From a bacterium (GTDB taxonomy: Bacteria; Zhuqueibacterota; Zhuqueibacteria; Residuimicrobiales; Oceaniaggregativiventaceae): 64,000 nucleotides of DNA. The stretch is taken from the NCBI GenBank assembly GCA_029565675.1, contig JAKQNP010000003.1, forward strand, positions 79,197-143,196, given 5' to 3'. A model generated the notes under the pieces. That model was not told where the DNA came from, made no database searches, and saw only the letters and a program-made list of their open reading frames with translations. Shown here piece after piece: positions 1 to 64,000 of this stretch; positions within the stretch are counted from its first letter, which is position 1; the number at the start of each line of letters is the position of its first letter. The position numbers were made by a program, and so were the translations under genes.

Positions 1-1930
1 AGGCGCTGATGCTTTTTTGCCGATAACGAGTGTTGTTGGCCAAATCGACGTCGAGCATGATTTTATGTTCCGGATCAACGGCTGCTTTTTGCACCCCGAC
101 CTCTCCGCTCCATTCGATGCGGTGCCATAGAGACTGGCCATCCCATTGATGCTTTATCGTCTCGCCGTTTTCCAAAGTGATTTCGATATCGACCGGCAAA
201 ATCACTTCACCTCGGCGCTGCACCACAATGCTGTTCCATAAAAGCTTCTCATCAGCTGTGGCCTTTTTGCTGGCTCCCGCTTCGTGTTCGCCAAAGAATC
301 CCTTCTCTGCGATTGCCGGTCTGGACTCGACTCTATCCACGGCATAATCGCAGCGAGATCCTGTTTGCAGGGCACGGTGTAAAAAGTCGTTCAGATCGAT
401 TGGGCTGATTTCTTTCACCACCTGGATGAAATCTTCTGGTTTGGGGTGAGCAAAACGAAACCGCTGGCTATAGGTCTTGATGATCTGACTAAAAGTTTCT
501 TCTCCGAGGATGCCTTCCAATGTCCACATTACGAGTGCAGCTTTGGTATAGCTGTTGGTCATATAGCTGCGGTGATCGATAAAAGCTGAGCTCGGCTGGT
601 CGATGATATCGCGGCCGTTCTGCGGCAGAAAGTCGCGCCATTGACGCAAACGCGCATGATAGGCCAATCCTGGTATGGTGAGCGGAATTCCAAACCCGTC
701 GAGTTTGAGATAAATCGATTGTTGCGGCAACAGGCCATAGGCGGCATTCATCGCTCGTGCTTCAGTAAAAGAGTTGATTCCTTCATCGAGCCAGGCATGT
801 TGCGCCTCGTTGTTGGCCACCATTCCATACCAAAACTGGTGTCCGCATTCATGTACGATCAGTGATTCCAGGCTGAGTGAAGCTCTATTCTCTTGGGTAA
901 CCTCAATGGTAAAGAGAGTGGGATATTCCATGCCGCCGATATTCGACCGCCATGGTGCATCCACGATGGTCAGATTTTGATACGGATAGGGAACCGTCCA
1001 TAGCCCATAATATTTGAGAGCATTTTCGGTTGCTTTGATGATCCGATCGGCCAGAGGTTCATTGAACGATTGTACCAATAAAATGAGCTCTACCGGAGGC
1101 AGTTCGGGATGTTGAAAGGTATGGCGTCGCATCCGGTAATTTTTACCCGCCATCCAAGCAAAATCGTGAACACAGTTTTGCGCAAAGCGATATTTGACAA
1201 AACCATCGCTCACCAGTGAGTCCTGCAAAACTCCGGTTGCGCCGACCTGATAACCGCTTGGAATCTCCAGGTCGACAGAAAACGAGCCAAAGTTGGCGTA
1301 AAACTCGCCGTCGCGATGGTAAGGTTCACAATGCCAAAGATCCTGTTCAAGAACGCCGATTTTGGGATACCATTGAGAGACAAAGAAAAAATTGTCCTGA
1401 TAACCCGAGCGCAGAATACTGCGCGGCAATTTGGTGGTAAAGTCAAAGTCCATAACTACACTCTCGCCGGCATTTATCGGCCGCGGCAGAGTCACACAAA
1501 AGACGGTTTCGTCGTCGTCAACTTTTCCGTTCGGAGTGCGATATTCCAGAGAAGGTCGCAAATCGATTTTTTGAAGATCCCGACCCAACTGGGCAGTGCA
1601 CGACTGAATGTCCATGTAGCCAAATTCATCATCCTGAAATTGCTCGATCTGGGACTTGCCCGGTTTGCTCCAACGCGCCTGTTCGCGAAACAACAGACTG
1701 GAGCTGTTTTTAAATGCATTCGGGTATGCATGAAAATATAGCTCGGCCACCGGACGTCCACCGGGATGAGTCCAGCGCAACATCAGTTTTCCTTCGACGG
1801 TTTTGAGCGATGGATTCAATTTTGCCGATATATGATAGTCGACCACCGACTGACACGCCGTAGGCTCGATCTGCGCCTTGGCCGAATTCAACAGCAAAAA
1901 AATACCAACAATAAAGCAAACCTTTTTCAT
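1..1930 (-). CDS. M1-family (gluzincin) zinc metallopeptidase, aminopeptidase N-like; partial, the C-terminus runs off the window start
   Basis: Minus-strand ATG at 1930-1928 opens MKKVCFIVGIFLLLNSAKAQ (signal peptide). The frame stays open to position 1, so it is absent from the ORF track (no stop in the window). Hand translation of ~790-880 gives VHECGHQFWYGMVANNEAQHAWLDEG, which is the HEXXH-X18-E gluzincin signature. Confidence 0.8.
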   Translation of the reverse strand, partial: MKKVCFIVGIFLLLNSAKAQIEPTACQSVVDYHISAKLNPSLKTVEGKLMLRWTHPGGRPVAELYFHAYPNAFKNSSSLLFREQARWSKPGKSQIEQFQDDEFGYMDIQSCTAQLGRDLQKIDLRPSLEYRTPNGKVDDDETVFCVTLPRPINAGESVVMDFDFTTKLPRSILRSGYQDNFFFVSQWYPKIGVLEQDLWHCEPYHRDGEFYANFGSFSVDLEIPSGYQVGATGVLQDSLVSDGFVKYRFAQNCVHDFAWMAGKNYRMRRHTFQHPELPPVELILLVQSFNEPLADRIIKATENALKYYGLWTVPYPYQNLTIVDAPWRSNIGGMEYPTLFTIEVTQENRASLSLESLIVHECGHQFWYGMVANNEAQHAWLDEGINSFTEARAMNAAYGLLPQQSIYLKLDGFGIPLTIPGLAYHARLRQWRDFLPQNGRDIIDQPSSAFIDHRSYMTNSYTKAALVMWTLEGILGEETFSQIIKTYSQRFRFAHPKPEDFIQVVKEISPIDLNDFLHRALQTGSRCDYAVDRVESRPAIAEKGFFGEHEAGASKKATADEKLLWNSIVVQRRGEVILPVDIEITLENGETIKHQWDGQSLWHRIEWSGEVGVQKAAVDPEHKIMLDVDLANNTRYRQKSISA

Positions 1931-2078
1931 AGGCTCTCCAAAAATGATAACACTTTGCCAGTAAACCGCAGCCAGCCCTTCGAGTTAAAGCAGCAACGTT
2001 TCTTCTCCTGGCGATCAGAATGGGATAGAACGCCAGCAGCCCAGCGATTAAGGTACAAACAGATTGAGAAAATCGGGA

Positions 2079-2912
2079 TCATCGATCGCGCAGATTGACA
2101 ATATGATAGCCAAAATCGAACTGATGGCGATGCTGATGGGCAAACGCTTCTGCATCGCTTCGGGTCAAAAAGCGGCCAATCAATACTGCATAGAGGCGTT
2201 CTTTGGGATAGATTTCAACCTCGAATCCCTGTTCTGCCATTCGATCGGCTATCTGCTGAGCATTTTTGTGAACCTCAAATGCTCCGATTTGAATCCGATA
2301 AAAATCGCTGACAGTCTGAGGTTCCTGTTGCTGCCAAAGTTGGGAGGATTCGAGGTCCAATACAGCAACATCTACATAGGGCGAATGCGGGTACCTTTTG
2401 ATGAAACTTTTCAGAAAGGCACGTGCTGAATCGATCTCTCCCTTCGCCAACAACGTCTGACCATACAGAAAAACAGCATCATCTATCAAACTTGAACCGG
2501 GGTAACCCTTGATCATTTGAACATTCGTCTGCCTGCATTCATCGTATTGTCCCAGATGATAGCGATATTGTGCCAGGCGAAAGAGTGCCTGATCGGCATA
2601 TTCGCTTTGGAGAGCGGCAACCCGCTCATAGAGCTGGGCGGCGCGGCCGGCATCTTTTTCCATGATGGCCTGTAAAAATAGGACGGCAGGGTGGTTAGGG
2701 CGGCTCTGGCTGACCTGGGGCAATACCTTGGCAAGATCAGCAAAACGTTGCTCTTCATAAAGCTGTTTGATTACGTCAATCGGATCCGCGTGAACAGTTC
2801 TGAGCGGTGCAAAGAACCAAAATGCCATCAGTCCGACAAGAAAAGCGGTGTTGCACGATTTCAGCAGGGCAAAGGATACAGCGCCTCGCTTGCCGATCAC
2901 AGAGTCAATCAC
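2079..2912 (-). CDS. TPR-repeat protein with a C-terminal SPOR (septal peptidoglycan-binding) domain
   Basis: An N-terminal hydrophobic segment and TPR-like helical repeats (AQLYERVAALQSEYADQALFRLAQYRY...). The C-terminal ~75 aa (YRIQIGAFEVHKNAQQIADRMAEQGFEVEIYPKERLYAVLIGRF) match the SPOR pattern. GTG start. Confidence 0.7.
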   Translation of the reverse strand: MIDSVIGKRGAVSFALLKSCNTAFLVGLMAFWFFAPLRTVHADPIDVIKQLYEEQRFADLAKVLPQVSQSRPNHPAVLFLQAIMEKDAGRAAQLYERVAALQSEYADQALFRLAQYRYHLGQYDECRQTNVQMIKGYPGSSLIDDAVFLYGQTLLAKGEIDSARAFLKSFIKRYPHSPYVDVAVLDLESSQLWQQQEPQTVSDFYRIQIGAFEVHKNAQQIADRMAEQGFEVEIYPKERLYAVLIGRFLTRSDAEAFAHQHRHQFDFGYHIVNLRDR

Positions 2913-4059
2913 GGCTTATCTCCAGCGTATTCCATTTGGCACAGGAATGGCAGCGGGCACGGTATTCGTCTGCGACCGCACCGCAGGATGAACAGATATA
3001 GCGATGCTTGGCCACGAGCAAGTTGTTGGCCAACTCGCTGGCAAGCTCCATGGCAGTGTCACAGCGTCCGAGTTTGTTGTACAAACGAATCAGAATCATT
3101 TTGTGGTCGATGCGCGAGGGATCGCTTGCAATGGCTTGTTTGCATGCCTCAACAGCGCGCAAGAATTCACCTTTTTTCTCATAGATTTCAGCGAGACCAA
3201 GGTAGCCTTCGACGATTTCAGGGTGATCGCGGGTCAATTCCAAAAATACGGTCTGCAGATCACCAAAGTGGCCCAATTCGAACAAGGTTTGTCGTAGACG
3301 GGAAAATGCCAGAAAAGATTTCTCAGAATTGCTGCGAATAAACTTTTTTAAAACAACGAGCGCATCATTGGCGCGATTTTCGCGAACATAGCTGTCTGAA
3401 AGACTCAGATAGGCTGGCGTAAACGAGGGATTTTCCTTGATCGATTCGCGAAAACGCAACCGCGCATCATGCTCGCGTTTGAGATGAGTCAGCTGGACGC
3501 CTTGTTCATATTTGTAAGCGGCCATCTGTGTTTTCTTTTCCAATTTGTTCAGACGGCCATTTTTTTTGGTAATGTCATAGGCCCCCTGCCAATCGCCCAT
3601 CTCTTCATAGACCGCCAACTCTTTGCTCAATGCCCACTCGTCTTTGTGAGCGAGATCCAAAATTTGCTGTAAGACAACCTGTGCATTTTTCCATTCCTGA
3701 ACTGCAATATAATCCTCAGCAAGGGAACGCAAAATTGCCAGACGCTGCGTTTTTTTCAACGAGGGGCGGATCAGCAGATCTCGATGAATCTTGATTGCCT
3801 TCAGAGCATCACCTTCACTGCGCAAAATATCGCCGATTTTAAGATAGCCGTCGATATAATCTGTGTCGAGTCGCACAGTGCGGCGAAATTTCTCCAGAGC
3901 GCCGGTTTTATCTCCTGCGATCAGAGCATGCAAACCGGCGATATATTCAGACTGCGCTTCAACCTGTTGCCGGCTTTTATGCCGCCTTAAGAAGATCAGT
4001 AAGAACAGAATCAGCGTCCCTGTTAGAACAAGCAGCGGCAACAGCAACTCTTGATTCAT
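2905..4059 (-). CDS. lapB: Lipopolysaccharide assembly protein LapB (YciM): N-terminal TM, TPR repeats, C-terminal rubredoxin-like zinc finger
   Basis: An N-terminal TM helix, multiple TPR repeats and a terminal CSSCG...CHSC metal-binding motif. It sits immediately downstream of a lapA-like gene. There is a GGGGAG SD before the ATG. Confidence 0.85.
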   Translation of the reverse strand: MNQELLLPLLVLTGTLILFLLIFLRRHKSRQQVEAQSEYIAGLHALIAGDKTGALEKFRRTVRLDTDYIDGYLKIGDILRSEGDALKAIKIHRDLLIRPSLKKTQRLAILRSLAEDYIAVQEWKNAQVVLQQILDLAHKDEWALSKELAVYEEMGDWQGAYDITKKNGRLNKLEKKTQMAAYKYEQGVQLTHLKREHDARLRFRESIKENPSFTPAYLSLSDSYVRENRANDALVVLKKFIRSNSEKSFLAFSRLRQTLFELGHFGDLQTVFLELTRDHPEIVEGYLGLAEIYEKKGEFLRAVEACKQAIASDPSRIDHKMILIRLYNKLGRCDTAMELASELANNLLVAKHRYICSSCGAVADEYRARCHSCAKWNTLEISRD

Positions 4060-4062
4060 TTC

Positions 4063-4416
4063 TTACTCCCCGGCCGTTTGCCTCGGTTTGGTTGCGGAAT
4101 CGGCGTGGTTTGGCTTTGGTATGACCGAATCGTCAATAGAGGCATTTCTCAGAGAATCTAACTCGAGGCGCAAATTCTTGCTTTCCTTGTGTTGCTTGTG
4201 CAATTGCCGTTTTAACGAGACAATTCTGCCAATCGATACAACCAGCCAAAAGAGCAAACCGGCAACAAAGGACGCGTACATCACCACCCACAAGGGCAGC
4301 TCGATCGATCGATATTGGTAAAATTGCACTGCGACTCTCTGGGTTGTATTCTGCATGGCAAAACCGATGATCAGAATGACAACCGCTGCGATCAAAAGCC
4401 ATTTAATCACCCACAT
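4063..4416 (-). CDS. lapA: Lipopolysaccharide assembly protein LapA (YciS, DUF1049 family) small inner-membrane protein
   Basis: 117 aa with two TM helices and a charged coiled C-terminus. It is paired directly with lapB (4 bp gap), as in the yciS-yciM pair. There is a GGAGG SD. Confidence 0.7.
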   Translation of the reverse strand: MWVIKWLLIAAVVILIIGFAMQNTTQRVAVQFYQYRSIELPLWVVMYASFVAGLLFWLVVSIGRIVSLKRQLHKQHKESKNLRLELDSLRNASIDDSVIPKPNHADSATKPRQTAGE

Positions 4417-4783
4417 TATGCCTCCAAGATGTTGAGCAATAATGTATGTTCCGGTTTTTACTCAGAATCGGTGCCGCGCACCGAATTCGGGTAGCTATTT
4501 GATTGATCCGATTGATTTCTGCGCTTCGCCTTGATGCGAAGGTCTTGTCGCAGCGTTATGCAATTTGTTGTAATGCAACAACTTTAAAAGTAAACAAATA
4601 ATTCAAGGATTTCAACAACTAAATCGCCGGGTTGGAATTCTCCTGCTTTTTTTGAATGAATACAAGCCGGCGAATTGCCGGCAAAAAGAGATCGGTTCGT
4701 GCCCAGCAGAGCAAAACCTTGTGTTCCTCCAGCTTTGCAGCAGGCAAAGACACATCGCTAATAAAAATCGAGAGATTTCGGGT

Positions 4784-4817
4784 AAAAAAAAACTGCCCCG
4801 CTTTTTGGACGGGGCAG
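4784..4817 (-). terminator. Rho-independent terminator downstream of rpsA
   Basis: An 8-bp GC-rich stem CTGCCCCG/CGGGGCAG (4793-4800/4810-4817) with a 9-nt loop. On the minus strand it is followed by a 9-nt U run (A run at 4784-4792). It lies 23 bp after the rpsA stop. Confidence 0.65.
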
Positions 4818-4839
4818 CTCTTTTGCGATCGGTGCAAGG

Positions 4840-6816
4840 CTATTCGGATGCTTGTTCTTCTGCCGGCGATTCTGCCTCGCCGGATTCTGGCTGGGCAGCT
4901 TTTTTGCTCTTTCTCCCGGAAGAAGCCTTCTTTTCGACAGGAGCCTCTTCGGACTTTTCCTCTGCCGCCACAGGCTCCTCTTTCGGAGCGGTCACAGCTG
5001 TTCCAGCTGCGGCTTCAGTCGACGGTTTGCGCGAAGCATCTTTTTCCGACAGAACGATCTTTTTGTTGTCTTTGTTGAATTCGATAACCGATAAAGTCAG
5101 AACATCATCGATTTGGTATTGATCCGCTGGTTTGCTGATATTTTCTTTAGCCAATTGGCTAAGCGGAACAAAACCATCGACGATTTCAGGCAGCTCGACG
5201 ATCAAACCTTTTTCGATCAACCGCACAACTTTGCCTTCGGTCAATGTACCTGGCTTGTAGCGATCTTCGAGCGTATCCCATGGATTGTCTTTGGTCTGCT
5301 TGTAGCCGAGGGAAATCCGGCGGTTGTTTTTGTCGACATTCAGAATAACGACTTCAACTTCTTCGCCTTTTTTTACCACCTCACCAGGATGACGGATCTT
5401 CTTGGTCCAGGACAGGTCGGAAATATGGATCAGACCGTCTATTCCCTCTTCCAGTTCCACAAACGCGCCAAAATTGGTCAAATTGCGAACGATGCCCTTA
5501 TGGGCGGTGCCCACCGGATATTTTTCGGACAGGGTTTCCCAGGGATCCGGCTCCAATTGCTTGAGCCCCAAAGAGATCTTGCGATCGTCCTTCTGAATGT
5601 TGAGAACTCTGACCTGGATGGTCTCACCGACGCTGAGTATCTTGGACGGATGCTTGATATGCTGAGTCCACGACATCTCCGAGATGTGAATCAGGCCTTC
5701 AACGCCTTTTTCGAGCTCGATAAAAGCGCCATAGTCGGAAATGCTGACGACTTTGCCTTTAACGGTCGAGCCGACCGGATACTTGGTCTCCACACCTTCC
5801 CATGGATGCGGCTGCAGCTGTTTGAGACCCAAAGAAATGCGGTCTTTGGCTTCATTGAAATCGAGCACAACGACCTTGATCTTTTGATCCAGGGAGACGA
5901 TCTCTGACGGATGCGAAACGCGTCCCCAGGAGAGATCGTTGATGTGCAGCAATCCATCGACACCGCCGAGATCGATAAAAACACCAAAGTCGGTGATATT
6001 CTTGACTGTGCCTTCGAGTATCTGACCGCGTTCGAGATCGCGCAAGATCTTTTCCCGCTGACCTTTTAATTCTTGCTCGACCAACACGCGATGGGAAACC
6101 ACGATATTCTTGCGCATATGGTTGACTTTAACGATCTTGAATTCCATATTCCGGCCGATGAGCGCATCGAAATCGCGGATCGGACGGACATCGATCTGCG
6201 AACCCGGCAGAAAAGCATCGACACCGCCCAGATCGACAACGATGCCTCCCTTGATGCGCCTGGCACAGCGGCCTTCAATAATTTCGCTGTTTTCATACTT
6301 GTTGATCAGCCGATCCCAGGCTTGCATAAAGTCAGCTTTCTTTTTCGACAACACCAGCAAGCCTTCTGCATCTTCGATGTCGTCGATATACACCTCAATA
6401 TTGTCCCCAACTATCACATCGCTGGGATCGGTAAATTCTTCAACCGGAACTGTTCCTTCCGACTTGAAGCCGATGTCGATCGAAACTTCCTTGTCATTGA
6501 CGGCCAAGACTTTGCCGACCACAACTTGCCCGACAGAAAAATCGGACATGGTTTCTTCGTACAATTTGGTCAGCGTTTCGTATTCCTGCTGCGAATACTC
6601 TTGCTCCAACTTGTCCAGTTCTGCAATATCCTGATAAATGGTCTCCTTGGCCTCGGCAGCTTTTTTGCCGATGCTTTTGGATTTGGTGATTTGGGCTTCT
6701 GCCTTTTTCGGAGCCTCTTCAACGATGGGCTGCTGCTCTTCGGCACCGGCTTCTTGGGCAGAGTTTTGCATGTTCAGATTTTCATCTGAGGTTTCGGGGT
6801 TGGTTTGTTTGTTCAT
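4840..6816 (-). CDS. rpsA: 30S ribosomal protein S1 with a low-complexity E/K/A/P-rich C-terminal tail
   Basis: Multiple tandem S1 domains (GxVxGxV ... IHISE / HISD repeats). A strong AAGGAGG SD upstream. 658 aa. Confidence 0.95.
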   Translation of the reverse strand: MNKQTNPETSDENLNMQNSAQEAGAEEQQPIVEEAPKKAEAQITKSKSIGKKAAEAKETIYQDIAELDKLEQEYSQQEYETLTKLYEETMSDFSVGQVVVGKVLAVNDKEVSIDIGFKSEGTVPVEEFTDPSDVIVGDNIEVYIDDIEDAEGLLVLSKKKADFMQAWDRLINKYENSEIIEGRCARRIKGGIVVDLGGVDAFLPGSQIDVRPIRDFDALIGRNMEFKIVKVNHMRKNIVVSHRVLVEQELKGQREKILRDLERGQILEGTVKNITDFGVFIDLGGVDGLLHINDLSWGRVSHPSEIVSLDQKIKVVVLDFNEAKDRISLGLKQLQPHPWEGVETKYPVGSTVKGKVVSISDYGAFIELEKGVEGLIHISEMSWTQHIKHPSKILSVGETIQVRVLNIQKDDRKISLGLKQLEPDPWETLSEKYPVGTAHKGIVRNLTNFGAFVELEEGIDGLIHISDLSWTKKIRHPGEVVKKGEEVEVVILNVDKNNRRISLGYKQTKDNPWDTLEDRYKPGTLTEGKVVRLIEKGLIVELPEIVDGFVPLSQLAKENISKPADQYQIDDVLTLSVIEFNKDNKKIVLSEKDASRKPSTEAAAGTAVTAPKEEPVAAEEKSEEAPVEKKASSGRKSKKAAQPESGEAESPAEEQASE

Positions 6817-7014
6817 GATTTAATTGTTACCTCCTTTTTAGTGGATTTACGTCCTTAATGGACGGTTTGATAAGAAAAAGTTGCAACTGCCGCTGATTGC
6901 AGACTGCGCTGGTCGCTACAATAGTGGCAAACCGCATTCGGCAGCGTCTATCGCTCGACAAAACCTGCGGTTCAGTGTTAATCCGCAGTATTCTTTATCG
7001 ATATTGCTAAATGG

Positions 7015-7881
7015 CTATCCGGGCTTCGAAAATCGCTCTTGCAGCTCCTGCGCCACATTTTCGAGCTGCCAAATCGGGGTGGATAGGCCACCGGTTATAC
7101 CCACTGTTTCTGCGAGTTCAAACCATTCCGCTCGACACTCACCCGCTTCTTCAATCCGATAGGTGCGGCGATTGGTTTTTCTGCAAACATCATAGAGAAC
7201 GCCCGTATTCGAACTCGATTTCCCGCCGACAACCAAAACCACGTCAACCTGTCCGGCAAAGGTGCGCAAAAGATCATAGCGATTGTTCACAAAGCTGCAG
7301 GTGGTGTCCAGAACGACCGGATTAAAACCTCGTTCTTTCAGGGCATCCTGTACAGCAAAAAACAGCTCGCGTTTGACGGTCGTCTGGGCGATCAGCGCCA
7401 TTTTTCCGCCTGCCGCCAGAGCTTTTACATCTTCCGGCTTTTCAAGAACAAAAACTGGCCCACGGGCATGCCCGACCAGCCCGATCACTTCGGGATGCTC
7501 GCGTTTGCCGACGATTAAAACAACTGTACCCTCTCCGCTGAGCTGAGCAACCATTTTCTGCACACGGGCAACTTTTGGACAGGTGGCATCGACCACTTCG
7601 CTGGCCAATTCCTCGAGCCGACTGCGAGTCTGGGCGGCAAGTCCATGCGAACGAATCAAAACGCGATTTCCCCGCCACTCTTCCGATGGCGGTTTTCCGG
7701 CATCGCCCTGTTCAATCGTTTTCAAACCTTGACCAGCCAACCGCTCTACTTCGGCCGGGTTGTGCACCAACGGCCCATAGGCTAGAATTGTGCCTCCTTG
7801 CAGAGCTTTCTCAGCCAGGCGAATCGCCCGCTGAACTCCAGGACAAAATCCGGCGTGCGGATCGATCAGGAACTGCATCAT
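7015..7881 (-). CDS. ispH: 4-hydroxy-3-methylbut-2-enyl diphosphate reductase (IspH/LytB)
   Basis: N-terminal DPHAGFCPGVQRAIRLAE and conserved Cys-containing segments (ATCPKV, TTCSFVNNR) typical of IspH. 288 aa. Confidence 0.9.
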   Translation of the reverse strand: MMQFLIDPHAGFCPGVQRAIRLAEKALQGGTILAYGPLVHNPAEVERLAGQGLKTIEQGDAGKPPSEEWRGNRVLIRSHGLAAQTRSRLEELASEVVDATCPKVARVQKMVAQLSGEGTVVLIVGKREHPEVIGLVGHARGPVFVLEKPEDVKALAAGGKMALIAQTTVKRELFFAVQDALKERGFNPVVLDTTCSFVNNRYDLLRTFAGQVDVVLVVGGKSSSNTGVLYDVCRKTNRRTYRIEEAGECRAEWFELAETVGITGGLSTPIWQLENVAQELQERFSKPG

Positions 7882-8567
7882 TCCATCCGCTCTTTCGCAA
7901 GGCGCACCACCCGATCAACTTGCTCATCGATGGTCAAATCGCCGGTATCAAGCTCCACCGCTCCCTTGGCACGGCGCAGCGGGCTGTGCTCGCGATTTGA
8001 GTCATTGGCATCGCGCAACAATAAAGCGCTGTAGATCGCTGCAAAATCCGCTTCCACGCCCTGCTCAGCCAATTCCGTTACCCGCCTTCGAGCTCGCACT
8101 TTGGCAGGAGCATTCAAATAGATTTTAAGATCGGCATTTGGGAAAACCACCGTTCCGATGTCGCGCCCCTCAGCCACCAGATTGCCGAGTTTGCCAAATA
8201 CCCGTTGTTTTTCCACCAAAATCTTGCGAACCACGGGATTGGCGGCAATCGGCGCAATAGCATTGGTAACATCGGGCAGGCGGATCTGCCGGGTGATATC
8301 CTGGCCATTGACAAAGATCAACTGTTTGCCATCCTGCTGACGAAAGTCGATTACCGCCTTTTCAGCCAGGACGGCAAGCGCGGATGAATCGTTCAAGGCG
8401 ACCTTGTTTTCCAGAGCCAACCAGGTCACCGCGCGATACATGGCACCCGAATCGAGAAAGAAAAATCCCAACCGTTGTGCAACTTTGCGGGCTGTGGTGC
8501 TCTTGCCCGAGCCAGCTGGACCGTCTATGGCAATGATAAAAAATTTACCTGCCTTTTTGCGCATCAT
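7878..8567 (-). CDS. cmk: Cytidylate kinase
   Basis: IIAIDGPAGSGKSTTARKVAQRLGFFFLDSGAMYRAVTW P-loop/CMP-binding signature. It overlaps ispH by 4 bp. Confidence 0.95.
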   Translation of the reverse strand: MMRKKAGKFFIIAIDGPAGSGKSTTARKVAQRLGFFFLDSGAMYRAVTWLALENKVALNDSSALAVLAEKAVIDFRQQDGKQLIFVNGQDITRQIRLPDVTNAIAPIAANPVVRKILVEKQRVFGKLGNLVAEGRDIGTVVFPNADLKIYLNAPAKVRARRRVTELAEQGVEADFAAIYSALLLRDANDSNREHSPLRRAKGAVELDTGDLTIDEQVDRVVRLAKERME

Positions 8568-9292
8568 CGCGCCGCTCGTTTGGACAAGCCGACCGCATGC
8601 GACAATGCAGCCACTTCACCTCGAGTCAAATGGCGATAGCGGCCGCGCGCCAAATCACCGATCAGAAGTGGACCGAGTTGTATCCGCTTTAGGCTTTCGA
8701 CCTCATAACCGAGATGTTCGAACATCCGTCTGACCAATCGATTGCGCCCTTCGCGCACATGCAATTCCAACCGATGCGGGTCGCTGTTGTAAAAACCCGC
8801 ATCACAAGGTGCCGTCGGCCCATCCTCCAACTCCATGCCTTTGGCAAAGTGGGCCAGATCCTGGCGCTCAAATGGCCTCGCGAGTTTGACACGATAGACC
8901 TTGATCACTTGATACTTTGGATGCATGAGGCGATAGGCCATTTCGCCATCATCGGTCAGCAACACAAGACCATCGCTTTTGCCATCCAGACGGCCGACCG
9001 GGAAAAGACGAGCTTTCGATTTTACCAGATCGACCACCGTTTTACGGCCTCTTTCATCCTTGGCGCTGGTGATGTAGCCGCGCGGCTTGTTGAGCAGAAT
9101 ATAAGTGAAACGGCTTGCCGGCCGAACGATCTTGCCATCGACGGCAACCTGGTCATATTCCGGCTCGACCTGGGTTGCCAGAGATTCTACCTTTTTACCG
9201 TTCAAAGTGACGCGGGATTGGTTGATCAACTCCTCGACTTTGCGTCGAGCACCCAGTCCACAAAGCGCCAGATAACGGTTAATACGCACCAT
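8564..9292 (-). CDS. rluB: rRNA pseudouridine synthase, RsuA/RluB family (S4 domain + catalytic domain)
   Basis: An N-terminal S4-like RINRYLALCGLGARRKVEELI, then GRLDGKSDGLVLLTDDG with the catalytic Asp. 4-bp overlap with cmk. Confidence 0.85.
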   Translation of the reverse strand: MVRINRYLALCGLGARRKVEELINQSRVTLNGKKVESLATQVEPEYDQVAVDGKIVRPASRFTYILLNKPRGYITSAKDERGRKTVVDLVKSKARLFPVGRLDGKSDGLVLLTDDGEMAYRLMHPKYQVIKVYRVKLARPFERQDLAHFAKGMELEDGPTAPCDAGFYNSDPHRLELHVREGRNRLVRRMFEHLGYEVESLKRIQLGPLLIGDLARGRYRHLTRGEVAALSHAVGLSKRAAR

Positions 9293-9297
9293 TTCGG

Positions 9298-9969
9298 TTA
9301 ATTGTTCTCCTTTTCTGCCGCTGCATCGCCCGGCTCGACATCAGCTCCCTCAGTCGTGCTGGTCGCTTCTTCCTGCACTTTTTCTGCTTCGTCCTGCAAC
9401 AACTGCTCCTCAGGAATATTCTGCAGAATCTTGCCCCCCTCACCTTCAGCCAGCAATTGTTCGATTTCTTTTGGCTTGGGCAGCTCGCTGATGTCGTCGA
9501 TGCCGAAATATTTTAAAAACTCGGCAGTGGTGCGAAAAAGCAAAGCCCTTCCCGGGCCATCATCCCGGCCGCTGATATCGATCAGCCTTCTCTCCAACAA
9601 ACCTTTAATCACCCCATCGGAATCGACGCCGCGAATGGCATTGATCTCGACCCGACTTATAGGCTGTTTAAAGGCGATGATCGCCAGCGTTTCCAGAGCG
9701 GCTCGGCTCAAACGCGATCGCTCTTTGCCGCTAAACATCTTTTTAACGTACGGTGCATATTCCGGCCGTGTAGCCAGGATATAGCCGCCCGCAACTTTTT
9801 TCAAAAAAAAGGCCCGGTTCTGCAGCTCGTCCTGAAGACGCTGCAGCGCATCTTCGATCTCGGCACGTTCCACCCCTTCGACAATCGATTCCATTTGGCG
9901 AATCGACAGAGGCGAATCGGAAGCAAAAATGATCGATTCCAATATGTGTATCAAATCAATCTTATCCAT
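9298..9969 (-). CDS. scpB: Segregation and condensation protein B
   Basis: A winged-helix ScpB pattern (ILESIIFASDSPLSIRQM ... ALETLAIIAFKQPISRVEINAIRGV) with an acidic C-terminal tail. Confidence 0.9.
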   Translation of the reverse strand: MDKIDLIHILESIIFASDSPLSIRQMESIVEGVERAEIEDALQRLQDELQNRAFFLKKVAGGYILATRPEYAPYVKKMFSGKERSRLSRAALETLAIIAFKQPISRVEINAIRGVDSDGVIKGLLERRLIDISGRDDGPGRALLFRTTAEFLKYFGIDDISELPKPKEIEQLLAEGEGGKILQNIPEEQLLQDEAEKVQEEATSTTEGADVEPGDAAAEKENN

Positions 9970-10684
9970 CGACGCGTATCAGTTTGATGTCAGCAAAATT
10001 GATTTCCTGCGCTGCGCGGATAAACTTGCGCTTGATCAGCTCAAGAATGGCAATAAAAGTGACAATAAGCACCATGCGCGAATCACCTGCGTCAAACAAC
10101 TCGGAAAATTCAATCTCAGAACGCTCCTGGAATTTGCTCTCGATAAAAGCCAAACGCTCTTCCAAAGAGATCGGCAATTCCTGGACGCGATGAAAAGAGA
10201 CCTTTTTTTGTTGCCGTAAAACCTTCTGGAATGCACCGATCAGAGCAAAAAGTGAAACTTGCTCTACACCTTCTTCTATTGGCAAAGAGCCATCGTCTTC
10301 GATGCGAAAAGTGCCTCGCTGATAGATCTGTCGTGAGCTCTCCTCATAATCATACATCTGCTCAGCCACGTCTTTGAAACGCTTGTATTCGAGCAACCGC
10401 TGAACCAACTCCTGGCGCGGATCGATTTCCTCTTCTTCTTGCGCTTCGACTTCCGGTTTGGGCAAGAGCATCTGCGCTTTTATGCGCATCAAAGTCGCCG
10501 CCATGAGGATGAAATCGCTTGCGACTTCCAGATCCAAAAGCTGAATAATTTCGAGATATTCCAAAAACTGACGGGTGATCTTGGCGATCGGAATATCGTA
10601 AATGTCTACTTCTTCTTTTTTGATCAAAAAGAGCAGCAGGTCGAGTGGTCCCTCAAAGGTGTCGAGTTTGACTTTATAGGGCAT
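9962..10684 (-). CDS. scpA: Segregation and condensation protein A (kleisin)
   Basis: An N-terminal FEGPLDLLLFLIKKEEVDIYDIPIAKIT kleisin motif. It overlaps scpB by 8 bp. Confidence 0.9.
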   Translation of the reverse strand: MPYKVKLDTFEGPLDLLLFLIKKEEVDIYDIPIAKITRQFLEYLEIIQLLDLEVASDFILMAATLMRIKAQMLLPKPEVEAQEEEEIDPRQELVQRLLEYKRFKDVAEQMYDYEESSRQIYQRGTFRIEDDGSLPIEEGVEQVSLFALIGAFQKVLRQQKKVSFHRVQELPISLEERLAFIESKFQERSEIEFSELFDAGDSRMVLIVTFIAILELIKRKFIRAAQEINFADIKLIRVDG

Positions 10685-10829
10685 AACGGATCACTCACCT
10701 GATAACATAAATAAGGCCGCAATACCACACGGCCGTGTCAATTCTCTGTTCGATGGTCTCCGTCTCCAGAACGGCAGTCAATCGCCTCTCGCCGGGCCAG
10801 GAATGAGGCAGCAATCGGCACCAGACGAT

Positions 10830-11333
10830 TTATTGAAAAAACAAATAGGGTTTCCAAAGCTGTTCGCCAGCCGCAACAAAACGCTGAATAAAAAACAGAT
10901 GGTTGGGACGTCGGGGCTGACGCGCCAACTTCATGTTCGTCTGTTCAGGGGTTCGATTGCCTTTGCGGTTGTTGCAGTGAATGCAAGCGCAGACCAGATT
11001 CTCCCATGTGTCCGTTCCGCCCTTGGTCCGCGGCACTACATGATCAACGGTCAACGGACCCTGGGTAGTGCGGCAATACTGGCACCGGTATCCATCCCTT
11101 TTGAGGATATTCCTCCGAGTAAGCTCGACTCGTTTGTAGGGGATCTGCACAAAATAAAGCAAACGAACCACGCTGGGCAATGGCATCGAATAATGCAAAG
11201 ACTGCACTTTCAGCGGATGTTTTTCGACGATTTCCACCTTTTGCATATAGATCAAAACAATCGCCTTCTTGGCAGTGAGCACCATGATCGGTTCATAGTT
11301 TTGATTGAGCAAAAGGACTTTGTGCGACAACAT
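10830..11333 (-). CDS. HNH endonuclease family protein
   Basis: YRCQYCRTTQGPLTVDHVVPRTKGGTDTWENLVCACIHCNNRKGNRTP is an HNH motif with Cys zinc ligands. 167 aa. Confidence 0.8.
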   Translation of the reverse strand: MLSHKVLLLNQNYEPIMVLTAKKAIVLIYMQKVEIVEKHPLKVQSLHYSMPLPSVVRLLYFVQIPYKRVELTRRNILKRDGYRCQYCRTTQGPLTVDHVVPRTKGGTDTWENLVCACIHCNNRKGNRTPEQTNMKLARQPRRPNHLFFIQRFVAAGEQLWKPYLFFQ

Positions 11334-11690
11334 GATTCAAGCCTAGCCGGTTCGATCTCGTAAATTTCTTTTGAACGAATGCAATTTGATTCAAGAACAA
11401 TTGCCTTCCCATCCATCCCGGCGCTTCTCCGAACCTTGCCCGCAAAAAGAACGTCTCGCAGAACAGCAATACTCTGCACATGCACACCATCACACCGCCC
11501 CGCGAATTCGATCTGCTGGTGCAAAAAGGCACCCTCTTTTGCACAACCATTTGCTGAATCGCAAAAGATTGTATTGTATCGGGTTGGATAAGAATGCTCG
11601 GGTGGTCGGCAGAATTCCAATAACAAAAAATATAGCTTAAAAACGATAAAGAGTCAAGCGATTTTTCGAGTTATCAATAGGTTACTGCCT

Positions 11691-12647
11691 TTATCTCGAT
11701 TCCAGCCAAAAACCCATTTTGCTGTATTTTTCGAGACGCTGGCTGATCAGGTCTTGCGGCGAAAGGGGAACGAGATCCTGCAGAGCAGCAAGAACCGCAT
11801 TTTTAACCAGAGCCGCGGCCTGGTCGATGTCGCTGTGCGCACCGCCGACGGGTTCTTGAATGATTTTGTCGATGACCTTGAGCTGCAGCAAATCTTCAGC
11901 GCTGATCTTCATCGCTTCTGCAGCCTGTGGAGCATTTTTCGCATCGCGATAAAGAATGGCAGCACACCCCTCGGGCGTAATGACCGAATACCAGGTGTTC
12001 TCCATCATCAACACGCGATCGCCAATACCGATTCCCAGTGCCCCACCGCTGGCTCCTTCACCGATTATCACCACCACGATGGGAACCGGAAGATGCGACA
12101 TTTCAAAAAGATTGTGTGCGATCGCTTCGGCTTGACCCCGCTCTTCCGCTCCAATCCCGGGAAATGCACCTGGAGTATCGACAAATGAAATGACCGGCCG
12201 ACCATATTTGGCGGCAAGCTTCATCAGCCGGAGCGCTTTGCGATATCCCTCTGGGTGAGGCATGCCAAAGTTGCGCCGTACTTTTTCCTTGGTATCACGC
12301 GCCTTTTGATGTCCAATCAAAACGATCCTTTGACCGCCGATTTTGCCGACGCCGGCAACGATCGCCGGATCGTCACCAAAAACGCGATCTCCGTGCAATT
12401 CGATAAAATCGTCGACGATCCGCTCGACATAATCCAAAGTGTATGGCCGTTTGGGATGTCTTGCCAATTGAACCCGCTGCCATCTTGTCAATTTGGAATA
12501 GATCTCCCGCCGCAGGCGCTGGGCGCGCTTCTCGAGTTTTTGGATCTCCTCCTGCATCTCGATATCCTCGCCCAAGGCATATTCGCGCAATTCGGCGATT
12601 TTTCGTTCGATCTCGATGATCGGTTTTTCGAATTCCAGCATAAGCAA
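11691..12647 (-). CDS. accA: Acetyl-CoA carboxylase carboxyltransferase alpha subunit
   Basis: LDFEKPIIEIERKI ... RPYTLDY ... FVDTPGAFPGIGAEERGQAEAIA ... carboxyltransferase alpha pattern. 318 aa. Confidence 0.95.
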   Translation of the reverse strand: MLMLEFEKPIIEIERKIAELREYALGEDIEMQEEIQKLEKRAQRLRREIYSKLTRWQRVQLARHPKRPYTLDYVERIVDDFIELHGDRVFGDDPAIVAGVGKIGGQRIVLIGHQKARDTKEKVRRNFGMPHPEGYRKALRLMKLAAKYGRPVISFVDTPGAFPGIGAEERGQAEAIAHNLFEMSHLPVPIVVVIIGEGASGGALGIGIGDRVLMMENTWYSVITPEGCAAILYRDAKNAPQAAEAMKISAEDLLQLKVIDKIIQEPVGGAHSDIDQAAALVKNAVLAALQDLVPLSPQDLISQRLEKYSKMGFWLESR

Positions 12648-12736
12648 TTCATCCTAAAGACTGATTATTTCACTGTCGAAATACAAAGCGGCCGAATCCA
12701 TGCAGCCAAACGCACGGCAGTCACTCGTCGTTCTTT

Positions 12737-14824
12737 TCAGCCCTTTCGCGGCCAAAGAGATTTCGCAACAAGCTGCAGATCCAAAGCAGGCGAATAGTTG
12801 CGCAGATAGTAGAGATGGACTTGTTCGCGTTCGCGCTTCGACAAGCCCGGACCCTGATGAAGCTGTTCCAGTCCGGTAAGAGCGGGTTTAATCAAATGGG
12901 CCAGGTCATCGAACGCTTCGAGCGGCAACAGCATGTCCCTGCCCACCATGCTGAGGCGTCCGCGCAACACCTGCAACCACAATGAATAGGAAGAAAAAAG
13001 GTGGCCCTCTGCCAAGCAACGGACCGCACAAGGTTCGCCGTTCAATCCAACGATCGAACGTTCCATCCATTTGCCTTTATTCGACCAGCTTTTCCAGATA
13101 AAAAACGGCCAACCGAACGACAAAACCAGTAGAGCGCCGAGGATATCGAACAAGCGTTTGACGAATCGAAAAAAGGGATCGTGCAATTTATAGCCGATAT
13201 CGACCAACGGCAGGTGGTCAAAATAATCGATCGATGCTTTGCCGATCATCACGTCCATTTCCCGCGGGACCAACCGGTAGTTGATGGTCTGGCCCGCCAG
13301 GGTCGAGACAATCGATAAAATCTTGTGATAGGACATCTTATCGGTGGAAAAGATGACTTGATTGATCTTTTCGCGTGCGATGATCTCAGCCAAATCGCGC
13401 AGTCGACCGAGAACAGGAATGCCCTCGACCTGCAAGTCGAGGGGCCCGCTGTTGCTGGCAACGATGCCGGTGACCTGCACCATCGCCCGCGTATGCGCAT
13501 CCTTTTGCAGACGGCGGACCAGACGGCGAATCGAACTGATTTCGCCAACCAAAACTGATCGATTGGAGAAAAGGGCATCCCCGAACAGGTGGCGAAACAA
13601 GCCCACCTCGTTTTTGGAGAGCGCCCGCGCTGCGATCCGCCAGCCAGCCAACAGCAGGATATCCATTGCTCCGGCATAGAGAATAACCGCCCGAGAAAAG
13701 GCGATGGTCTTGATAAAATAGGTCAGCACCGCATTGACCAGCCAACCGAACAACACAGCAGTTCCTGCTCTGCTGGCTGAAAAACGCCAACGGCTGTACA
13801 GGCCCTGACCGGCGAAACTGAACAACCAAACCAAGCTGTAAAGCAGATGGACCTTGACGAATGCCTGCCAGGGAAATTGCGGGTGGAACCGCAGCCAGAT
13901 CGCCAGGGCCAGAGAGAGGGTCAAAAAGAAAAAATCGATCGCCGGCAAAGCCAACAAGCGCGCAACCTGGGCGATATAGGCGATGACTGCACGTATGGCG
14001 ATCGCCAATTTGAGCATCCACGATGGGATCAGAGCCTGGCCGCGGCTGAAATGCTTGACCACGAAAAGCTGCATGGCTTCATAAAAAAGGCGGCGCTGCG
14101 CAAATGGACTTTTCTTTGAACTCTCGCCTTTGAAATGAATGATCTGTGTTTGTGGACAATAATAGTTCTGCCACCCTGCTTGCTGGATGCGGTAACACCA
14201 GTCAAGATCCTCACCATACATAAAGAACGATTCATCGAGACAGCCAACCTTGTCGATCGTTTCTCGCCTCACCAGCATGAATGATCCCGACAGGGCGTCG
14301 ACAGGAGCAGCTTGATCAGGATCGAGATAGGTCAGATTGTAACGACCAAACAACCGGCTTTTCGGAAACAGTTTGGCCAGACCGACAATCTTGCTAAAAG
14401 CCACCCACGGGGTGGGAAAGCTCCGCCGACACGCCAATTGCAGCGTTCCATCAGGATTGAGAATCTTGCATCCCACGGCGCCGGCATCCGGATGAGTGGC
14501 AACAAAATCGAGCAAGACCGAAAAAGTATCTTCCTGGATGATGGTGTCGGGATTGATCAAACAGACAAAACGACCCTGGCTTTTTTCCAACGCCTGATTG
14601 TTTGCCCGCGCAAAACCCATATTGTGGCGATTGCGGATCAACTGGACGAGCGGATATTTTTCGGCTATCCATTCCGGACTGCCGTCGGTTGAGGCATTGT
14701 CCACCACAAAGATCTCGTGGTCGATTCCTTTTAGCGCCCGCAGAATTGATGTGAGCGCCTGATCGAGAAACGCGCGCACATTGTAACTGACAATGATGAC
14801 GCTGATTACGGGTGTGTAAGCCAT
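12737..14824 (-). CDS. Fusion protein: N-terminal GT2 glycosyltransferase + multi-TM + CoA-binding-like domain + C-terminal bacterial sugar (phosphoglycosyl) transferase-like domain that looks catalytically degenerate
   Basis: The N-terminus has ISVIIVSYN ... VVDNASTDGS ... GEDLDWCYR (GT2). The middle has 4-5 TM helices and a WbaP/WcaJ-type CoA_binding-like segment. The C-terminus has KRLFDILGALLVLSF and LWLQVLRGRLSMVGRDML resembling PGT motifs, but it lacks the usual DE dyad and PRP motif. Confidence 0.7.
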   Translation of the reverse strand: MAYTPVISVIIVSYNVRAFLDQALTSILRALKGIDHEIFVVDNASTDGSPEWIAEKYPLVQLIRNRHNMGFARANNQALEKSQGRFVCLINPDTIIQEDTFSVLLDFVATHPDAGAVGCKILNPDGTLQLACRRSFPTPWVAFSKIVGLAKLFPKSRLFGRYNLTYLDPDQAAPVDALSGSFMLVRRETIDKVGCLDESFFMYGEDLDWCYRIQQAGWQNYYCPQTQIIHFKGESSKKSPFAQRRLFYEAMQLFVVKHFSRGQALIPSWMLKLAIAIRAVIAYIAQVARLLALPAIDFFFLTLSLALAIWLRFHPQFPWQAFVKVHLLYSLVWLFSFAGQGLYSRWRFSASRAGTAVLFGWLVNAVLTYFIKTIAFSRAVILYAGAMDILLLAGWRIAARALSKNEVGLFRHLFGDALFSNRSVLVGEISSIRRLVRRLQKDAHTRAMVQVTGIVASNSGPLDLQVEGIPVLGRLRDLAEIIAREKINQVIFSTDKMSYHKILSIVSTLAGQTINYRLVPREMDVMIGKASIDYFDHLPLVDIGYKLHDPFFRFVKRLFDILGALLVLSFGWPFFIWKSWSNKGKWMERSIVGLNGEPCAVRCLAEGHLFSSYSLWLQVLRGRLSMVGRDMLLPLEAFDDLAHLIKPALTGLEQLHQGPGLSKREREQVHLYYLRNYSPALDLQLVAKSLWPRKG

Positions 14825-15238
14825 CTTTCCGATCGTTTCATTGCAAACCGGTGGTCATCGGTCGCCAGTCGCCGCCACCTTGAACTGAGCGCCCACTCAT
14901 CGGCATGAGTTGGAATGGTTACCATCCACAACCGAGCAAAAGGCAGTGATTTGAAGCGGAGCATTTTACTTTCGGTGCAAATCGATCAGCTGTTCACAAG
15001 CCAATCGCACACCTTCATCAATCGCAAAAAAATGATTCTGATTCATTTTTAAAAAGTACGAAAAACCGATCAGAGAAGCAATGAGTATCTTGTTGCAGTC
15101 GATTCCCGCTTTTGCACCAGCGGCACCCGACCTTTCTGGCTGCATAGCGATGGAATTCGCTGCCGCGACCCGATTTTTCTGTATAAATTGAAATTGACGA
15201 CAAAAACGCTTATATTGGCAAAACTGAAAGGAAACAGG

Positions 15239-17167
15239 ATGATTGCGCGCTACTCTCTGCAGCCGATTGACCATCGGCAAATCAAGTTGACCGGGGGCTT
15301 GCTTGCTCAAAAGCAAGAGATCAACCGAGAAAAAACTCTGACGGCGATCTTTCGCCAGAGTTATGAGACCGGCCGCATCGACGCCTTTAAATTAGAGTGG
15401 ACGGCAACCAGCGGTAAACCCAGGCCGCATTATTTTTGGGATTCAGATGTCTATAAGCTGCTGGAAGCTGCAGCCTACTCGCTCGGCACTCATGCCGACG
15501 CTGAAATGGAGGCTGAACTCGACCGAATCATCGAGCTGATCTGCAAGGCTCAACAGCCTGACGGTTATTTGAACATCTACTTCACCGTTGTCGAGCCGAA
15601 AAAAAGATGGACCAATCTCCGCGACTGGCATGAACTCTATTGCGCCGGCCATTTATTCGAAGCAGCGGTTGCTGTCTTTAACGCAACCGGCAAACGCAAG
15701 TTGCTCGAGGCGGCATGCCGTTTCGCGGATCTGATCGATGCGACCTTTGGCCGAGAAACAGGTAAAAAACGCGGCTACCCCGGCCATGAAGAGATCGAAT
15801 TGGCGTTGATCAAACTCTATCGCTGCACCGGCGAAAAACGCTATCTCCGGTTGGCGAAGTATTTCATCGACGAACGCGGCCAGCAGCCTCACTATTTCGA
15901 CGGCGAAGTACAGGTGCACGGGATCGCTCCAGGCTGGCACTATCTCAATGGCCATCAGTCAAATCAATCGCATTTGCCGGTTCGCCAACAAAAAGAGGCA
16001 GTCGGACATGCGGTGAGAGCGATGTATCTGTATAGCGGTATGGCGGATGTAGCGGCTGAATTGCACGACGATCAGCTGCTGCAGGCATGCGAAACCATCT
16101 GGGACAATCTGGTCACCCGTCGTATGTACATCACCGGTGGGATCGGCTCGACCCATCGAAGTGAAGGGTTTACCCGCGATTATGACCTGCCCAATCGACT
16201 GGCTTATGCCGAGACGTGTGCAGCAGTTGGTTTGATCTTTTGGGCACATCGCATGCTACAGTTTGACTGCGACAGCCGCTATGCGGATATTCTGGAAACC
16301 AGCCTCTATAACGGGGCTCTTAGCGGGGTTGGCAATGACGGACAAAGCTTTTTATATGTCAATCCTCTGCAAAGCGACGGAAACCATCACCGCCAGAAAT
16401 GGTTTGACTGTGCTTGTTGTCCCAGCAACATCTCCCGTCTGCTCGCTTCAATTGGCGGCTATATCTATTCTATCGCACCCGATCTTTTGGCGGTTCATCT
16501 CTTTGCTGCGTCTGCCGGGAGTTGCAAAGTGGCCGGAGTTCCGATTTCCTTTTCTGTCCATACTGACTATCCGTGGACAGGTGATATCGAGTTTCACCTC
16601 GACGCGGCTCCCGCGGCGGAATGGACCCTTGCCTTGCGCCTGCCGAATTGGTGTCACCAGGCTTGTTTAACCGTCAACCACGAATCTGTCGAAATCGCAC
16701 CGTTGGTTCGCAATGGCTATGTCCATCTGCGACGCACCTGGAAAACTGGAGATGTGCTGCAATGGCAACTCGAGATGCCGGTGGAGCAATGGCAATCTCA
16801 TCCACAGGTTGAAAACAACACAGGCCGCGTCGCCTTGCGGCGCGGCCCGCTCGTCTATTGCCTCGAACAAGCAGACAACGGCTCCCAATTGCATCAGATC
16901 GCCATTGAACCTGCAGCGCAGTGGTCAGTCGAAAAATGCACTGCGTTGCCGCAAATCGCGGTACTGGCTGCTGAGGCATGGCGCGAGACCTATCCCGAAT
17001 GGCCGGATCGGCTCTATCAAGCCGCACAACCCGCCAAATGCAGTCGTGTCAGAATCAAGGCCATTCCCTACTACGCCTGGGACAATCGCGCAGCAGGTGA
17101 AATGCTGGTATGGATACGGCGACTTTTACCGCCTTGGCGAGAAAAGAACAGGTCGGCAGCAACTTAA
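15239..17167 (+). CDS. Glycoside hydrolase family 127 (DUF1680; beta-L-arabinofuranosidase-like)
   Basis: Long ORF with GH127-typical segments (YFWDSDVYKLLEAAAY, ELYCAGHLFEAAVA, MYITGGIGS, FLYVNPL, CCPSNISR Cys cluster). The start is placed at the internal ATG (MIARY) preceded by an AAAGGAAACAGG SD. The ORF-track start 15188 lies inside a promoter-like TTGACG...TATATT. Confidence 0.85.
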   Translation: MIARYSLQPIDHRQIKLTGGLLAQKQEINREKTLTAIFRQSYETGRIDAFKLEWTATSGKPRPHYFWDSDVYKLLEAAAYSLGTHADAEMEAELDRIIELICKAQQPDGYLNIYFTVVEPKKRWTNLRDWHELYCAGHLFEAAVAVFNATGKRKLLEAACRFADLIDATFGRETGKKRGYPGHEEIELALIKLYRCTGEKRYLRLAKYFIDERGQQPHYFDGEVQVHGIAPGWHYLNGHQSNQSHLPVRQQKEAVGHAVRAMYLYSGMADVAAELHDDQLLQACETIWDNLVTRRMYITGGIGSTHRSEGFTRDYDLPNRLAYAETCAAVGLIFWAHRMLQFDCDSRYADILETSLYNGALSGVGNDGQSFLYVNPLQSDGNHHRQKWFDCACCPSNISRLLASIGGYIYSIAPDLLAVHLFAASAGSCKVAGVPISFSVHTDYPWTGDIEFHLDAAPAAEWTLALRLPNWCHQACLTVNHESVEIAPLVRNGYVHLRRTWKTGDVLQWQLEMPVEQWQSHPQVENNTGRVALRRGPLVYCLEQADNGSQLHQIAIEPAAQWSVEKCTALPQIAVLAAEAWRETYPEWPDRLYQAAQPAKCSRVRIKAIPYYAWDNRAAGEMLVWIRRLLPPWREKNRSAAT

Positions 17168-18588
17168 TCAGCAGCAGGCTTGCTCTTCCACAGTTCAAAC
17201 AGCGCCTGTCCCACCCCGGCATTGGTGACATAAGGACCGCGCACCGGATCTTCGCCGACCAGTTTGCGGCGCAGGGTCTCACTTCCCCGTCCCTTTGCAA
17301 AAAGCGGAACCAGGGAGTTGGTGTGGCTGTTGCTGTGCCATTCATGGCCGGGCATCACAGAGGCGCCGTTGTTCTGCAGCGAATTCCATTTCGCTTCGAT
17401 ACCCGTTTCAGTCGCACGGCCTGAACCCGGGCCGGTCAAGTACCCCGTCTCGTGATCAGCGGTAATGATGAGCAGGGTTTCCGACCAACTGCTGGTGCTG
17501 TCGATCCAGGCGACCACGGCTTCCACAGCGCGATTGAAATCGATCTGTTCTTCGATCAATCGCCCCATTTGGTTGCTGTGCGAAGCCCAATCGACCGCTC
17601 CACCCTCAATCAGCATAAAAAAGCCGTTGGGATTGTTGTCCAAGACGTTCAATGCCACGCGAGTCATATGCCGCAGTGAGGGCACATTCTTGATCAGCTC
17701 AACCCCGAAAGGAGGAACCAGCGTATCACCCGGCCGATCTTGTTGCAGGGTAGTGGCCACCGGGGCCAGGCCAAAAAGGCGTTTGGGAGTCGGGCCTTCA
17801 GCCAACGATTGCCAATCTGCCAATGAGTCGATCATCGTCCATGCATCGGCCGCGCCATCGCCGTCGGAATCCCCTCCCGCTTGACCCGCTTTTACAGCTT
17901 CCCATAAAACCGCATCGCCGAAATGCACAGGATTCGGTTGCTGAAGTTTTTCGCCCGCTGAACCGTAATCCGGATGGCCAGCACCCATCAACACATCGAC
18001 CGCGCCGGTCTGCAGCATTTGTTGGGCGATCTGGCCGTAATCGCTGCGTGCATCGACATGGCTTGCAAAACCGGCTGGAGTCGCATGGCAAAACGGCACG
18101 GTGGTCACCAGTCCCGTAGACTTGTTCAGCGTCTCTGCATGCTCCAAAATGGTGAGCAACGGATTTCCGTCAGCATCCACAGCAAGTCGCCCGTTCAGGG
18201 TATGGTGCCCGGTCGCAAAGGCGGTCGCAGATGCGGCGGAATCGGTTGGTTTCTCGCGCACCGCGTCGAAATCCGACCAGATTTTTTCCGCGTCATATCC
18301 CGGTGTGCTGAGGGAGGCGGTGCAGACCGCGAGTTGTACAGGAAAAGACTCATAAACCTGTGTTCCGGGTTGCCCCTTTTCAAACAAACTCGCGGCATCG
18401 AAATGATTATAACCGCAGCCATCGCTGATCATCAAGATGATATTCTTCGGAGGCTTTTCCGAACAAGCCAACATCGGAATGATCAATGCAACCAGCAGAC
18501 CACCAACAGAAATGATTGTTTTTCGCGCATTCGTTTTCTTTTTACTTTTCATCATCGCGTTTGCTTTCATTTCAATTTTGATTTTCAT
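17164..18588 (-). CDS. Alkaline phosphatase (PhoA family), lipoprotein
   Basis: DSAASATAFATG active-site Ser motif, metal ligands (DGCGY, HATPAGF, DHETG, HEWHSNSHT). The N-terminus has lipobox LIIPMLAC. Alternative starts at 18570 or 18552. Its stop overlaps the GH127 stop (convergent). Confidence 0.9.
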   Translation of the reverse strand: MKIKIEMKANAMMKSKKKTNARKTIISVGGLLVALIIPMLACSEKPPKNIILMISDGCGYNHFDAASLFEKGQPGTQVYESFPVQLAVCTASLSTPGYDAEKIWSDFDAVREKPTDSAASATAFATGHHTLNGRLAVDADGNPLLTILEHAETLNKSTGLVTTVPFCHATPAGFASHVDARSDYGQIAQQMLQTGAVDVLMGAGHPDYGSAGEKLQQPNPVHFGDAVLWEAVKAGQAGGDSDGDGAADAWTMIDSLADWQSLAEGPTPKRLFGLAPVATTLQQDRPGDTLVPPFGVELIKNVPSLRHMTRVALNVLDNNPNGFFMLIEGGAVDWASHSNQMGRLIEEQIDFNRAVEAVVAWIDSTSSWSETLLIITADHETGYLTGPGSGRATETGIEAKWNSLQNNGASVMPGHEWHSNSHTNSLVPLFAKGRGSETLRRKLVGEDPVRGPYVTNAGVGQALFELWKSKPAAD

Positions 18589-19105
18589 TTTGATCTGCTA
18601 TCCCCTTTCTATCAGTTTTTGCTCGATTGCCTTTGGTGATAAATTTCGAACCATAAAAATACAAGCGATAAAAACCATATGCAACGGCTTTTTCGTCTAT
18701 CGCTTTGCTCCCTTGATCGGGTGTTTCGCACTTAATCTCCGAAAAAATCATTCGGATAGTGATGTGCTAAGGTGAAAAACAATAACAATTGCAGGCAGCA
18801 GAACATCAACAGATTAATTTTGCTTGAATTTTGCCAACTCTTGATGCAGGCCATTGAAGAGGTAAACACTCGGCCACAACGAAGCTGGTAAAAAGTCCTG
18901 CTACAATCAAAAAACACAGCAACCAACCCGAGCAGGGGGAAAAAGGGCAAACGCACAAAAAAAAACCAAAAAACGCATTTTTCGCTTGACGTTTTGCTGC
19001 CTAGAACGATATCCACCAGCAACAGGCGACACCACTCTTTGCTCAAACTCGCTTCACTTTATTGAAAGGTGCGATGTATTCACGCTGACAATTCGCGATC
19101 TTGCT

Positions 19106-19279
19106 TTACTCTTGTCTTTTGCGGCACGCCATAACCAAGACAACTAAACCGATTAGATTAAACGCAGCGAACAATAAAGTTGCAGCTCTTCCCCAATCGA
19201 GAATAAATCCATTTCCCAAAAGGCCAAAAGTGCCGATAATTAAAAAGGCATGAGCAATCTGCTTTTTCCTTTCTTTCAT
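19106..19279 (-). CDS. Small hypothetical membrane protein (57 aa), not in the ORF track
   Basis: Hand translation gives MKERKKQIAHAFLIIGTFGLLGNGFILDWGRAATLLFAAFNLIGLVVLVMACRKRQE, with a GGTGGGG SD-like sequence upstream. Two hydrophobic helices. Confidence 0.35.
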   Translation of the reverse strand: MKERKKQIAHAFLIIGTFGLLGNGFILDWGRAATLLFAAFNLIGLVVLVMACRKRQE

Positions 19280-19392
19280 TCGTCTTGTTCCCCACCCTGT
19301 TCAAATCTTGTTAAAATTTCGGCTAGGATATAGCCATAGTTCACAAACATCAGTAAAACAGTACATCGTGTAAAAAACTGAATGGCCGCCAT

Positions 19393-19707
19393 TCAAAAAA
19401 TGATTCGGTTGTTAAAAAAAGCGAAAATATGGGTACAGATAAACAATATTATCCCAATTGCAATACCTAAGCATGATAAACGGACGCGAAACATATTTTT
19501 TAGCATTATCAGTAAGCACCCTCCGATTGCGCCCACCAGCGCGCCAACCACTACAGATTCACCTATTCCTCCGAGACTCAAATTTGAAGGTGTGTCGGTT
19601 ACAAGGGCGATGCCGGCTGTAACGGCACGTCCAGCGAGGCCTAAAATCAGGATTCCGGAGATAGTACCGGCAATCAAACCTTTAAGTGTCTGAGCATAAA
19701 AATTCAA
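19393..19707 (-). CDS. Small glycine-zipper membrane protein (104 aa), TTG start
   Basis: GxxxG-rich helices (GIALVTD ... GGIGESVVVGALVGAIGG). AGGAGG SD 8 nt before the TTG. Confidence 0.5.
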   Translation of the reverse strand: MNFYAQTLKGLIAGTISGILILGLAGRAVTAGIALVTDTPSNLSLGGIGESVVVGALVGAIGGCLLIMLKNMFRVRLSCLGIAIGIILFICTHIFAFFNNRIIF

Positions 19708-19784
19708 CTAGACACCTCCTACCATTTGGCGATCAAAGTTGGAAATAGACCAGTACTAAAGCCAATAATTTGGATCGAGTGGTA

Positions 19785-20429
19785 TTACGGATTCGAGGCA
19801 CTGGCGCGATGTCCAACTGTTTGAGTCAGGATGATCTTCATATGTTCAGGCAATTGCATGGATTTGGCAAGCATTTGCTCATCGAATCCTCCTCTTACCA
19901 CCGTGGCCAGACCCGCAGCCGCACAATAGAGGTAAACATTTTGGCCAATGAAGCCGGCATTTGTCGAGGATATCAGTTTTTTAGCCGTGTCATCTCCTCG
20001 ATCCAGCTGGCTGAAATCAGAGACATAGATTAAATTAAGCGGTGCCTGAGCGACCCAATCCTGTCTTCCGGTATCAGAGCGGATATCCTTATCGCTCACT
20101 TTTATCAGCTGATGGCCGCTGGCATCGTAGCGATAGAGACCACTGGCCAGAGCCGCATAGATCTGAATCTCTTGCCGGTTCATTGCAGATGGCGCTGTTC
20201 GTTTACCGGTTTCTGGCCGGTTAATGCCGAATGCTGCCCACAACACATCTGATAGTTCCTGATACGAAAGCGAATCAGAAGAAAAATTCCGAATGGACTG
20301 ACGCTGTTGCAAAGCTTCCATCAAATCCATCCCTATCCGTTGTTGTGGTGTCGGCAAGGAAATCGGAGTTGTGGCTAAAGCAGTAGTTGCGACAAATGTT
20401 GACAGGACAAAAAATATACTTTTCTTCAT
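19785..20429 (-). CDS. Nitroreductase-family protein with an N-terminal signal peptide
   Basis: RQSIRNFSSDSLSYQELSDVLWAAFGINRPETGKRTAPSAMNRQEIQIY matches the nitroreductase fold. The N-terminus MKKSIFFVLSTFVATTALA is a signal peptide. SD AAAGAGG. Confidence 0.7.
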   Translation of the reverse strand: MKKSIFFVLSTFVATTALATTPISLPTPQQRIGMDLMEALQQRQSIRNFSSDSLSYQELSDVLWAAFGINRPETGKRTAPSAMNRQEIQIYAALASGLYRYDASGHQLIKVSDKDIRSDTGRQDWVAQAPLNLIYVSDFSQLDRGDDTAKKLISSTNAGFIGQNVYLYCAAAGLATVVRGGFDEQMLAKSMQLPEHMKIILTQTVGHRASASNP

Positions 20430-20465
20430 AAGAACCTCTTTGCAGCGTTCAGTTGTACTGTTACT

Positions 20466-21413
20466 TCAATGATTGGCCGAATTCACAGCTGTATATTTCT
20501 CGCCAGCCAATACTGCAATCGACAAACGATTCTGTGGCGGCGGCAGCGGACAGGTTGCATAGGGGGAAAAAGCGCACGGTGGATTGTAGGCTTTGTTGAA
20601 ATCGATAAGTGTCTGACCGTTGCTGTCGGGCCGGTCGACCAGCAGAAAACGGCCGCCGCCGTAGCTTTGTTCTCCGCTGGTGCGGTCGGCAAAAATGACG
20701 AACAGCTGTTCATCATCCGGTTCGGCAACTGTATCCAGGCGGAATTCTTGACGGTTTTTCTCGAAAACCAGGGCGCCTGGAGAGATTTCTTCACTCGTCG
20801 TGCCGACTACACTGGCAATGGCCAGAGTTTTCGGCGGTACGTAGGGTTCAAAACGGGCTTGCAAGCGCCAGGAAAGCTCGATTGGAAAATATTCGATCCC
20901 ACTGAATTCTCTTCGTCTGGCGCTTGCGCTGTCCCAAAGGCGAACGCCATAGCGATCATTTCTTTTGATGACGATCCAGCGCAATGTGCCGAGTTCCAGG
21001 GGCGTGGCGTCACCCGATGCATCAGAGGCCAATTCCAGGCTCGAGACGGGGCTGCCTCTGGAGATCACCTCTATTCCTTCAGCTGCAGTGAACCGCAAGC
21101 GATCGCCGCGCAGAGCGATAACACCGATATGCGCGGGCGAGTGTTCGGCAGGAAATTGCACATCATTGTTTTCTGCCCCACCCAGGCGGTTGTCGCCCTC
21201 ATGCAACCAGAAAAGCCCTGCAAGTGTCAGCCAGCTTTGATCGTCCGTCAGTCTCTCCACTCTCTGCCGGCGCCATGCATCGATTTCTGCAGCATGTTCA
21301 TGTTGCATCGCCTGATTTTTTTGACAGGCCACTTGAAAAATGATCACGCTCGACAAGGCACACAAGCCAATCCGTTTAATCACAACTCTAATTCGGGTTG
21401 GGCACATCAGCAT
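20466..21413 (-). CDS. DUF1684 family protein
   Basis: A C-terminal FNKAYNPPCAFSPYATCPLPPPQNRLSIAVLAGE, plus LRW...GVRLWD and IFAD.TSG..SYGGGRFL, as conserved in DUF1684. Possible lipoprotein N-terminus. Confidence 0.75.
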   Translation of the reverse strand: MLMCPTRIRVVIKRIGLCALSSVIIFQVACQKNQAMQHEHAAEIDAWRRQRVERLTDDQSWLTLAGLFWLHEGDNRLGGAENNDVQFPAEHSPAHIGVIALRGDRLRFTAAEGIEVISRGSPVSSLELASDASGDATPLELGTLRWIVIKRNDRYGVRLWDSASARRREFSGIEYFPIELSWRLQARFEPYVPPKTLAIASVVGTTSEEISPGALVFEKNRQEFRLDTVAEPDDEQLFVIFADRTSGEQSYGGGRFLLVDRPDSNGQTLIDFNKAYNPPCAFSPYATCPLPPPQNRLSIAVLAGEKYTAVNSANH

Positions 21414-21511
21414 TTTCCTTTTATTTTGTTGCAGCCGCCCGCAGCCTTATCAGTTGGAGAAGAGTCATCGACGATCTGGCGGAAAAAGCCAACTTTTCCA
21501 AGCACTCGAGC

Positions 21512-22099
21512 TCAGGGGGTCTGCTGAGCGAGTTGCTGTTTTTTGGCAAAAAGTCGTGTTTCATCGGGTAGGCGAATCTCGATCTGATCATCGCGAAACA
21601 AACCCGTATAGGTGCGCCGGGTACGGCTCAACTCGTATTCCGGGAAACTCTCCAGCCATACCGGCCAGCCAGCAGCGCGCGCTTGCGCAGCTGTGGTCAG
21701 GCGCAAATCGATTGGTTTGCTGAACAGAATCTCGCGGATCACGCGCAGAGAGAAGCGGATCTGGCCATCGCGGATCGCCAAACTGTCCATGCTGGCGACA
21801 AAAAATCCGGGAAAGTAACCCTCGCGAAAATCATCAAAATCGTCGCTGGTGCCGTAATAGCGTCCAGCCGTGCTGTCGGCGTAAAATTCAAGCACGATGA
21901 AATGATTTTCGCTTAGATCCTGCAAATCCCATTCATAGTCATATTCATAAATTCGAACACGATCCGGACGGGGCTTGTTTGTTTGCGCTGCGCTCGTCTC
22001 ATCCGAAACTGGAGATGGTGTCTGCTGCTGTTGCTGGCGGCAGGACAGCACAACAGACAAACTGACGATCAGAGCAGCCGCAATCGGCAAATACTTCAT
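21512..22099 (-). CDS. Hypothetical lipoprotein
   Basis: MKYLPIAAALIVSLSVVLSC lipobox after a GGGAGAGAGGGTG SD. No recognisable domain. Confidence 0.5.
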   Translation of the reverse strand: MKYLPIAAALIVSLSVVLSCRQQQQQTPSPVSDETSAAQTNKPRPDRVRIYEYDYEWDLQDLSENHFIVLEFYADSTAGRYYGTSDDFDDFREGYFPGFFVASMDSLAIRDGQIRFSLRVIREILFSKPIDLRLTTAAQARAAGWPVWLESFPEYELSRTRRTYTGLFRDDQIEIRLPDETRLFAKKQQLAQQTP

Positions 22100-22124
22100 C
22101 ACCCTCTCTCCCAAACGGTAAAGG

Positions 22125-22448
22125 TCAGACCATCGCTTTGCGAAGTTTTTTCTTTAATTTGCGAATTTCAAGCCTGACCGCAACGAGTTCCTGTTTGTTC
22201 TTTTCTTGCATGGCGTGATCGCGCTTTTTCTTCAATTCGCGAATCTCGCCTTTGATTTTGGTCTTGTCAAGACCAACGACGTGGTGATGAACATGCATGT
22301 CCAGCTTTAAGGCATCACAAATCGCCTTGAGCAGGTGCTCCTTGTTCAGCTGGGTATACCCTTGCACCGCCTCATCTTCGATTGTAGCCGCAATCTCGCG
22401 CAGCTCGGCGACATTCTTTTTCTTCAACTCTTCATAGGTATGCGACAT
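22125..22448 (-). CDS. Small basic protein with a Rho-N/SAP-like N-terminal helix-extended-helix and a His-rich motif (HVHHHVVGL)
   Basis: YEELKKKNVAELREIAATI resembles the Rho termination factor N-terminal domain. Lys/Arg-rich C-terminus. AGGAGG SD. Confidence 0.55.
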   Translation of the reverse strand: MSHTYEELKKKNVAELREIAATIEDEAVQGYTQLNKEHLLKAICDALKLDMHVHHHVVGLDKTKIKGEIRELKKKRDHAMQEKNKQELVAVRLEIRKLKKKLRKAMV

Positions 22449-22756
22449 GATGACAAGCCTCCTATGCTTTGCTGAAAATCAGCACGGTTCAGGTGTTCTG
22501 AATTTATGATTTAATCTATTGAACATCATCCATCTATTGTTCAAACATATTTCTATTTTTATAACTTATGCACAACATTGCCGCTGACTTGGCACTTTCA
22601 TTAAAGTGGAGAATTTGAAATTCCATTTTGCGCTAAACTTCATTTCCCGGTTGACTGCTAAGCGTGGTCCATTTTTTGCGATGGCTTTTAGACTATCTCA
22701 TTCCTGTCGTTATCAATTGACAGCGGCACCTTCTGGAGGCAACCAGGCCTATCCTG

Positions 22757-24304
22757 CTACTTTGTTTCCCCATGATTTCCCAGATCCGCCAATGCCCAAC
22801 GTGCTGCGAGGCTGATACGTGCGTCTCCTGAATTCATGGCACCACTCAATGCCTTTGCCGCCTGAGCTCCCCCAATCTGGCCAAGAGCTAATGCAGCTTC
22901 AAAACGAACGTCGGGGTGTTCGCCTTTATCATTCATCCTGGAAATCAAAACTCCAACCGCGTGATCGTCTCCATTCTTTCGCAATGCTTTTGCCGCCGCA
23001 CAGCGTATAATTGTGTTTTGGTTAATGTCGATAAAAATGGCGATTAAAGAGTCAACTGCTTGCCTACCAACAATATTGCCGAGATCTTCGACGACTGCTG
23101 CATCCATATCGAGGGATCCGAATGGCCCCTTTTTCAGCCTGTCAACCAAAGGTTCTACCGCCTGTTCGTCTCCAATTTTGCACAGAGCACAAGCGGCAGC
23201 CCAGTCCCGATCGCCAATATTTTCTTCGAGCGCTTCGATCAATGGACTAACCGCCCTTTTGTCGCCAATATCGCCCAAAGCTACAGCCGCAGCCTCCTGA
23301 ACATTGATATGACTATCTTTAAGCAGACCGATAAGATCTTCAACAGCCCGGTTTTCCTTCATTTTACCCAATGTATAAGCAGCCGACGTACGAACCGAGG
23401 AATCTTCATCCTCGAGCAAGGCGAGCAAGGGGTCAACGGCACGGGGATCTTTGATTTTGCCAAACGCAATTGCAGCATTGCGTCGCACAAGGCCGCCTCT
23501 GTCATCAAATGCCGTGATTAAAAACTCTATCGAGCGCGGATCGTTTGTTTTTGCCAGACCCACGACTGCATCCGCCCTGACCCTATCATTCCTATCCCTA
23601 AACGCTTGAACCAAAAGATCAAATACCCGCGGGTCTTTAATTTTTCCGATTCCTTCCACCGCCTCTGCGCGTACTTGATAGTCCCTGTCGTGCAGTGCGG
23701 GAATTAAAGCGTTCATAATCCTGCTTTCATCCACTTCCAGGCTCAAGAGCTGTACAAGATGGCGTGCTGCTGCCCTGCGGACGTGCTTGCTCTTGTCTTG
23801 CAATGCAACCACATTTTCTTCAAGATTCAGCCCCAAAGCGTACATTTTTGCGACTTCTTTATTCGTTGGTTCGTCCCGGTTCTTCATATAACCCGCAAAA
23901 ATAGCAGCAATGCTTCCCAAGAATAGGATTGCAACGATAGCAGCGGTAATGGTTTCCCATTTTTTCTTCGAAAGAGCACGTGATGGCTTGTCAACTATTT
24001 CAAAAGCACCATACCCCTCTACCATGGCTACTGTTTTGCCTTTGTGCGCGGCAAAACTCAATATGCCAGCGGCAACGGATTCATCAATGGCTGTTTTAAA
24101 ATGCGTCGCGCAAAAGTTGTCTTTTGACTTGATGGTGATGACCAATCCCAGCGAAGCGACGATCAAGAGATGAGGTGACGACACCTCGTTGAGAATTTCT
24201 TCGATCACGATTGCCGCGTGCTTGCCTTCAAGATCGATCTCGTTGATTGGGCCACTGTATTTGACAAGATTGTTTTCAATCTTGCTCAGCCCATAGTAAC
24301 TCAT
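22757..24304 (-). CDS. HEAT/PBS-lyase-type repeat protein with an N-terminal ~130-aa domain and one TM helix
   Basis: At least 10 repeats of the pattern D..VR..A..ALG.IGD.RAV.PL. TM helix ITAAIVAILFLGSIAAIFAGY. SD GGAGGGG. Confidence 0.8.
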   Translation of the reverse strand: MSYYGLSKIENNLVKYSGPINEIDLEGKHAAIVIEEILNEVSSPHLLIVASLGLVITIKSKDNFCATHFKTAIDESVAAGILSFAAHKGKTVAMVEGYGAFEIVDKPSRALSKKKWETITAAIVAILFLGSIAAIFAGYMKNRDEPTNKEVAKMYALGLNLEENVVALQDKSKHVRRAAARHLVQLLSLEVDESRIMNALIPALHDRDYQVRAEAVEGIGKIKDPRVFDLLVQAFRDRNDRVRADAVVGLAKTNDPRSIEFLITAFDDRGGLVRRNAAIAFGKIKDPRAVDPLLALLEDEDSSVRTSAAYTLGKMKENRAVEDLIGLLKDSHINVQEAAAVALGDIGDKRAVSPLIEALEENIGDRDWAAACALCKIGDEQAVEPLVDRLKKGPFGSLDMDAAVVEDLGNIVGRQAVDSLIAIFIDINQNTIIRCAAAKALRKNGDDHAVGVLISRMNDKGEHPDVRFEAALALGQIGGAQAAKALSGAMNSGDARISLAARWALADLGNHGETK

Positions 24305-24658
24305 TGTTGTTGTTCCCCTCCGTTGAAATTGTGCACAACGGATATTAAGATCATTCTATTTTTGAAGCTTCGTTCCAATTAAAGCCTTGAAGAAATATAA
24401 GGATTCTATCCAACTATTCAATGAGAAATTGCTTTTTTATCGATAAAATTTGCCAAATGACTGGAAGAAAAGCTACTGCATCGTTTTGCTAGGGAGACAA
24501 GTCGGAAAGGAAAAATATCGCGTTGACGAGGATAAAAAGATGGCGAAGTTTTTGCCCGATGAAACCCCTCCGGAGCCTTGTAGCGCTCCCGAGTGGGCAA
24601 AAAACCTCGCCATCCGAGGGTCAGGTGAAAGCACTGCAGCGAAAAAACGAAAAGTTCC

Positions 24659-26248
24659 TTATTTGATCAGCGTGACTCTTTGCATTTGGCGTTCAGTCGG
24701 CGTTTTCAGCTGCACCAGATAAACGCCGGTTGGCAATTCGGCACCGCGGTCATCGAGACCATTCCAATAGATGCGGTGCGAATCAGCGCTTTGCACTCCC
24801 TGAACCAACAGGCGAACCCGCGTACCGAGCAGTGAATAAACCGCCAATTCCACCTCGGATTCGGTCGGCAGATCATATGACAGCCAGGTCCCGGGATTGA
24901 ACGGATTGGGAAAATTCGGATGCATGGCAAACGATTCCGGAATCTGGGTGTTCGGCGTTGCCATTGGTGTCGCTTCAACGGGTCCATGCCAAACCGTTAA
25001 GCCGTTGTAATCCTGATCTTGCAGAAAATAGAAATAGGTCAAGCCGTTGGTCACCCGCCGATCGATAAAAGAGTAATCGCGAGGCTCGGTGGAGGTGCCG
25101 GCAGCTGGAATCAATTGTGAGTTCAGGCGTTGGCGATCACCGTCCTTGGCCGTGCCGCGGTAGATGTGGTATCCGGCACAATCGATTTCCGATTGGGTTC
25201 GCCAGGTCAACAATATTTTCCCATCCCCCGCCTGCGCGACAAAAGATTCGAGTTCAACCGGCAAGGAGTAATCGCCGCCGCCGAAAGTCCAGGTTTCCTG
25301 GTTGTAGTCGGTTGCGGTCATGCCGCCAAAGAGCACCAGATAGCGCGAACCGTCCAGGCTGGTTTCAGCCAATCCAAGTTCTTTCCTGGCCGCAGGCTTG
25401 ACCGCATTGGGATCTTGAACCCATAGATTGGCGCTGAGGTCGTAGACCCAGGTCTCATCATCCAGGGTTCCGTCATTGCCGCCGAACAACAAGACTTGAT
25501 CGTCGCCGATATAGGCCATCTTGTGACTGATTCGCGGGGTAGGATGACTTCCGAACGCTTTTTGGGTCCAGGTATTGGCACTGAGATCAAAAAGCCAGGT
25601 TTGATCGCTGTGTCCGGAGCTGGAGTTGCCGCCGAACAACAAAACCTGGTCGTCGCCGATATAAGCCAGATCATGCCAGATCAATGCTGGCGGTTTGGCG
25701 ATCGGATTGAGCTGCGTCCAACTGTTGGCGGCTGCATCATAGAGCCAGGTTTCATCGTTGCGGTTTGTGCCCACCAGTCCGCCGTACAGCAGAGCCTTTG
25801 AGCCGCCGATATAGGCCATGGCTGTCGCAGACCGCGCGCTCGGTTTGGTGGCGGCAGGAATTGCCGTCCAGGTGTTGCTGCCGTAATCGTATTCAAAAGT
25901 ATCGTCGAGGCCAACGCCGCCGGAATTCAGACCTCCGAAAAGAACCGCCTGATCCGAGCCCACATAGGCCAGTGCATGGGCGTTGCGGGCGCCGGGTTTG
26001 GGATCGGGATTGCGGTTGGACCAACTGTTGGCGCTGAGGTCATAAACCCAGGTTGCATCAATCACTCCCGCGCTCGTGCTGCCGCCAAAGAACAGCACAC
26101 AGTCGCCTCCGATATAGCAAAGACCATGTAAACTCGTTGCTCCGGGATTCGACGCCGGACTTTTAAGCGTCCAGTCATCCGCGGGCTGAGCGATTCCGGC
26201 GCCAAATACCAGCAACAGGCCAAGAAAAGTGTAACCAATTTGCCGCAT
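24659..26248 (-). CDS. Kelch/galactose-oxidase-type beta-propeller protein with a T9SS C-terminal sorting domain
   Basis: Repeated W..S..W...P.P..R..H..AYIGDD.VLLFGG units. The C-terminus has NFPNPFNPGTWLSYDL ... GVYLVQLKT ... RVTLIK (Por_Secre_tail). Start moved to the ATG at 26248 with a GAGGGAGGG SD. Confidence 0.85.
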   Translation of the reverse strand: MRQIGYTFLGLLLVFGAGIAQPADDWTLKSPASNPGATSLHGLCYIGGDCVLFFGGSTSAGVIDATWVYDLSANSWSNRNPDPKPGARNAHALAYVGSDQAVLFGGLNSGGVGLDDTFEYDYGSNTWTAIPAATKPSARSATAMAYIGGSKALLYGGLVGTNRNDETWLYDAAANSWTQLNPIAKPPALIWHDLAYIGDDQVLLFGGNSSSGHSDQTWLFDLSANTWTQKAFGSHPTPRISHKMAYIGDDQVLLFGGNDGTLDDETWVYDLSANLWVQDPNAVKPAARKELGLAETSLDGSRYLVLFGGMTATDYNQETWTFGGGDYSLPVELESFVAQAGDGKILLTWRTQSEIDCAGYHIYRGTAKDGDRQRLNSQLIPAAGTSTEPRDYSFIDRRVTNGLTYFYFLQDQDYNGLTVWHGPVEATPMATPNTQIPESFAMHPNFPNPFNPGTWLSYDLPTESEVELAVYSLLGTRVRLLVQGVQSADSHRIYWNGLDDRGAELPTGVYLVQLKTPTERQMQRVTLIK

Positions 26249-26531
26249 GAGCGACCCTCCCTCTAAACACACACGACGCCTGCGTATCTGTGGAAAATAC
26301 ACGCACAACGTGCCCATGATTTTTGCAGCAATGACGATGCGATCAGGAGCCTAAAAAGGCAAGGGAGAGGAACAGGGGGAAATGACCCATGCGCTTTTAT
26401 CTAAATGGATGCAATGCATTTGATCTGCGAATCGCATGCCAGCGATAAAGCAAGTCATTTAAAGATACAAAAAACTTGTGCAAAGCACAACATTATTATC
26501 AAAATTCTACCCGAAAACGAAACGGCACCTT

Positions 26532-28109
26532 TTACCTGACCAGGGTCACTTTGCGCGTTTGCGAAAAGGCCGGCGTTTTCAGCTGCACCAAATAGATGCC
26601 TGACGGCAAATTGGCACCGCGGTCATCCATGCCGTTCCAATAGAGCAGATGCGAATCGCCCTTTTGCACCTCTTGCACCAATGTGCGGACCCGGGCACCG
26701 AGGAGGGTAAAAACAGCCAACTCGACCTCGCACTCGCTCGGCAGATCATAGGCCAACCAGGTGCCGGGATTGAACGGATTGGGGAAATTCGCCTGCAGCG
26801 CAAAGGCGGTGGGAATTCCGCCGCTCGGCGCCGCCATCGGTGTGGCTTCGATCGGACCATACAGAGCCGTCAAACCGCTGTAATCCTGGTTTTCCAAATA
26901 ATAAAAATAGGTTTGGCCGTTGTTCGCCTGGTAATCGGTATAGTCGTAGTCGTGCGGTTGGGTCGAGGTGCCGGCACCCGGGATCAAGCGGGGATTCAGG
27001 CGCTGCCGTTCGCCGTCAGGTTCGGCGGCGCGATAGATATTGAATCCCGCACAATCGATTTCACTCTGGGTAGTCCAAATCAGTTTCACCTGGCTATCGC
27101 CCGCCTCAGCGGCAAAGGAAGCCAGTTCAACAGGCAAGGAAAAATCGCCGCCGCCAAAAGTCCAGGTATCGCCATTCCAGGAGAGAGAAACCAAACCGCC
27201 AAACAGCACCAGATAGCTGGAACCGTTCATGCTCGTCTCGGCCAATCCATGGTCACATCTCGCCGCAGGAGCCGTTGTATTGGCATCCTGAGACCATGAA
27301 TCGCTGCTGAGGTCATATACCCAGGATATATCGCTGCCGGAAAGGCTGCCGAACAGCAGGACTCGATCACCGCCCAGATAGGCCATTTTGTGCCCCACAG
27401 CTGCATCAGGTTTGGTGATCGGCGATTTTTGCGTCCAATTGTTGCCGCTCAGATCGAAAATCCAGGTATCGTCATACGCTCCGGCAACGTCGCCGCCGAA
27501 CAGCAAAACGCGGTCGTCGCCGATGTAAGCCAAATCGTGTGCCCAGCGGCTGGGAGGGCTGACAGATGGAGAGAGCTGCGTCCAGCTGTTCGATCCCGCA
27601 TCGTAGAGCCAGGTTTCGTCGTTGCGGTTTCCCAAAACGCTGCCGCCGAACAGCAACGCCTTTTGGCCGCCGATAAAGGCCATCGCGGTGTTATAGCGCG
27701 CCGAGGGAGCCGGCGCGGCAGCGATCGCCGTCCAGGTATTGCTGCTGTAATCGTATTCATAGGTAACGCCAAAATCCGTCCCATTGGACTTGCCGCCGAA
27801 CAGCACCGCCTGATCCGGGCCGACATATGCCATAGCGGCTAGTTGGCGGGGCACCGGACTGGTAGCGGGTTCACGGTCAGTCCAGGTGTTGTTGCTTAGG
27901 TCATAGATCCAGGTTTTCCCATTGAGGTCACCACCCGCCGTTTTTCTACCGAAGAGCAGAACGCGATCGGCCCCGACATAGCAGAGGCTGTGCAGGGACA
28001 ATTGTCCGGGATTCGGAACAGGAAATTTTTGCGTCCAATCATCCATAGACCATGCACTGCCGCCCAGAATCAGCATTGCACTTAAAAATATGTCGATCAT
28101 GCGCCTCAT
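26532..28109 (-). CDS. Kelch-type beta-propeller T9SS cargo protein, tandem paralog of 24659-26248
   Basis: Same architecture. The C-terminal ~200 aa are ~70% identical to the neighbour (PVELASFAAEAGD ... NFPNPFNPGTWLAYDL ... KVTLVR). Confidence 0.85.
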   Translation of the reverse strand: MRRMIDIFLSAMLILGGSAWSMDDWTQKFPVPNPGQLSLHSLCYVGADRVLLFGRKTAGGDLNGKTWIYDLSNNTWTDREPATSPVPRQLAAMAYVGPDQAVLFGGKSNGTDFGVTYEYDYSSNTWTAIAAAPAPSARYNTAMAFIGGQKALLFGGSVLGNRNDETWLYDAGSNSWTQLSPSVSPPSRWAHDLAYIGDDRVLLFGGDVAGAYDDTWIFDLSGNNWTQKSPITKPDAAVGHKMAYLGGDRVLLFGSLSGSDISWVYDLSSDSWSQDANTTAPAARCDHGLAETSMNGSSYLVLFGGLVSLSWNGDTWTFGGGDFSLPVELASFAAEAGDSQVKLIWTTQSEIDCAGFNIYRAAEPDGERQRLNPRLIPGAGTSTQPHDYDYTDYQANNGQTYFYYLENQDYSGLTALYGPIEATPMAAPSGGIPTAFALQANFPNPFNPGTWLAYDLPSECEVELAVFTLLGARVRTLVQEVQKGDSHLLYWNGMDDRGANLPSGIYLVQLKTPAFSQTRKVTLVR

Positions 28110-28588
28110 GAGTTATTCTCCATTTTAACCAATCCAGCTCGTGCGCCTCAATTTTGTCATTTGACCAAAGCAACAAAAAAAACGGCTGCCGCTCTGCACC
28201 CGGCAATTGTGCCAAACAGGTGCCGGAGATGCGCTGTTGTCAGAAATCATAAGAGATTCTGTCGCCCTGCCTATGATCTTTGCATCTCACTCGGGCTGGT
28301 GTCAGGCCGTCGAGATTGCTCCACGACAGCAATAGTCGACCCGCTTTTCCCGAAGTTGTGCAGGACAAATCCTTTCCGTTTCACAAGATTTGTTTATGCA
28401 AAATAAGGATACGATAATCTATACGTTCATTGTGCGGTTTTGCGGACTGCTGAATTTTGGGCAGGGCTAATACAGAGGATGTCAACAGGTTATAAATGCA
28501 GCGGCAGAGGGCGCGATTCTGCGGCGGTCACGCCTTTATCCGCGATTTCTGCTATCAATGGCTAGAAGCGCTGTAAAGGGATTTTTGC

Positions 28589-31198
28589 TCAATGCTTTTT
28601 GGTCCGTTTCCACTCCCATTTGCCGTCGCGAAACTCGGCTTCCCATTTGTTGGGTTTGCCGTCGACCAATCCGTTCAAGACATGGCATTTTTCTTTGCGT
28701 TTAAAGCGCACCGCTGCTTCGTTGCCATCCGGATCGACGGTCGGTGCATCGACAATGAAATGGTACTTGGCGTCGATCTCGTCGCGATGCGGCAACAGCT
28801 CCTTTACCAGCACGCTGCGCGTCTCGCGCGATTTCGGAAAGGTGTTTGCCGCCAGAAAAAGCCCGGCGGCGCCGTCGCGCAAAACAAAATGCGCAGCTGA
28901 TTTTTGGCATGCAAGCTCCGGCATGGGCACGGCAGTCATCCTGGGCGGCGCCGCCTGACCGTTGCGCAGCAATTTGCGCGTGTTCTTGCACTCCGGATAG
29001 CGGCTGCAGGCAAAATATTTGCCGAAACGGCCGCTTTTGAGCTGCATCTCGGCACCGCATTTGTCGCAAGTCAGGGCCGGGCCGTCATAGCCTTTCAACT
29101 TAAAGTGCCCGGTTTCGATTTCACTGCCGGGGCAATCCGGACTCTTGCCGCAGATGTGCAGCTTTTTATCCTGGTCGATCAGGTAGCTGTCCATTGCCGT
29201 TCCGCAGAGCGGGCAGCGCCGGCGCGCCAGCAGGGCTTGAACTTCCGCCTCTTCATCATCGCCGACCGCCGCGCTCTCTTCTGCCGGCACGAGATTGATC
29301 GTCTGCGCACAGCGATCGGTTTTGGGCAAGTCGTAACCGCTGCAGCTGAGAAAAACTCCGGTTCTGGCGGTGCGCACTTTCATCGGTCGGCTGCAAGCAG
29401 GGCATGCCAAATCGACCGAAACCGGCTCGTTGCGTTTCATTTCAGTGTCGGCGCGTTCGAGTTGGCGGCGAAAACCGCGGTAAAAGTCGTCCAGAACGCC
29501 GCGCCACTCGCAATCGCCAACCGCAATCTTGTCCAGATTCTGTTCCATGCCTGCCGTGAAACCGTAATCCATCAGATCATCAAAGTGGCTCAGCAAGCGA
29601 TCGGTGACGATATCACCTATTTTCTGCGCATGAAACCGCCTCTTGATCAGCTGCACATAGCCGCGATCCTGGATGGTCGAAATGATCGGCGCATAGGTCG
29701 AGGGTCGACCGATGCCCAAGCGCTCGAGCTCCTTGACCAGACTGGCTTCGGTGTAGCGCGCCGGCGGTTTGGTAAAATGTTGGCTTGGCTGCAATTCTAG
29801 CAACTGGAGGACCTCGTCGATGCGCACTTCCGGCAAGGGGCTCTCATCGTCGCTCTTTTGTTGCATCGGCATGACGCGGGTCCAGCCGTCGAATCGCATC
29901 ACTCTGCCGGTGGCGCGCAATTCATAATCGCCTGCGGCGATCCGTATCGAGGTGCTGTCGAATTCCGCGGCGCTCATCTGCGAAGCGACAAACCGGCGCC
30001 AGATCAGATCGTACAGCCTGGCCTCATCTTTCTCCAGAGCCGCCATCGCATCGGGGGTTTTTCGCACCTCTGTCGGCCGGATCGCCTCATGCGCTTCCTG
30101 AGCGCCTTTTCGGCTGGCATAAAAAGGCGGTTTAGTCGGCCGATACCGCTCGCCATACTCCTTTTCTATATAGCGTCGGCAGGCCTCGACCGCCACCGGA
30201 CTCAATTGGGTCGAATCGGTCCGCATATAGGTGATGTGTCCGGCTTCATAGAGCCTCTGGGCGAGCAGCATGGTTTTTTTTACGCTGAAACCGAGCCGGA
30301 CGCTGGCGGCTTGTTGCAGCGTGGTGGTGATGAAAGGCGGAAAAGGCCGCTGCACCGCTGGATGTTGATCGCATTCAGCAACGCGATAGACCGCTCCGCG
30401 CAGCGCGGCCAGCGCGATCTCGGTCTCGCGCTGGTCAACCGGTCGAAAGGTCTTGCCGCGCAATTTGCTGACCTGGGCCGTGAAATCGCCGTTTTGGGAG
30501 CGAAGATTTGCGGCGATTTGCCAGTATTCCTGCGGCACAAAGGCATCGATTTCCCGTTCGCGCTCGACAACCAAACGCACCGCCACCGATTGCACGCGAC
30601 CGGCCGACAGGCCGCGGGCGACTTTTTTCCACAGCAATGGACTGAGCATGTAGCCGACCACCCGGTCGAGAAAGCGCCGGGTTTGTTGGGCATGCACCCG
30701 ATCCATGTCGAGCTGACCGGGTTTGCCAAAAGCTTGCAGAATGGCGGATTGGGTGATTTCATTAAAAGTGACGCGCAGATATCGGTTGGCATCCCCGCCG
30801 ATCGCCTCGCGCAAATGCCAGGCGATCGCTTCTCCCTCGCGATCGAGATCGGTGGCCAGATAGATCGTCTCTGCTTCCTGCGCCAACTTTTTCAACTCAT
30901 GCAAAACCCTGGTTTTCCCCGGCAAAATCGCATAAACGGCTTTCCAGCCGTTCTCAGGATCGACCGCCATGGCGCGGATCAGACGCCGGTATTCGTCCTT
31001 TTTGCGCGATGCTGCGGCCTGCGCGACGGCGCTTTTTTTTGCTGTGCGGTCGACGGTGGTCCGCTCCATCGCCCGCGCGGATGTCGGCAGATCGCGGATA
31101 TGCCCCATGCTGGATCTGACAATATAGTTGCCGCCGAGATATTTGCCGATCGTCTTGGCCTTGGCCGGAGATTCGACGATCACCAGAGATTTTGCCAT
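28589..31198 (-). CDS. topA: DNA topoisomerase I with C-terminal zinc ribbons and an extra C-terminal domain
   Basis: N-terminal Toprim [19 protein letters not shown]...SMGHIRDLP. Active-site region YITYMRTDS. At least 3 C4 zinc ribbons (CPACS, CPLCG, CDKCG...CSRYPEC). Confidence 0.95.
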
Positions 31199-31416
31199 CG
31201 ATTTTTTCCTTGTTGCACTACCCTGTATCTTTTCTGCAATTTACAAATTCACGCCAATGAATGCAAGGCTTTCACCACCCACTGCCAGGCAGGCCTGAAG
31301 TGCTTTGGGTGGATACATCCATTCGGAAGCAAACGATTCGTGGTTTAGCTTGTATGCAGCGTCAGACGGTCTGAACGACTGCATGAAAAGAGCAGCAAAA
31401 TCGGCTCCCGGCAGGA

Positions 31417-32565
31417 TCACATCGGGACAAAGTGGTTGGTGAGGCGAAAAGCCGTTGCGAGGTAGTCGGCAATGCGCTCGGCGGCGTGGCCATCACCATA
31501 AGGGTTTTGCGCCCGCGCCATTTCTTCATAAACTGCAGGATCGTTTAAAAGACGATCCGTTTCGGCTAGGATTCGATGCAGGTCTGTGCCGACCAGGCGA
31601 ACCGTACCGGCCTGCACTGCCTCCGGGCGCTCCGTTTCATCGCGCATGACCAGAACCGGTTTCCCCAACGAAGGTCCCTCCTCTTGAATACCGCCGGAAT
31701 CGGTTAGAATCAGATAAGAGCGATTCAGCAACGCCGCCAGGCGGCGATAGTCCACCGGTTGAATAAGATGCAATCGCTCAATTCCGGATAGAATTTCGTT
31801 AACCGGACTCTGGATATTCTGATTGAGATGCACTGGATAGACGACCTCGATATCAGGATGGCTTTCTACCAGAGCACGAAGGGCTGAACAGATCCGGCGA
31901 ATCGGTGCGCCGAAATTTTCCCGCCGATGGGCGGTTACCAGAATCAGGCGGTGACCTCTCGCGCAGAGAGAGTCGACAAAGTTCTGGTCAGGCTTGTGCT
32001 GCAATACCCAGTGCAAGGCATCGATGACTGTATTGCCAGTAACCGCGATTCTGGCATCCTCCACCCCTTCCTGCAAAAGGTTTTGCCGGTTGCCCTCGGT
32101 TGGAGCAAAATGGTAGGAAGCCACATTGCTGATCATCCGTCGATTGGCTTCTTCTGGGTAGGGTGAAAAGAGGTTAAATGTGCGCAATCCCGCTTCGATG
32201 TGGCCGACCGGAATAGCCGCGTAAAAAGCGGTTAAGGCGCCGATGAACGCAGTTGTGGTGTCTCCTTGTACCAAAACCAATTTCGGGCGCAATTCTTCCA
32301 AAACCTGACGAAATCCATGCACAGCGGATTCAGCGATTTGGTTGAGAGTTTGATTGGGCTGCATAATGTTCAGATCGATATCCGGTCGAATGCCAAACAA
32401 GTCCAAGACCTGATCCAGCATCTGGCGATGTTGTGAAGTCGAAACAACCGTCAATCGAAAACGCGGGTCATTCCGCAGCAACAACACAACCGGCGCCATT
32501 TTTATAGCCTCGGGGCGGGTACCAAAAAGAACCACCGTATTCAACGGCTTTTGGGAATCGGCCAC
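31417..32565 (-). CDS. wecB: UDP-N-acetylglucosamine 2-epimerase (non-hydrolysing)
   Basis: VVLFGTRPEAIKMAPVV ... STSQHRQMLDQVLDLFGIRPDIDLNIM ... HIEAGLRT pattern. Likely GTG start at 32565 behind an AAGGAG SD (ORF-track start 32589). Confidence 0.9.
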   Translation of the reverse strand: MADSQKPLNTVVLFGTRPEAIKMAPVVLLLRNDPRFRLTVVSTSQHRQMLDQVLDLFGIRPDIDLNIMQPNQTLNQIAESAVHGFRQVLEELRPKLVLVQGDTTTAFIGALTAFYAAIPVGHIEAGLRTFNLFSPYPEEANRRMISNVASYHFAPTEGNRQNLLQEGVEDARIAVTGNTVIDALHWVLQHKPDQNFVDSLCARGHRLILVTAHRRENFGAPIRRICSALRALVESHPDIEVVYPVHLNQNIQSPVNEILSGIERLHLIQPVDYRRLAALLNRSYLILTDSGGIQEEGPSLGKPVLVMRDETERPEAVQAGTVRLVGTDLHRILAETDRLLNDPAVYEEMARAQNPYGDGHAAERIADYLATAFRLTNHFVPM

Positions 32566-32635
32566 TCTGTCTCCTTTTTCACCAAGCATCTGCCATCGGC
32601 AACACCGGGGTCTTTATTGCTGGTCAATCAACTGG

Positions 32636-34426
32636 CTATTTGACCAAAGACAATTTAAGGGTGATATCTTGCGATTCAAACTGTATCCGGCAAAAATAAA
32701 GTCCGCTTGCCACAGGATTTTTTTGGTCATCGATTCCCGACCAGAAAATGCGGTGTTCTCCAGCATCTGCATCTCGATCCATCAACACAGCGATTTTTTC
32801 ACCGGCCAAATTGGTGATGGTGATTTGGGTGTGACCGTGTTCGGGCAAAGAAAAATGAAGCCACGTTCCTTCATTGAATGGATTGGGATATATGCCGGCA
32901 ACGATCCAATTCTGTGGTGCAGCGCCAATGAATACTCTATCGGATAGGGTGCTCGCGCCATCGGTGTCGATTTGATTGAGACGGTAATAGAGGGCGGTTG
33001 ATGGAGCGCTCTTATCGATATAGGTGTAGCGGTTCAATGCGCTGCTGGTTCCATGCCCGGGGACAAAGCCGATCTTTTCAAAATAAAGACCGTCGCTTGA
33101 TCGACAAATCTCGAATCCGAGATTATTCAACTCAGATGCGGTTTGCCAGGTCAAGCAAATACCGTTGGATTGACGAGAAAGGGACAAGCTTACCAGCTCT
33201 ACGCTGACCAAAGCGGTGTTTCCCTCCAGCGCCCTGATATAGCTGTCGTTAGAACCGCAAACCACATCCTCTGCACCATTGCCATTCAGATCACCAGCCG
33301 CCGCAATAGTTTTGATATCACCGCCGGCTTTAAATGTCCAGATAATTTCGCCTGAACGACCGCAAAGAGCAGCTGCCGTGTTGTCTCCAGTACCAACCGC
33401 GGCATCCGGAACCAAATCACCGTTGATATCCAGCAATGTACAAACCGTCCAGATATCACCATGAAAGGCAGTGTCCCATATTTTTTTGCCATCTATGCCT
33501 GAAAGAGCATAAACATGATCATCTGATGAACCGGCGATGCAATCCTGTCGGCCATCGCCATTGATATCATCCACGGCAGTAACGCATTGAATGTCTGCTC
33601 CTGCAGCAAAAGACCAGAGTTGTTGCCCCGTTTTGCCAGATAGGCAATGGACGCGGTCAGCAGCGGTGCCGGCGAGGCAATCATTGATCCCATCTGCATT
33701 GACATCTGAAATTTTTTCGACGCTCCAAACATCGGAAGAGGTCGAAAAACTCCAAAGCTGACGAGAAACACTGCTCTGCGCTTGGGCAGAAAGACAATAG
33801 ACCCGATCATCGGCAGCACCGGCAAAGCAGTCTGCATAGCCATCCTTATTGATATCCCCTGCATAGACAACTGACCAGACGTCACCCTGCGTGTTGAATT
33901 GCCAGAGGAGCACACCAACACCCAAACTGGCTCCTGAAATACAACAGATCCGGTTATCGCCTGTGCCAACCAGAGCATCAGCTTTTTTATCGCCGTTGAT
34001 ATCAGGGAGCGAAGCCACAGTCCAAACATCGCCGGTGACGCCGTATGACCAAATCCACTCGCCGAGTTTGCTGGGATCGCCGGAAATGCAATAAATCGTG
34101 TTGTCGGCAGCGCCGGCCAGACAATCAGCCTTGCCATCGCCATTGATATCGCCGAGCGACGCCACTTGCCAGACATCGCCACTGACTGTCGTCGACCACA
34201 ATTCAGCTCCTGCAGCCTTGCCGCCGCCTTCCAGACAATAAATCCGGTTATCTGAAGCGCCGGCAAAGACATCCACAATCCCGTTGCCACTCACATCGCC
34301 AGTCATTTGAACGCTGTTGACATACCAATCCGTGGTAGTGCTCCAAATAACAGCAGCATTGTTTTGCGCTGCTGCAGCTGCAGCAAACCACATGGTTATC
34401 CAGACAATCTTTTGTGCGAACTGCAT
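32636..34426 (-). CDS. FG-GAP/PQQ-like beta-propeller repeat protein with a T9SS C-terminal sorting domain
   Basis: At least 8 repeats of GD.NGDG.AD...G..D..IYC.SG. The C-terminus has IYPNPFNEGTWLHFSLP ... GLYFCRIQ ... LSLVK. Start moved to the ATG at 34426 (signal peptide MQFAQKIVWITMWFAAAAAAQ, AAGGAG SD). Confidence 0.8.
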   Translation of the reverse strand: MQFAQKIVWITMWFAAAAAAQNNAAVIWSTTTDWYVNSVQMTGDVSGNGIVDVFAGASDNRIYCLEGGGKAAGAELWSTTVSGDVWQVASLGDINGDGKADCLAGAADNTIYCISGDPSKLGEWIWSYGVTGDVWTVASLPDINGDKKADALVGTGDNRICCISGASLGVGVLLWQFNTQGDVWSVVYAGDINKDGYADCFAGAADDRVYCLSAQAQSSVSRQLWSFSTSSDVWSVEKISDVNADGINDCLAGTAADRVHCLSGKTGQQLWSFAAGADIQCVTAVDDINGDGRQDCIAGSSDDHVYALSGIDGKKIWDTAFHGDIWTVCTLLDINGDLVPDAAVGTGDNTAAALCGRSGEIIWTFKAGGDIKTIAAAGDLNGNGAEDVVCGSNDSYIRALEGNTALVSVELVSLSLSRQSNGICLTWQTASELNNLGFEICRSSDGLYFEKIGFVPGHGTSSALNRYTYIDKSAPSTALYYRLNQIDTDGASTLSDRVFIGAAPQNWIVAGIYPNPFNEGTWLHFSLPEHGHTQITITNLAGEKIAVLMDRDADAGEHRIFWSGIDDQKNPVASGLYFCRIQFESQDITLKLSLVK

Positions 34427-34452
34427 GACCATACTCTCCTTAAAACAAACTT

Positions 34453-35295
34453 TCAAGAACCCCAGCCATGCCAAAAGGTCAAGCCAATTCTTGTATAACG
34501 ATATTCTGAATCATTGGGATTTTCATAATCACCGCTGCGCGGGGTGACTTTGCCATTCAGAAATTCAACAAACAGATCAAAATCCAGATCATTCCAGGGT
34601 TTGACCCTAATCCCCAGTCCAGCCTCAGTTTTGTTGTTCCAGTAATCGCCGTTTATATCGGTCATCAGATAACTGACCCAATAGGCGTCAATCGCAGTCT
34701 TGTATAAGCGCAACAACCGAAAGCCAACTTTGCCATTCACATACAGGATGCCATTTCTGCGATCATTGCGAAAGTAAAAAAAATCGCCATAAATCTCATC
34801 CCACAGGGTGAGTGGGACTGTCGTATTCCAACGATGGACAGCTTCGCCGTCAAAACCTTGCCAAAATATCAATCCGGCCCGAACATCCGTATAGTCGGCA
34901 CCATCAGGCAATGTGCTCTCATCAGTTTTCATATAATGTCCATTGACAAGCTCCGTACAAAGAGCAAGATAAATCCGCTGAAAGAAGCGCAAGCGCGTAC
35001 CCACCATCAATTCAGCGCGGTTATTCCAAAAATCGCGATTGGCATCGCTGCCGATGCGTTGTTTGAAGTAAAGATCCATCGTACTGATGCCGAAAAGACC
35101 AAACCGCACACCTTCCAAAGCCTGCGCCATGGTGATGGTGTTGTCCTCGAGTTTGCCCATGTTTATGGTTTCATCGTAGACCTCGGCAAAAAGACGCGGA
35201 CGGAATTCGGCTTGTGCTGCAACCTGCACTACCGACGACAGCATAACCGCCATCAAAAACATAAACAGATGATGAATTGCGAATCGCTTTTTCAT
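34453..35295 (-). CDS. Secreted aromatic-rich protein, candidate periplasmic/outer-membrane (beta-barrel?) partner of the adjacent GT2 synthase
   Basis: Signal peptide MKKRFAIHHLFMFLMAVMLSSVVQVAAQA. Rich in W/Y/F/D/N with alternating hydrophobic patterns. 4-bp overlap with the upstream GT2 gene (translational coupling). Confidence 0.55.
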   Translation of the reverse strand: MKKRFAIHHLFMFLMAVMLSSVVQVAAQAEFRPRLFAEVYDETINMGKLEDNTITMAQALEGVRFGLFGISTMDLYFKQRIGSDANRDFWNNRAELMVGTRLRFFQRIYLALCTELVNGHYMKTDESTLPDGADYTDVRAGLIFWQGFDGEAVHRWNTTVPLTLWDEIYGDFFYFRNDRRNGILYVNGKVGFRLLRLYKTAIDAYWVSYLMTDINGDYWNNKTEAGLGIRVKPWNDLDFDLFVEFLNGKVTPRSGDYENPNDSEYRYTRIGLTFWHGWGS

Positions 35296-36587
35296 AGACG
35301 AGTTCTTTCTTTTTCCGTGTCAGTTTCAGGAATAAGAAAACGCTCGGTCTTGTCCCAAATGCCAACGCGATGTCGGCGGGCATCAAAAAACAAACCGCGA
35401 AAAACGATAAAAAGCCAAAGCTGACAATAGGTAAAATACATCAAGATGGTGTAGAAAATGTTCTTGGGCGAATCTTCATTCTCGTAGGACAAAACCAAAA
35501 GAATTTCCATAATGAACAAAACAAAAGCGGAAAGCCAGACAGCAAAATAGGGGCCAGGCACTTTGAGAGCGACAATTCCCAATCCACTCAAGACGAAGAG
35601 CAAATGCGACAGCACGATGGCCAATAAAAAAAGATAATAAAGGGCGAACAAATAAAAGAACTCAGTCACCAGAAATCGACTCTTGAGGCGAACGGCATCC
35701 ATGGCAAATTTGCGCAACACATAATTGTTGCCCCGTACCCAACGTGTGCGCTGCCGTATCCATACTTTTAATGTCTCCGGTTCTTGCTCCCAGGTTACAC
35801 TGAGAGGAATAAACTTTATGTAGAAGCCTTTTTGATAGATTCGCACACTCAACTCTGAATCCTCAGTTATCGCTTTTTCATCCCAGCCACCGCATTGCTG
35901 CAAAACCGACCTTTTAATAATATAATTGGTGCCGGGTAAGATCGCGATTCGCGACAGGCAGAATCGCCCTGCCTGCAAGATCCACTGGAAGGCCAGTGTT
36001 TCGATGTTGATTAATCGTGTTAATCCGTTTCGATTTCGATTGAGTGTTCGAAATTTTCCAATAACTGCCGCACATTTTTCATCAGTCAACAAATGAGGAA
36101 CAAGTTTGCGCAAAGAATCGGATTCCGGACGATTGTCAGCGTCATAAATGGCGATGGTTTCGTATTTGCAGTGTTCCAGTCCTTGGTTGAGTGCATGCGC
36201 TTTGCCATGCCCGGTTTGACCCTTGGCCAAATTGATCAACGACACACGGGAATCTTTTTTTATATAATCTTCGACTATCGTCTGTGTGGCATCATGTGAG
36301 CCATCATTGATAACAAGAATTTCTAGACGATCAGACGGATAATCGAGCTTTGACAGACGATCGATTGTGGACGCGATTACACGCTCTTCATTATGGGCAG
36401 GGACCATAATCGATATCGCAGGCCAGGATTGTAGGCTGTGATTGTCTTGTGCATCGATGCGCAACAAATGCTGGCGATAGCGATATCCGGCAAAAGCCAG
36501 GATCACCTGGTATCCAATCATCAGCCAAATGATCACAACGCTTACGAGAAAGAGAGAATCCAGGACCGGGTGTACCAGAGGGATCAT
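35292..36587 (-). CDS. Processive family-2 glycosyltransferase (cellulose/PNAG/chitin-synthase-like, PgaC/BcsA/NodC class), integral membrane
   Basis: N- and C-terminal TM helices flank a GT2 core with D, DxD (IYDADN), TED (ITEDSE) and QxxRW (RQRTRW) motifs. Confidence 0.85.
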   Translation of the reverse strand: MIPLVHPVLDSLFLVSVVIIWLMIGYQVILAFAGYRYRQHLLRIDAQDNHSLQSWPAISIMVPAHNEERVIASTIDRLSKLDYPSDRLEILVINDGSHDATQTIVEDYIKKDSRVSLINLAKGQTGHGKAHALNQGLEHCKYETIAIYDADNRPESDSLRKLVPHLLTDEKCAAVIGKFRTLNRNRNGLTRLINIETLAFQWILQAGRFCLSRIAILPGTNYIIKRSVLQQCGGWDEKAITEDSELSVRIYQKGFYIKFIPLSVTWEQEPETLKVWIRQRTRWVRGNNYVLRKFAMDAVRLKSRFLVTEFFYLFALYYLFLLAIVLSHLLFVLSGLGIVALKVPGPYFAVWLSAFVLFIMEILLVLSYENEDSPKNIFYTILMYFTYCQLWLFIVFRGLFFDARRHRVGIWDKTERFLIPETDTEKERTRL

Positions 36588-36677
36588 TCATCCTCCATGG
36601 TTCTTGATAGGGTACTGAAAATCACTTGGGCAAGTCTTTTCCCCAAACTGCACCAAAATCGCAATCACAATAACTCT

Positions 36678-39600
36678 TCAGGCAGTTTGCCCAGATCGCT
36701 TGCGCAGGGTGTGGCGAACATAGATAATGATGAGCGAAAAACCGGCAAAAAAACCGATCAAGACAATGAGACCCGACAAGAACAAACTGGCGAATTTTAA
36801 AAACTGTGTCCCACTGCTCATGGTAAAAATGATCGCCTGATGCTCACCGGAAGGCAGTTTGATCGAATATCCCAACTCTCCAACAGTTCCAGTGGCTGAG
36901 AATTTTTTCCCGTCTAGAAGAATGGCACGGGGCTGTTCGTTTAGGATGACCCAATTTGGCATGGGCGAGGAATAGTGAATGGCAACTCCGCGGCCAATTA
37001 GATGGGCTGAGATCAGTTCGCCGGACAGGTCAACGATACGAACCGATGATTCAAATCGATTCATCATACTCTTCAAACGTCCGACCGTCTGCAGACGATG
37101 GTGCCCGATGGGCAACGTCACCCGGCCGCGATCATAGACTGGCCAGATATCGCCATCCAGCAAGACATCCTGATGTCGTTCGCCATCGACGCGCACGATG
37201 ACCGTATAAGATGTTTCGATTTCCCAAACGCACTCATCCAATCTTTCCTTTGCCTGGGCAGCAAAGGCATTCGGCAACAACGGAAAATCGACTTGATAGA
37301 TGCTGGCTTCAGAAAACAAAGAAACCCGGTTAACTTCATTCGCAGCAATTGCGGTATTGCGATACAGCTCGAGTCCACTCAACTGAGCAGTCGGACTGTG
37401 ACTGACTTGACTCTGACGATAGGGTTCCACAGCGATATCGAGAACCAGCGGTAAATCTCCATATATTTGGGCCATTTTTTTAAACCGTTCCGGCCCAAGA
37501 TGCCAGGTTTCTCGTGGATCTTCAAACTGCAAGGTGTAGGGGAAATCTTTCCTCAATTCAAGAATTTTTTTAATATCGATGCCCAAAGATTTGGCTGTAT
37601 TCGCTGCAATTTCACTGTCCATCGAAGTGATCATAAGATCCCAATCGCTCTGATGTTTTTTTTGCAATTCAAACAAGAAACCGAGAAAGTGGCGGTACAA
37701 ATCGACTACCTGTTCGGACCGAAAACGGAAAAAACTTGCAGCTGCATTCGAATTGTGCTGCCAAAAGTAGGGCGATCGAGGATTGAATAGAGCCAACGGA
37801 TCAAATCCGGCTTGCTTAAAAAAGACCTGGCGAATATCCTGGTTCATCGGCGTGAAAGCTTCTGGTGCATCAAATCTAAGAGCCGATTCATAGTTGAGCT
37901 CTACCGAATTAATTCCATCCCAATCAAAGGACAACAAAAGGTTCTGCAATTCATTAAAGACCGCTTCACGGCAGGCCTCGATATTCAACGCCATGAGTTT
38001 GCGCCAACCGACGACTGCATCCATGCCGAGTGCATTCTTCTCTCGCCACTCTGGGAAACGCGTCCAGAACACATCATTGACATGCGGCAATTCCAACCAC
38101 AAGTAAACAACCATCGCATTTTGATGGGCCAGTCGAATCAGCCGTTCATAGTCGTATTGATAGTCTGCATAAAAATGCCAACCCGATACATAGATCGCTC
38201 GCACACCGTTGCTGCGCCACATTTTGATCAGATCCTCGATGCTGATATCTTCTCGGTCACCAGGTTCAAAATAGACTTCAATAGCACGGCGATGAACCAT
38301 GGGCTTGAGCGAAAAGTGTCGATTGAGCAGATCGATCAAATAGGGAAATCGGGCATAACCGCCATCGGTCACCGGATCCAGCAGGGCACCAAAATGGAGA
38401 TATTTGCCTTCGCCAAATTCACCCCCCGTTACAACAGGCTGTGCAGAATCTGCGGTAGAATAATAAACAATGAAATTTGCATCAGTATCGAAACCCTGCA
38501 ACTCTCCGCCCGGTCGCCAAATGATTTCAACCTGCGGGTAATATTCGTCAACAACAGAATTGATCAGCCGATTTTTCTCTGTACGATACACTCCAATCAT
38601 TTCGCTCATCTGCGAAACCTGTTCCATTACCACATTCAGACCTTTTTGTACACCACTCATTATAAACAGGCGTTGCTGTTCAGTCAGGATGCGAGCGGCA
38701 CTTTGAGGAATGATCAATAGATTGATATGGCTGGGAATTTCAAATAAGCTCTGACAAACCAAAGAATCCGCATCAATACCAACACTTGAAAGAGCACAAA
38801 ACCAGTTGCTTTGACTGCGGCCAAGCTGTTCAGCAGACGAGGTATCGATTAAAATAGCCGCACAGACAGGATTGGACTGGGAGTCAAACAACGGATCGGT
38901 TTTACCGAATACCGATTCAGACAGGTCAGAAAGACTAAATTGTCCGAGTCCTTTTCTCCCTTTAGGATATCCTGGGGCTTGTTTCTGCAGCACATACATC
39001 CATCCCAAAGGTACGTCAATCGTTCGAGTTATTCTACCCGTAACCAGCGTATCAGAAATAGTTTGCCGTTGCAGCTTACCGTTTTCATCGATAAAAAATT
39101 CATGAACTCGACAACCTTGGCAATCGAGCTCGACTGTTCCACTGCCGGTTAACACACAATAATTAGGAGCCTGAACGATATTTTGGGTCATTCTTGGACT
39201 GGAGAATTGGTAAGAGAGCTCTTTCATACCCTGAACGATCTTTTTCAAAACAGACAGATCGATAAATGGATGAAAAAAGAAGCTGGCGATTCCATCCCGA
39301 ACCAGCAATTGATGCTGAGCAGCAGTTAGGATAGCAGCGGCTTCCTGCTGGTCGAGAGGAACATAACCGAGGTTCTCCGGAATGATCCGTCCTCCAGACA
39401 TATGACGGTTGATCAAATAGGGTACAAGTTGATCTGAGCCATGCAGATCAAGTGTTTGCCGGCGTTCATAAGCAGTGCTGAAATAGCGATTGATCACTCC
39501 GTAATCGAGTTGAGACGCTGCATAATGGGGTGTTTCCCAGGTTACCGGGTAAAGCTCGGCTCGTTCCATTTCGTTCAGAGCCGTCTCGATTCTTTGCCGC

Positions 39601-41654
39601 ACATATTCCCGCGAATCGCTGAACAGCGGTCCGTTGGATAGAGCATCCCAAAATTCATAGTCGGCAGTGCTTTCTCCGCGCAATTGATGCGTTGATCCGT
39701 GTAAAACAATGGTTCCACCTGAGCGGACGAGCTCTTGAAGCGCATCAATAAACTCGGGTCGATCAGAAATCGACACTGCAAGATTAGACTCAGGATCGAG
39801 ATAAAAGGGTACCACTGAGACAGAAAAAGGTACGGATTCGGCTTTCAGCAGACGCGCAATCTTGCGCAGGACTTTAGGATCGGTCAGGGGATGAACATCC
39901 TCGATGCGCAACAGAGCCAACGGTTTCTGTGCATGATATTCTCGCAGAATATCGTGCAATAGATCGCTGAAAACGATATGACGGCCGCCTTCAATAACAA
40001 AAGCTGTCGGCAGATCGGCAATATACCAAAATTGACCACTCTGGACAATATAGGGCCATTGCTGATCCCCTTTCACAAGCCAGGACCAAACATGACAGCG
40101 TTCTTCATCGTTGATCTTGATCGCATTCCAGGCCGGATCGACTTTGACCAGATCGATCTGTTTATAACGCACCGATATTCCCTCATCATGGCGTTTTTCG
40201 ATAAAACTCATGCCATGTGAATTGCCAGTCATGTTTAGAAATTGCTCCACTCCATTGTTCATCCATACCAACGTGCCAGGATAGCGATCGATGGTCTGCA
40301 AAAATTCAACCGGATAATCAAACTGCGGATCGACGCCTACACAAAAGAGGGCGTCGCTGTTTTCGATCACCTGGTCCAGCGAATCAGGCACTGGTGCAAT
40401 CGGCAGCAAGGAAACTCGAGCCCGAAAATGGGTGAGCAGACTGGCGACCTGGCGGGCATCGTTTTCACCCAAAGGATCAAAGCAGACAACGACGCGACAA
40501 GTCGTGCGTTCCTCTACAGCGGCATAAAATGCATCCCAAGCCTGAAGTTTGTCAAGCTGGTGGGTATCATAGATGTCGATATCTGGCAATCCAGCGCGTC
40601 GGGCTGCCCGTATTGCAGCCGCCAAATCACCAGGTCGCACTACAACTGCACCAAAGGGAGTAATTTCCAAATGAGCGACAATCCGTGCACGACCATTGAC
40701 CTGAGAGAGGACAGTTCGAGCTGCGCCCTCGACCCATTCAGGTGTGAATGTTTGTTTCTGTTTTACTTCATTCTCCCATTGTTGCCACATAAATTCCATT
40801 ACCAGCCAATCAGGTCTATCTTCGCCCCGCAATAAACCGGCAAGATCGAAACCTGTTAACTGCTTTTGCTGTTCTGGAGTCAATACAGCTCCATCGCTAT
40901 GAGCGCTGACGATATGGGTGACACTGGCTATCCGCTTATGCCTGTGAATCAGAGCAATCGAAGCTTGCAGGGTCTGCAACAATCCAGAGGAAGAGGACAT
41001 CAAGCTGTCTGCAGCCGCAAGGCAGCTGCCGCAGTAGCAACGGTTTTGGTTCCAGGCAATGACCGGCTCAGCTATATCGATGCCATCGAGATCGGGATAA
41101 CGGCGCAAGATTTCGTCGATAAACCCCAGCCACCATTCACGGACTTTAGGATTGGCGGGGCAAAGAAAGGCACTTTCATTGTCAGGTTTATACTCTTTCC
41201 CATCAGCTTTTCGGACGCGCCAATCAGGATTTTTTTGCCAGGCCAATGCATGCTGAAAGGCAGGAAGCCAAGCCATGATTCGAATCTGCCTAGGGTGAGC
41301 GGCGCGCAACATATACTTGAGCAAATCGCGACGCCCATAATCGGCTTGCTCATTAAGAGTATAATCAGTACGATACTTGGCACCATGGACCGGATCGTAT
41401 GCTTTAAAAAAGATGGTGTTGATACCCCTATCGCTCCATTCAGCAACCAGAGATTCACAAAAGCGGGCGATATTGTCGGGATCGGTGTAATAGTAGCTCG
41501 GATCGAAACGCACAGCTTGGATGGTACCGTCCTGCGGATCAAGAAGCAGGTCGCTGGCAAATTCTGCATATAGATTACCAACGCTGCAAAAAATAGCAGC
41601 GATCAACAACAGAATTGAATTTTTCATTCGACTCATCAAAAGCCCAATTTGCAT
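36678..41654 (-). CDS. Giant (1658 aa) multidomain polysaccharide-modifying protein: signal peptide, two GHL10/DUF187-like TIM-barrel glycoside-hydrolase-like domains flanking a DUF2334-like (polysaccharide deacetylase-fold) domain, C-terminal TM anchor
   Basis: An N-terminal signal peptide. Residues ~40-260 have GINTIFFKAYDPVHGAKYRTDY ... HPRQIRIMAWLPAF (GHL10-like). Residues ~610-830 have LRIEDVHPLTDPK ... GGTIVLHGSTHQ (DUF2334-like). Residues ~1130-1330 have GVRAIYVSGWHFYADYQ ... MVVYLWLELPHV (second GHL10-like). The C-terminus has FLSGLIVLIGFFAGFSLIIIYV (TM). Family names are from memory of motif patterns and are not verified. Confidence 0.75.
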   Translation of the reverse strand: MQIGLLMSRMKNSILLLIAAIFCSVGNLYAEFASDLLLDPQDGTIQAVRFDPSYYYTDPDNIARFCESLVAEWSDRGINTIFFKAYDPVHGAKYRTDYTLNEQADYGRRDLLKYMLRAAHPRQIRIMAWLPAFQHALAWQKNPDWRVRKADGKEYKPDNESAFLCPANPKVREWWLGFIDEILRRYPDLDGIDIAEPVIAWNQNRCYCGSCLAAADSLMSSSSGLLQTLQASIALIHRHKRIASVTHIVSAHSDGAVLTPEQQKQLTGFDLAGLLRGEDRPDWLVMEFMWQQWENEVKQKQTFTPEWVEGAARTVLSQVNGRARIVAHLEITPFGAVVVRPGDLAAAIRAARRAGLPDIDIYDTHQLDKLQAWDAFYAAVEERTTCRVVVCFDPLGENDARQVASLLTHFRARVSLLPIAPVPDSLDQVIENSDALFCVGVDPQFDYPVEFLQTIDRYPGTLVWMNNGVEQFLNMTGNSHGMSFIEKRHDEGISVRYKQIDLVKVDPAWNAIKINDEERCHVWSWLVKGDQQWPYIVQSGQFWYIADLPTAFVIEGGRHIVFSDLLHDILREYHAQKPLALLRIEDVHPLTDPKVLRKIARLLKAESVPFSVSVVPFYLDPESNLAVSISDRPEFIDALQELVRSGGTIVLHGSTHQLRGESTADYEFWDALSNGPLFSDSREYVRQRIETALNEMERAELYPVTWETPHYAASQLDYGVINRYFSTAYERRQTLDLHGSDQLVPYLINRHMSGGRIIPENLGYVPLDQQEAAAILTAAQHQLLVRDGIASFFFHPFIDLSVLKKIVQGMKELSYQFSSPRMTQNIVQAPNYCVLTGSGTVELDCQGCRVHEFFIDENGKLQRQTISDTLVTGRITRTIDVPLGWMYVLQKQAPGYPKGRKGLGQFSLSDLSESVFGKTDPLFDSQSNPVCAAILIDTSSAEQLGRSQSNWFCALSSVGIDADSLVCQSLFEIPSHINLLIIPQSAARILTEQQRLFIMSGVQKGLNVVMEQVSQMSEMIGVYRTEKNRLINSVVDEYYPQVEIIWRPGGELQGFDTDANFIVYYSTADSAQPVVTGGEFGEGKYLHFGALLDPVTDGGYARFPYLIDLLNRHFSLKPMVHRRAIEVYFEPGDREDISIEDLIKMWRSNGVRAIYVSGWHFYADYQYDYERLIRLAHQNAMVVYLWLELPHVNDVFWTRFPEWREKNALGMDAVVGWRKLMALNIEACREAVFNELQNLLLSFDWDGINSVELNYESALRFDAPEAFTPMNQDIRQVFFKQAGFDPLALFNPRSPYFWQHNSNAAASFFRFRSEQVVDLYRHFLGFLFELQKKHQSDWDLMITSMDSEIAANTAKSLGIDIKKILELRKDFPYTLQFEDPRETWHLGPERFKKMAQIYGDLPLVLDIAVEPYRQSQVSHSPTAQLSGLELYRNTAIAANEVNRVSLFSEASIYQVDFPLLPNAFAAQAKERLDECVWEIETSYTVIVRVDGERHQDVLLDGDIWPVYDRGRVTLPIGHHRLQTVGRLKSMMNRFESSVRIVDLSGELISAHLIGRGVAIHYSSPMPNWVILNEQPRAILLDGKKFSATGTVGELGYSIKLPSGEHQAIIFTMSSGTQFLKFASLFLSGLIVLIGFFAGFSLIIIYVRHTLRKRSGQTA

Positions 41655-41876
41655 TCTTTTTTGCGCAAACGAGATCTGCCATCGAGCGCTGCTGGCAATC
41701 CTTGCGATGTGAGTGTTAGCGAAATACAGAAATCACCTAGCCTGCTTTGCAGGGCTGCTGCAAACATTGGACCGTTTCCGGGGACAAAAATCACCCGTCT
41801 ATGTGCTTTGTCTTCTGCTTGTCACTGTATGCAATCGACTGAAATGCATCGGTTTGAATCGATCTTACAATTTTGC

Positions 41877-41920
41877 AACAAAAAAGAAATGGGCGATCAC
41901 CGGAATGGTGTATCGCCCAT
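41877..41920 (-). terminator. Rho-independent terminator downstream of the M2 peptidase gene
   Basis: A perfect 10-bp stem AATGGGCGAT/ATCGCCCATT (41887-41896/41911-41920). On the minus strand it is followed by UCUUUUUU (A run at 41877-41885). Confidence 0.7.
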
Positions 41921-41939
41921 TGATCCTGGTTGGGTATGA

Positions 41940-43607
41940 TCAGCGAACAAACTGTTCGACAAAATAGGCGGGGGTTAGCGGTTCACCGGTGGCGTTTTCG
42001 ATCATTTCATTCCATCGGACTTGCCGCGCCGGCTCAAAGACCTTTTTGCGCAGAAAATCGCCGACTTGCGTTTCGCCGATCAGCACAAAATCTTGCCCAT
42101 CTTTAATCTTGAGCACATCTGTTGCCAGGGTGTGATGCAGTTGTGACGCCAGCAATTCGCCGAGCAAATAGTTGTGATAATAGCAGGGCGCAATGGTAAA
42201 ATGAATCTTGGCCGCCCAATCCGGTTCCTGCCGATTTGGCGGTGGTGTGACCTGCTGATACTTGGAAACCAAATCCCACCACAACTGGTTCAGATCCTGC
42301 TCGGGATCCGCATAGAGTTGCTTTTCGAATTCGTACATCACCATGGCCCAGCGCGCGAAAATCATCTGTTTGAGCTGCATATATTTGCTGCTCACTTGCT
42401 CGATATCGGCGCGCTGTTGGTCGTCCAGATCGAGCATCTTTTGCATCCAGGCCGCATCGCGGCTGCAACGGCCAAAAAACATGGCAATCGCTTCAGTGGT
42501 GAACATGTGTGCCGGTCCGCGCAAAAGATAGGGCGTTTTGAAATCCTGATGCTTGTCATAAACCCCATGACCCAGCTCATGCAGCATGGTTTCCATCCAG
42601 CTCTCGTTGTTTTTGACGTTGCAGAGGATGCGCACATCGCCTTGTCGATCGATATGGGTGCAAAACGCATGCGGATTTTTGCCTTCGCGCTCATAGAGGT
42701 CGCTGTTGGTGAGAATTTCATCCACCGGCAGCCCGATCCCGGCGTAGAAATCCCGGGCCAGTTCGACGACATCGTGATCGGCGTAATAGCTGTCCAGATC
42801 GATCGCATACACCAGCGGTGTTTCTTGAAAAAACGGATCATGATAGTGCCAGGGCAGCAAACCATTGACGCCGATACCGTAAAGATCAGCCAAAATCGAA
42901 TCCAACTCGGTTTTCAAGCGGGTATAGGGCTCTTCGGTCAACGCGAACAATTCGGCAAAAAGGGCATCGAGTTCGTCGGCGTTCTGCTCCGTGGTCGTCA
43001 AGGCCAGGGTATGATAATTTTCAAAACCCAGACTTTGTGCAGCCTGATTGCGCAGCTTGACCAATTCGATGATCTCCTCGGCAACCACTCCACCGACCTG
43101 TTTGCTCGCCAGCCAGGCGTCCCGGCGAATCCGTGAATTGGTTTCGTTTTTGAGAATCTGCAAAATGTCGTTGCTGGTCACGGTGCGGCCATCCAGGGTG
43201 GCGCGAAAAGTGCTGAATTTTTGTTCCACTTGCGCGCCACGATCGACGATTTGCTTCAACAAAGGTGCTTCGATCTGGTTTTCGAGAAACGCATAGTAGA
43301 GCAAATCCAGCTGGCGGACCAGCTTTTTGTCTTTGATCGCGCCCGATTTGCGAAATTGGTCGATCCTGGCGAACACGGCGCTGTCCGCATAGATCTGCCG
43401 CAATTGCAGATTCAATTCGCCAAACCGCTGATAATCCTCTGCAGAGCCGGTCACCGCAGCGTTCCAATAGGTGAGATTGGTCTCTTTTTCCAGCGGTTCA
43501 ATCGCCGCAACCTGTGCCTGCAAAAATTCTTTCACTTCACGCTCCTCTTGATTGACACTGCACCCTGCGATCAGAGCAGCGAGCATCAGCAACACACTTC
43601 TTTTCAT
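41940..43607 (-). CDS. M2-family (ACE-like peptidyl-dipeptidase) zinc metallopeptidase, lipoprotein
   Basis: HELGHGVYD (HEXXH) plus TTEAIAMFFG (the EAIGD-like third ligand) arranged as in angiotensin-converting-enzyme homologs. Lipobox LAALIAGCS. Start at the ATG after an AGGAGG SD (ORF-track start 43661). Confidence 0.65.
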   Translation of the reverse strand: MKRSVLLMLAALIAGCSVNQEEREVKEFLQAQVAAIEPLEKETNLTYWNAAVTGSAEDYQRFGELNLQLRQIYADSAVFARIDQFRKSGAIKDKKLVRQLDLLYYAFLENQIEAPLLKQIVDRGAQVEQKFSTFRATLDGRTVTSNDILQILKNETNSRIRRDAWLASKQVGGVVAEEIIELVKLRNQAAQSLGFENYHTLALTTTEQNADELDALFAELFALTEEPYTRLKTELDSILADLYGIGVNGLLPWHYHDPFFQETPLVYAIDLDSYYADHDVVELARDFYAGIGLPVDEILTNSDLYEREGKNPHAFCTHIDRQGDVRILCNVKNNESWMETMLHELGHGVYDKHQDFKTPYLLRGPAHMFTTEAIAMFFGRCSRDAAWMQKMLDLDDQQRADIEQVSSKYMQLKQMIFARWAMVMYEFEKQLYADPEQDLNQLWWDLVSKYQQVTPPPNRQEPDWAAKIHFTIAPCYYHNYLLGELLASQLHHTLATDVLKIKDGQDFVLIGETQVGDFLRKKVFEPARQVRWNEMIENATGEPLTPAYFVEQFVR

Positions 43608-44219
43608 CTCGTCCTCCTGTTCGTTCTTGGCTTTGAAAAATAAAAATACAAACTCGACCATTATACTCTACCGGCAATGCGACTGCAAATCGCGAATTGC
43701 CGCTTAGTTGTCAAACCACACTGCAGGCCGGCTTGAATCCGCAACATCGCCACGCTCGGCAATCGTCCCACGTTCATCTTTTATGTCGCACCGGTGATGT
43801 GCCGTCCTAAGATGGGACGCCGAGATCCAATTTCAATAATATCTTAGGCCTGACACGACTTTCATAAGGCATCGATTGGATACAAATTCGATTGACTTTA
43901 CCCTCTGGTCAGTGCAGTAGCGTTGGATGCTTTCCTCTGTCAGGACACCACGGCTATCTTGTAAGTTAGCAATCGCAATGGAAAAACCAAAACAGATTTT
44001 TCAGCCGTTTTCGGCATCAAAATACTTGTAATAACGGACAAATGTATGTACTTTTAATTTTATTTGTCCTGATCAATCAGATCGACCACAAAGGAGGCGC
44101 TAAAAACACCGGATGGCAATCGAGTCACTGCCTGCTGATTTTTATAACCCAAAAGCTTATTGTGTCAAGTGGTTATGGCAGTTTGGCCGAGCCATTGCAA
44201 AAGAACAAGGGAAAAAGCA

Positions 44220-45590
44220 ATGAAACCCAACCTTTGGATGCTTATGACGATAGCTTCATTAACCGCTGCTCAGGCTGAACCGATCCGTGTGCCCTACACC
44301 AGCTTTTACCTGCCGAATGGCTTGCATGTGATCCTGCATGAGGAGCACACCGTCCCCATGGTCAGCGTCAACATCTGGTACCATGTGGGTTCGAGCCGTG
44401 AAAAGCCCGGACGCACGGGTTTCGCGCATCTCTTTGAACATATCATGTTCGAGGGGTCGGCGCATGTTCCGGAAGGCAAATTCGACGAATGGTTGGAGGC
44501 GGCTGGCGCCAAAAACAACGGTTCAACATCGACAGACCGCACCAACTATTGGATGGATTTGCCGAGCAATGCCCTGGATCTGGCGCTCTTTTTGGAATCC
44601 GACCGCATGGGATATTTGCTGCAAAGCTTGACGCCGGAGAGTGTCGAAGGCCAACGCCAGGTGGTGATGAACGAACGGCGGCAAAATTACGAAAATGAGC
44701 CCTATGGTCTGGCGAGCATTCTGATTGCGGAAAACCTCTATCCCCCTGATCATCCCTATCACTGGCCGACGATCGGCTCGATGGAAGACCTGCAGGCCGC
44801 GACTTTCGACGATGTGGTCGAGTTTTTCCAGAGTTACTATGGTCCGCAAAACGCCGGTCTGGCCATTGCCGGCGACATCGATTTGGAGCAGACCCGCCAG
44901 GCTGTGGAAAAATGGTTCGGAGAAATTCCGGCCGGACCGGCCGTGCCGCCGCTGGCACCACCGGCGGTCTATTTGACTGCCGAAAAACGTCTGGTTATGC
45001 AAGACAAAGTCCAACTGCCGCGCCTTTATATGACCTGGAGCACGCCGGCAGCGTTTCATCCCGGCGATGCCGAGTGCGATATTCTGGCCAGCCTGTTGGC
45101 CGGCGGCAAGAACTCGCGGCTTTACAAACGCCTGGTCTATGAACAGCAACTCGCGCAGGATGTCGCAGCCTATCAGTTCTCCAGTCGCCTGGCTTCGGAA
45201 TTTCTCATCGTCGCCACCGCACGTCAGGGCCATTCCCTGACCGAACTCGAAAAAATCATCCAGGAAGAGGTGGATAGACTGCGCACCCAGGAAGCGGACA
45301 GCCGCGAAGTGCAGCGGACAGTCAATCAGGTCGAAGCGCAATTTCTTGAAAATCTGGAAAATGTGGGCGGATTTTCTGGCAAAGCAGACTTGCTCAACCG
45401 TTATTTTTACCTGACCGGCATCCCCGACTATTTCAACGAAGACCTGCAGCGCTATCGCTCGCTCGAGACCTCTGACGTTCGCGCCGTTGCCAACCGTTAT
45501 TTGCGCGACGATGGTCGCGTGGTTCTGAGTGTCGTGCCTCTGGGACATCCGGAACTGGCGGCACAAGCCGCAAAGGAGGAGCAGCAATGA
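44220..45590 (+). CDS. M16-family (pitrilysin/insulinase) zinc peptidase, catalytic subunit
   Basis: GFAHLFEHIMFEGS = HxxEH inverted zinc-binding motif with EN...E downstream. Signal peptide MKPNLWMLMTIASLTAAQA. Confidence 0.9.
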   Translation: MKPNLWMLMTIASLTAAQAEPIRVPYTSFYLPNGLHVILHEEHTVPMVSVNIWYHVGSSREKPGRTGFAHLFEHIMFEGSAHVPEGKFDEWLEAAGAKNNGSTSTDRTNYWMDLPSNALDLALFLESDRMGYLLQSLTPESVEGQRQVVMNERRQNYENEPYGLASILIAENLYPPDHPYHWPTIGSMEDLQAATFDDVVEFFQSYYGPQNAGLAIAGDIDLEQTRQAVEKWFGEIPAGPAVPPLAPPAVYLTAEKRLVMQDKVQLPRLYMTWSTPAAFHPGDAECDILASLLAGGKNSRLYKRLVYEQQLAQDVAAYQFSSRLASEFLIVATARQGHSLTELEKIIQEEVDRLRTQEADSREVQRTVNQVEAQFLENLENVGGFSGKADLLNRYFYLTGIPDYFNEDLQRYRSLETSDVRAVANRYLRDDGRVVLSVVPLGHPELAAQAAKEEQQ

Positions 45591-47116
45591 TCCGATATCC
45601 CCATACACTTGCCCAATCCAAAGCCCTGGCGTTTTCGCCGCTGCTGGACACCAGCCTGTGGTCGGCATTGCTGTTGATCAGCCTGATCGTCCTGTTCCTG
45701 CTTTTGCTCGTCAATCAACCGGTCCACGCACAAACTCCGGATCGCAGCCAGCCTCCGCAACTCGGGCCTCCACCGGTTCTCAAATTGCCGTCGATGCAGG
45801 AATTCAAACTGAGCAATGGCCTGCAAGTGGTCATGATAGAGAAAAAAAACGTCCCGCTGGTGCAGATCAACCTGGTGATCAGATCAGGCCACATCGATGA
45901 TCCACAGGAAAAAACAGGTCGCGCAGCTTTCACTTTGGACATGCTGGATGAAGGCACAACCAGCCGAAGCGCCCTCCAACTGGCAGACGAAGTCGAATAC
46001 CTCGGTGCCAAACTGAGGTGCGCCGCCGGGAATCACCTCAGCATGGTTTCCCTGCATGTTCCTGTCGCCAGACTGGATCGCGCTTTGCAGCTGTTCAGCG
46101 ATGTGATTTTAAATCCGTCTTTTCCAACTGAAGAGATCGAGCGCCTGCGCAAAAAACGGCTGACCACCCTGCTGCAATGGTACGATCAGCCAAATCAGGT
46201 AGCTTTAATTGAATTCTATCGGTCGGTTTACAGCGCCGACCACCCCTACAGCCGCCTGGCCATCGGCAATGAAGAACAGATCGCTTCTTTGTCCAGAGAG
46301 GATTTTTTGCAGTTTCACCGCACCCATTTTCAGCCCAGCAATGCATTTCTGGTCGTCGCTGGCGACGTGACAAAAGCACAGATACAGGCCAGCCTTGAAA
46401 ACCAGTTCGCGGGCTGGAAAGCCAAAGACCGACCACAAATTCACTTGCCTGGGATCGCGCAGGTGAGCAAGACCCGCATCCATCTGATCGACAAACCTGG
46501 CGCCCCACAATCGGTGTTTCGCATCGGCCGAGTCGGGGTCGATCGCACGACAGCGGATTTCTATGCGATTCGAGTCATGAATACGGTTTTGGGAGGGGCC
46601 TTCACTTCGCGGTTGAACCAGAATTTACGCGAAAAGCACGGCTACACCTATGGGGCCTACTCTGTGTTCGATTTTCGCCCCCTGGCAGGCCCGTTTGTCG
46701 TTTCCACCGCCGTGCAAACGGAGGTCACTGCAGAGGCGCTGAAAGAAATCTTTGCAGAATTTCACCGGATTCGGCAGCCAATCGACGAAGCCGAAGTTCA
46801 GCGAGCGCGCAATTATCTCGCCTTGCAGTTGCCGCGCGATTTCCAGGCGGTCGATCAAATCGCCGATCAACTGGTCGAATGGAAGTTCTATGATCTGCCG
46901 GCGGATTACTTTAATCGAACTATCGACAACATCCTGGCGGTCGGCCAAAAAGACGTCGAGCGCGTTGCACAGCAGTTCATAGATCCCGATGCCATGCAGG
47001 TTATCATCGTCGGCGACCGGGAAAAAATTCAAGCCGAGCTCGAGGGTTTGAATCTGGGACCGGTTAAAACGTTGACCATCGATGCGGTGTTGGGCAGAAA
47101 GCCCAGGAACGACTGA
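45587..47116 (+). CDS. M16-family peptidase-like protein lacking HxxEH (non-catalytic partner subunit)
   Basis: M16 fold pattern (GRAAFTLDMLDEGTTSRS ...) without the zinc motif. 4-bp overlap with the upstream M16 gene. N-terminal TM/signal. Confidence 0.8.
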   Translation: MIRYPHTLAQSKALAFSPLLDTSLWSALLLISLIVLFLLLLVNQPVHAQTPDRSQPPQLGPPPVLKLPSMQEFKLSNGLQVVMIEKKNVPLVQINLVIRSGHIDDPQEKTGRAAFTLDMLDEGTTSRSALQLADEVEYLGAKLRCAAGNHLSMVSLHVPVARLDRALQLFSDVILNPSFPTEEIERLRKKRLTTLLQWYDQPNQVALIEFYRSVYSADHPYSRLAIGNEEQIASLSREDFLQFHRTHFQPSNAFLVVAGDVTKAQIQASLENQFAGWKAKDRPQIHLPGIAQVSKTRIHLIDKPGAPQSVFRIGRVGVDRTTADFYAIRVMNTVLGGAFTSRLNQNLREKHGYTYGAYSVFDFRPLAGPFVVSTAVQTEVTAEALKEIFAEFHRIRQPIDEAEVQRARNYLALQLPRDFQAVDQIADQLVEWKFYDLPADYFNRTIDNILAVGQKDVERVAQQFIDPDAMQVIIVGDREKIQAELEGLNLGPVKTLTIDAVLGRKPRND

Positions 47117-47281
47117 CGGCTCATGAAGCGAATATTTGTTCGCCCTCTGTCCCAACGGTATTCCTGCCTTCAGACCCGCAATAAGAAAAGGGCACTTTGG
47201 TGCGGATTTTTCTGAAAACCTGCAGGTTGCCTGGGAGGTTCTGTTAAAAGTGCTTGTTCGGCAAAAGAATGCGTTAAACCG

Positions 47282-47311
47282 AGGCTGTCGTGATTGCGAC
47301 AGCCTTTTTTA
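47282..47311 (+). terminator. Rho-independent terminator after the M16 gene pair
   Basis: A 9-bp stem AGGCTGTCG/CGACAGCCT, a 6-nt loop, then TTTTTT. Confidence 0.7.
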
Positions 47312-47635
47312 TCTGGCGCCTTGAAAGAGAACAAAAATGTTTAAACCCTAAAATTCTCTTGCAGAGTTTGAAGATTAGAGTTATTATTTATCAAATTCAT
47401 CATATCCAGTGGATGGATAATGAAGTGTTGCCACAAATCGGCTCGCCCATTGTTGATCTTTTGATCAGCGGTGGGCTGTTTTTTTTGGAATGGCTTCACG
47501 ATCTGGGTCATCCCTTCGCTCGCTATCCGCAGCAGGACAACTGTCGCCAGAAAACGCCTCAGCATCCGAAAATGCCAGTCCAGGATGGAGCACGTCAAAA
47601 AATACCTTAAAGATATATTATTAATTAGGGTCACT

Positions 47636-47656
47636 GGTGTCCCAACAAGGGACACC
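47636..47656. repeat. Perfect palindrome GGTGTCCC-AACAA-GGGACACC
   Basis: An 8-bp arms inverted repeat read directly. It shares the GTGTCCC/GGGACAC half-site with the palindrome at 47765. Confidence 0.6.
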
Positions 47657-47764
47657 GCCCAACTTAACTCTAATAATTACAGCGATAATTTAATCGGATA
47701 CCATTCAAATCGATACTAGACCAAAATCATTACAAGTTTAAGATATTGTTGAATTTGGTGAAAG

Positions 47765-47788
47765 GTGTCCCATCTGACGATGGGACAC
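47765..47788. repeat. Perfect palindrome GTGTCCCATC-TGAC-GATGGGACAC
   Basis: A 10-bp arms inverted repeat 110 bp downstream of the previous one, 40 bp upstream of the 47829 gene. It shares the GTGTCCC core. Confidence 0.6.
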
Positions 47789-47828
47789 GAGTGAATTAGG
47801 GTATAATATCTAGAAAGGAATAGAGCAT

Positions 47829-48167
47829 ATGAAATGCCCCAATTGCGGTTTAATTAATCCTGAATCTGCTCTCAGGTGTGATTGCGGATTTGATTTTCAG
47901 TCCAAAACCATGAAAGATTCCTATTTGCCCATCAAAGAGCAAGAAAAATTAATTGCGCAACAAGATTCGGGCTTTTTCGCACCAGAAAAAAAAGGAATCC
48001 AAAAAGGAATGGTAGGCGGAATGATTATGATTGTAATTGCAGTAGTTTGGTTCGTTGCCGGTTATGCTGCTGGTATCTTTTTTTATTATCCACCTATTCT
48101 GATGCTAATCGGCTTATATGCATTTTTTAAGGGATTGCTTACCGGAAATGTAAGTGGTGAAAAATAG
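47829..48167 (+). CDS. Zinc-ribbon (CPNCG...CDCG) membrane protein, 112 aa
   Basis: N-terminal CxxC-x12-CxC followed by two TM helices. AAAGGA SD. Low GC (~38%). Confidence 0.6.
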   Translation: MKCPNCGLINPESALRCDCGFDFQSKTMKDSYLPIKEQEKLIAQQDSGFFAPEKKGIQKGMVGGMIMIVIAVVWFVAGYAAGIFFYYPPILMLIGLYAFFKGLLTGNVSGEK

Positions 48168-48251
48168 ATGTAATATTACCCTCGTTTGAATTTCGTCGAA
48201 ATCTGAACAAGGTCTTACGGTGGCTGCAAAACCCTTGGAAGGAGAATTGAT

Positions 48252-48614
48252 ATGAATATGCGCATGAGAAAATTCCTCTTCTGGATACCAAGAATTCTCT
48301 GCATTCTCTTTGCCCTGTTTTTAGGCTTACTTTTCCTCGATGTGTTTGATGAAAACCTTGGTTTATTGGAGTCAGTCCTGGCCTTACTGATCCACCTGAT
48401 CCCTGCCTACATCGTGATTGCTGTGTTGCTCCTTGCATGGAAGCGGGAGTGGATCGGAGCGATCCTTTTCACCGCTTTAGAGGTGTTCTATATAGTATGG
48501 GCTTGGGGGCGATTCCATTGGAGTGCCTATGCAGCTATTTCTGGCCCTCTGGTTCTAATAGGTATTCTCTTTCTCCTTAATTGGATATACAGAGCACAAC
48601 TGCGTACTCAATAA
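48252..48614 (+). CDS. Hypothetical 4-TM membrane protein, 120 aa
   Basis: AAGGAG SD. Four hydrophobic helices. Confidence 0.6.
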   Translation: MNMRMRKFLFWIPRILCILFALFLGLLFLDVFDENLGLLESVLALLIHLIPAYIVIAVLLLAWKREWIGAILFTALEVFYIVWAWGRFHWSAYAAISGPLVLIGILFLLNWIYRAQLRTQ

Positions 48615-48710
48615 CTGCGGCCTGACACTGGCTCCAGCAGACGGTCGCTCCGCTTCCGCCGTTGCGCCATGCCGTTGGTCGAAAAATACCTAATTGAGAG
48701 GAACATACCG

Positions 48711-49412
48711 ATGAAAGGAACTACCCATCATTTTCATTTTTGTCGGCTCGGCATCATAGGTGCAGTGTTCGTGATTTTGGGAACGATTTTCCCTTTCCTA
48801 TTCGCTATATTTCTTCAGCCCAAACAACCTGCCTGGCAGGGTGCAGCGGTTTTCGTTGCACATTATTCTAAAATTCAAAGCCTTCCTTTTTATTTCGGCT
48901 TTTTCCTGCTAGGAGGCAGCCTTATCCTTCTTACTGCAATATTATTATTATCGAAAGCTAAATTTTATCCTTTATTAGGGTTGGTTTTCGGGATGGTCGG
49001 CGCAGCTGTGGTGAGCTTGAATTATATTATTCAAACAACATTTGTTCCAGCTGTAGTTGCGCATTACACAGAACAACACGCTGTGATTCTGGAAACTTTT
49101 TCAATGGTAAATCCCACCTCATTTGCCTGGGCGGCCGAAATGTGGGGATATGGATTCCTCGGACTTGCCACATGGCTTGCCGCCTCATTTTTTGGGAATA
49201 GAGGGATTGAAAAGACGGCAAAAGTCCTTTTCATATCGAATGGGGGTTTAAGTATTGCCGGAGCGCTGGTTACCGCTCTTGAGCTGGGCTGGGTTTTAAC
49301 TGTCCCTGGCTACATCAGTTTTGGTGTTTGGAATGTATTATATACTATATTAGCAGTAACCGCTATGCGAGTTTTCATACTGATCAAGGATGATAGCGCC
49401 GCAGAGTCATGA
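48711..49412 (+). CDS. Hypothetical polytopic membrane protein (~233 aa)
   Basis: GAGAGG SD before ATG at 48711 (MKGTTHHF). About 6 TM helices. Confidence 0.6.
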   Translation: MKGTTHHFHFCRLGIIGAVFVILGTIFPFLFAIFLQPKQPAWQGAAVFVAHYSKIQSLPFYFGFFLLGGSLILLTAILLLSKAKFYPLLGLVFGMVGAAVVSLNYIIQTTFVPAVVAHYTEQHAVILETFSMVNPTSFAWAAEMWGYGFLGLATWLAASFFGNRGIEKTAKVLFISNGGLSIAGALVTALELGWVLTVPGYISFGVWNVLYTILAVTAMRVFILIKDDSAAES

Positions 49413-49675
49413 ATAAACCTGCCACCCTGCTGCAACTGACTCCGACAGCAGTGTGGTTTGCTGATAATGCTCTGGACCACAACATGTCTTTGTTTCTGAA
49501 TTGCTAATTCGATGCTGTTGGCGCAGGCGCGCATGGGCATTGGACGCACCGACGCCATTGCAAATGCGGAATGGTTTGCCATCAATTTGGCCGAACCAAG
49601 AGCATTGCTCGGCGGGGCAAGGTCCTGGTTCCTGCTCCCCTATGAATTGGCTTGACCTGAAAAGGAGGTGCAACC

Positions 49676-49999
49676 ATGCCATTCAAGGCACTTTTTCTCG
49701 CTCACGCTCCCGATGCGGACAAGGAAAAACACAGGAGCATCATCGATACGGGGAAGTATCGGCTGTTCACGGTTGTGGTGCGTAATCAGACCGAGGCACT
49801 GGAGGTGTGCAGGGAGTTCGTTGATAAAGAGGGCATTGACTCAGTTTTGCTCTGTCCCGGCTTCACGAACGGAGACGTGGCGGGAATCGTGGAAGCAGTC
49901 GGTAACAGCGTCGGGGTTGGAGTGGCGCGGAGCGATGGTCCGAGCAACAAGGTTTCTTTGGCGGCGATGGAACGGGCTGGGTATTTCCGAAAGGAGTAG
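49676..49999 (+). CDS. Hypothetical soluble protein, 107 aa
   Basis: Strong AAAAGGAGGTG SD. Conserved-looking ALFLAHAPDADKEKHRSIIDTG ... CPGF ... core. Family not recognised with certainty. Confidence 0.6.
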   Translation: MPFKALFLAHAPDADKEKHRSIIDTGKYRLFTVVVRNQTEALEVCREFVDKEGIDSVLLCPGFTNGDVAGIVEAVGNSVGVGVARSDGPSNKVSLAAMERAGYFRKE

Positions 50000-50245
50000 C
50001 CAATCTCATTCTACAAGTCCGCCGATCAAGGTGGCCTGTCGGAGCAATACTGGATGATGTGACGCACTTTCAAAAGAGCCGTCTTTCGAAAAAGTTGCGA
50101 TATGGCTGCCACGCCGAACATCAAACGCATATTATTGCTGGCAAATGCATACGATTTATGTTTAGGGTGAATTTTTTCAAACAGAGGTGATTATTTGGGA
50201 CCAATTCAAGACTTGGATGCTGGGAGGTTCTCTTCCTGGCTTTAT

Positions 50246-50848
50246 TCTATGAGCGAGTCAATCATCGAAAATAAGGAAGCCTGTGTTCCCTGCGGCGAAT
50301 GCACAGCCTGTTGCAGATCATCTCTTTTTGTACATATAAGGCCAGAAGAGATCAATACTCTTGCAAGCATACCGAAAGAATTGCAATTCCCGGCACCGGG
50401 ATTGCCGAAGGGATACCTTCTACTAGGCTATGACAGCAGCGGCAATTGCCCCATGCTGATGCAAAACAAATGCTCAATCTACGAAAATAGGCCTATCACT
50501 TGTCGTACTTTTGATTGCCGAATTTTCTCTGCAACAGGAATTATGGACGCAGCTGATGACAAGGATTTGATTGGTAAAAAAGTCCAACGATGGCGATTCA
50601 GTTATGAAACAAAAACTGACATCGACATGCACTCAGCTGTTCAGTCAGCGGCCAAGTTTTTATGCGAGCATCAGGAATTGTTCCCCGCAGGATTTGTGCC
50701 GCCTAACAAGCTAAAACTGGCTGTTCTTGCCATAATAGTCTACCCTGTTTTTCTCGGATTCAGTGCTTCGCAACGAATTCCACAGATAATCAATCTGATA
50801 AAAACACACAAAGGGTGGAAAGTGCTCTTTTCGCAACCGTATAAATAA
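50246..50848 (+). CDS. YkgJ/UPF0153-like cysteine-cluster protein with a C-terminal TM helix
   Basis: CVPCGECTACC cluster plus downstream CPMLMQNKCSIYENRPITCRTFDC as in the Fe-S/Zn YkgJ family. The start is uncertain (ORF-track 50195 uses a TTG). Confidence 0.6.
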   Translation, partial: SMSESIIENKEACVPCGECTACCRSSLFVHIRPEEINTLASIPKELQFPAPGLPKGYLLLGYDSSGNCPMLMQNKCSIYENRPITCRTFDCRIFSATGIMDAADDKDLIGKKVQRWRFSYETKTDIDMHSAVQSAAKFLCEHQELFPAGFVPPNKLKLAVLAIIVYPVFLGFSASQRIPQIINLIKTHKGWKVLFSQPYK

Positions 50849-51082
50849 TAAGCGATTGATTGTTTTTTGATACGGTTAACACCGAATCTGGGTTTAGTAT
50901 GAACATGAGATAAATAAAGAAAAAACTTCAACCGAGTTGACCAGCGATCAAATTGTGCAATTGATAATCCAGGAAATCAAAATATTTACAAAATAGCTTT
51001 ACTTTTAAACGAAAATACAGTATTATAAATTAATAACCTCTCGAGTCGTGATAAAACAATACGAGTTTGTGGATATAAGATG

Positions 51083-51131
51083 AGCACAATCGCAACTTGC
51101 GCTTTTCTGCTGGTTGCGATTGTGCTTTTCT
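51083..51131 (+). promoter_or_regulatory. Perfect 14-bp stem hairpin followed by TTTCTT, a terminator/attenuator-like element 110 bp upstream of the outer-membrane protein gene
   Basis: AGCACAATCGCAAC (51083-51096) pairs with GTTGCGATTGTGCT (51113-51126) around a 16-nt loop. It overlaps a possible 47-codon ORF (MSTIATCAFLLVAIVLFLKTIG...) starting at 51080. Confidence 0.5.
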
Positions 51132-51239
51132 TAAAAACTATAGGCAGCGATAATTCCCAAGTTATTACCCGTTGCGGACGGGGAAATGGGTCATTGAATG
51201 TCGATCCGCCTCCTCAATGCTAAACTCTGGAGGTCGAAG

Positions 51240-53417
51240 ATGATGCCAAGACTCGTGTTTCTTCTATCGTTGATCCTCGTTTCCACTTTTCAACTCGCGC
51301 AGAGTCAAACACTCCAAACAGTTGATAACATACCAACTTCAACCTCTCCTAATCAAGACGCCGTCCAATCCATACCAGAATCGAAAGTTGAATTGCAGCA
51401 AATCAGCGCTGAAATGAAGACCAGCGTTTTGGCTCTGTTGAAACTGATCAAGGAAATCGAATCCAATCCGCCGATCGATGCGTTGGAAGTAGCCAAGGTC
51501 ATCGTTCCAAAGGCAGCCGTTCGAGAAACTGAAACACTGGAATCGTCGATTATTTTTCAGGCGGATAGAGAAGATGAGCTGACCATCTTAGAAAAACGCG
51601 AAACCGTTATTCAGGTTCACCTGGAAGACGGGCGAACAGGATGGATCAGCGATCGGGATGTGCAAATACTATCCAGAGCAGTTGAAAAAAAGCCGCCTTC
51701 CACCCTGCAAAATCTCTTTTCGTATGCAGCCCGAGCGATGCAGGACATCGAGCAGGACAAGACAAGGGCAGAAAAATTATCTGCGAATCTCCTGCAAAAT
51801 TTTCTCCAGTTATCGAACGAAGAAAAGGAACTAATCAAAATCGATTATCAAGCGGCGGTAATAGCGAGAAGTGCAATAGGTCAATATTACGAAACTGCCA
51901 CTCGGTTTTTTTCGCCCTATGCGAGTTATGCAGAACGCGCAATCCCTCTGTCTATCGCCCAGCCAGATCACTCTTCTCTCAACGGTCAAATCTCGTTGAA
52001 TGTCGGCAAATCCGCTTATGAATCGGCAAAAGAACACTCGGAAAGTTCGAGAAATATACAGGCGAATGTGACTTATCTTCTCAATGAAAGATCACGTCTC
52101 ATCGCCAATCTGGGCCATCGCAAAGAGGTGATGCAGACGCCCTTTTCCACAACTGATCTGACATTGGGGTATTCGCATCGCATGCAAAACGGCCTGCGAA
52201 TCGACAGCCGCTTGGGATATCTCGCGTACGATGACACAAATCTGGATCGAAATGATTTTGGCCAGATCACCGCCGATATGCAAATGGAAGTTGCATTGAA
52301 ACAAGGTCCGCGGTTATTTGGCAATATCACCCACATCAATAAAAATTTCAGCCAAAAAGGCGGCAATGATTTTGCCGCCACGCAATTCAATACGAATGCT
52401 CTTTTTAAAAACAACAAGAGCGAAACGACTTACTCCTTGCGAGGACTTTTACAGCAAAGCGATATCAGCTATCTTCATTTCAATCAGTTCACACCCCGCA
52501 TGCGATACCTCCGCCGTAAAACACCACAGAGCAACTTCGGCATTATTGCTGAACTGGATTATATAGGCTACGCAGAAGAAGCAAAAAACAACTCTTATTT
52601 TAAGGAAAAAATCGATTTACAATGGGCACAATACTCGTCTACTCAACAAAGACAGCAAATCGCCGGTTTGGTGGTTAAACAATTCCCGAATAACAGCCAG
52701 TTCAATTATGCACGTCTTAGCGGCGATCTGTCATGGCGCAGTGGGATAGCTGGAATGGGGACATCCACTTCTGCATCCGCCATACTCAACTTGTTCACCG
52801 ATGCCGATACACCACAAACTCACTTTATCGATCTGCGGGTGGATCGCAACCGCATCATGGAAAAATATTTTATCGACTTGAGTTTATGCAACCGCCTCTG
52901 GAGCGAAATAGATGCCAACAAACAACAAGATCATCAGCTGGACCTGTACAGCCAGGCAGGTCCGGTTTTTACCAATCATCAATTGGGACCCATATCGGTC
53001 AATCGCCTCAAGGTGGGATTCATCATCGGCAGTCATATTCTTTATGGATCTGGTGGTGATTTCTTAAAGAAGAACGGCAACTCGCTGCGATTCGGGATTG
53101 GTTTTGACACTTCCATGCGCTGGAAAAAAACCATTGGCATATTCTCCGGATCATTTGAAAAATCTGTCGTCTATGGCAATGAAATCGCTGTCAATTCTAT
53201 GACTGGACAAATGGATTTCGGCGAGTTGGTGCACCGCTCTCCGACATTTTTCCAATTCCGTTGTGAAACGCGGACGCCGATCAGCAGAGATTGGGATCTC
53301 GCTTTTAATCTCTCTCACTATTCTATCCAACCGGATGTGAACGATAAAACCAGCATCAATCCGCTGGAAAGTCTGAGCAAGTTTAAACTGTTCTTGGGGC
53401 TGGTTTATCGGTTTTAG
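51240..53417 (+). CDS. Large outer-membrane beta-barrel protein with an N-terminal SH3b-like domain
   Basis: GGAGG SD then ATGATG at 51240 and a signal peptide MMPRLVFLLSLILVSTFQLAQSQ. An N-terminal EDGRTGWISDRDVQIL SH3b-like segment. Many amphipathic strands. The C-terminus KLFLGLVYRF has alternating hydrophobics and a terminal Phe (OMP signature). Confidence 0.7.
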   Translation: MMPRLVFLLSLILVSTFQLAQSQTLQTVDNIPTSTSPNQDAVQSIPESKVELQQISAEMKTSVLALLKLIKEIESNPPIDALEVAKVIVPKAAVRETETLESSIIFQADREDELTILEKRETVIQVHLEDGRTGWISDRDVQILSRAVEKKPPSTLQNLFSYAARAMQDIEQDKTRAEKLSANLLQNFLQLSNEEKELIKIDYQAAVIARSAIGQYYETATRFFSPYASYAERAIPLSIAQPDHSSLNGQISLNVGKSAYESAKEHSESSRNIQANVTYLLNERSRLIANLGHRKEVMQTPFSTTDLTLGYSHRMQNGLRIDSRLGYLAYDDTNLDRNDFGQITADMQMEVALKQGPRLFGNITHINKNFSQKGGNDFAATQFNTNALFKNNKSETTYSLRGLLQQSDISYLHFNQFTPRMRYLRRKTPQSNFGIIAELDYIGYAEEAKNNSYFKEKIDLQWAQYSSTQQRQQIAGLVVKQFPNNSQFNYARLSGDLSWRSGIAGMGTSTSASAILNLFTDADTPQTHFIDLRVDRNRIMEKYFIDLSLCNRLWSEIDANKQQDHQLDLYSQAGPVFTNHQLGPISVNRLKVGFIIGSHILYGSGGDFLKKNGNSLRFGIGFDTSMRWKKTIGIFSGSFEKSVVYGNEIAVNSMTGQMDFGELVHRSPTFFQFRCETRTPISRDWDLAFNLSHYSIQPDVNDKTSINPLESLSKFKLFLGLVYRF

Positions 53418-53443
53418 GCTATTTTTTCGAGGGCGGAGGTTTT

Positions 53444-56400
53444 ATGCAAAAATCCGGTCGAATACCGCAAACCCTGTTGTTTTCACTGTTGTGCCTCATG
53501 CTTTATGCGATTCAGGGGTACCCGCAGGGAGTTCTTTTTTTCGGCAAATCCTTTGATGTGCGGTCCAGCATGGCCATCAGCCAGGCGAATCTGCCGGCAC
53601 AAATCGGTATCAGTGCGCAAAACATTACCAATCCAACGCCCTTGTATTGGCAGGAACCGCGCGCCGGCAATCTCTATGCAGCGCCAAACAATCCCCAGGG
53701 GCTTGCACCCTATACCTTGCTTCTGGGACAGGTTCTCGACAGTTACAATCCTGCCACTGCCGTGATCTTTGAAGCGCCGCCGCACCCCTATCTGATCCAA
53801 TCGATCAGCGCCGGTGGCACCACGGTCATCGCTGGCTATCACGAAAAAGGCAAGCCGCAAAATGCGGAAAATTTCACGGTTGCCTATGGAGGGCCGCGAA
53901 TCGCCATCGCTTTGGCCGGCGGCAATCCTGACATTGTTTTGGGAATACCAAACGCTGTTGTGATCTCTATTCCACCCGGCTTGGCGGCGGCCTGGTTGCG
54001 AGTGGATTTCGGCTCGCAAGTCATTCTGGCGGGTTTTGGAACCAACCAGATATTCACGATCCCGGTGACCACTGCAGTAATGACCCTCAACGTGACTTTT
54101 CCGATGAATTATTCCGGTGAATCGATTGCCCTTGAAGCCGTTGCCACTCAGGGAATCTTTACCGACCGCAGTCCGAGTTCACTGACTGGACCGGGAATAA
54201 ACAGCACGAGCAGTTGTGCTTCAGGTGTCGCTTCCTTTGGAGTCCAGAGAATACCCGCCTCCCTTAATGTCTCGGTGACGGCAGATCGAACAGTGGTCAG
54301 AAGCGGCGGAAGGGTACGCTTTACCTATACCGTGACCAATGGATCAGCCATACCGCTGCAAAATGTGGAACTCGTCGTCACATCCTTTCCAAAGATTGCC
54401 ATCGGTGCATTGCCTGCCGGGGGCAGCAGCAGCGCCAGCCAGGAAAAAGAGGATGTTTCGACCGATATAACCGAGCGGGCCCTAGCCAGTGCCACAGATG
54501 CCTTTAACAATCCGGTGCTTTCCTCACAGGCCGAGTTTACAGTGCGCGTCATCAGTCCGGCATTGCGATGTCATTTTTGGGCAAACGATTTGGAGATCAA
54601 GGCAGGAAAAGACCTGGTGTTGAATGCCACTGCCGACAATGATGGGGATGTGAAGCTGTTAGGAGTGACAATCAATATCACCCCATCCGGTCCGCGCGGG
54701 CTCGGCGACCTGGAGGTCGGACAATCGGGTTCCTCGCAAGTCACCACTCGGATATCAGCCACCACGACTTTTACGGCGGTGGCGACTGCGGTCGATGAAG
54801 TGCTCGGATCAGCTGTAAGTTCGGATCCGATCGAAGTGATGGTTAATTTTGTTCAACCTGCGATCCAGGTCGAGCTGAGTGCAGACAAGAGCAATGTCAA
54901 AGCCGGTAAGGAAGTGTTCTATTCCGGCCTGGTGCGGAATATCGGAACCACTGATCTGAGGTCGATCATCATCGTTGATGATCAGGGCTACCAGATCGCT
55001 TCCATCGCTTCGCTGGCACCGGGGACGATGCAAGGTTTTCGATTTTCCCGCAAAATTCAGCAAAACACAACAACCACGGTTGTGGCCACTGCACTTGATC
55101 CTTGGAATGATCCCATTAACGGGACCGCAAGTGTCAACATCACTGTTGTATCGCCTAAAATCAGTCTCAGCATGAATGTCGATAAAACCGAAGCCGGCAA
55201 TAACGAAGATATCACCATGACGATAGCAGTTACAAACATTGGCAACTGCGATATCGACGACATCAGCATTGCCACTTTTGGAGCTGGCATCGGAAACATC
55301 AATTGTGGTCGTCTTGCCGTTGGAGCGAGCAACACCCAATCAAAGACCTTCCGGATCAGCCAGTCCATAACCGTTTCTGCCCAGGCCAGCGGTATTGATC
55401 CAGAAAATGAAATTTGTCTCTCAAATTCGGTGGATCAGGCCCTGGTCTATCAAAAAAGCATCGGCGAATTGTTAGTCTTTCCGGAATTTGATGCGCTCGA
55501 AAAGGAAATCAATGCCCTCGCGCAAAAATTCGATTATCATGTGAGCAACTTTTTGCTTTTGTTTGATATTCACGACCAGCAAAAAACCGATCCCTCCAGC
55601 GATGGTACCCTTTTACAGGAATTGGCCGCTGCAAAAGCAGCTTTGACAGCTGCACAAGGCAAGTTGAGCGAACTGGCGGCTCTCCTGAAAGCGCAAGAAA
55701 ATTTGCTGAGCACCATCGCCACCCAAGCGCATGCAGGAATCAATCCTAAAGATTTGCCAAGTTACCTTGCAAGATTGGTTGCCTGCAACTCCAGGGTCCG
55801 AGAGATGGGGGAAAAAGTCGCTGCAATGGAAGGATTGCTTAAAGAGAAACGCTTGACCGATTTTACTATTTCCGGACAAGTCCTTTTCGAGGGCAAACCG
55901 GTCGGACCGGGGCAGGTCATTTGTGGACCCATCACCGCACCGGTTGATGCCGGCGGCGCTTTTACCATTGCCAATTTGCAGGGCGAGAAAGGCCAGAGCT
56001 TCACTCTGACCGCCTTCAAAGATCAATTGACCGGTGGGACGGCAGTCACTTTTGACGGCAAAGATATCGGCGGTGTTGTCATCACCGTAGCAGAACCGCA
56101 ACAAAGCGCCGCCGCACCGGGGACTTTGGACGACGCCATTGCGTCCCTGCAGGGAGACGAAGAGGAGCTTTGTACTCCTGAAGCCATTGCCTCGATCAAG
56201 GCAGGACTGGATTTTGCCATTGCGGCATCTCCTGCCATCTACAGCAAATTCAACAGTTACTACGAAAAACTACAAAAAGAGATCCGTGATCAGAGTGCCA
56301 ATCCCTGCAACAATGCGATAATCGCATACTGCCTGGCTAACGGGCAAAATCAAGCTTCTGAGCATGCCCTTCTCGCGGGGAAAATGCATTCAGCCGCCAA

Positions 56401-56992
56401 CGAGATTATCGTTCGAGCCTCCCTCTGCCCCGAAGTGGGCAGTCTGCAGGATGCGCTCGATATCGTGGCTGAGATTGACGGACGCGATGCTGAGATACAG
56501 GGGAAAGTGCAACTCATGAGCGCTGCTCTCCAACCCTATGGGTGCGATCAGGATAAAATGGAGCAAGATGGACAAAGAATCGCCGATAGCGGAAATGATC
56601 CCGAATTCATTCAAGACGGCGGCCTCGGACGGGAAATCCCAGGCGATGGTGTGGACAACAATGCAGATGGATTGCAGGATGAATTGATCCCAGGCGATGT
56701 GACCGGGAATGTCGTTATCTTTATCTATGATTCCGGAAGTCTGAAAGATGACGTTTTTAGCCTCTCGGTTTCGGGGCAAGGCGATCTGGGAACGACCCCT
56801 GCCGGCGGCGGACGCACTTATGGTCTCTCTCTTGCAGCCGGAGGGTATGTTGCTACAGTGACCGTCATCAGCGCTCCGGATAACGTCGGCACTTTTACCA
56901 TCCTCATCAAACAAGGCGATGAAACCCTGGCCAGTTTATCCGGCGCCCCGCCAGAGGGCGGTCAAAGCAGTATTTCGTTTACGGTCAAATAA
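53444..56992 (+). CDS. Giant (1182 aa) secreted cell-surface protein with DUF11-type repeat domains, a central coiled coil and a CarboxypepD_reg-like beta-sandwich
   Basis: GGCGGAGG SD and a signal peptide. Repeated YTVTNGS..PLQNVELVV / GLVRNIGTTDLRSIIIVD / IAVTNIGNCDIDDISI motifs (DUF11 conserved repeat). Coiled coil ~690-760. ISGQVLFEGKPVGPGQVI...FTIANL (CarbopepD_reg-like). Confidence 0.75.
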   Translation: MQKSGRIPQTLLFSLLCLMLYAIQGYPQGVLFFGKSFDVRSSMAISQANLPAQIGISAQNITNPTPLYWQEPRAGNLYAAPNNPQGLAPYTLLLGQVLDSYNPATAVIFEAPPHPYLIQSISAGGTTVIAGYHEKGKPQNAENFTVAYGGPRIAIALAGGNPDIVLGIPNAVVISIPPGLAAAWLRVDFGSQVILAGFGTNQIFTIPVTTAVMTLNVTFPMNYSGESIALEAVATQGIFTDRSPSSLTGPGINSTSSCASGVASFGVQRIPASLNVSVTADRTVVRSGGRVRFTYTVTNGSAIPLQNVELVVTSFPKIAIGALPAGGSSSASQEKEDVSTDITERALASATDAFNNPVLSSQAEFTVRVISPALRCHFWANDLEIKAGKDLVLNATADNDGDVKLLGVTINITPSGPRGLGDLEVGQSGSSQVTTRISATTTFTAVATAVDEVLGSAVSSDPIEVMVNFVQPAIQVELSADKSNVKAGKEVFYSGLVRNIGTTDLRSIIIVDDQGYQIASIASLAPGTMQGFRFSRKIQQNTTTTVVATALDPWNDPINGTASVNITVVSPKISLSMNVDKTEAGNNEDITMTIAVTNIGNCDIDDISIATFGAGIGNINCGRLAVGASNTQSKTFRISQSITVSAQASGIDPENEICLSNSVDQALVYQKSIGELLVFPEFDALEKEINALAQKFDYHVSNFLLLFDIHDQQKTDPSSDGTLLQELAAAKAALTAAQGKLSELAALLKAQENLLSTIATQAHAGINPKDLPSYLARLVACNSRVREMGEKVAAMEGLLKEKRLTDFTISGQVLFEGKPVGPGQVICGPITAPVDAGGAFTIANLQGEKGQSFTLTAFKDQLTGGTAVTFDGKDIGGVVITVAEPQQSAAAPGTLDDAIASLQGDEEELCTPEAIASIKAGLDFAIAASPAIYSKFNSYYEKLQKEIRDQSANPCNNAIIAYCLANGQNQASEHALLAGKMHSAANEIIVRASLCPEVGSLQDALDIVAEIDGRDAEIQGKVQLMSAALQPYGCDQDKMEQDGQRIADSGNDPEFIQDGGLGREIPGDGVDNNADGLQDELIPGDVTGNVVIFIYDSGSLKDDVFSLSVSGQGDLGTTPAGGGRTYGLSLAAGGYVATVTVISAPDNVGTFTILIKQGDETLASLSGAPPEGGQSSISFTVK

Positions 56993-57308
56993 AAGGGCAA
57001 TTCGAGGCGGTGATAGGGAGTCTTGTGACCGTTCAGTTCAGTGCGGATATTCCATCCTTTACCTCGATTATCCAGGAAAATCATTCGGGCGCGCACACCT
57101 AAATGGTGAAAGGCATTCGCAGGCCTTACAGGAACAGCTCTTATTGATGAAATTATTTGCCGGATCGCGAGGATCATGAAGCTAAACATGCAATCTGATG
57201 AATAGTCAAATGGAATGATTGCCTGTGCCGCTGAAGTACATTTGAGATGAGAACGATCAAACGGCAGTTGCACTGGCCCGAAGAGCAAGTTTTACAAGGC
57301 AGGCCTCA

Positions 57309-57794
57309 ATGATGCAGACAATCGCAAACGAAAAGGCGCCGGCTTACGCCATGCGGGAGGCATTTATAAATGCACCGATTTAATCGGTCTGGAGCATTTT
57401 AGCCGATTTCGAAGAATGGCCCGCATGGAATGAGAGCGTTAAGAAAATGCACCTTCAGGGCCAAGTCGCGGAAGGTACAGAGTTTCGCTGGATCGCCGGC
57501 AGCATGAAAATCCGATCGCGCATCGAACAAGTCGATCCCCCGTACCGGATCGGTTGGTCCGGAAGAACGCTGGGCATACGAGCACAGCACACGTGGACGT
57601 TTGCTGCGGTGGAAAAGGGCACCAAGGTGCGAACCGAGGAGTCGTTCGAAGGATTTGTTGTTTGGCTGTTTGCCAGGCAAATGCGAAAGGCTTTTGGATT
57701 AGCAAGCGCTGGTGCCACCCGGGGAAGCACTCCACTCCACATAACTCATTGGTTTCTGCCCATCTTGCCTACTTCATCCTGTCCCCGGGGATAA
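57309..57794 (+). pseudogene. SRPBCC (Polyketide_cyc2/AHSA1-like) family gene interrupted by a single in-frame TAA
   Basis: ATG at 57309/57312 gives MMQTIANEKAPAYAMREAFINAPI, then TAA (57381-57383), then SVWSILADFEEWPAWNESVKKMHLQG..., all in the same frame as ORF 57447-57794. The TAA sits where SRPBCC proteins normally have Glu (GAA). Confidence 0.6.
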
Positions 57795-57858
57795 CTCGCT
57801 TTTGCATTTACAGCTTCACTCCGATCGCTTCTACCCGCCAAACTGTGGAGGCTAGAAA

Positions 57859-59238
57859 ATGAAAATCAAACCGCTGCTCCTCGTCGTGCTTGCTCTGTTG
57901 GTCGTAACTATGCCTTCGCCTCTGACAGCCCAATGGAGCTATACCGGTGAACTGCAAATTGCGCGCTCCAGCCATACCGCCACCCTGCTGAACAACGGCA
58001 AGGTCCTGATCGCCGGCGGAAAAAATTTGAGAGAGGCGGAGCTTTACGACCCCGGCACCGGCAGCTTTAGCCTCACCGGCAGCACGAATAAATATTTCAT
58101 GCAGGGTTCATCGGCCACGTTGCTGCCCGATGGTCGGGTGCTGCTCGCCGGCGGAATCAGCGGTGAGAAATATGCTGAGATCTATGACCCAGCCACCGGG
58201 CTGTTTACGGCCACGGACAGCCTGGAAACCAACCACTCTTTTCACACTGCGAACCTGCTGGCGGACGGCCGTGTCCTGATCGCCGCCGGTAAGAATTATA
58301 AGGAAAATCAAAGCCATGCCGTCGCTGAGATCTACGATCCGGCATCGGGCACCTTTTCCAGGACCGGCAGTCTGTTGACGGACCGCTCCGGGCATGCCGC
58401 AATACAGCTCGCTGACGGTCGGGTGCTCATCGCAGGCGGCGGACAGACAACCGGACCCGGTACGGCCATCACCCTTTTATCTTGTGAGATTTACGACCCT
58501 GTAACCGGCCTTTTCACCGCTACCGGAAAAATGAATGTCTATCATTCCGGATTTTCACTGAGTCCCCTTCCCGACGGCCGGATTCTGGCTGTGGGCGCGT
58601 TCTCAAGTACAGCCTGCGATATTTTCGATCCGCAGACCGGTTTGTGGAGTGAAGCCGGCGCGGCGCTGAACACCCGCCGCAGGAATATGCAGACTGTCGC
58701 ATTGGGAAACGGCAGGATTCTCTTTATCGGCGGATTGATTCCGGCGATCACTCGCTCGGTGGGAATTTACGATCCCGTCAGCGGAACCTTTGCCTTCGCC
58801 GACAGCACGAATGCACCCCGCTGTGACCATTCGGCGACCCTTCTGCAGGACGGCCGTATTCTGGTCGCAGGCGGCTATACCGGCGGCGCCGACGTCAAGA
58901 CGGCGGAGCTCATCACCCCCGCCGCGCTGGGGGTTGCGGCTGCCGAACCCACCCTGCCCGCCGATTACAGCCTGCGACAAAACTATCCCAATCCCTTCAA
59001 TAGCGGTACTGTTGTGGAGTACACCCTGCTGCGGCCCGGTACAGTCACGGTTCAGGTTCTGGATCTGTCGGGCAAGACAATCGCGATCCTCGAGCAGGGA
59101 TTCAGGCAGGCAGGCTTACACCGAATGCAGTGGTCCGGCCGCGACGCCGCAGGCCGAGAGCTGCCCTCCGGATGTTATTTTCTGCGGCTGACCGCTCCGG
59201 GATCGTTGCAATCCCGTAAGATGCTGTTGCTGCGCTAA
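57859..59238 (+). CDS. Kelch-type beta-propeller protein with a T9SS C-terminal sorting domain
   Basis: DGRVLIAGG repeats (at least 6). The C-terminus has NYPNPFNSGTVVEYTL ... GCYFLRLTA ... KMLLLR. GGAGG SD. Confidence 0.85.
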   Translation: MKIKPLLLVVLALLVVTMPSPLTAQWSYTGELQIARSSHTATLLNNGKVLIAGGKNLREAELYDPGTGSFSLTGSTNKYFMQGSSATLLPDGRVLLAGGISGEKYAEIYDPATGLFTATDSLETNHSFHTANLLADGRVLIAAGKNYKENQSHAVAEIYDPASGTFSRTGSLLTDRSGHAAIQLADGRVLIAGGGQTTGPGTAITLLSCEIYDPVTGLFTATGKMNVYHSGFSLSPLPDGRILAVGAFSSTACDIFDPQTGLWSEAGAALNTRRRNMQTVALGNGRILFIGGLIPAITRSVGIYDPVSGTFAFADSTNAPRCDHSATLLQDGRILVAGGYTGGADVKTAELITPAALGVAAAEPTLPADYSLRQNYPNPFNSGTVVEYTLLRPGTVTVQVLDLSGKTIAILEQGFRQAGLHRMQWSGRDAAGRELPSGCYFLRLTAPGSLQSRKMLLLR

Positions 59239-59427
59239 TGAGTGGCTGCCAAAGCGGGAATTCCCAGCTTTGTCGTTCGATCGCAAAGGGACGAGGGCTT
59301 ATCGGGGTCGAATGTAAGCAGCTTCTGGCAGTCTATTGTCCCGGGCCATCAAATCGACTCGTAGGCGCCCTGCAAGTTTAACATCCCCTGGTTTCGCTTG
59401 GTTGGTGTTATATACGATCATTTTCAA

Positions 59428-59460
59428 CCGGGAATTCGATCCCCCATATCGAATTCCCGG
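59428..59460. repeat. Perfect 13-bp-arm palindrome CCGGGAATTCGAT-CCCCCAT-ATCGAATTCCCGG between convergent genes (terminator-like)
   Basis: Read directly. The related GGGAATTCCC palindrome is at 59257-59266, just after the 57859 gene stop. Confidence 0.55.
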
Positions 59461-59475
59461 CGGTCAGCATTTTTC

Positions 59476-61344
59476 CTACTTGATCAACATCATTCGTTTA
59501 ACGGCAGAATAATTTCCTGCGGTAAGTGAATAATGGTACACGCCGCTGGGCAATTCTGCGGCATTAAACTCGAGTTGAAAAGTGCCGGCATTCATAAACC
59601 GATCCAACAGAGTGGCGACTTTTTGTCCCATCATATTGTACACGGTCAATGTGGCGTGATCCGCTCTGGGCAGATTGAAACTGATCCGGGTTGTGGGATT
59701 GAACGGATTCGGATAGTTTTGTCCCAGCCCATAGTCCAGCGGCAGCGAACCGGAGATCTCTTTTACAGCAGTGGCGGAATTGTAAAAATAGACATTGTCG
59801 ACATATACCGTATTGGGATCACCCTCGATGACCATCTGAGCGAGGTGGCTTCTGGCGGCCAAACCGGTAAAATCGCTCAAGGGAACATCGATACTGACCC
59901 AAGATTCTGTCGCCAGCGTTGGTGCGGCAAAGGTCAGCTGGTGCTCGGTATCGTCGCCGCCTGCATAGGCCCCATTGGCGCCAAAGTCAACCAGCTTGAC
60001 CTTAAAAGCCGCTGGTTCTTCGGTTGGATCCGGTGTCCAAATGTCCATATGGAAATGGGTCAGAGTCGACGCGTCCACGGTTTGGGAGGTGAATTCGATC
60101 CCTGCAAAGGTCAAATTGGTGTAGAGTTTGGCATCATCGCCGGCAATCTGCACATCGGCAACATCGGCTGCATCCCATACCGCCGACCAGGTGTCGACCG
60201 TCACATTGGTATAGGCGTTGCTGAACAAAGAGATCACATTGGCGGCATCTACCGTTGGAGTCGGGGCGGCCTCTGTCGGCGCAGCGATGGTGGCAGATGG
60301 CACCTTGGAAAAATAGAGATTGTCGAGATAAACCGTGCCGTTGCCGACGAATTTCAGCTGGAAAATATCCGAAATCGCCAGACCTTGGTTGGTGAAATGG
60401 GTCAGCGGGATATCGACGGAAACCCACATTTCATTCATAACCGTGAAAACAAAATTCCTTTCTCCGGAAGATTGGCTGATCAAAAACACTTCCAGAGCAG
60501 TGGAATTTGGCGTCCAGAAATCCACATGCAGGTAAACCATTGCCGAAACATCCTGCACACTCCCGAGTTCGATTCCCTGATAATTCAAACCTGCGTAGAG
60601 CAGGGTCGAATCATCCGCCACTGTAACGATTGAAACCACTATCGATTGGCCCCAATTGGGATTGAAATTGGTACCCGGAATATCTGCATAGACATCGCTA
60701 AAGATCGAGATCACCTCTTCGGCTGCGGGCGTGGGCACCGGTGCGGCCTCGACAGGCTCGGGCAATGGGCCGGCAACAACACCATCCGGAACCTGAATGT
60801 TATCGAAATAGATAATGTTTTCAGCAGCTCGATCCTGACCTGTCACATAAGGTTCGACAAAATCCGGAATGATAACCAGTCGACCAAACTTTTGTCCCTC
60901 CAAAGCACTGAAATCAAAAGTCAACTCTTCCCAGGCATTGGTGACCGTATTGGCCACTTTGATCTCGGTTGCGGTTCCGGTTCCGCCCTCTACTTTAAAC
61001 CCGACGTTGCTGATCACGGGTTTATGAACCATGATCTTGATTGTCGAGTTGGTCCCATCAAAGGTAAACTCGCCGTCATCATTGGTGAAACACAGCGCCC
61101 AGTTGTTTCCCGTTTTTCTGGCTGTAAACTTCGCCACCGTCGCGGATGTGTTGGGTCCGGTTGCATTCGGATTGGCGACAAACTCGAGAGGCGGATTGTC
61201 TGCATTTTCTGCCACAGTCCAGTTCCATCCGGCCCCATCATCTGCCGACTCAAAACCTATGGTGTGCGTGGCCTGTGCCAGGGATAAACCGCTTATCGAT
61301 AGCATCAAGACCATTGCCAAAAATAAAGTTATTCTTGTCTTCAT
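59476..61344 (-). CDS. Secreted T9SS cargo protein with three tandem ~130-aa carbohydrate-binding-module-like repeats
   Basis: Signal peptide. Three repeats each ending in Y(F/L/V)DN(I/L/V)YF, separated by Pro/Ala/Thr linkers (PLPEPVEAAPVPTPAAEE, IAAPTEAAPTPT). The C-terminus has NYPNPFNPTTRISFNL ... GVYHYSL ... RMMLIK. GGAGGA SD. Confidence 0.8.
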   Translation of the reverse strand: MKTRITLFLAMVLMLSISGLSLAQATHTIGFESADDGAGWNWTVAENADNPPLEFVANPNATGPNTSATVAKFTARKTGNNWALCFTNDDGEFTFDGTNSTIKIMVHKPVISNVGFKVEGGTGTATEIKVANTVTNAWEELTFDFSALEGQKFGRLVIIPDFVEPYVTGQDRAAENIIYFDNIQVPDGVVAGPLPEPVEAAPVPTPAAEEVISIFSDVYADIPGTNFNPNWGQSIVVSIVTVADDSTLLYAGLNYQGIELGSVQDVSAMVYLHVDFWTPNSTALEVFLISQSSGERNFVFTVMNEMWVSVDIPLTHFTNQGLAISDIFQLKFVGNGTVYLDNLYFSKVPSATIAAPTEAAPTPTVDAANVISLFSNAYTNVTVDTWSAVWDAADVADVQIAGDDAKLYTNLTFAGIEFTSQTVDASTLTHFHMDIWTPDPTEEPAAFKVKLVDFGANGAYAGGDDTEHQLTFAAPTLATESWVSIDVPLSDFTGLAARSHLAQMVIEGDPNTVYVDNVYFYNSATAVKEISGSLPLDYGLGQNYPNPFNPTTRISFNLPRADHATLTVYNMMGQKVATLLDRFMNAGTFQLEFNAAELPSGVYHYSLTAGNYSAVKRMMLIK

Positions 61345-61451
61345 CTTTCCTCCAAAAATATTTGGTTTGTGCGTCTTTTATGTTGATGACCGATCTGCAG
61401 GTTCACCTCCTTTCAGACATGATATCCATCCATCCCAATCGACTTGACCTG

Positions 61452-62564
61452 TTACCGAGTTGACCTCAAATAATTTTCGAACGACTCTTTTGGTGCCCGG
61501 TTTTGATAAAAGACACCCCAGTGTTTTTCGATTTCATTGGGTGGCGAATTCTCTCCTCCGCCCTTCCAGGGCTCATCAAAAGCCTCGAATAAAAACGTCG
61601 TGACCCTGGTCGCATTGACCCAGTCATTGTGCATCTGCAAGTATCTCTCCTGAGCGGCCAGCCCGATCTCTCCTTTTATCAATGTGCCCTGTTCACCTGC
61701 TCCTTTTTTTTCAATATTGTAATCCGTAGCCCAGCCCGTCTCACCCAGCACTATCGGCTGACCCGGAAATTTGCTGCGGATATCCCGAAAGGTGCTGTCC
61801 ATCCAGCCGATCGCAGTGTCGAGGGTTTTGCCGTTCCACAAGGGGTAGATATGGGTGACGAGGAAATCGACTTCCTCCGCCACCCGTTTGGCTTCCATTT
61901 TGTTCCAAAAATTGTAATCATCGGCGGTGGTGACGGGCTGATGTGTGTGCGCCCGGACTGCCCGGATATAGCGGATCAGATCTTCTGTTTCCATCCTATG
62001 CCCGGACCAGAAAACCTGCGTTTCATTGCCGACACTGATCGCCATAACGATCTCCTCGAACCGATTCGCCAGTTCGATCCCGCGCAGGACATTTCGAATG
62101 TTGGCCTGTTTTTGTTCCAGGTGGTTGGTTTCGTTCTCCAGCCAGATACCGAGCATCATTCGGATGGGCAATCGCTCATCGTGGATAACTTGAAGAATAC
62201 GCTCAGTGTCATCGTCTGCATTGTAAACCCGGACCAGATTCCAGTATTTAGCAATAATCTTCAAATCTTCCCGAACCTCTTCCGTAGTCGGTCCTTTTTT
62301 TCCCGGTTCCTGGCCTTCTCGGTAACACCCGTATGAAACCGCATTGCCGATCCATTTTCCGGAAAGATAGGGATAAAACATTCGATATTCAAAAGGCTCC
62401 AGGCGATTCTGGACCTGACTCGATTCAAGACTTTTGCCGAGTTTTGCCATTGTGGTCATTTTCTCTCTTGTTCCCCATTCGACTTCATCTCCGCTTTTTC
62501 CACAAGCACACAGGAAAACCGCCAAAAGTGCTGAAGCGAATAAAGGCATGTTTGGTCTACTCAT
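61452..62564 (-). CDS. Glycoside hydrolase family 17-like beta-1,3-glucanase/glucanosyltransferase, lipoprotein
   Basis: AISVGNETQ (acid/base Glu in a GNE motif) and IVLGETGWAT (nucleophile Glu in an ETGW motif). Lipobox LLAVFLCACG. Start at the ATG after an AAGGGG SD (ORF-track 62597). Confidence 0.75.
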   Translation of the reverse strand: MSRPNMPLFASALLAVFLCACGKSGDEVEWGTREKMTTMAKLGKSLESSQVQNRLEPFEYRMFYPYLSGKWIGNAVSYGCYREGQEPGKKGPTTEEVREDLKIIAKYWNLVRVYNADDDTERILQVIHDERLPIRMMLGIWLENETNHLEQKQANIRNVLRGIELANRFEEIVMAISVGNETQVFWSGHRMETEDLIRYIRAVRAHTHQPVTTADDYNFWNKMEAKRVAEEVDFLVTHIYPLWNGKTLDTAIGWMDSTFRDIRSKFPGQPIVLGETGWATDYNIEKKGAGEQGTLIKGEIGLAAQERYLQMHNDWVNATRVTTFLFEAFDEPWKGGGENSPPNEIEKHWGVFYQNRAPKESFENYLRSTR

Positions 62565-62593
62565 TTTTCCCCTTACGCATCGGGAGCCGCCGA

Positions 62594-63808
62594 TCAATTT
62601 TGCTCTATTCGGGTTACGGAAACATACTCGATTTTGATATATTGGTCATGGACCCGTTCCTTCCCTTCTCCCACAATGTAGGAACGGCAATTCTGCAGCG
62701 CATTTTCCGTCGCATCGAACTCGCGACCAGCCCATTTGCCGCATAGCGTGACATTGAATATCATCTTCAAGTTCAGAAAAATACATGCGGTGCTCGAATC
62801 GCAATGGCTGCATTGCCATTGCTGGTGCAGTTCGCTGTCGCAGGTGGTCTCTGTTTCCAGCAGCTGCACCTGATTCTTCAACACATCATCTGTCCACTGG
62901 TCGGGACACGGTGTTTGACTGAGCGGACCACCGTCTTTACGGACATCACCATCCGGTGTCCAATAGTAAAACCGGATCGCGTCGCTTTCCCACAGGCACG
63001 CAAACGTGCCCTCCGGATGATCCACCTCATAGGGTTTGCCGCTGCATCCAGCGTTTGGATCGGTGGATTGGGCATTGGCGCAATTGATAATCTCGCCCTC
63101 ATGATTCCATTCGGAATCACACATTTGTGGACAGGCATGGATCGTGTTATGGATGATATTGCTTCCATTGATGGTTTCAATGATGTCGATCTCACCTGCT
63201 GCCGGCCAATCGGTGCCATTAACTGCACTCGGAGTATCATAGAAATGCCCCTGACCCGAAAGTCTGTCCAGATCTGCATCAGTGACGACCCTTTCCGTGT
63301 TCCGGTAGGTCCAGCTGTCCTGGTTGCTGCCATTCAGCCACCAGGCTGGCCAGATACCCTTACCTGAGGGAAATTTGCCTTTGAAAACAAACAAAATGCC
63401 CGTGTTGTCCCGGTTAAGATTGTAGCAGGCCTTTGTCGTCAATCTGAATGAATCGAATAAATGATCATCCTGACGCGCTTTGATGTAAAGGTAAAGCCCA
63501 TCCCCGGCTACGAGATCGATCAGGTCCTTATTCAGCCATTTTTTTCGATCATATACGACATCACCCTGCGTTGGGTCATTGTGGGGAAAAGTGGTAAAAA
63601 AATGCTTCGCGAGATCCGATCGTGTGAGGGATGAGTCGGCAAAATCCAGGGTGAAATAGCGATTCTCCATGGATTCGAGCCGGGAAGGCGCTGCAGGTCT
63701 TTTTCTCGGGTAAGCACAGGACAACAGACTGCTGGACCCAAAACATGCTGCCAATAAAACCGCTGCTGCCGCCCTTTTTATCCGCATTTTGATCATCGGG
63801 TTGTGCAC
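62594..63808 (-). CDS. Glycoside hydrolase family 16 (laminarinase-like beta-1,3(4)-glucanase), lipoprotein
   Basis: GEIDIIE = ExDxxE GHh16 catalytic motif, preceded by WPAWWLNG. Lipobox LLAACFGSSSLLSCA. The ORF-track start is GTG and ATGs at 63796/63787 are alternatives. 4-bp overlap with the GH17 gene. Confidence 0.8.
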   Translation of the reverse strand: MHNPMIKMRIKRAAAAVLLAACFGSSSLLSCAYPRKRPAAPSRLESMENRYFTLDFADSSLTRSDLAKHFFTTFPHNDPTQGDVVYDRKKWLNKDLIDLVAGDGLYLYIKARQDDHLFDSFRLTTKACYNLNRDNTGILFVFKGKFPSGKGIWPAWWLNGSNQDSWTYRNTERVVTDADLDRLSGQGHFYDTPSAVNGTDWPAAGEIDIIETINGSNIIHNTIHACPQMCDSEWNHEGEIINCANAQSTDPNAGCSGKPYEVDHPEGTFACLWESDAIRFYYWTPDGDVRKDGGPLSQTPCPDQWTDDVLKNQVQLLETETTCDSELHQQWQCSHCDSSTACIFLNLKMIFNVTLCGKWAGREFDATENALQNCRSYIVGEGKERVHDQYIKIEYVSVTRIEQN

Positions 63809-63822
63809 TTGCCTTTGATTCC

Positions 63823-64000
63823 TTACAATTGAACCTGAATGGTTTGCACCGAATTGGACGCAATCGTGATGGGTGCATATTGGCCGCCAATTTGCAAATT
63901 GAACAGAATGGGTTTTACGGTCGTGTTTAAAAGCTGAACACTCAGCAATTTATGGCTATCGACGGTGGCACAGGCATGCAAGGCATCGGCATCCAGATCG
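63823..64000 (-). CDS. 3' end (59 codons) of a gene whose body lies beyond the window end; function unknown
   Basis: An open frame from the window edge to TAA (complement of 63823-63825). The C-terminus reads ...SNSVQTIQVQL. Confidence 0.3.
   Translation of the reverse strand, partial: DLDADALHACATVDSHKLLSVQLLNTTVKPILFNLQIGGQYAPITIASNSVQTIQVQL

What the first reader, a model, noticed from the sequence alone, without database searches (positions are those of the whole stretch)
34453..41654. Putative synthase-dependent exopolysaccharide locus: giant modifying enzyme + processive GT2 synthase + coupled secreted aromatic-rich protein
Three co-directional genes sit 90 bp and -4 bp apart. The first is a 1658-aa, membrane-anchored extracytoplasmic protein with two glycoside-hydrolase-like TIM barrels and a deacetylase-fold domain. 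The second is a PgaC/BcsA-class processive GT2 with a QxxRW motif. The third is a signal-peptide protein translationally coupled to the synthase. This is the logic of Pga/Pel/Ica/Bcs systems (synthase + polymer deacetylase/hydrolase + export component). The arrangement and the fused modifying enzyme match none of those canonical operons as I know them. UDP-GlcNAc 2-epimerase (wecB) lies 2.2 kb downstream, consistent with an N-acetylhexosamine polymer. No c-di-GMP receptor domain (PilZ/GGDEF) is visible, so regulation would differ from Pga/Bcs.
Basis: partly seen in the sequence, partly recalled or inferred. Interest (0 to 1): 0.75.

Follow-up and report, generated by a model that had tools for sequence, protein, structure and literature searches.

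The report
Uncharacterised exopolysaccharide synthesis-and-export gene cluster
This is a real five-gene cluster that most likely makes, trims and exports a sugar polymer (probably built from N-acetylmannosamine) across both membranes of an uncultured bacterium; it is an undescribed variant of a known kind of biofilm-polysaccharide machine, and its two-gene core occurs in hundreds of species.

Summary
Three minus-strand genes (1658, 431 and 280 aa) lie 90 bp and -4 bp apart.

- **Cassette.** It has five genes (31417-41654): giant protein, GT2 synthase, small protein, T9SS beta-propeller, WecB.
- **Giant protein.** It has a signal peptide and a C-terminal membrane anchor. It fuses two paralogous PgaB-hydrolase-like TIM barrels with a complete YdaL-type DUF2334 (deacetylase-family) module.
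- **GT2.** It carries all processive-synthase motifs but is not a PgaC, BcsA or NfrB equivalog.
- **Small protein.** It is a confidently predicted 12-stranded outer-membrane beta-barrel from an unnamed family. Other members carry N-terminal TPR repeats and sit beside NfrB-like synthases and wecB.
- **Conservation.** In 80 species genomes the giant-protein/GT2 pair is invariant (64/64 testable). Barrel and propeller accompany the full-length form in 20/25 loci. WecB lies within 9 kb in 30/73.

Best reading: a synthase-dependent system for a partly de-N-acetylated hexosamine polymer, probably ManNAc-based, with no recognisable c-di-GMP receptor. I rate it a new variant of a known kind. No function has been tested experimentally.

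The parts
41879..41920 (-). Terminator-like GC-rich hairpin plus T-run just after the upstream M3-like peptidase gene. It marks the probable 5' boundary of the cassette's transcription unit (285-bp intergenic region, 41655-41939).
   Evidence: Read directly from the sequence. The peptidase was identified by Pfam.
36678..41654 (-). Giant periplasmic polymer-modifying protein (1658 aa). It has an N-terminal signal peptide and a single C-terminal TM anchor (hydrophobic core at aa 1626-1644).
   Evidence: ORF; 52 homologues; TM scan; domain evidence in the rows below.
40500..41537 (-). N-terminal GH-like TIM barrel (aa ~40-385). D193 and E196 are invariant.
   Evidence: Pfam GHL6 36.8 bits (above cutoff), with weaker GHL10 and DUF4015 hits. 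hhalign to the E. coli PgaB C-terminal domain gives prob 50%, E 1.6e-4, placing E196 next to the PgaB 'FHDD' stretch. Conservation.
39210..40502 (-). Complete YdaL-type module: an alpha/beta 'MID' domain (aa 385-575) plus DUF2334 (aa 575-815). E585, D586, H652, H656, H710 and H795 are invariant.
   Evidence: Pfam DUF2334, 166 bits. hhalign of MID and of DUF2334 against whole standalone DUF2334 proteins of Ralstonia and Burkholderia gives prob 99.8-100%; against B. thuringiensis, 90.8% and 99.9%. JGI names homologues 'YdaL'. Residue conservation.
38385..39167 (-). Beta-sandwich, a disordered linker and an alpha/beta domain (aa 830-1090). No family assignment.
   Evidence: AF2 model m5e559e71528b, pLDDT 87.4. 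No Pfam hit.
37245..38342 (-). C-terminal GH-like TIM barrel (aa ~1105-1470), a paralogue of the N-terminal one. The residue equivalent to E196 (E1252) is conserved in only 18 of 25 homologues.
36684..37247 (-). C-terminal beta-sandwich (aa 1470-1611) followed by the TM helix and a short basic cytoplasmic tail (aa 1614-1657).
   Evidence: AF2 secondary structure; hydropathy scan.
35292..36587 (-). Membrane-embedded processive-type GT2 synthase (431 aa). Motifs: D95, D149-A-D151, T241-E-D243, Q279-R-T-R-W283 and a C-terminal W411-D-K-T-E-R416.
   Evidence: Pfam and NCBIfam; PDB hits to BcsA; 26% identity to E. coli PgaC over 372 aa, E 5e-30; motifs conserved at >=97% in 68 orthologues, and TM helices at 12-30, 321-339, 348-366 and 377-395.
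34453..35295 (-). 12-stranded outer-membrane beta-barrel (280 aa), translationally coupled to the synthase. It carries a twice-repeated loop motif D-x-N-x-D-[FY]-W-N-N-[RK]-x-E (aa 84-95 and 213-224).
32636..34432 (-). FG-GAP/PQQ-like beta-propeller with a signal peptide and a T9SS C-terminal sorting domain. The ORF extends to a TTG at 34474; an ATG at 34432 gives a typical signal peptide.
   Evidence: Pfam FG-GAP_3 83 bits and FG-GAP 65 bits. TIGR04183 Por_Secre_tail 29.3 bits, above the cutoff of 23. Present in 20 of 25 full-length-type loci.
31417..32589 (-). WecB, the non-hydrolysing UDP-GlcNAc 2-epimerase that makes UDP-ManNAc. It is the last gene of the cassette.
   Evidence: TIGR00236 equivalog, 494 bits against a cutoff of 210. 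Same position in L002, L003/4 and L005 and in 13 species loci.

Best explanation
This is a five-gene, synthase-dependent exopolysaccharide system of a diderm bacterium. The steps below are proposed, and each is marked as shown or inferred.

1. **Precursor.** WecB makes UDP-ManNAc from UDP-GlcNAc. The enzyme's identity is shown; that this system uses its product is inferred.
2. **Polymerisation.** The inner-membrane GT2 polymerises a beta-linked N-acetylhexosamine chain, most likely ManNAc-based. It pushes the chain through its own TM channel (inferred from motifs and topology).
3. **Modification.** The giant protein is exported by Sec and tethered beside the synthase by its C-terminal TM helix. 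Its YdaL-type DUF2334 module partly de-N-acetylates the nascent chain. Its two PgaB-hydrolase-like TIM barrels and its beta-sandwich domains bind and trim the chain (inferred).
4. **Scaffold.** With about 1600 periplasmic residues, the giant protein probably also serves as the trans-periplasmic scaffold. TPR domains provide this in the Pga, Bcs, Pel and Nfr systems (speculative).
5. **Export.** The translationally coupled 12-stranded beta-barrel exports the polymer across the outer membrane. The fold is shown by prediction; the role is inferred from genomic context.
6. **Surface step.** The T9SS-secreted beta-propeller binds, tethers or processes the polymer at the cell surface (speculative).
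7. **Regulation.** No c-di-GMP receptor domain is present, so control differs from Pga, Bcs, Pel, Nfr, Yda and Pss.
For: - **Gene order and coupling**.
- **GT2.** All processive-synthase motifs are invariant in 68 orthologues and TM helices are predicted. The closest characterised relatives are PgaC (E 5e-30) and BcsA.
- **Small protein.** It is a 12-stranded OM barrel.
- **Conservation in species genomes.** GT2 lies directly after the giant gene in 27/27 full-length loci, and is present in 37/37 short-form loci (adjacent in 33). The barrel and the propeller are each present in 20/25 full-length loci. WecB lies within 9 kb in 30/73 loci, always at a cassette edge when on the same strand.
- **Independent recurrence of the same parts as separate genes.**
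  - Soil contig L096 has DUF2334 protein, GH5, TPR-barrel (a homologue of the small protein, prob 99.4%), NfrB-like GT2 (40% identity to E. coli NfrB) and WecB.
  - L095, L103 and L104 have barrel, GT2 and WecB.
  - The Ralstonia megaplasmid has an NfrB orthologue, a TPR protein of the same barrel family (prob 96.5%), wecB and a DUF2334 protein.
- **Literature.**
  - NfrB is proposed to use WecB-made UDP-ManNAc, and wecB-nfrB linkage was used as evidence for this (bioRxiv 10.1101/2021.10.01.462733).
  - The Listeria Pss polymer is beta-1,4-ManNAc with Gal side groups, and its deacetylase is named PssB (PMC13492145, PMC6307706).
  - ydaLMN are required for a Bacillus EPS (PMC13274460).
Against: - Nothing has been tested experimentally, and no polymer is known.
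- WecB is absent from about 60% of the related loci examined. UDP-ManNAc also feeds other glycans.
- To my knowledge DUF2334 has never been shown biochemically to be a deacetylase. hhalign found no similarity to the PgaB CE4 domain, so 'deacetylase' rests on family and clan annotation plus an invariant Asp/His set.
- A 12-stranded barrel is smaller than the known EPS porins. From my own knowledge, PgaA, BcsC and PelB have 16 strands and AlgE has 18.
- The short-form pairs in Bacteroidota, Acidobacteriota and others have no linked barrel (0/31). In those lineages the product may stay periplasmic or use an unlinked exporter.
- The GT2 is below every equivalog cutoff, so its sugar specificity is open.
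Confidence: 0.7

Rival explanations
1. The machinery is the same, but the product is a GlcNAc polymer (PNAG-like or chitin-like). WecB would then be only a neighbour serving another pathway.
For: The best characterised sequence relative of the GT2 is PgaC/IcaA (168 bits; 26% identity). The TIM barrel best matches the PgaB PNAG hydrolase domain. WecB is missing from most related loci.
Against: - WecB sits at the edge of the cassette in 30/73 loci, on either side of it, which is far more than expected for a gene with one or two copies per genome.
- The barrel family and DUF2334 proteins recur beside wecB with a different synthase type.
- The PgaC equivalog cutoff (422 bits) is missed by a wide margin, and no PgaA or PgaD is present.
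Confidence: 0.17
2. It is a synthase-dependent cell-envelope glycan that is not a free exopolysaccharide. Examples would be a lipid-linked ManNAc O-antigen or common-antigen-like polymer, or a periplasmic or cell-wall glycan that the giant protein remodels.
For: - The core pair occurs without any linked outer-membrane component in 31/31 short-form loci.
- From my own knowledge, Salmonella O:54 is a ManNAc homopolymer made by a GT2 synthase with a plasmid-borne wecB homologue.
Against: - In the window's clade a dedicated barrel is translationally coupled to the synthase. Its relatives carry TPR repeats ahead of the barrel, the architecture I know from EPS export porins.
- No WecA-type initiating transferase, O-antigen ligase or lipid-carrier gene was among the genes annotated in the window's cassette or in the loci L001-L006, L012 and L013. 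The 80 species loci were screened only for the five cassette proteins.
Confidence: 0.08
3. It is a catabolic or uptake locus. The giant protein would degrade an environmental polysaccharide, and the barrel would be an oligosaccharide uptake porin of the 12-stranded KdgM/NanC kind.
Against: - The invariant partner is a biosynthetic processive GT2 (64/64 testable loci).
- WecB is biosynthetic.
- No transporter, kinase or regulator typical of utilisation loci was among the annotated genes of the window's cassette or of loci L001-L006, L012 and L013.
Confidence: 0.03

Closest known systems
E. coli / Bordetella PgaABCD (PNAG) system
   Same: - It has the same logic: an inner-membrane GT2 synthase, a periplasmic protein combining a deacetylase with a TIM-barrel hydrolase or binding domain, and an outer-membrane barrel.
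- The GT2 aligns with PgaC over 372 aa (26% identity, E 5e-30).
- The N-terminal barrel shows weak sequence similarity to the PgaB C-terminal domain.
   Different: - The PgaC equivalog score is 168 against a cutoff of 422.
- The deacetylase-family domain is DUF2334, not the PgaB CE4 domain (no similarity).
- It has two TIM barrels and several extra domains, and is anchored by a C-terminal TM helix rather than being a lipoprotein.
- The barrel has 12 strands, no TPR and no similarity to PgaA.
- There is no PgaD and no c-di-GMP input.
- WecB linkage points to ManNAc rather than GlcNAc.
E. coli NfrB-NfrA-YbcH with WecB (N4 phage receptor glycan)
   Same: - It is a synthase-dependent system whose substrate is proposed to be WecB-made UDP-ManNAc. 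Genomic wecB linkage was used as evidence for that (bioRxiv 10.1101/2021.10.01.462733).
- The window's barrel belongs to the family that occupies the NfrA position next to NfrB-like synthases and wecB in soil contigs and in Ralstonia.
- Those Nfr-like loci also carry DUF2334 proteins.
- The GT2 shares a C-terminal 'WDKT' motif with NfrB.
   Different: - The GT2 is only distantly related to NfrB (25% identity over 292 aa with many gaps, E 1e-4) and has no MshEN c-di-GMP domain.
- The barrel lacks TPR repeats and shows no detectable similarity to E. coli NfrA itself.
- There is no YbcH.
Bacillus subtilis ydaJKLMN and Listeria pssA-E (c-di-GMP-dependent EPS; the Listeria polymer is beta-1,4-ManNAc with Gal)
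   Same: - Residues 385-815 of the giant protein are a complete YdaL-type DUF2334 protein, and JGI names homologues YdaL.
- The DUF2334 gene is directly followed by a PgaC/BcsA-like GT2, as in ydaL-ydaM.
- The Listeria polymer is ManNAc-based and PssB is listed as its deacetylase (PMC6307706, PMC13492145).
- ydaLMN are required for EPS (PMC13274460).
   Different: - No BcsB-like YdaN/PssD was found. The Pfam scans returned only GHL6, GHL10, DUF4015 and DUF2334, and nothing for the C-terminal half.
- There is no degenerate-GGDEF receptor (YdaK/PssE) and no GH8 (YdaJ/PssZ).
- This is a diderm organism with an outer-membrane barrel and a T9SS protein.
- The YdaL module is fused to two TIM barrels.
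- Direct comparison with YdaL, YdaM, YdaN or PssB sequences could not be made. That PssB and YdaL are DUF2334 proteins rests on the JGI naming and on my own knowledge.
Pseudomonas PelA (multidomain hydrolase plus deacetylase of the Pel system)
   Same: It is a single large periplasmic protein that combines a glycoside-hydrolase TIM barrel with a deacetylase domain and acts on a hexosamine polymer before export (PMC12022489).
   Different: There is no sequence relationship to PelA families in any search. The synthase here is GT2 whereas, as I recall it, PelF is a GT4 enzyme. There is no PelB/PelC-type exporter and no PelD.

Membership tests
Synthase-dependent exopolysaccharide secretion systems (general kind) | Inner-membrane processive GT2 with D, DxD, TED and QxxRW motifs and a TM channel | tested here: met
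   D95, D149xD151, T241-E-D243 and Q279RxRW283 are conserved at >=97% in 68 orthologues. There are 1 N-terminal and 3 C-terminal predicted TM helices. Hits to BcsA and PgaC.
Synthase-dependent exopolysaccharide secretion systems (general kind) | Periplasmic polymer-modifying enzyme (deacetylase and/or hydrolase) encoded with the synthase | tested here: met
Synthase-dependent exopolysaccharide secretion systems (general kind) | Outer-membrane beta-barrel export porin | tested here: met
Synthase-dependent exopolysaccharide secretion systems (general kind) | TPR scaffold attached to or accompanying the porin | tested here: not met
   The window's barrel protein has no TPR and no Pfam hit. Remote family members do carry N-terminal TPR repeats.
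Synthase-dependent exopolysaccharide secretion systems (general kind) | c-di-GMP receptor (PilZ, degenerate GGDEF, MshEN or PgaD-type) | tested here: not met
   No such domain appears in any of the five proteins by Pfam or NCBIfam. An unrecognised receptor cannot be excluded.
Pga (PNAG) system | PgaC/IcaA equivalog synthase (TIGR03937) | tested here: not met
   168 bits against a cutoff of 422.
Pga (PNAG) system | PgaB: CE4 deacetylase plus GH153 domain | tested here: inconclusive
Pga (PNAG) system | PgaA TPR plus 16-strand porin (TIGR03939) | tested here: not met
   No NCBIfam hit. hhalign against E. coli PgaA gives prob 0.2%.
Nfr system (NfrB/NfrA/WecB) | NfrB-type GT2 with a C-terminal MshEN domain | tested here: not met
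   25% identity over 292 aa, E 1e-4. The protein has 431 aa and nothing that matches the C-terminal part of NfrB.
Nfr system (NfrB/NfrA/WecB) | Outer-membrane partner of NfrA type | tested here: inconclusive
   The barrel is homologous to TPR-barrels that sit beside NfrB-like GT2 genes (prob 99.4%; Ralstonia 96.5%). There is no detectable similarity to E. coli NfrA.
Nfr system (NfrB/NfrA/WecB) | Dependence on, or genomic linkage to, WecB | tested here: met
   wecB is the last gene of the cassette and is linked in 30/73 related loci. Only linkage was tested, not functional dependence.
Yda/Pss system (Bacillus ydaJKLMN, Listeria pssA-E) | YdaL/PssB-type DUF2334 protein next to the GT2 | tested here: met
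   Pfam DUF2334. The two-domain module is complete. JGI names homologues 'YdaL'.
Yda/Pss system (Bacillus ydaJKLMN, Listeria pssA-E) | YdaM/PssC-orthologous GT2 | not testable with these tools
   No Bacillus or Listeria sequence could be retrieved.
Yda/Pss system (Bacillus ydaJKLMN, Listeria pssA-E) | BcsB-like subunit (PssD/YdaN), degenerate-GGDEF receptor (PssE/YdaK) and GH8 (PssZ/YdaJ) | tested here: not met
   No BcsB, GGDEF or GH8 Pfam hit in the cassette.
T9SS type A cargo (for the beta-propeller) | C-terminal Por_Secre_tail sorting domain | tested here: met
   TIGR04183, 29.3 bits against a cutoff of 23. Pfam PF18962 scores 24.8, just under its cutoff of 27.

The most novel reading that the evidence does not exclude
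The cassette defines a further, so far unnamed family of synthase-dependent exopolysaccharide systems. It is spread over more than ten phyla of mostly uncultured diderm bacteria and makes a partly de-N-acetylated poly-ManNAc-type polymer.

In this family an inner-membrane-anchored protein replaces the TPR scaffold and bridges the synthase to the exporter. That protein has about 1300-1700 residues and carries DUF2334, PgaB-like barrels and carbohydrate-binding domains. The exporter is a minimal 12-stranded porin, the smallest known for polysaccharide export, with a sugar-binding loop motif (DxNxDFWNN). A T9SS-delivered beta-propeller completes the system at the cell surface.

As a corollary, DUF2334 (YdaL/PssB) would be the dedicated de-N-acetylase family for ManNAc polymers across the Yda/Pss, Nfr-like and this system.
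Probability: 0.35. Interest if true: 0.75.

Novelty: new variant of a known kind. Interest (0 to 1): 0.6.

Why it matters
Synthase-dependent polysaccharide systems (cellulose, PNAG, Pel, alginate and, recently, Nfr) are central to biofilm biology. Only a handful of architectures are known, nearly all from Proteobacteria and Firmicutes.

This cassette would add an architecture from poorly studied lineages. Record titles name KSB1, Zixibacteria and Fibrobacterota, and the two-gene core is also found in Bacteroidota, Acidobacteriota, Elusimicrobiota and others (386 species genomes).

It also gives testable functions to three unannotated families:
- DUF2334, as a candidate ManNAc-polymer deacetylase;
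- a PgaB-like TIM-barrel family;
- an unnamed 12-stranded outer-membrane barrel family.

Finally, the shared parts (DUF2334 proteins, WecB and, among the diderm systems, the barrel family) suggest that the Bacillus/Listeria Yda/Pss systems, the Nfr-like systems and this system belong to one wider group of ManNAc-polymer machines.

Tried and rejected
**Searches that found nothing**
- PDB sequence searches with the giant protein, its family profile and the small protein gave nothing useful.
- Pfam on four sub-segments of the giant protein found nothing for aa 195-580 or 810-1658.
- The PDB sequence search with the propeller was uninformative.
- Foldseek against PDB added only generic GH TIM barrels.

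**Attempts to obtain B. subtilis YdaL/M/N or Listeria Pss sequences for direct comparison all failed**
- The third homologue search, with the DUF2334 domain alone, returned only fragments and no Bacillus YdaL.
- The DUF2334 alignment was too diverse for a genome scan.
- A tblastn of the C-terminal half against plasmids found no match.
- The AlphaFold-database fold library was unavailable.
- As a result, the idea that the C-terminal half equals YdaN could not be tested. No BcsB signal was seen in it.

**Hypotheses tested and not supported**
- The barrel is an NfrA or PgaA homologue: not supported at the sequence level for the E. coli proteins.
- DUF2334 is detectably related to the PgaB CE4 domain: not supported.
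- The small hypothetical protein after the Ralstonia DUF2334 gene is a barrel homologue: rejected.
- Short-form loci carry another linked exporter: not supported. Their neighbours are unrelated housekeeping genes.

**Technical failure**
- The first TPR-barrel alignment was too diverse for the metagenome scan. A three-sequence alignment worked.

Full report
**Observation**

- 36678..41654 (1658 aa);
- 35292..36587 (431 aa);
- 34453..35295 (280 aa).

They are separated by 90 bp and by a 4-bp overlap. Two more co-directional genes follow closely. The first is a 598-612 aa protein at 32636..34432/34474. The second is wecB at 31417..32589, about 46 bp further on. Then comes a 218-bp gap before topA.

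Upstream, a 285-bp intergenic region begins with a hairpin plus T-run behind an M3-like peptidase gene. The consensus promoter and terminator scan gave nothing above background inside the cassette.

Exact copies of the proteins are deposited from unclassified 'bacterium' MAGs. There they are annotated only as 'hypothetical protein' or 'glycosyltransferase'. Relatives carry KSB1 and Zixibacteria labels.

**The synthase**

The 431-aa protein hits the membrane-type GT2 Pfam families. Its best NCBIfam matches are PgaC/IcaA (168 bits) and CelA (107 bits), both far below the equivalog cutoffs. Its best PDB relatives are BcsA chains.

It aligns with E. coli PgaC over 372 residues (26% identity, E 5e-30). 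It aligns only weakly with E. coli NfrB (E 1e-4).

In 68 orthologues from species genomes these residues are at least 97% conserved:
- D95, D149-x-D151, T241-E-D243 and Q279-R-x-R-W283;
- a C-terminal W411-x-K-T-x-R416.

A hydropathy scan gives one N-terminal and three C-terminal TM helices. From my own knowledge, the last motif resembles the FxVTxK gating loop of BcsA. NfrB proteins have 'AWDKT' at the same place.

This is therefore a processive, membrane-embedded synthase of its own orthologous group.

**The giant protein**

Pfam finds GHL6/GHL10 at residues 68-194 and DUF2334 at 580-809 (166 bits). It finds nothing elsewhere.

Profile-profile comparison of sub-alignments shows that residues ~40-385 and ~1095-1420 are paralogous (97.8%, E 8.7e-13).

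An AlphaFold model of residues 830-1658 is confident (pLDDT 87.4, pTM 0.80). It shows, in order:
1. a beta-sandwich;
2. a disordered linker;
3. an alpha/beta domain;
4. a (beta/alpha)8 barrel;
5. a second beta-sandwich;
6. a terminal TM helix.

The N-terminal barrel has weak direct sequence similarity to the E. coli PgaB C-terminal domain (prob 50%, E 1.6e-4). That alignment puts the invariant E196 beside the PgaB 'FHDD' stretch. The equivalent residue of the C-terminal barrel, E1252, is conserved in only 18 of 25 homologues. The N-terminal barrel is therefore the better candidate for an active hydrolase, and the C-terminal one may mainly bind the polymer.

Residues 385-815 correspond to an entire standalone DUF2334 protein. 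This includes that protein's N-terminal alpha/beta domain. The match to the Ralstonia and Burkholderia proteins is 99.8-100%; to the B. thuringiensis protein it is 90.8% and 99.9%. JGI names such proteins YdaL, and NCBI names some of them 'polysaccharide deacetylase family protein'.

E585, D586, H652, H656, H710 and H795 are invariant. This fits a CE4-like Asp/His/His metal site, but that is an inference. hhalign found no similarity to the PgaB CE4 domain, and I could not model this module.

With a signal peptide and a single C-terminal TM helix, the protein is a periplasmic, inner-membrane-tethered enzyme.

**The small protein**

Many homologues end in an aromatic residue. Two loops carry the repeated motif D-x-N-x-D-[FY]-W-N-N-[RK]-x-E.

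An exhaustive profile search found 460 representatives at E<=1e-3. Many are proteins of 390-1400 aa with this barrel at the C-terminus and TPR repeats in front. From my own knowledge, that is the architecture of PgaA, BcsC, PelB and NfrA.

The contexts of such TPR-barrels are telling:
- Soil contig L096 reads DUF2334 protein, GH5, TPR-barrel, NfrB-like GT2, WecB. Its TPR-barrel matches the window's barrel at 99.4%, E 3e-21. Its GT2 is 40% identical to E. coli NfrB and, at 597 aa against 745, too short to hold NfrB's C-terminal MshEN region.
- L095, L103 and L104 read barrel, GT2, WecB.
- Ralstonia megaplasmids carry an NfrB orthologue (39% identity), a TPR protein, wecB and a DUF2334 protein. 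The TPR protein matches the TPR-barrel profile at 96.5%.
- E. coli NfrA and PgaA themselves show no barrel similarity.

**The other two genes**

The protein at 32636..34432 is an FG-GAP/PQQ-like beta-propeller. It has a signal peptide and a T9SS type A sorting domain (TIGR04183 above cutoff). I found no structural or functional precedent for it.

WecB is a clear equivalog (494 bits against a cutoff of 210).

**Conservation**

Eight contexts came from the protein look-ups. A further 80 of 386 species genomes came from the genome scan. These 80 were analysed with local phmmer and hmmsearch.

| Form of the giant protein | Loci | GT2 directly downstream | Barrel | Propeller | WecB within 9 kb |
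|---|---|---|---|---|---|
| Full-length | 32 | 27/27 testable | 20/25 | 20/25 | 22/32 (13 downstream, 5 directly upstream) |
| Short form (lacks the N-terminal barrel) | 41 | present in 37/37 testable, adjacent in 33 | 0/31 | 0/31 | 8/41 |

- Record titles for the full-length form are KSB1-like, Fibrobacterota, Planctomycetota, Desulfobacteraceae and some 'Eubacteriales'-labelled MAGs.
- Record titles for the short form are Bacteroidota, Elusimicrobiota, Acidobacteriota, Ignavibacteriota, Syntrophobacter, Chromatiales and Chlorobiaceae.
- Neighbours of the short-form pairs are unrelated housekeeping genes.

The invariant core is thus the giant protein plus GT2. WecB linkage is frequent but not universal.

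**Mechanism**

My best explanation (confidence about 0.7) is a synthase-dependent exopolysaccharide system.

*Shown by computation*
- the identities and folds of the parts;
- their topology signals;
- their conserved linkage.

*Inferred*
- The GT2 polymerises and translocates a beta-linked HexNAc chain.
- WecB supplies UDP-ManNAc to the GT2. This follows the same linkage argument used for NfrB in bioRxiv 10.1101/2021.10.01.462733. It also fits the ManNAc backbone of the Listeria Pss polymer, whose deacetylase is named PssB (PMC13492145, PMC6307706).
- The DUF2334 module partly de-N-acetylates the chain.
- The PgaB-like barrels bind and trim it.
- The barrel exports it.

*Speculative*
- The very large tethered protein replaces the TPR scaffold and bridges the periplasm.
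- The T9SS propeller tethers or processes the polymer at the surface.

No PilZ, GGDEF, MshEN or PgaD-like element is present. Regulation must therefore differ from the c-di-GMP-controlled models.

**Rivals**

- A GlcNAc polymer with wecB as a bystander (0.17).
- A non-secreted or lipid-linked envelope glycan (0.08).
- A catabolic or uptake locus (0.03).

The main weaknesses of the preferred model are these:
- There is no experimental evidence at all.
- Most related loci lack wecB.
- DUF2334 has no demonstrated activity.
- The barrel is unusually small for a polysaccharide exporter.

**Comparison and novelty**

The system works like Pga, Nfr and Yda/Pss but fails the membership tests for each:
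- The PgaC, PgaA and CelA equivalog thresholds are not met.
- The GT2 is not NfrB-type.
- No BcsB-like, GGDEF or GH8 partners are present.

Full-text searches for DUF2334 found only two incidental mentions. Searches on ManNAc with synthase-dependent systems found no description of this architecture.

I rate it a new variant of a known kind, of moderate-to-good interest (0.6). The reasons are that its core is widespread, that it assigns testable roles to three unannotated families, and that it links several ManNAc-polymer systems through shared parts.

Noticed in passing
window 12737..14824 (-): A 695-aa protein fuses a GT2 domain with CoA_binding_3 and a partial Bac_transf (polyprenyl-phosphate sugar transferase) C-terminus. 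This is an unusual fusion of a glycosyltransferase with an initiating-transferase-like module.
   Followed up: no
window 24659..26317 (-) and 26532..28109 (-): Two tandem paralogous Kelch beta-propeller proteins carry a FlgD_ig/T9SS-type C-terminal domain ending in the same '...NFPNPFNPGTW...' tail as the cassette's propeller. The window is rich in T9SS cargo; 59476..61344 (-) is another.
   Followed up: partly
L010 (Ralstonia wenshanensis CP076412.1, record 1441495-1449945), and 136 Ralstonia megaplasmids in all: An Nfr-like cluster in a plant-associated genus: NfrB orthologue, TPR-barrel protein, wecB, a 150-aa hypothetical protein, a DUF2334 protein and a 295-aa hypothetical protein, with a GGDEF gene nearby. 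This suggests that DUF2334 proteins are regular partners of WecB-dependent synthases.
   Followed up: partly
L096 5588-13291 (soil metagenome contig Ga0070711_100000002): This is an 'unfused' version of the same parts list: DUF2334+TIG protein, GH5, TPR-barrel, NfrB-like GT2 and WecB. At 597 aa the GT2 is too short to hold NfrB's C-terminal MshEN region.
   Followed up: yes
L044-L093 (short-form loci, e.g. L088 8890-14098): In Bacteroidota, Acidobacteriota, Elusimicrobiota and others, a ~1310-1360-aa form of the giant protein lacks the N-terminal TIM barrel. It occurs as an isolated two-gene pair with the orthologous GT2, among housekeeping genes and with no linked outer-membrane component.
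   Followed up: partly
L034 15149-15850 and L040 15330-16037: In the 'Eubacteriales'-labelled full-length loci, wecB sits directly upstream of the giant gene. A conserved 233-235-aa protein with no Pfam hit follows the GT2, in the position the barrel holds elsewhere.
   Followed up: no
L006 10001-16233: A divergent giant protein (Big_13 + DUF2334, 1655 aa) is followed directly by a 422-aa member of the barrel family, with no GT2 in between.
   Followed up: no
window 51198..53417 (+) and 53444..56992 (+): A 739-aa protein with no Pfam hit is followed by a 1182-aa DUF7507/CARDB protein. Their function is unknown.
   Followed up: no
window 2905..4059 (-): A LapB-like protein (TPR plus LapB zinc ribbon). 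This is consistent with an LPS-bearing diderm envelope.
   Followed up: no

What the first reader, a model, noticed from the sequence alone, without database searches (positions are those of the whole stretch)
36678..41654. 1658-aa multidomain protein: GHL10-like / DUF2334-like / GHL10-like with a C-terminal TM anchor
Two copies of a YngK-type glycoside-hydrolase-like TIM barrel (GINTIFFKAYDP...RIMAWLPAF and GVRAIYVSGWHFYADYQ...VVYLWLELPHV) bracket an LRIEDVHP... domain of the DUF2334 / CE4-like deacetylase fold. About 350 aa of unassigned sequence lie between them. Single-domain versions of these modules occur as separate genes in firmicute EPS operons (from memory: B. subtilis ydaJKLMN, pelA). 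A single fused polypeptide of this size next to a synthase would be an unusual architecture.
Basis: partly seen in the sequence, partly recalled or inferred. Interest (0 to 1): 0.65.

Follow-up and report, generated by a model that had tools for sequence, protein, structure and literature searches.

The report
Membrane-anchored giant exopolysaccharide-modifying enzyme
This is a real, conserved 1658-residue secreted protein tethered to the inner membrane that combines a predicted sugar deacetylase with two sugar-cleaving-type barrels, always sits next to a polysaccharide synthase gene, and most likely tailors a still-unknown biofilm polysaccharide in the way PelA and PgaB do, but using an uncharacterised enzyme family.

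Summary
The ORF (36678-41654, minus strand) is intact, and about 50 protein clusters at 34-51% identity share its full length. It is not a mis-merge.

Pfam finds DUF2334 (166 bits) and a marginal N-terminal GHL6/GHL10 barrel. Pfam misses the C-terminal barrel, but profile comparison (hhalign 97.9%, E 3.5e-13) and confident AlphaFold models show it is homologous.

The domain order is: signal peptide, (β/α)8 barrel, GH42M/ThuA-like α/β domain, DUF2334 (β/α)7 domain, β-sandwich, second α/β domain, second barrel, β-sandwich, TM helix.

The first four domains follow the order of PelA, which is the first or second PDB match for each half. Each barrel also matches the PgaB hydrolase domain and Cwp19.

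A PgaC-like GT2 synthase lies directly downstream in 63 of 65 informative loci from many phyla. A shorter class (~1320 aa) lacks the N barrel. WecB is often linked.

The predicted deacetylase residues and one face of the TM helix are invariant in all 69 sequences examined.

Best reading: a periplasmic, synthase-docked de-N-acetylase/glycosidase for a HexNAc (possibly ManNAc-containing) exopolysaccharide. It is a new variant of a known kind, common in MAGs, and never studied experimentally.

The parts
36678..41654 (-). Whole gene: 1658-aa (1652 from M7) exported, C-terminally anchored multidomain protein
   Evidence: Intact ORF. About 50 full-length homolog clusters. Conserved along the whole length.
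41565..41654 (-). Signal peptide (res 1-30, ...VGNLYA|EF). Some homologs have lipoprotein-type signals.
   Evidence: Hydrophobic N-terminus. N-termini of homologs. The cleavage site is inferred.
40512..41519 (-). N-terminal (β/α)8 barrel, GHL6/GHL10-type (res 46-381). Candidate catalytic pair is E196 (end of β4) and E330 (end of β7). Carries a Cys165/206/208/211 cluster.
   Evidence: Pfam GHL6 36.8 bits, GHL10 27.1 bits. AF2 pLDDT about 90. Foldseek matches Cwp19 (TMt 0.71), the PgaB C-terminal domain (TMt 0.72), GH42 and PelA. The listed residues are kept in 29 of 30 long-class proteins. E196, H328 and E330 are kept in stand-alone relatives.
40017..40499 (-). Mixed α/β domain X1 (res 386-546), of the GH42-domain-B / ThuA / class-I-GATase-like type
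   Evidence: AF2 secondary structure. GH42 and GH151 matches span barrel plus this domain, about 650-690 columns. Its position corresponds to PelA's mixed α/β domain.
39195..39980 (-). DUF2334 (YdaL-type) (β/α)7 domain (res 559-820), a predicted metal-dependent de-N-acetylase. Key residues: R583-x-E585-D586, H652/H656, E707-x-P-H710-Y711, R786-D787, H795.
   Evidence: Pfam PF10096 at 166 bits. Weak NCBIfam hit to a GlcNAc-phosphatidylglycerol deacetylase. All listed residues are invariant in 69 of 69 sequences from both classes. β/α alternation in the AF2 model.
38979..39194 (-). β-sandwich 1 (res 821-892), followed by a disordered linker (897-917)
   Evidence: AF2 model. Its position corresponds to PelA's β-rich domain.
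38325..38867 (-). Mixed α/β domain X2 (res 930-1110), Glyco_hydro_42M-like
   Evidence: AF2 model. A short-class homolog scores Pfam Glyco_hydro_42M at 27 bits (cutoff 25.8) at the equivalent position.
37245..38297 (-). C-terminal (β/α)8 barrel (res 1120-1470), a distant paralog of the N barrel. Acidic residues: E1252 (β4), E1378/D1379 (β6), D1406 (β7), E1429, E1449, D1456.
   Evidence: hhalign against the N barrel gives 97.9%, E 3.5e-13. AF2 pLDDT above 90. Foldseek matches Cwp19 (TMt 0.61) and BpsB/PgaB GH domain (TMt 0.60). The residues are invariant in the short class and relaxed in the long class.
36825..37244 (-). β-sandwich 2 (res 1471-1610)
   Evidence: AF2 model.
36681..36815 (-). C-terminal TM helix (res ~1614-1646) plus a basic cytoplasmic tail. 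One helix face is conserved: S1623, S1627, I1630, G/S1634, L1641, Y1645.
   Evidence: Hydropathy. Modelled as a long helix. The conserved face is seen in 68 sequences from both classes.
35292..36587 (-). Partner gene: 431-aa processive GT2 synthase (PgaC/IcaA-like) with motifs YDAD148, TED241 and QRTRW279
   Evidence: Pfam and NCBIfam. 26% identity to E. coli PgaC over 372 aa, E 5e-30. Directly downstream of the giant gene in 63 of 65 informative loci.
34453..35295 (-). 280-aa secreted protein with no known family; a putative outer-membrane β-barrel. Start codon overlaps the GT2 stop.
   Evidence: No Pfam, NCBIfam or PDB hit. Signal peptide, amphipathic β segments and an aromatic C-terminus. 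Present in 16 of 21 long-class loci and no short-class locus.
32636..34474 (-). FG-GAP β-propeller protein with a T9SS C-terminal sorting domain; an operon member in long-class loci
   Evidence: Pfam and NCBIfam. Conserved position after the 280-aa gene.
31417..32589 (-). WecB, non-hydrolysing UDP-GlcNAc 2-epimerase (makes UDP-ManNAc); last gene of the cluster
   Evidence: TIGR00236 at 494 bits. Linked to the giant/GT2 pair in 17 of 21 long-class and 6 of 28 short-class loci.

Best explanation
The protein is the periplasmic modification subunit of an uncharacterised synthase-dependent exopolysaccharide system.

Shown here:
- It is a Sec-exported protein held at the inner membrane by a C-terminal TM helix.
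- It has seven folded domains: barrel, α/β, DUF2334, β-sandwich, α/β, barrel, β-sandwich.
- It is encoded immediately upstream of a PgaC-type processive GT2 synthase in essentially every genome that has it.

Inferred mechanism:
- The GT2 polymerises and translocates an N-acetylhexosamine polymer. The frequent WecB linkage suggests that UDP-ManNAc is a donor.
- The DUF2334 domain is a CE4/PelA-like metal-dependent de-N-acetylase. D586, H652 and H656 would bind the metal, E585 would be the base (activated by R583), and H795 would be the acid. It would partially deacetylate the nascent chain.
- The N barrel would cleave or trim the polymer using a clan-GH-A-like Glu196/Glu330 pair. The C barrel would also cleave or trim it, or in some long-class members merely bind it.
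- The invariant face of the TM helix docks the enzyme onto the synthase. This is comparable to the BcsB anchor on BcsA or PgaD on PgaC.
- In this lineage the 280-aa protein would provide the outer-membrane conduit.
For: Architecture and conservation.

Domain assignments: Pfam DUF2334 at 166 bits and GHL6 at 36.8 bits. AF2 models have mean pLDDT 88-90 and pTM 0.81-0.85.

Structural matches: PelA (9cgy) ranks first for the C half (E 1.3e-10) and second for the N half (E 2.2e-16, 858 aligned columns). The PgaB C-terminal domain gives TMt 0.72, Cwp19 gives 0.71, and GH42 enzymes also match. PelA's published order of hydrolase barrel, mixed α/β, (β/α)7 deacetylase and β-rich domain is collinear with residues 46-892. 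PelA's residues H526/D528/D530/H600/H604/H761 compare with R583/E585/D586/H652/H656/H795 here (PMC12022489).

Residue conservation: all candidate deacetylase residues are invariant in 69 of 69 sequences. E196, H328 and E330 are conserved in fused and stand-alone barrels.

Partner synthase: the GT2 has DxD/TED/QxxRW motifs and matches PgaC at E 5e-30. It is adjacent in 26 of 26 long-class and 37 of 39 short-class loci across KSB1, Fibrobacterota, Bacteroidota, Elusimicrobiota, Acidobacteriota, Ignavibacteriota and Desulfobacterota.

Substrate hint: WecB linkage, and conserved wecB-synthase linkage was the published argument for a UDP-ManNAc substrate of NfrB (PMC8669469).

TM helix: the face S1623/S1627/I1630/G-S1634/L1641/Y1645 is conserved across phyla.

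Genetics: B. subtilis YdaL, the DUF2334 prototype, is reported as essential together with YdaM and YdaN for a GT2-dependent EPS (PMC13274460).
Against: - There is no biochemical evidence for any DUF2334 protein.
- The DUF2334 domain does not hit the CE4 Pfam model. Profile comparison with E. coli PgaB's CE4 domain found nothing.
- The multi-domain Foldseek matches have low global TM scores (about 0.3), so only the domain order and individual domains match, not the quaternary packing.
- The polymer is unknown. WecB is absent from most short-class neighbourhoods (6 of 28).
- The GT2 scores far below the PgaC/IcaA equivalog cutoff (168 against 422 bits).
- The C barrel's acidic residues are variable in the long class, and the window protein has A1408 where the short class has invariant N. 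That barrel may therefore not be catalytic here.
- TM-synthase docking is inferred only from conservation and gene adjacency.
Confidence: 0.62

Rival explanations
1. The protein is chiefly a structural co-synthase or translocation scaffold, analogous to BcsB or YdaN. It would guide the chain from the synthase across the periplasm. The DUF2334 and barrel domains would act as carbohydrate-binding modules rather than enzymes.
For: It has BcsB-like topology: signal peptide, large periplasmic part and a single C-terminal TM helix with a conserved face. Adjacency to the GT2 is obligatory. The ydaLMN genes are reported as essential for EPS production in B. subtilis. The C-barrel acidic residues are relaxed in the long class.
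Against: Nineteen polar or charged DUF2334 residues arranged like a CE4/PelA metal site are invariant across phyla. The Glu196/Glu330 pair is conserved even in stand-alone secreted barrels. No BcsB domain is detected. A scaffold role and a catalytic role are not mutually exclusive.
Confidence: 0.15
2. The protein is a degradative, dispersal-type enzyme. It would hydrolyse and deacetylate an exogenous or self-made polysaccharide for turnover or nutrition, and would not take part in biosynthesis.
For: The barrels resemble GH42, GH151, GH156 and Cwp19-type hydrolases. Stand-alone secreted relatives of the N barrel exist.
Against: It is membrane-anchored beside a synthase in 63 of 65 informative loci, within what reads as a biosynthetic operon that also carries WecB. 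No transporter or SusC/D-type uptake genes are conserved nearby. PelA and PgaB also carry hydrolase domains yet act in biosynthesis (PMC12022489).
Confidence: 0.1
3. The DUF2334 domain acts on a non-polysaccharide substrate, such as a GlcNAc-lipid or peptidoglycan. The cluster would then remodel the envelope rather than make an exopolysaccharide.
For: The only named NCBIfam similarity is to an N-acetylglucosaminyl-phosphatidylglycerol deacetylase, and it is weak (E 0.0046). Cwp19, a structural match for the barrels, is a cell-wall protein.
Against: The NCBIfam hit is far below cutoff (16 against 280 bits). The partner GT2 has the processive-synthase QxxRW and TED motifs and C-terminal TM segments typical of polymer-translocating synthases. 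The multidomain PelA-like layout argues for a polymer substrate.
Confidence: 0.08
4. The long ORF is an assembly or annotation artefact that merges several genes.
For: None found.
Against: There is no stop codon or frameshift. The identical gene is present on an independent metagenome contig. About 50 collinear full-length homologs exist and the domain boundaries are conserved.
Confidence: 0.01

Closest known systems
PelA (Pseudomonas Pel system; GH166 hydrolase + CE21 deacetylase; PDB 9cgy)
   Same: Both are periplasmic bifunctional modification enzymes of a synthase-dependent HexNAc polymer. The four-domain order is the same: (β/α) barrel hydrolase, mixed α/β ThuA/GATase-like domain, (β/α)7 metal deacetylase, β-rich domain. 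The predicted catalytic motifs fall in the same order with similar spacing. PelA is the first or second PDB structural match for each half.
   Different: No sequence-level relationship was detected. The deacetylase here is DUF2334 and the barrel is GHL6/10-type, not GH166. This protein has an extra C-terminal α/β-barrel-β-sandwich module and a C-terminal TM anchor. Its partner is a PgaC-like GT2, not PelF (a GT4). There are no PelB/C/D/E/G homologs in the operon.
PgaB / BpsB / IcaB (PNAG system; CE4 deacetylase + GH153 barrel)
   Same: Both combine a deacetylase with a (β/α)8 GH-like barrel in one periplasmic protein, encoded beside a PgaC-type GT2. Both barrels match the PgaB C-terminal domain structurally (TMt 0.60-0.72). 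The short class has PgaB's order, deacetylase first and barrel second.
   Different: No CE4 (PF01522), GHL13 or PgaB model hit. hhalign to PgaB is weak, 31% for the N barrel only. The protein is much larger, with additional domains. It has a TM anchor rather than a lipoprotein anchor. There is no PgaA or PgaD. The GT2 is not a PgaC ortholog (168 against 422 bits).
Bacillus subtilis YdaL of the ydaJKLMN EPS operon (DUF2334 prototype)
   Same: They share the Pfam family PF10096, and JGI names homologs 'YdaL'. The gene order matches: the DUF2334 gene lies immediately upstream of a GT2 synthase (ydaL-ydaM). The ydaLMN genes are reported as essential for that EPS (PMC13274460).
   Different: YdaL is a much shorter protein. 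Its sequence could not be retrieved here, so domain-by-domain correspondence is untested, including whether YdaN corresponds to the C-terminal module. [quoted passage not shown] No such regulator is in this operon.
GH42 / GH151 glycosidases and GHL6/GHL10 hypothetical hydrolases (e.g. Cwp19, YngK/YddW)
   Same: They share the barrel plus following class-I-GATase-like domain arrangement. The Glu after β4 and the Glu at the end of β7 are placed as in clan GH-A. From memory, the C...CxCxxC cluster after the β4 Glu is the pattern that binds zinc in Thermus GH42 β-galactosidase. A weak sequence hit to GH151 6tvk covers that motif.
   Different: Sequence similarity is marginal (GHL6 36.8 bits). No activity is known for GHL6. 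The Cys cluster is absent from stand-alone relatives. Here the barrels are fused to a deacetylase and anchored beside a synthase.
BcsB (cellulose synthase subunit)
   Same: The topology is the same: a large periplasmic protein with a single C-terminal TM helix, encoded next to a processive GT2. The conserved TM face suggests docking to the synthase.
   Different: No BcsB domain is present. The folds are unrelated. BcsB is not an enzyme.

Membership tests
DUF2334 (Pfam PF10096; YdaL family) | Score above the Pfam gathering threshold over the full model | tested here: met
   166 bits against a cutoff of 26, covering model positions 2-202 of 203 at residues 580-809. The same holds in short-class proteins.
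GHL6 (Pfam PF14871) | Score above the gathering threshold | tested here: met
   N barrel scores 36.8 bits against a cutoff of 35, which is marginal. The C barrel is not detected in the window protein. A short-class C barrel gives only E 0.0065.
GHL10 (Pfam PF02638; YngK/YddW/Cwp19) | Score above the gathering threshold | tested here: inconclusive
   The window protein scores 27.1 bits against a cutoff of 27.9. Many homologs carry a precomputed PF02638 hit. Stand-alone relatives score 35-38 bits. The structural match to Cwp19 has TMt 0.71.
CE4 (NodB homology; Pfam PF01522) | Sequence membership, plus motifs MT1-MT5 with a D-H-H metal triad, a catalytic base Asp and a catalytic acid His | tested here: not met
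   No PF01522 hit, and hhalign against the PgaB CE4 domain is negative. An analogous invariant pattern is present: E585-D586, H652-x3-H656, H795. It may therefore work like CE4 but is not a sequence member. The geometry of the site was not tested.
PelA family (GH166 + CE21) | Four-domain order of hydrolase barrel, mixed α/β, (β/α)7 deacetylase and β-rich domain | tested here: met
   AF2 domain order compared with the published PelA domains. Foldseek gives E 2.2e-16 over 858 columns.
PelA family (GH166 + CE21) | Sequence homology to PelA and operon context pelB-G | tested here: not met
   No sequence hit to PelA in PDB searches with a single sequence or a profile. About 10% identity in the Foldseek alignment. 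The operon has a GT2 and none of the Pel genes.
PgaB (PNAG deacetylase/hydrolase) | CE4 N-terminal domain plus GH153 (GHL13) C-terminal domain, in a pgaABCD context | tested here: not met
   No PgaB, CE4 or GHL13 model hit. The similarity is structural only. No PgaA or PgaD is present.
Processive GT2 synthases (BcsA/PgaC/chitin synthase type), for the partner gene | D, DxD, TED and Q(R/Q)xRW motifs, with flanking TM segments | tested here: met
   NDGS94, YDAD148, TED241 and QRTRW279. TM segments lie at the N-terminus and at about 305-370.
PgaC/IcaA equivalog (TIGR03937), for the partner gene | Score above the NCBIfam equivalog cutoff | tested here: not met
   168 bits against a cutoff of 422, and 26% identity to E. 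coli PgaC.
BcsB | BcsB domain (PF03170) | tested here: not met
   No hit. Only the topology is analogous.
Clan GH-A-type retaining glycosidase (N barrel) | Glu at the end of β4 (acid/base) and Glu at the end of β7 (nucleophile) facing the barrel's C-terminal face | tested here: inconclusive
   E196 follows strand 191-195 and E330 ends strand 324-330 in the AF2 model. Both are conserved. The 3-D geometry and distance could not be measured, and the activity is untested.

The most novel reading that the evidence does not exclude
The giant protein and its GT2 form a minimal two-protein synthase/modification machine that is phylogenetically widespread (KSB1, Fibrobacterota, Bacteroidota, Acidobacteriota, Elusimicrobiota and others). 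It would make a previously undescribed, partially de-N-acetylated ManNAc-containing (ManN/ManNAc or GlcNAc/ManNAc) exopolysaccharide. In this reading DUF2334 founds a new carbohydrate-esterase family, and the C-terminal TM helix acts as an obligatory activating subunit of the synthase. The modifying enzyme would then be physically part of the polymerase, rather than a separate periplasmic factor as in the Pel and PNAG systems.
Probability: 0.25. Interest if true: 0.75.

Novelty: new variant of a known kind. Interest (0 to 1): 0.55.

Why it matters
Synthase-dependent exopolysaccharides (cellulose, PNAG, Pel, alginate) are central to biofilm biology. Each known HexNAc system relies on a periplasmic deacetylase/hydrolase.

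This locus defines a further system of that type. It is found in hundreds of mostly uncultured species. Its modifying enzyme is built around DUF2334, a domain with no known activity, and is tethered beside the synthase.

Characterising it would do four things:
- assign a function to DUF2334/YdaL, which would also clarify the B. subtilis yda system;
- probably add a new carbohydrate-esterase family, and clarify the GHL6/GHL10 'hypothetical hydrolases';
- identify a new matrix polymer in environmentally abundant phyla;
- test whether a modification enzyme can double as a membrane-embedded synthase partner.

Tried and rejected
1. PDB sequence searches with the single protein and with a 39-sequence profile found nothing significant. 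The best hits were a GH151 fucosidase at E 0.009 and a GHL15 protein at E 0.19.
2. A second homolog search using the family profile returned the same 51 proteins.
4. hhalign of each module against single E. coli PgaB and YbcH sequences gave only N barrel vs PgaB 313-464, at 31% probability.
5. The GT2 compared with E. coli NfrB gave only 25% identity, E 1e-4. It is therefore not an NfrB-type synthase, despite the shared WecB linkage.
6. Promoter and terminator scans of 31000-44200 showed no enrichment over shuffles and did not define the operon ends.
7. Literature searches for DUF2334, for YdaL with deacetylase, and for a GlcNAc-phosphatidylglycerol deacetylase found no biochemical characterisation.
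9. A homolog search with the GT2 returned only generically named family members.
10. A profile of the 280-aa protein against the PDB gave no hits.
11. Recent internal duplication as the origin of the N barrel was considered and rejected. Its nearest relatives are stand-alone ~400-aa barrels, not C barrels of the short class.
Full report
**Observation.** The minus strand of the window carries one uninterrupted ORF at 36678-41654, 1658 codons long. The identical gene occurs on an independent ENA metagenome contig, where the caller starts it at M7 to give 1652 aa. About 50 clusters of 1630-1770-aa proteins at 34-51% identity align over 97-100% of the query. Conservation is spread over the whole length, with no junk linkers except residues ~897-917. 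Mis-merging of several genes is therefore excluded.

**Domain content.**
- Pfam gives DUF2334 at residues 580-809 (E 1.1e-48, 166 bits).
- For residues 68-194 Pfam gives GHL6 (36.8 bits, cutoff 35), GHL10 (27.1 bits, cutoff 27.9) and a weak DUF4015 hit. It gives nothing for the C-terminal 850 residues.
BLASTP of the two segments gives E 1e-5. hhalign of sub-alignments cut from the family alignment gives 97.9% probability, E 3.5e-13 over 207 columns for residues 40-390 against 1115-1465. No other pair of segments is related.
- AlphaFold2 models of the two halves are confident: residues 32-830 have pLDDT 88.1 and pTM 0.85, and residues 821-1658 have pLDDT 89.5 and pTM 0.81.
- The resulting map is: signal peptide (1-30); (β/α)8 barrel (46-381); mixed α/β domain X1 (386-546); DUF2334 (β/α)7-like domain (559-820); β-sandwich (821-892); disordered linker; mixed α/β domain X2 (930-1110); (β/α)8 barrel (1120-1470); β-sandwich (1471-1610); TM helix (~1614-1646); basic tail.
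- A short-class homolog scores above threshold for Pfam Glyco_hydro_42M at the X2 position.

**Structural neighbours.**
- Foldseek against the PDB puts the Pel modification enzyme PelA (9cgy) first for the C half (E 1.3e-10). PelA is second for the N half (E 2.2e-16, 858 aligned columns for a 799-residue query and an 821-residue target).
- GH42 and GH151 enzymes match barrel plus X1 over ~650-690 columns.
- The best compact matches for the barrels are Cwp19, a GHL10 protein (TMt 0.71 and 0.61), and the PgaB/BpsB glycoside-hydrolase domain (TMt 0.72 and 0.60).
- The PelA structure paper describes hydrolase barrel (37-292), mixed α/β domain with ThuA/PhzE/IFT52 similarity (293-498), (β/α)7 deacetylase (499-792) and β-rich domain (793-937). 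Its catalytic residues are H526, D528 (base), D530/H600/H604 (metal), E723 and H761 (acid) (PMC12022489).
- Residues 46-892 of the present protein follow the same four-domain order. The invariant residues R583-x-E585-D586, H652-x3-H656 and H795 fall in the same order with similar spacing. This mapping is by motif and spacing only; I could not superpose coordinates.

**Family and context.**
- A scan of one genome per GTDB species found 386 loci encoding relatives.
- The 80 best, plus one locus fetched earlier, fall into two classes. The long class resembles the window protein and occurs in KSB1-like and unclassified MAGs, Fibrobacterota, and some MAGs labelled Eubacteriales or Desulfobacteraceae. 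The ~1310-1340-aa class starts at X1 and lacks the N barrel. It occurs in Bacteroidota, Elusimicrobiota, Acidobacteriota, Ignavibacteriota, Syntrophobacter and MAGs labelled Chromatiales.
- A homolog of the window's GT2 (47-68% identity) starts within 400 nt downstream on the same strand in 26 of 26 long-class and 37 of 39 short-class loci with enough flank. The two exceptions have it a few kb away.
- The GT2 is a processive synthase. It has YDAD148, TED241 and QRTRW279, and is 26% identical to E. coli PgaC over 372 aa (E 5e-30). It is well below the PgaC/IcaA equivalog cutoff (168 against 422 bits) and barely similar to NfrB. Its closest database relatives carry only generic names.
- WecB (UDP-GlcNAc 2-epimerase) is linked in 17 of 21 long-class and 6 of 28 short-class loci. 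One Bacteroidota MAG even shows a single WecB-giant ORF.
- A 280-aa secreted protein of no known family, and an FG-GAP propeller with a T9SS sorting domain, accompany only the long class.
- In the window the order is giant, 90 nt gap, GT2, 280-aa gene (4-nt overlap), FG-GAP, WecB, then topA.

**Catalytic-site conservation (30 long and 39 short sequences).**
- All candidate DUF2334 residues are invariant in both classes: R583, E585, D586, H652, T655, H656, D665, E667, E707, P709, H710, Y711, R732, E760, R786, D787, F793 and H795. D670 is invariant in 68 of 69.
- In the N barrel, 29 of 30 long-class proteins keep E196 (just after β4), E287, H328/E330 (end of β7) and the Cys165...Cys206-x-Cys208-xx-Cys211 cluster.
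- An exhaustive HMMER search with the N barrel found only 245 relatives (E≤1e-3) among 1.84 billion representatives. Many are stand-alone ~380-420-aa proteins with signal peptides that pass GHL10 or GHL6. They keep E196 (38 of 41) and H328 and E330 (36 of 41 each) but lack the Cys cluster.
- No such stand-alone gene lies near the short-class loci. The N barrel was therefore probably recruited by gene fusion in the long-class lineage.
- The C barrel's acidic residues (E1252, E1378/D1379, D1406/N1408, E1429) are invariant in the short class. They are variable in the long class (for example D1406 in 15 of 30, and the window has A1408). This fits relaxed constraint once a second barrel was present.

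**Membrane anchor.** Every homolog ends in a hydrophobic helix followed by Arg/Lys. Positions S1623 (68 of 68), S1627 (62 of 68), I1630 (67 of 67), G/S1634, L1641 and Y1645 form one conserved helical face across both classes. This is unusual for a passive anchor and suggests specific packing against another membrane protein. The invariably adjacent synthase is the obvious candidate. That is an inference.

**Interpretation.** The most economical reading is a periplasmic, synthase-associated modification enzyme of a synthase-dependent N-acetylhexosamine exopolysaccharide. It would be functionally analogous to PelA and PgaB. DUF2334 would de-N-acetylate the polymer, and one or both barrels would cleave or bind it. 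The WecB linkage suggests that UDP-ManNAc is a substrate; the same kind of linkage was used to argue this for NfrB in E. coli (PMC8669469). B. subtilis YdaL, after which JGI names these proteins, is reported together with YdaM and YdaN as essential for the YdaM (GT2)-dependent EPS. Its activity is unknown (PMC13274460, PMC5422440). I found no literature on DUF2334 biochemistry.

Rival readings are a pure scaffold, a degradative enzyme, or a lipid/peptidoglycan substrate. They are less well supported but not excluded.

**Membership.**
- The protein is a member of DUF2334 and marginally of GHL6. It is borderline for GHL10.
- It is not a sequence member of CE4, PelA (GH166/CE21), PgaB (CE4/GH153) or BcsB.
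- It resembles PelA in domain order and PgaB in logic.

**Novelty and limits.**
- The architecture is already in public databases under the name 'DUF2334 domain-containing protein' and is common in MAGs, so it is not a unique oddity. The system appears undescribed and uncharacterised.
- I rate it a new variant of a known kind, of moderate interest.
- Untested here: any enzymatic activity, the identity of the polymer, the 3-D geometry of the active sites, TM-synthase contact, the correspondence to YdaL/YdaM/YdaN sequences, and the fold of the 280-aa protein.

Noticed in passing
L068:3196-8178 (Bacteroidota MAG JBGOVN010000017.1): A single ORF of 1660 aa reads WecB (339 aa, 51% identical to the window's WecB), then a basic/hydrophobic segment, then a short-class giant protein. 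It may be a Rosetta-stone fusion linking the epimerase to the system. It may also be a sequencing error in one MAG.
   Followed up: partly
window 34453-35295 (-): A 280-aa secreted protein with no Pfam, NCBIfam or PDB relatives. It has an internal two-fold repeat (D-x-N-x-D-F/Y-W-N-N-R/K-x-E at ~84-95 and ~213-224), about 12-14 amphipathic β segments and an aromatic C-terminus. It is found only in long-class operons (16 of 21). A role as the outer-membrane export barrel is possible but unverified.
   Followed up: partly
window 32636-34474 (-): An FG-GAP/VCBS β-propeller protein with a T9SS C-terminal sorting domain, embedded in the operon and conserved at that position in long-class loci. It also passes the Pfam lambda-carrageenase propeller model (68 bits). 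It could be a surface polysaccharide-binding or polysaccharide-cleaving partner.
   Followed up: no
window residues 1120-1470 of the giant protein (37245-38297) and homologs: The acidic residues of the C barrel are invariant in the short class but variable in the long class, which has gained the N barrel. The pattern looks like relaxation or subfunctionalisation after domain accretion.
   Followed up: partly
window 12737-14824 (-): A 695-aa protein that fuses a GT2 domain, a CoA_binding_3 domain and a partial bacterial sugar transferase (Bac_transf) domain. This is an unusual GT2 / initiating-transferase fusion elsewhere in the window.
   Followed up: no
window 26532-28109 (-), 24659-26317 (-), 57859-59238 (+): Three Kelch-repeat β-propeller proteins with FlgD_ig-type C-terminal domains, in a window that also carries a T9SS-sorted FG-GAP protein. 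This suggests a lineage rich in secreted propeller proteins (FCB group, KSB1-like).
   Followed up: no
short-class loci, e.g. L032:15115-16353, L081:15111-16496, L038:15204-16550: A conserved ~410-460-aa ORF with no Pfam hit lies directly downstream of the GT2 in 13 loci, mostly Bacteroidota. It may be the short-class counterpart of an export or accessory component.
   Followed up: partly
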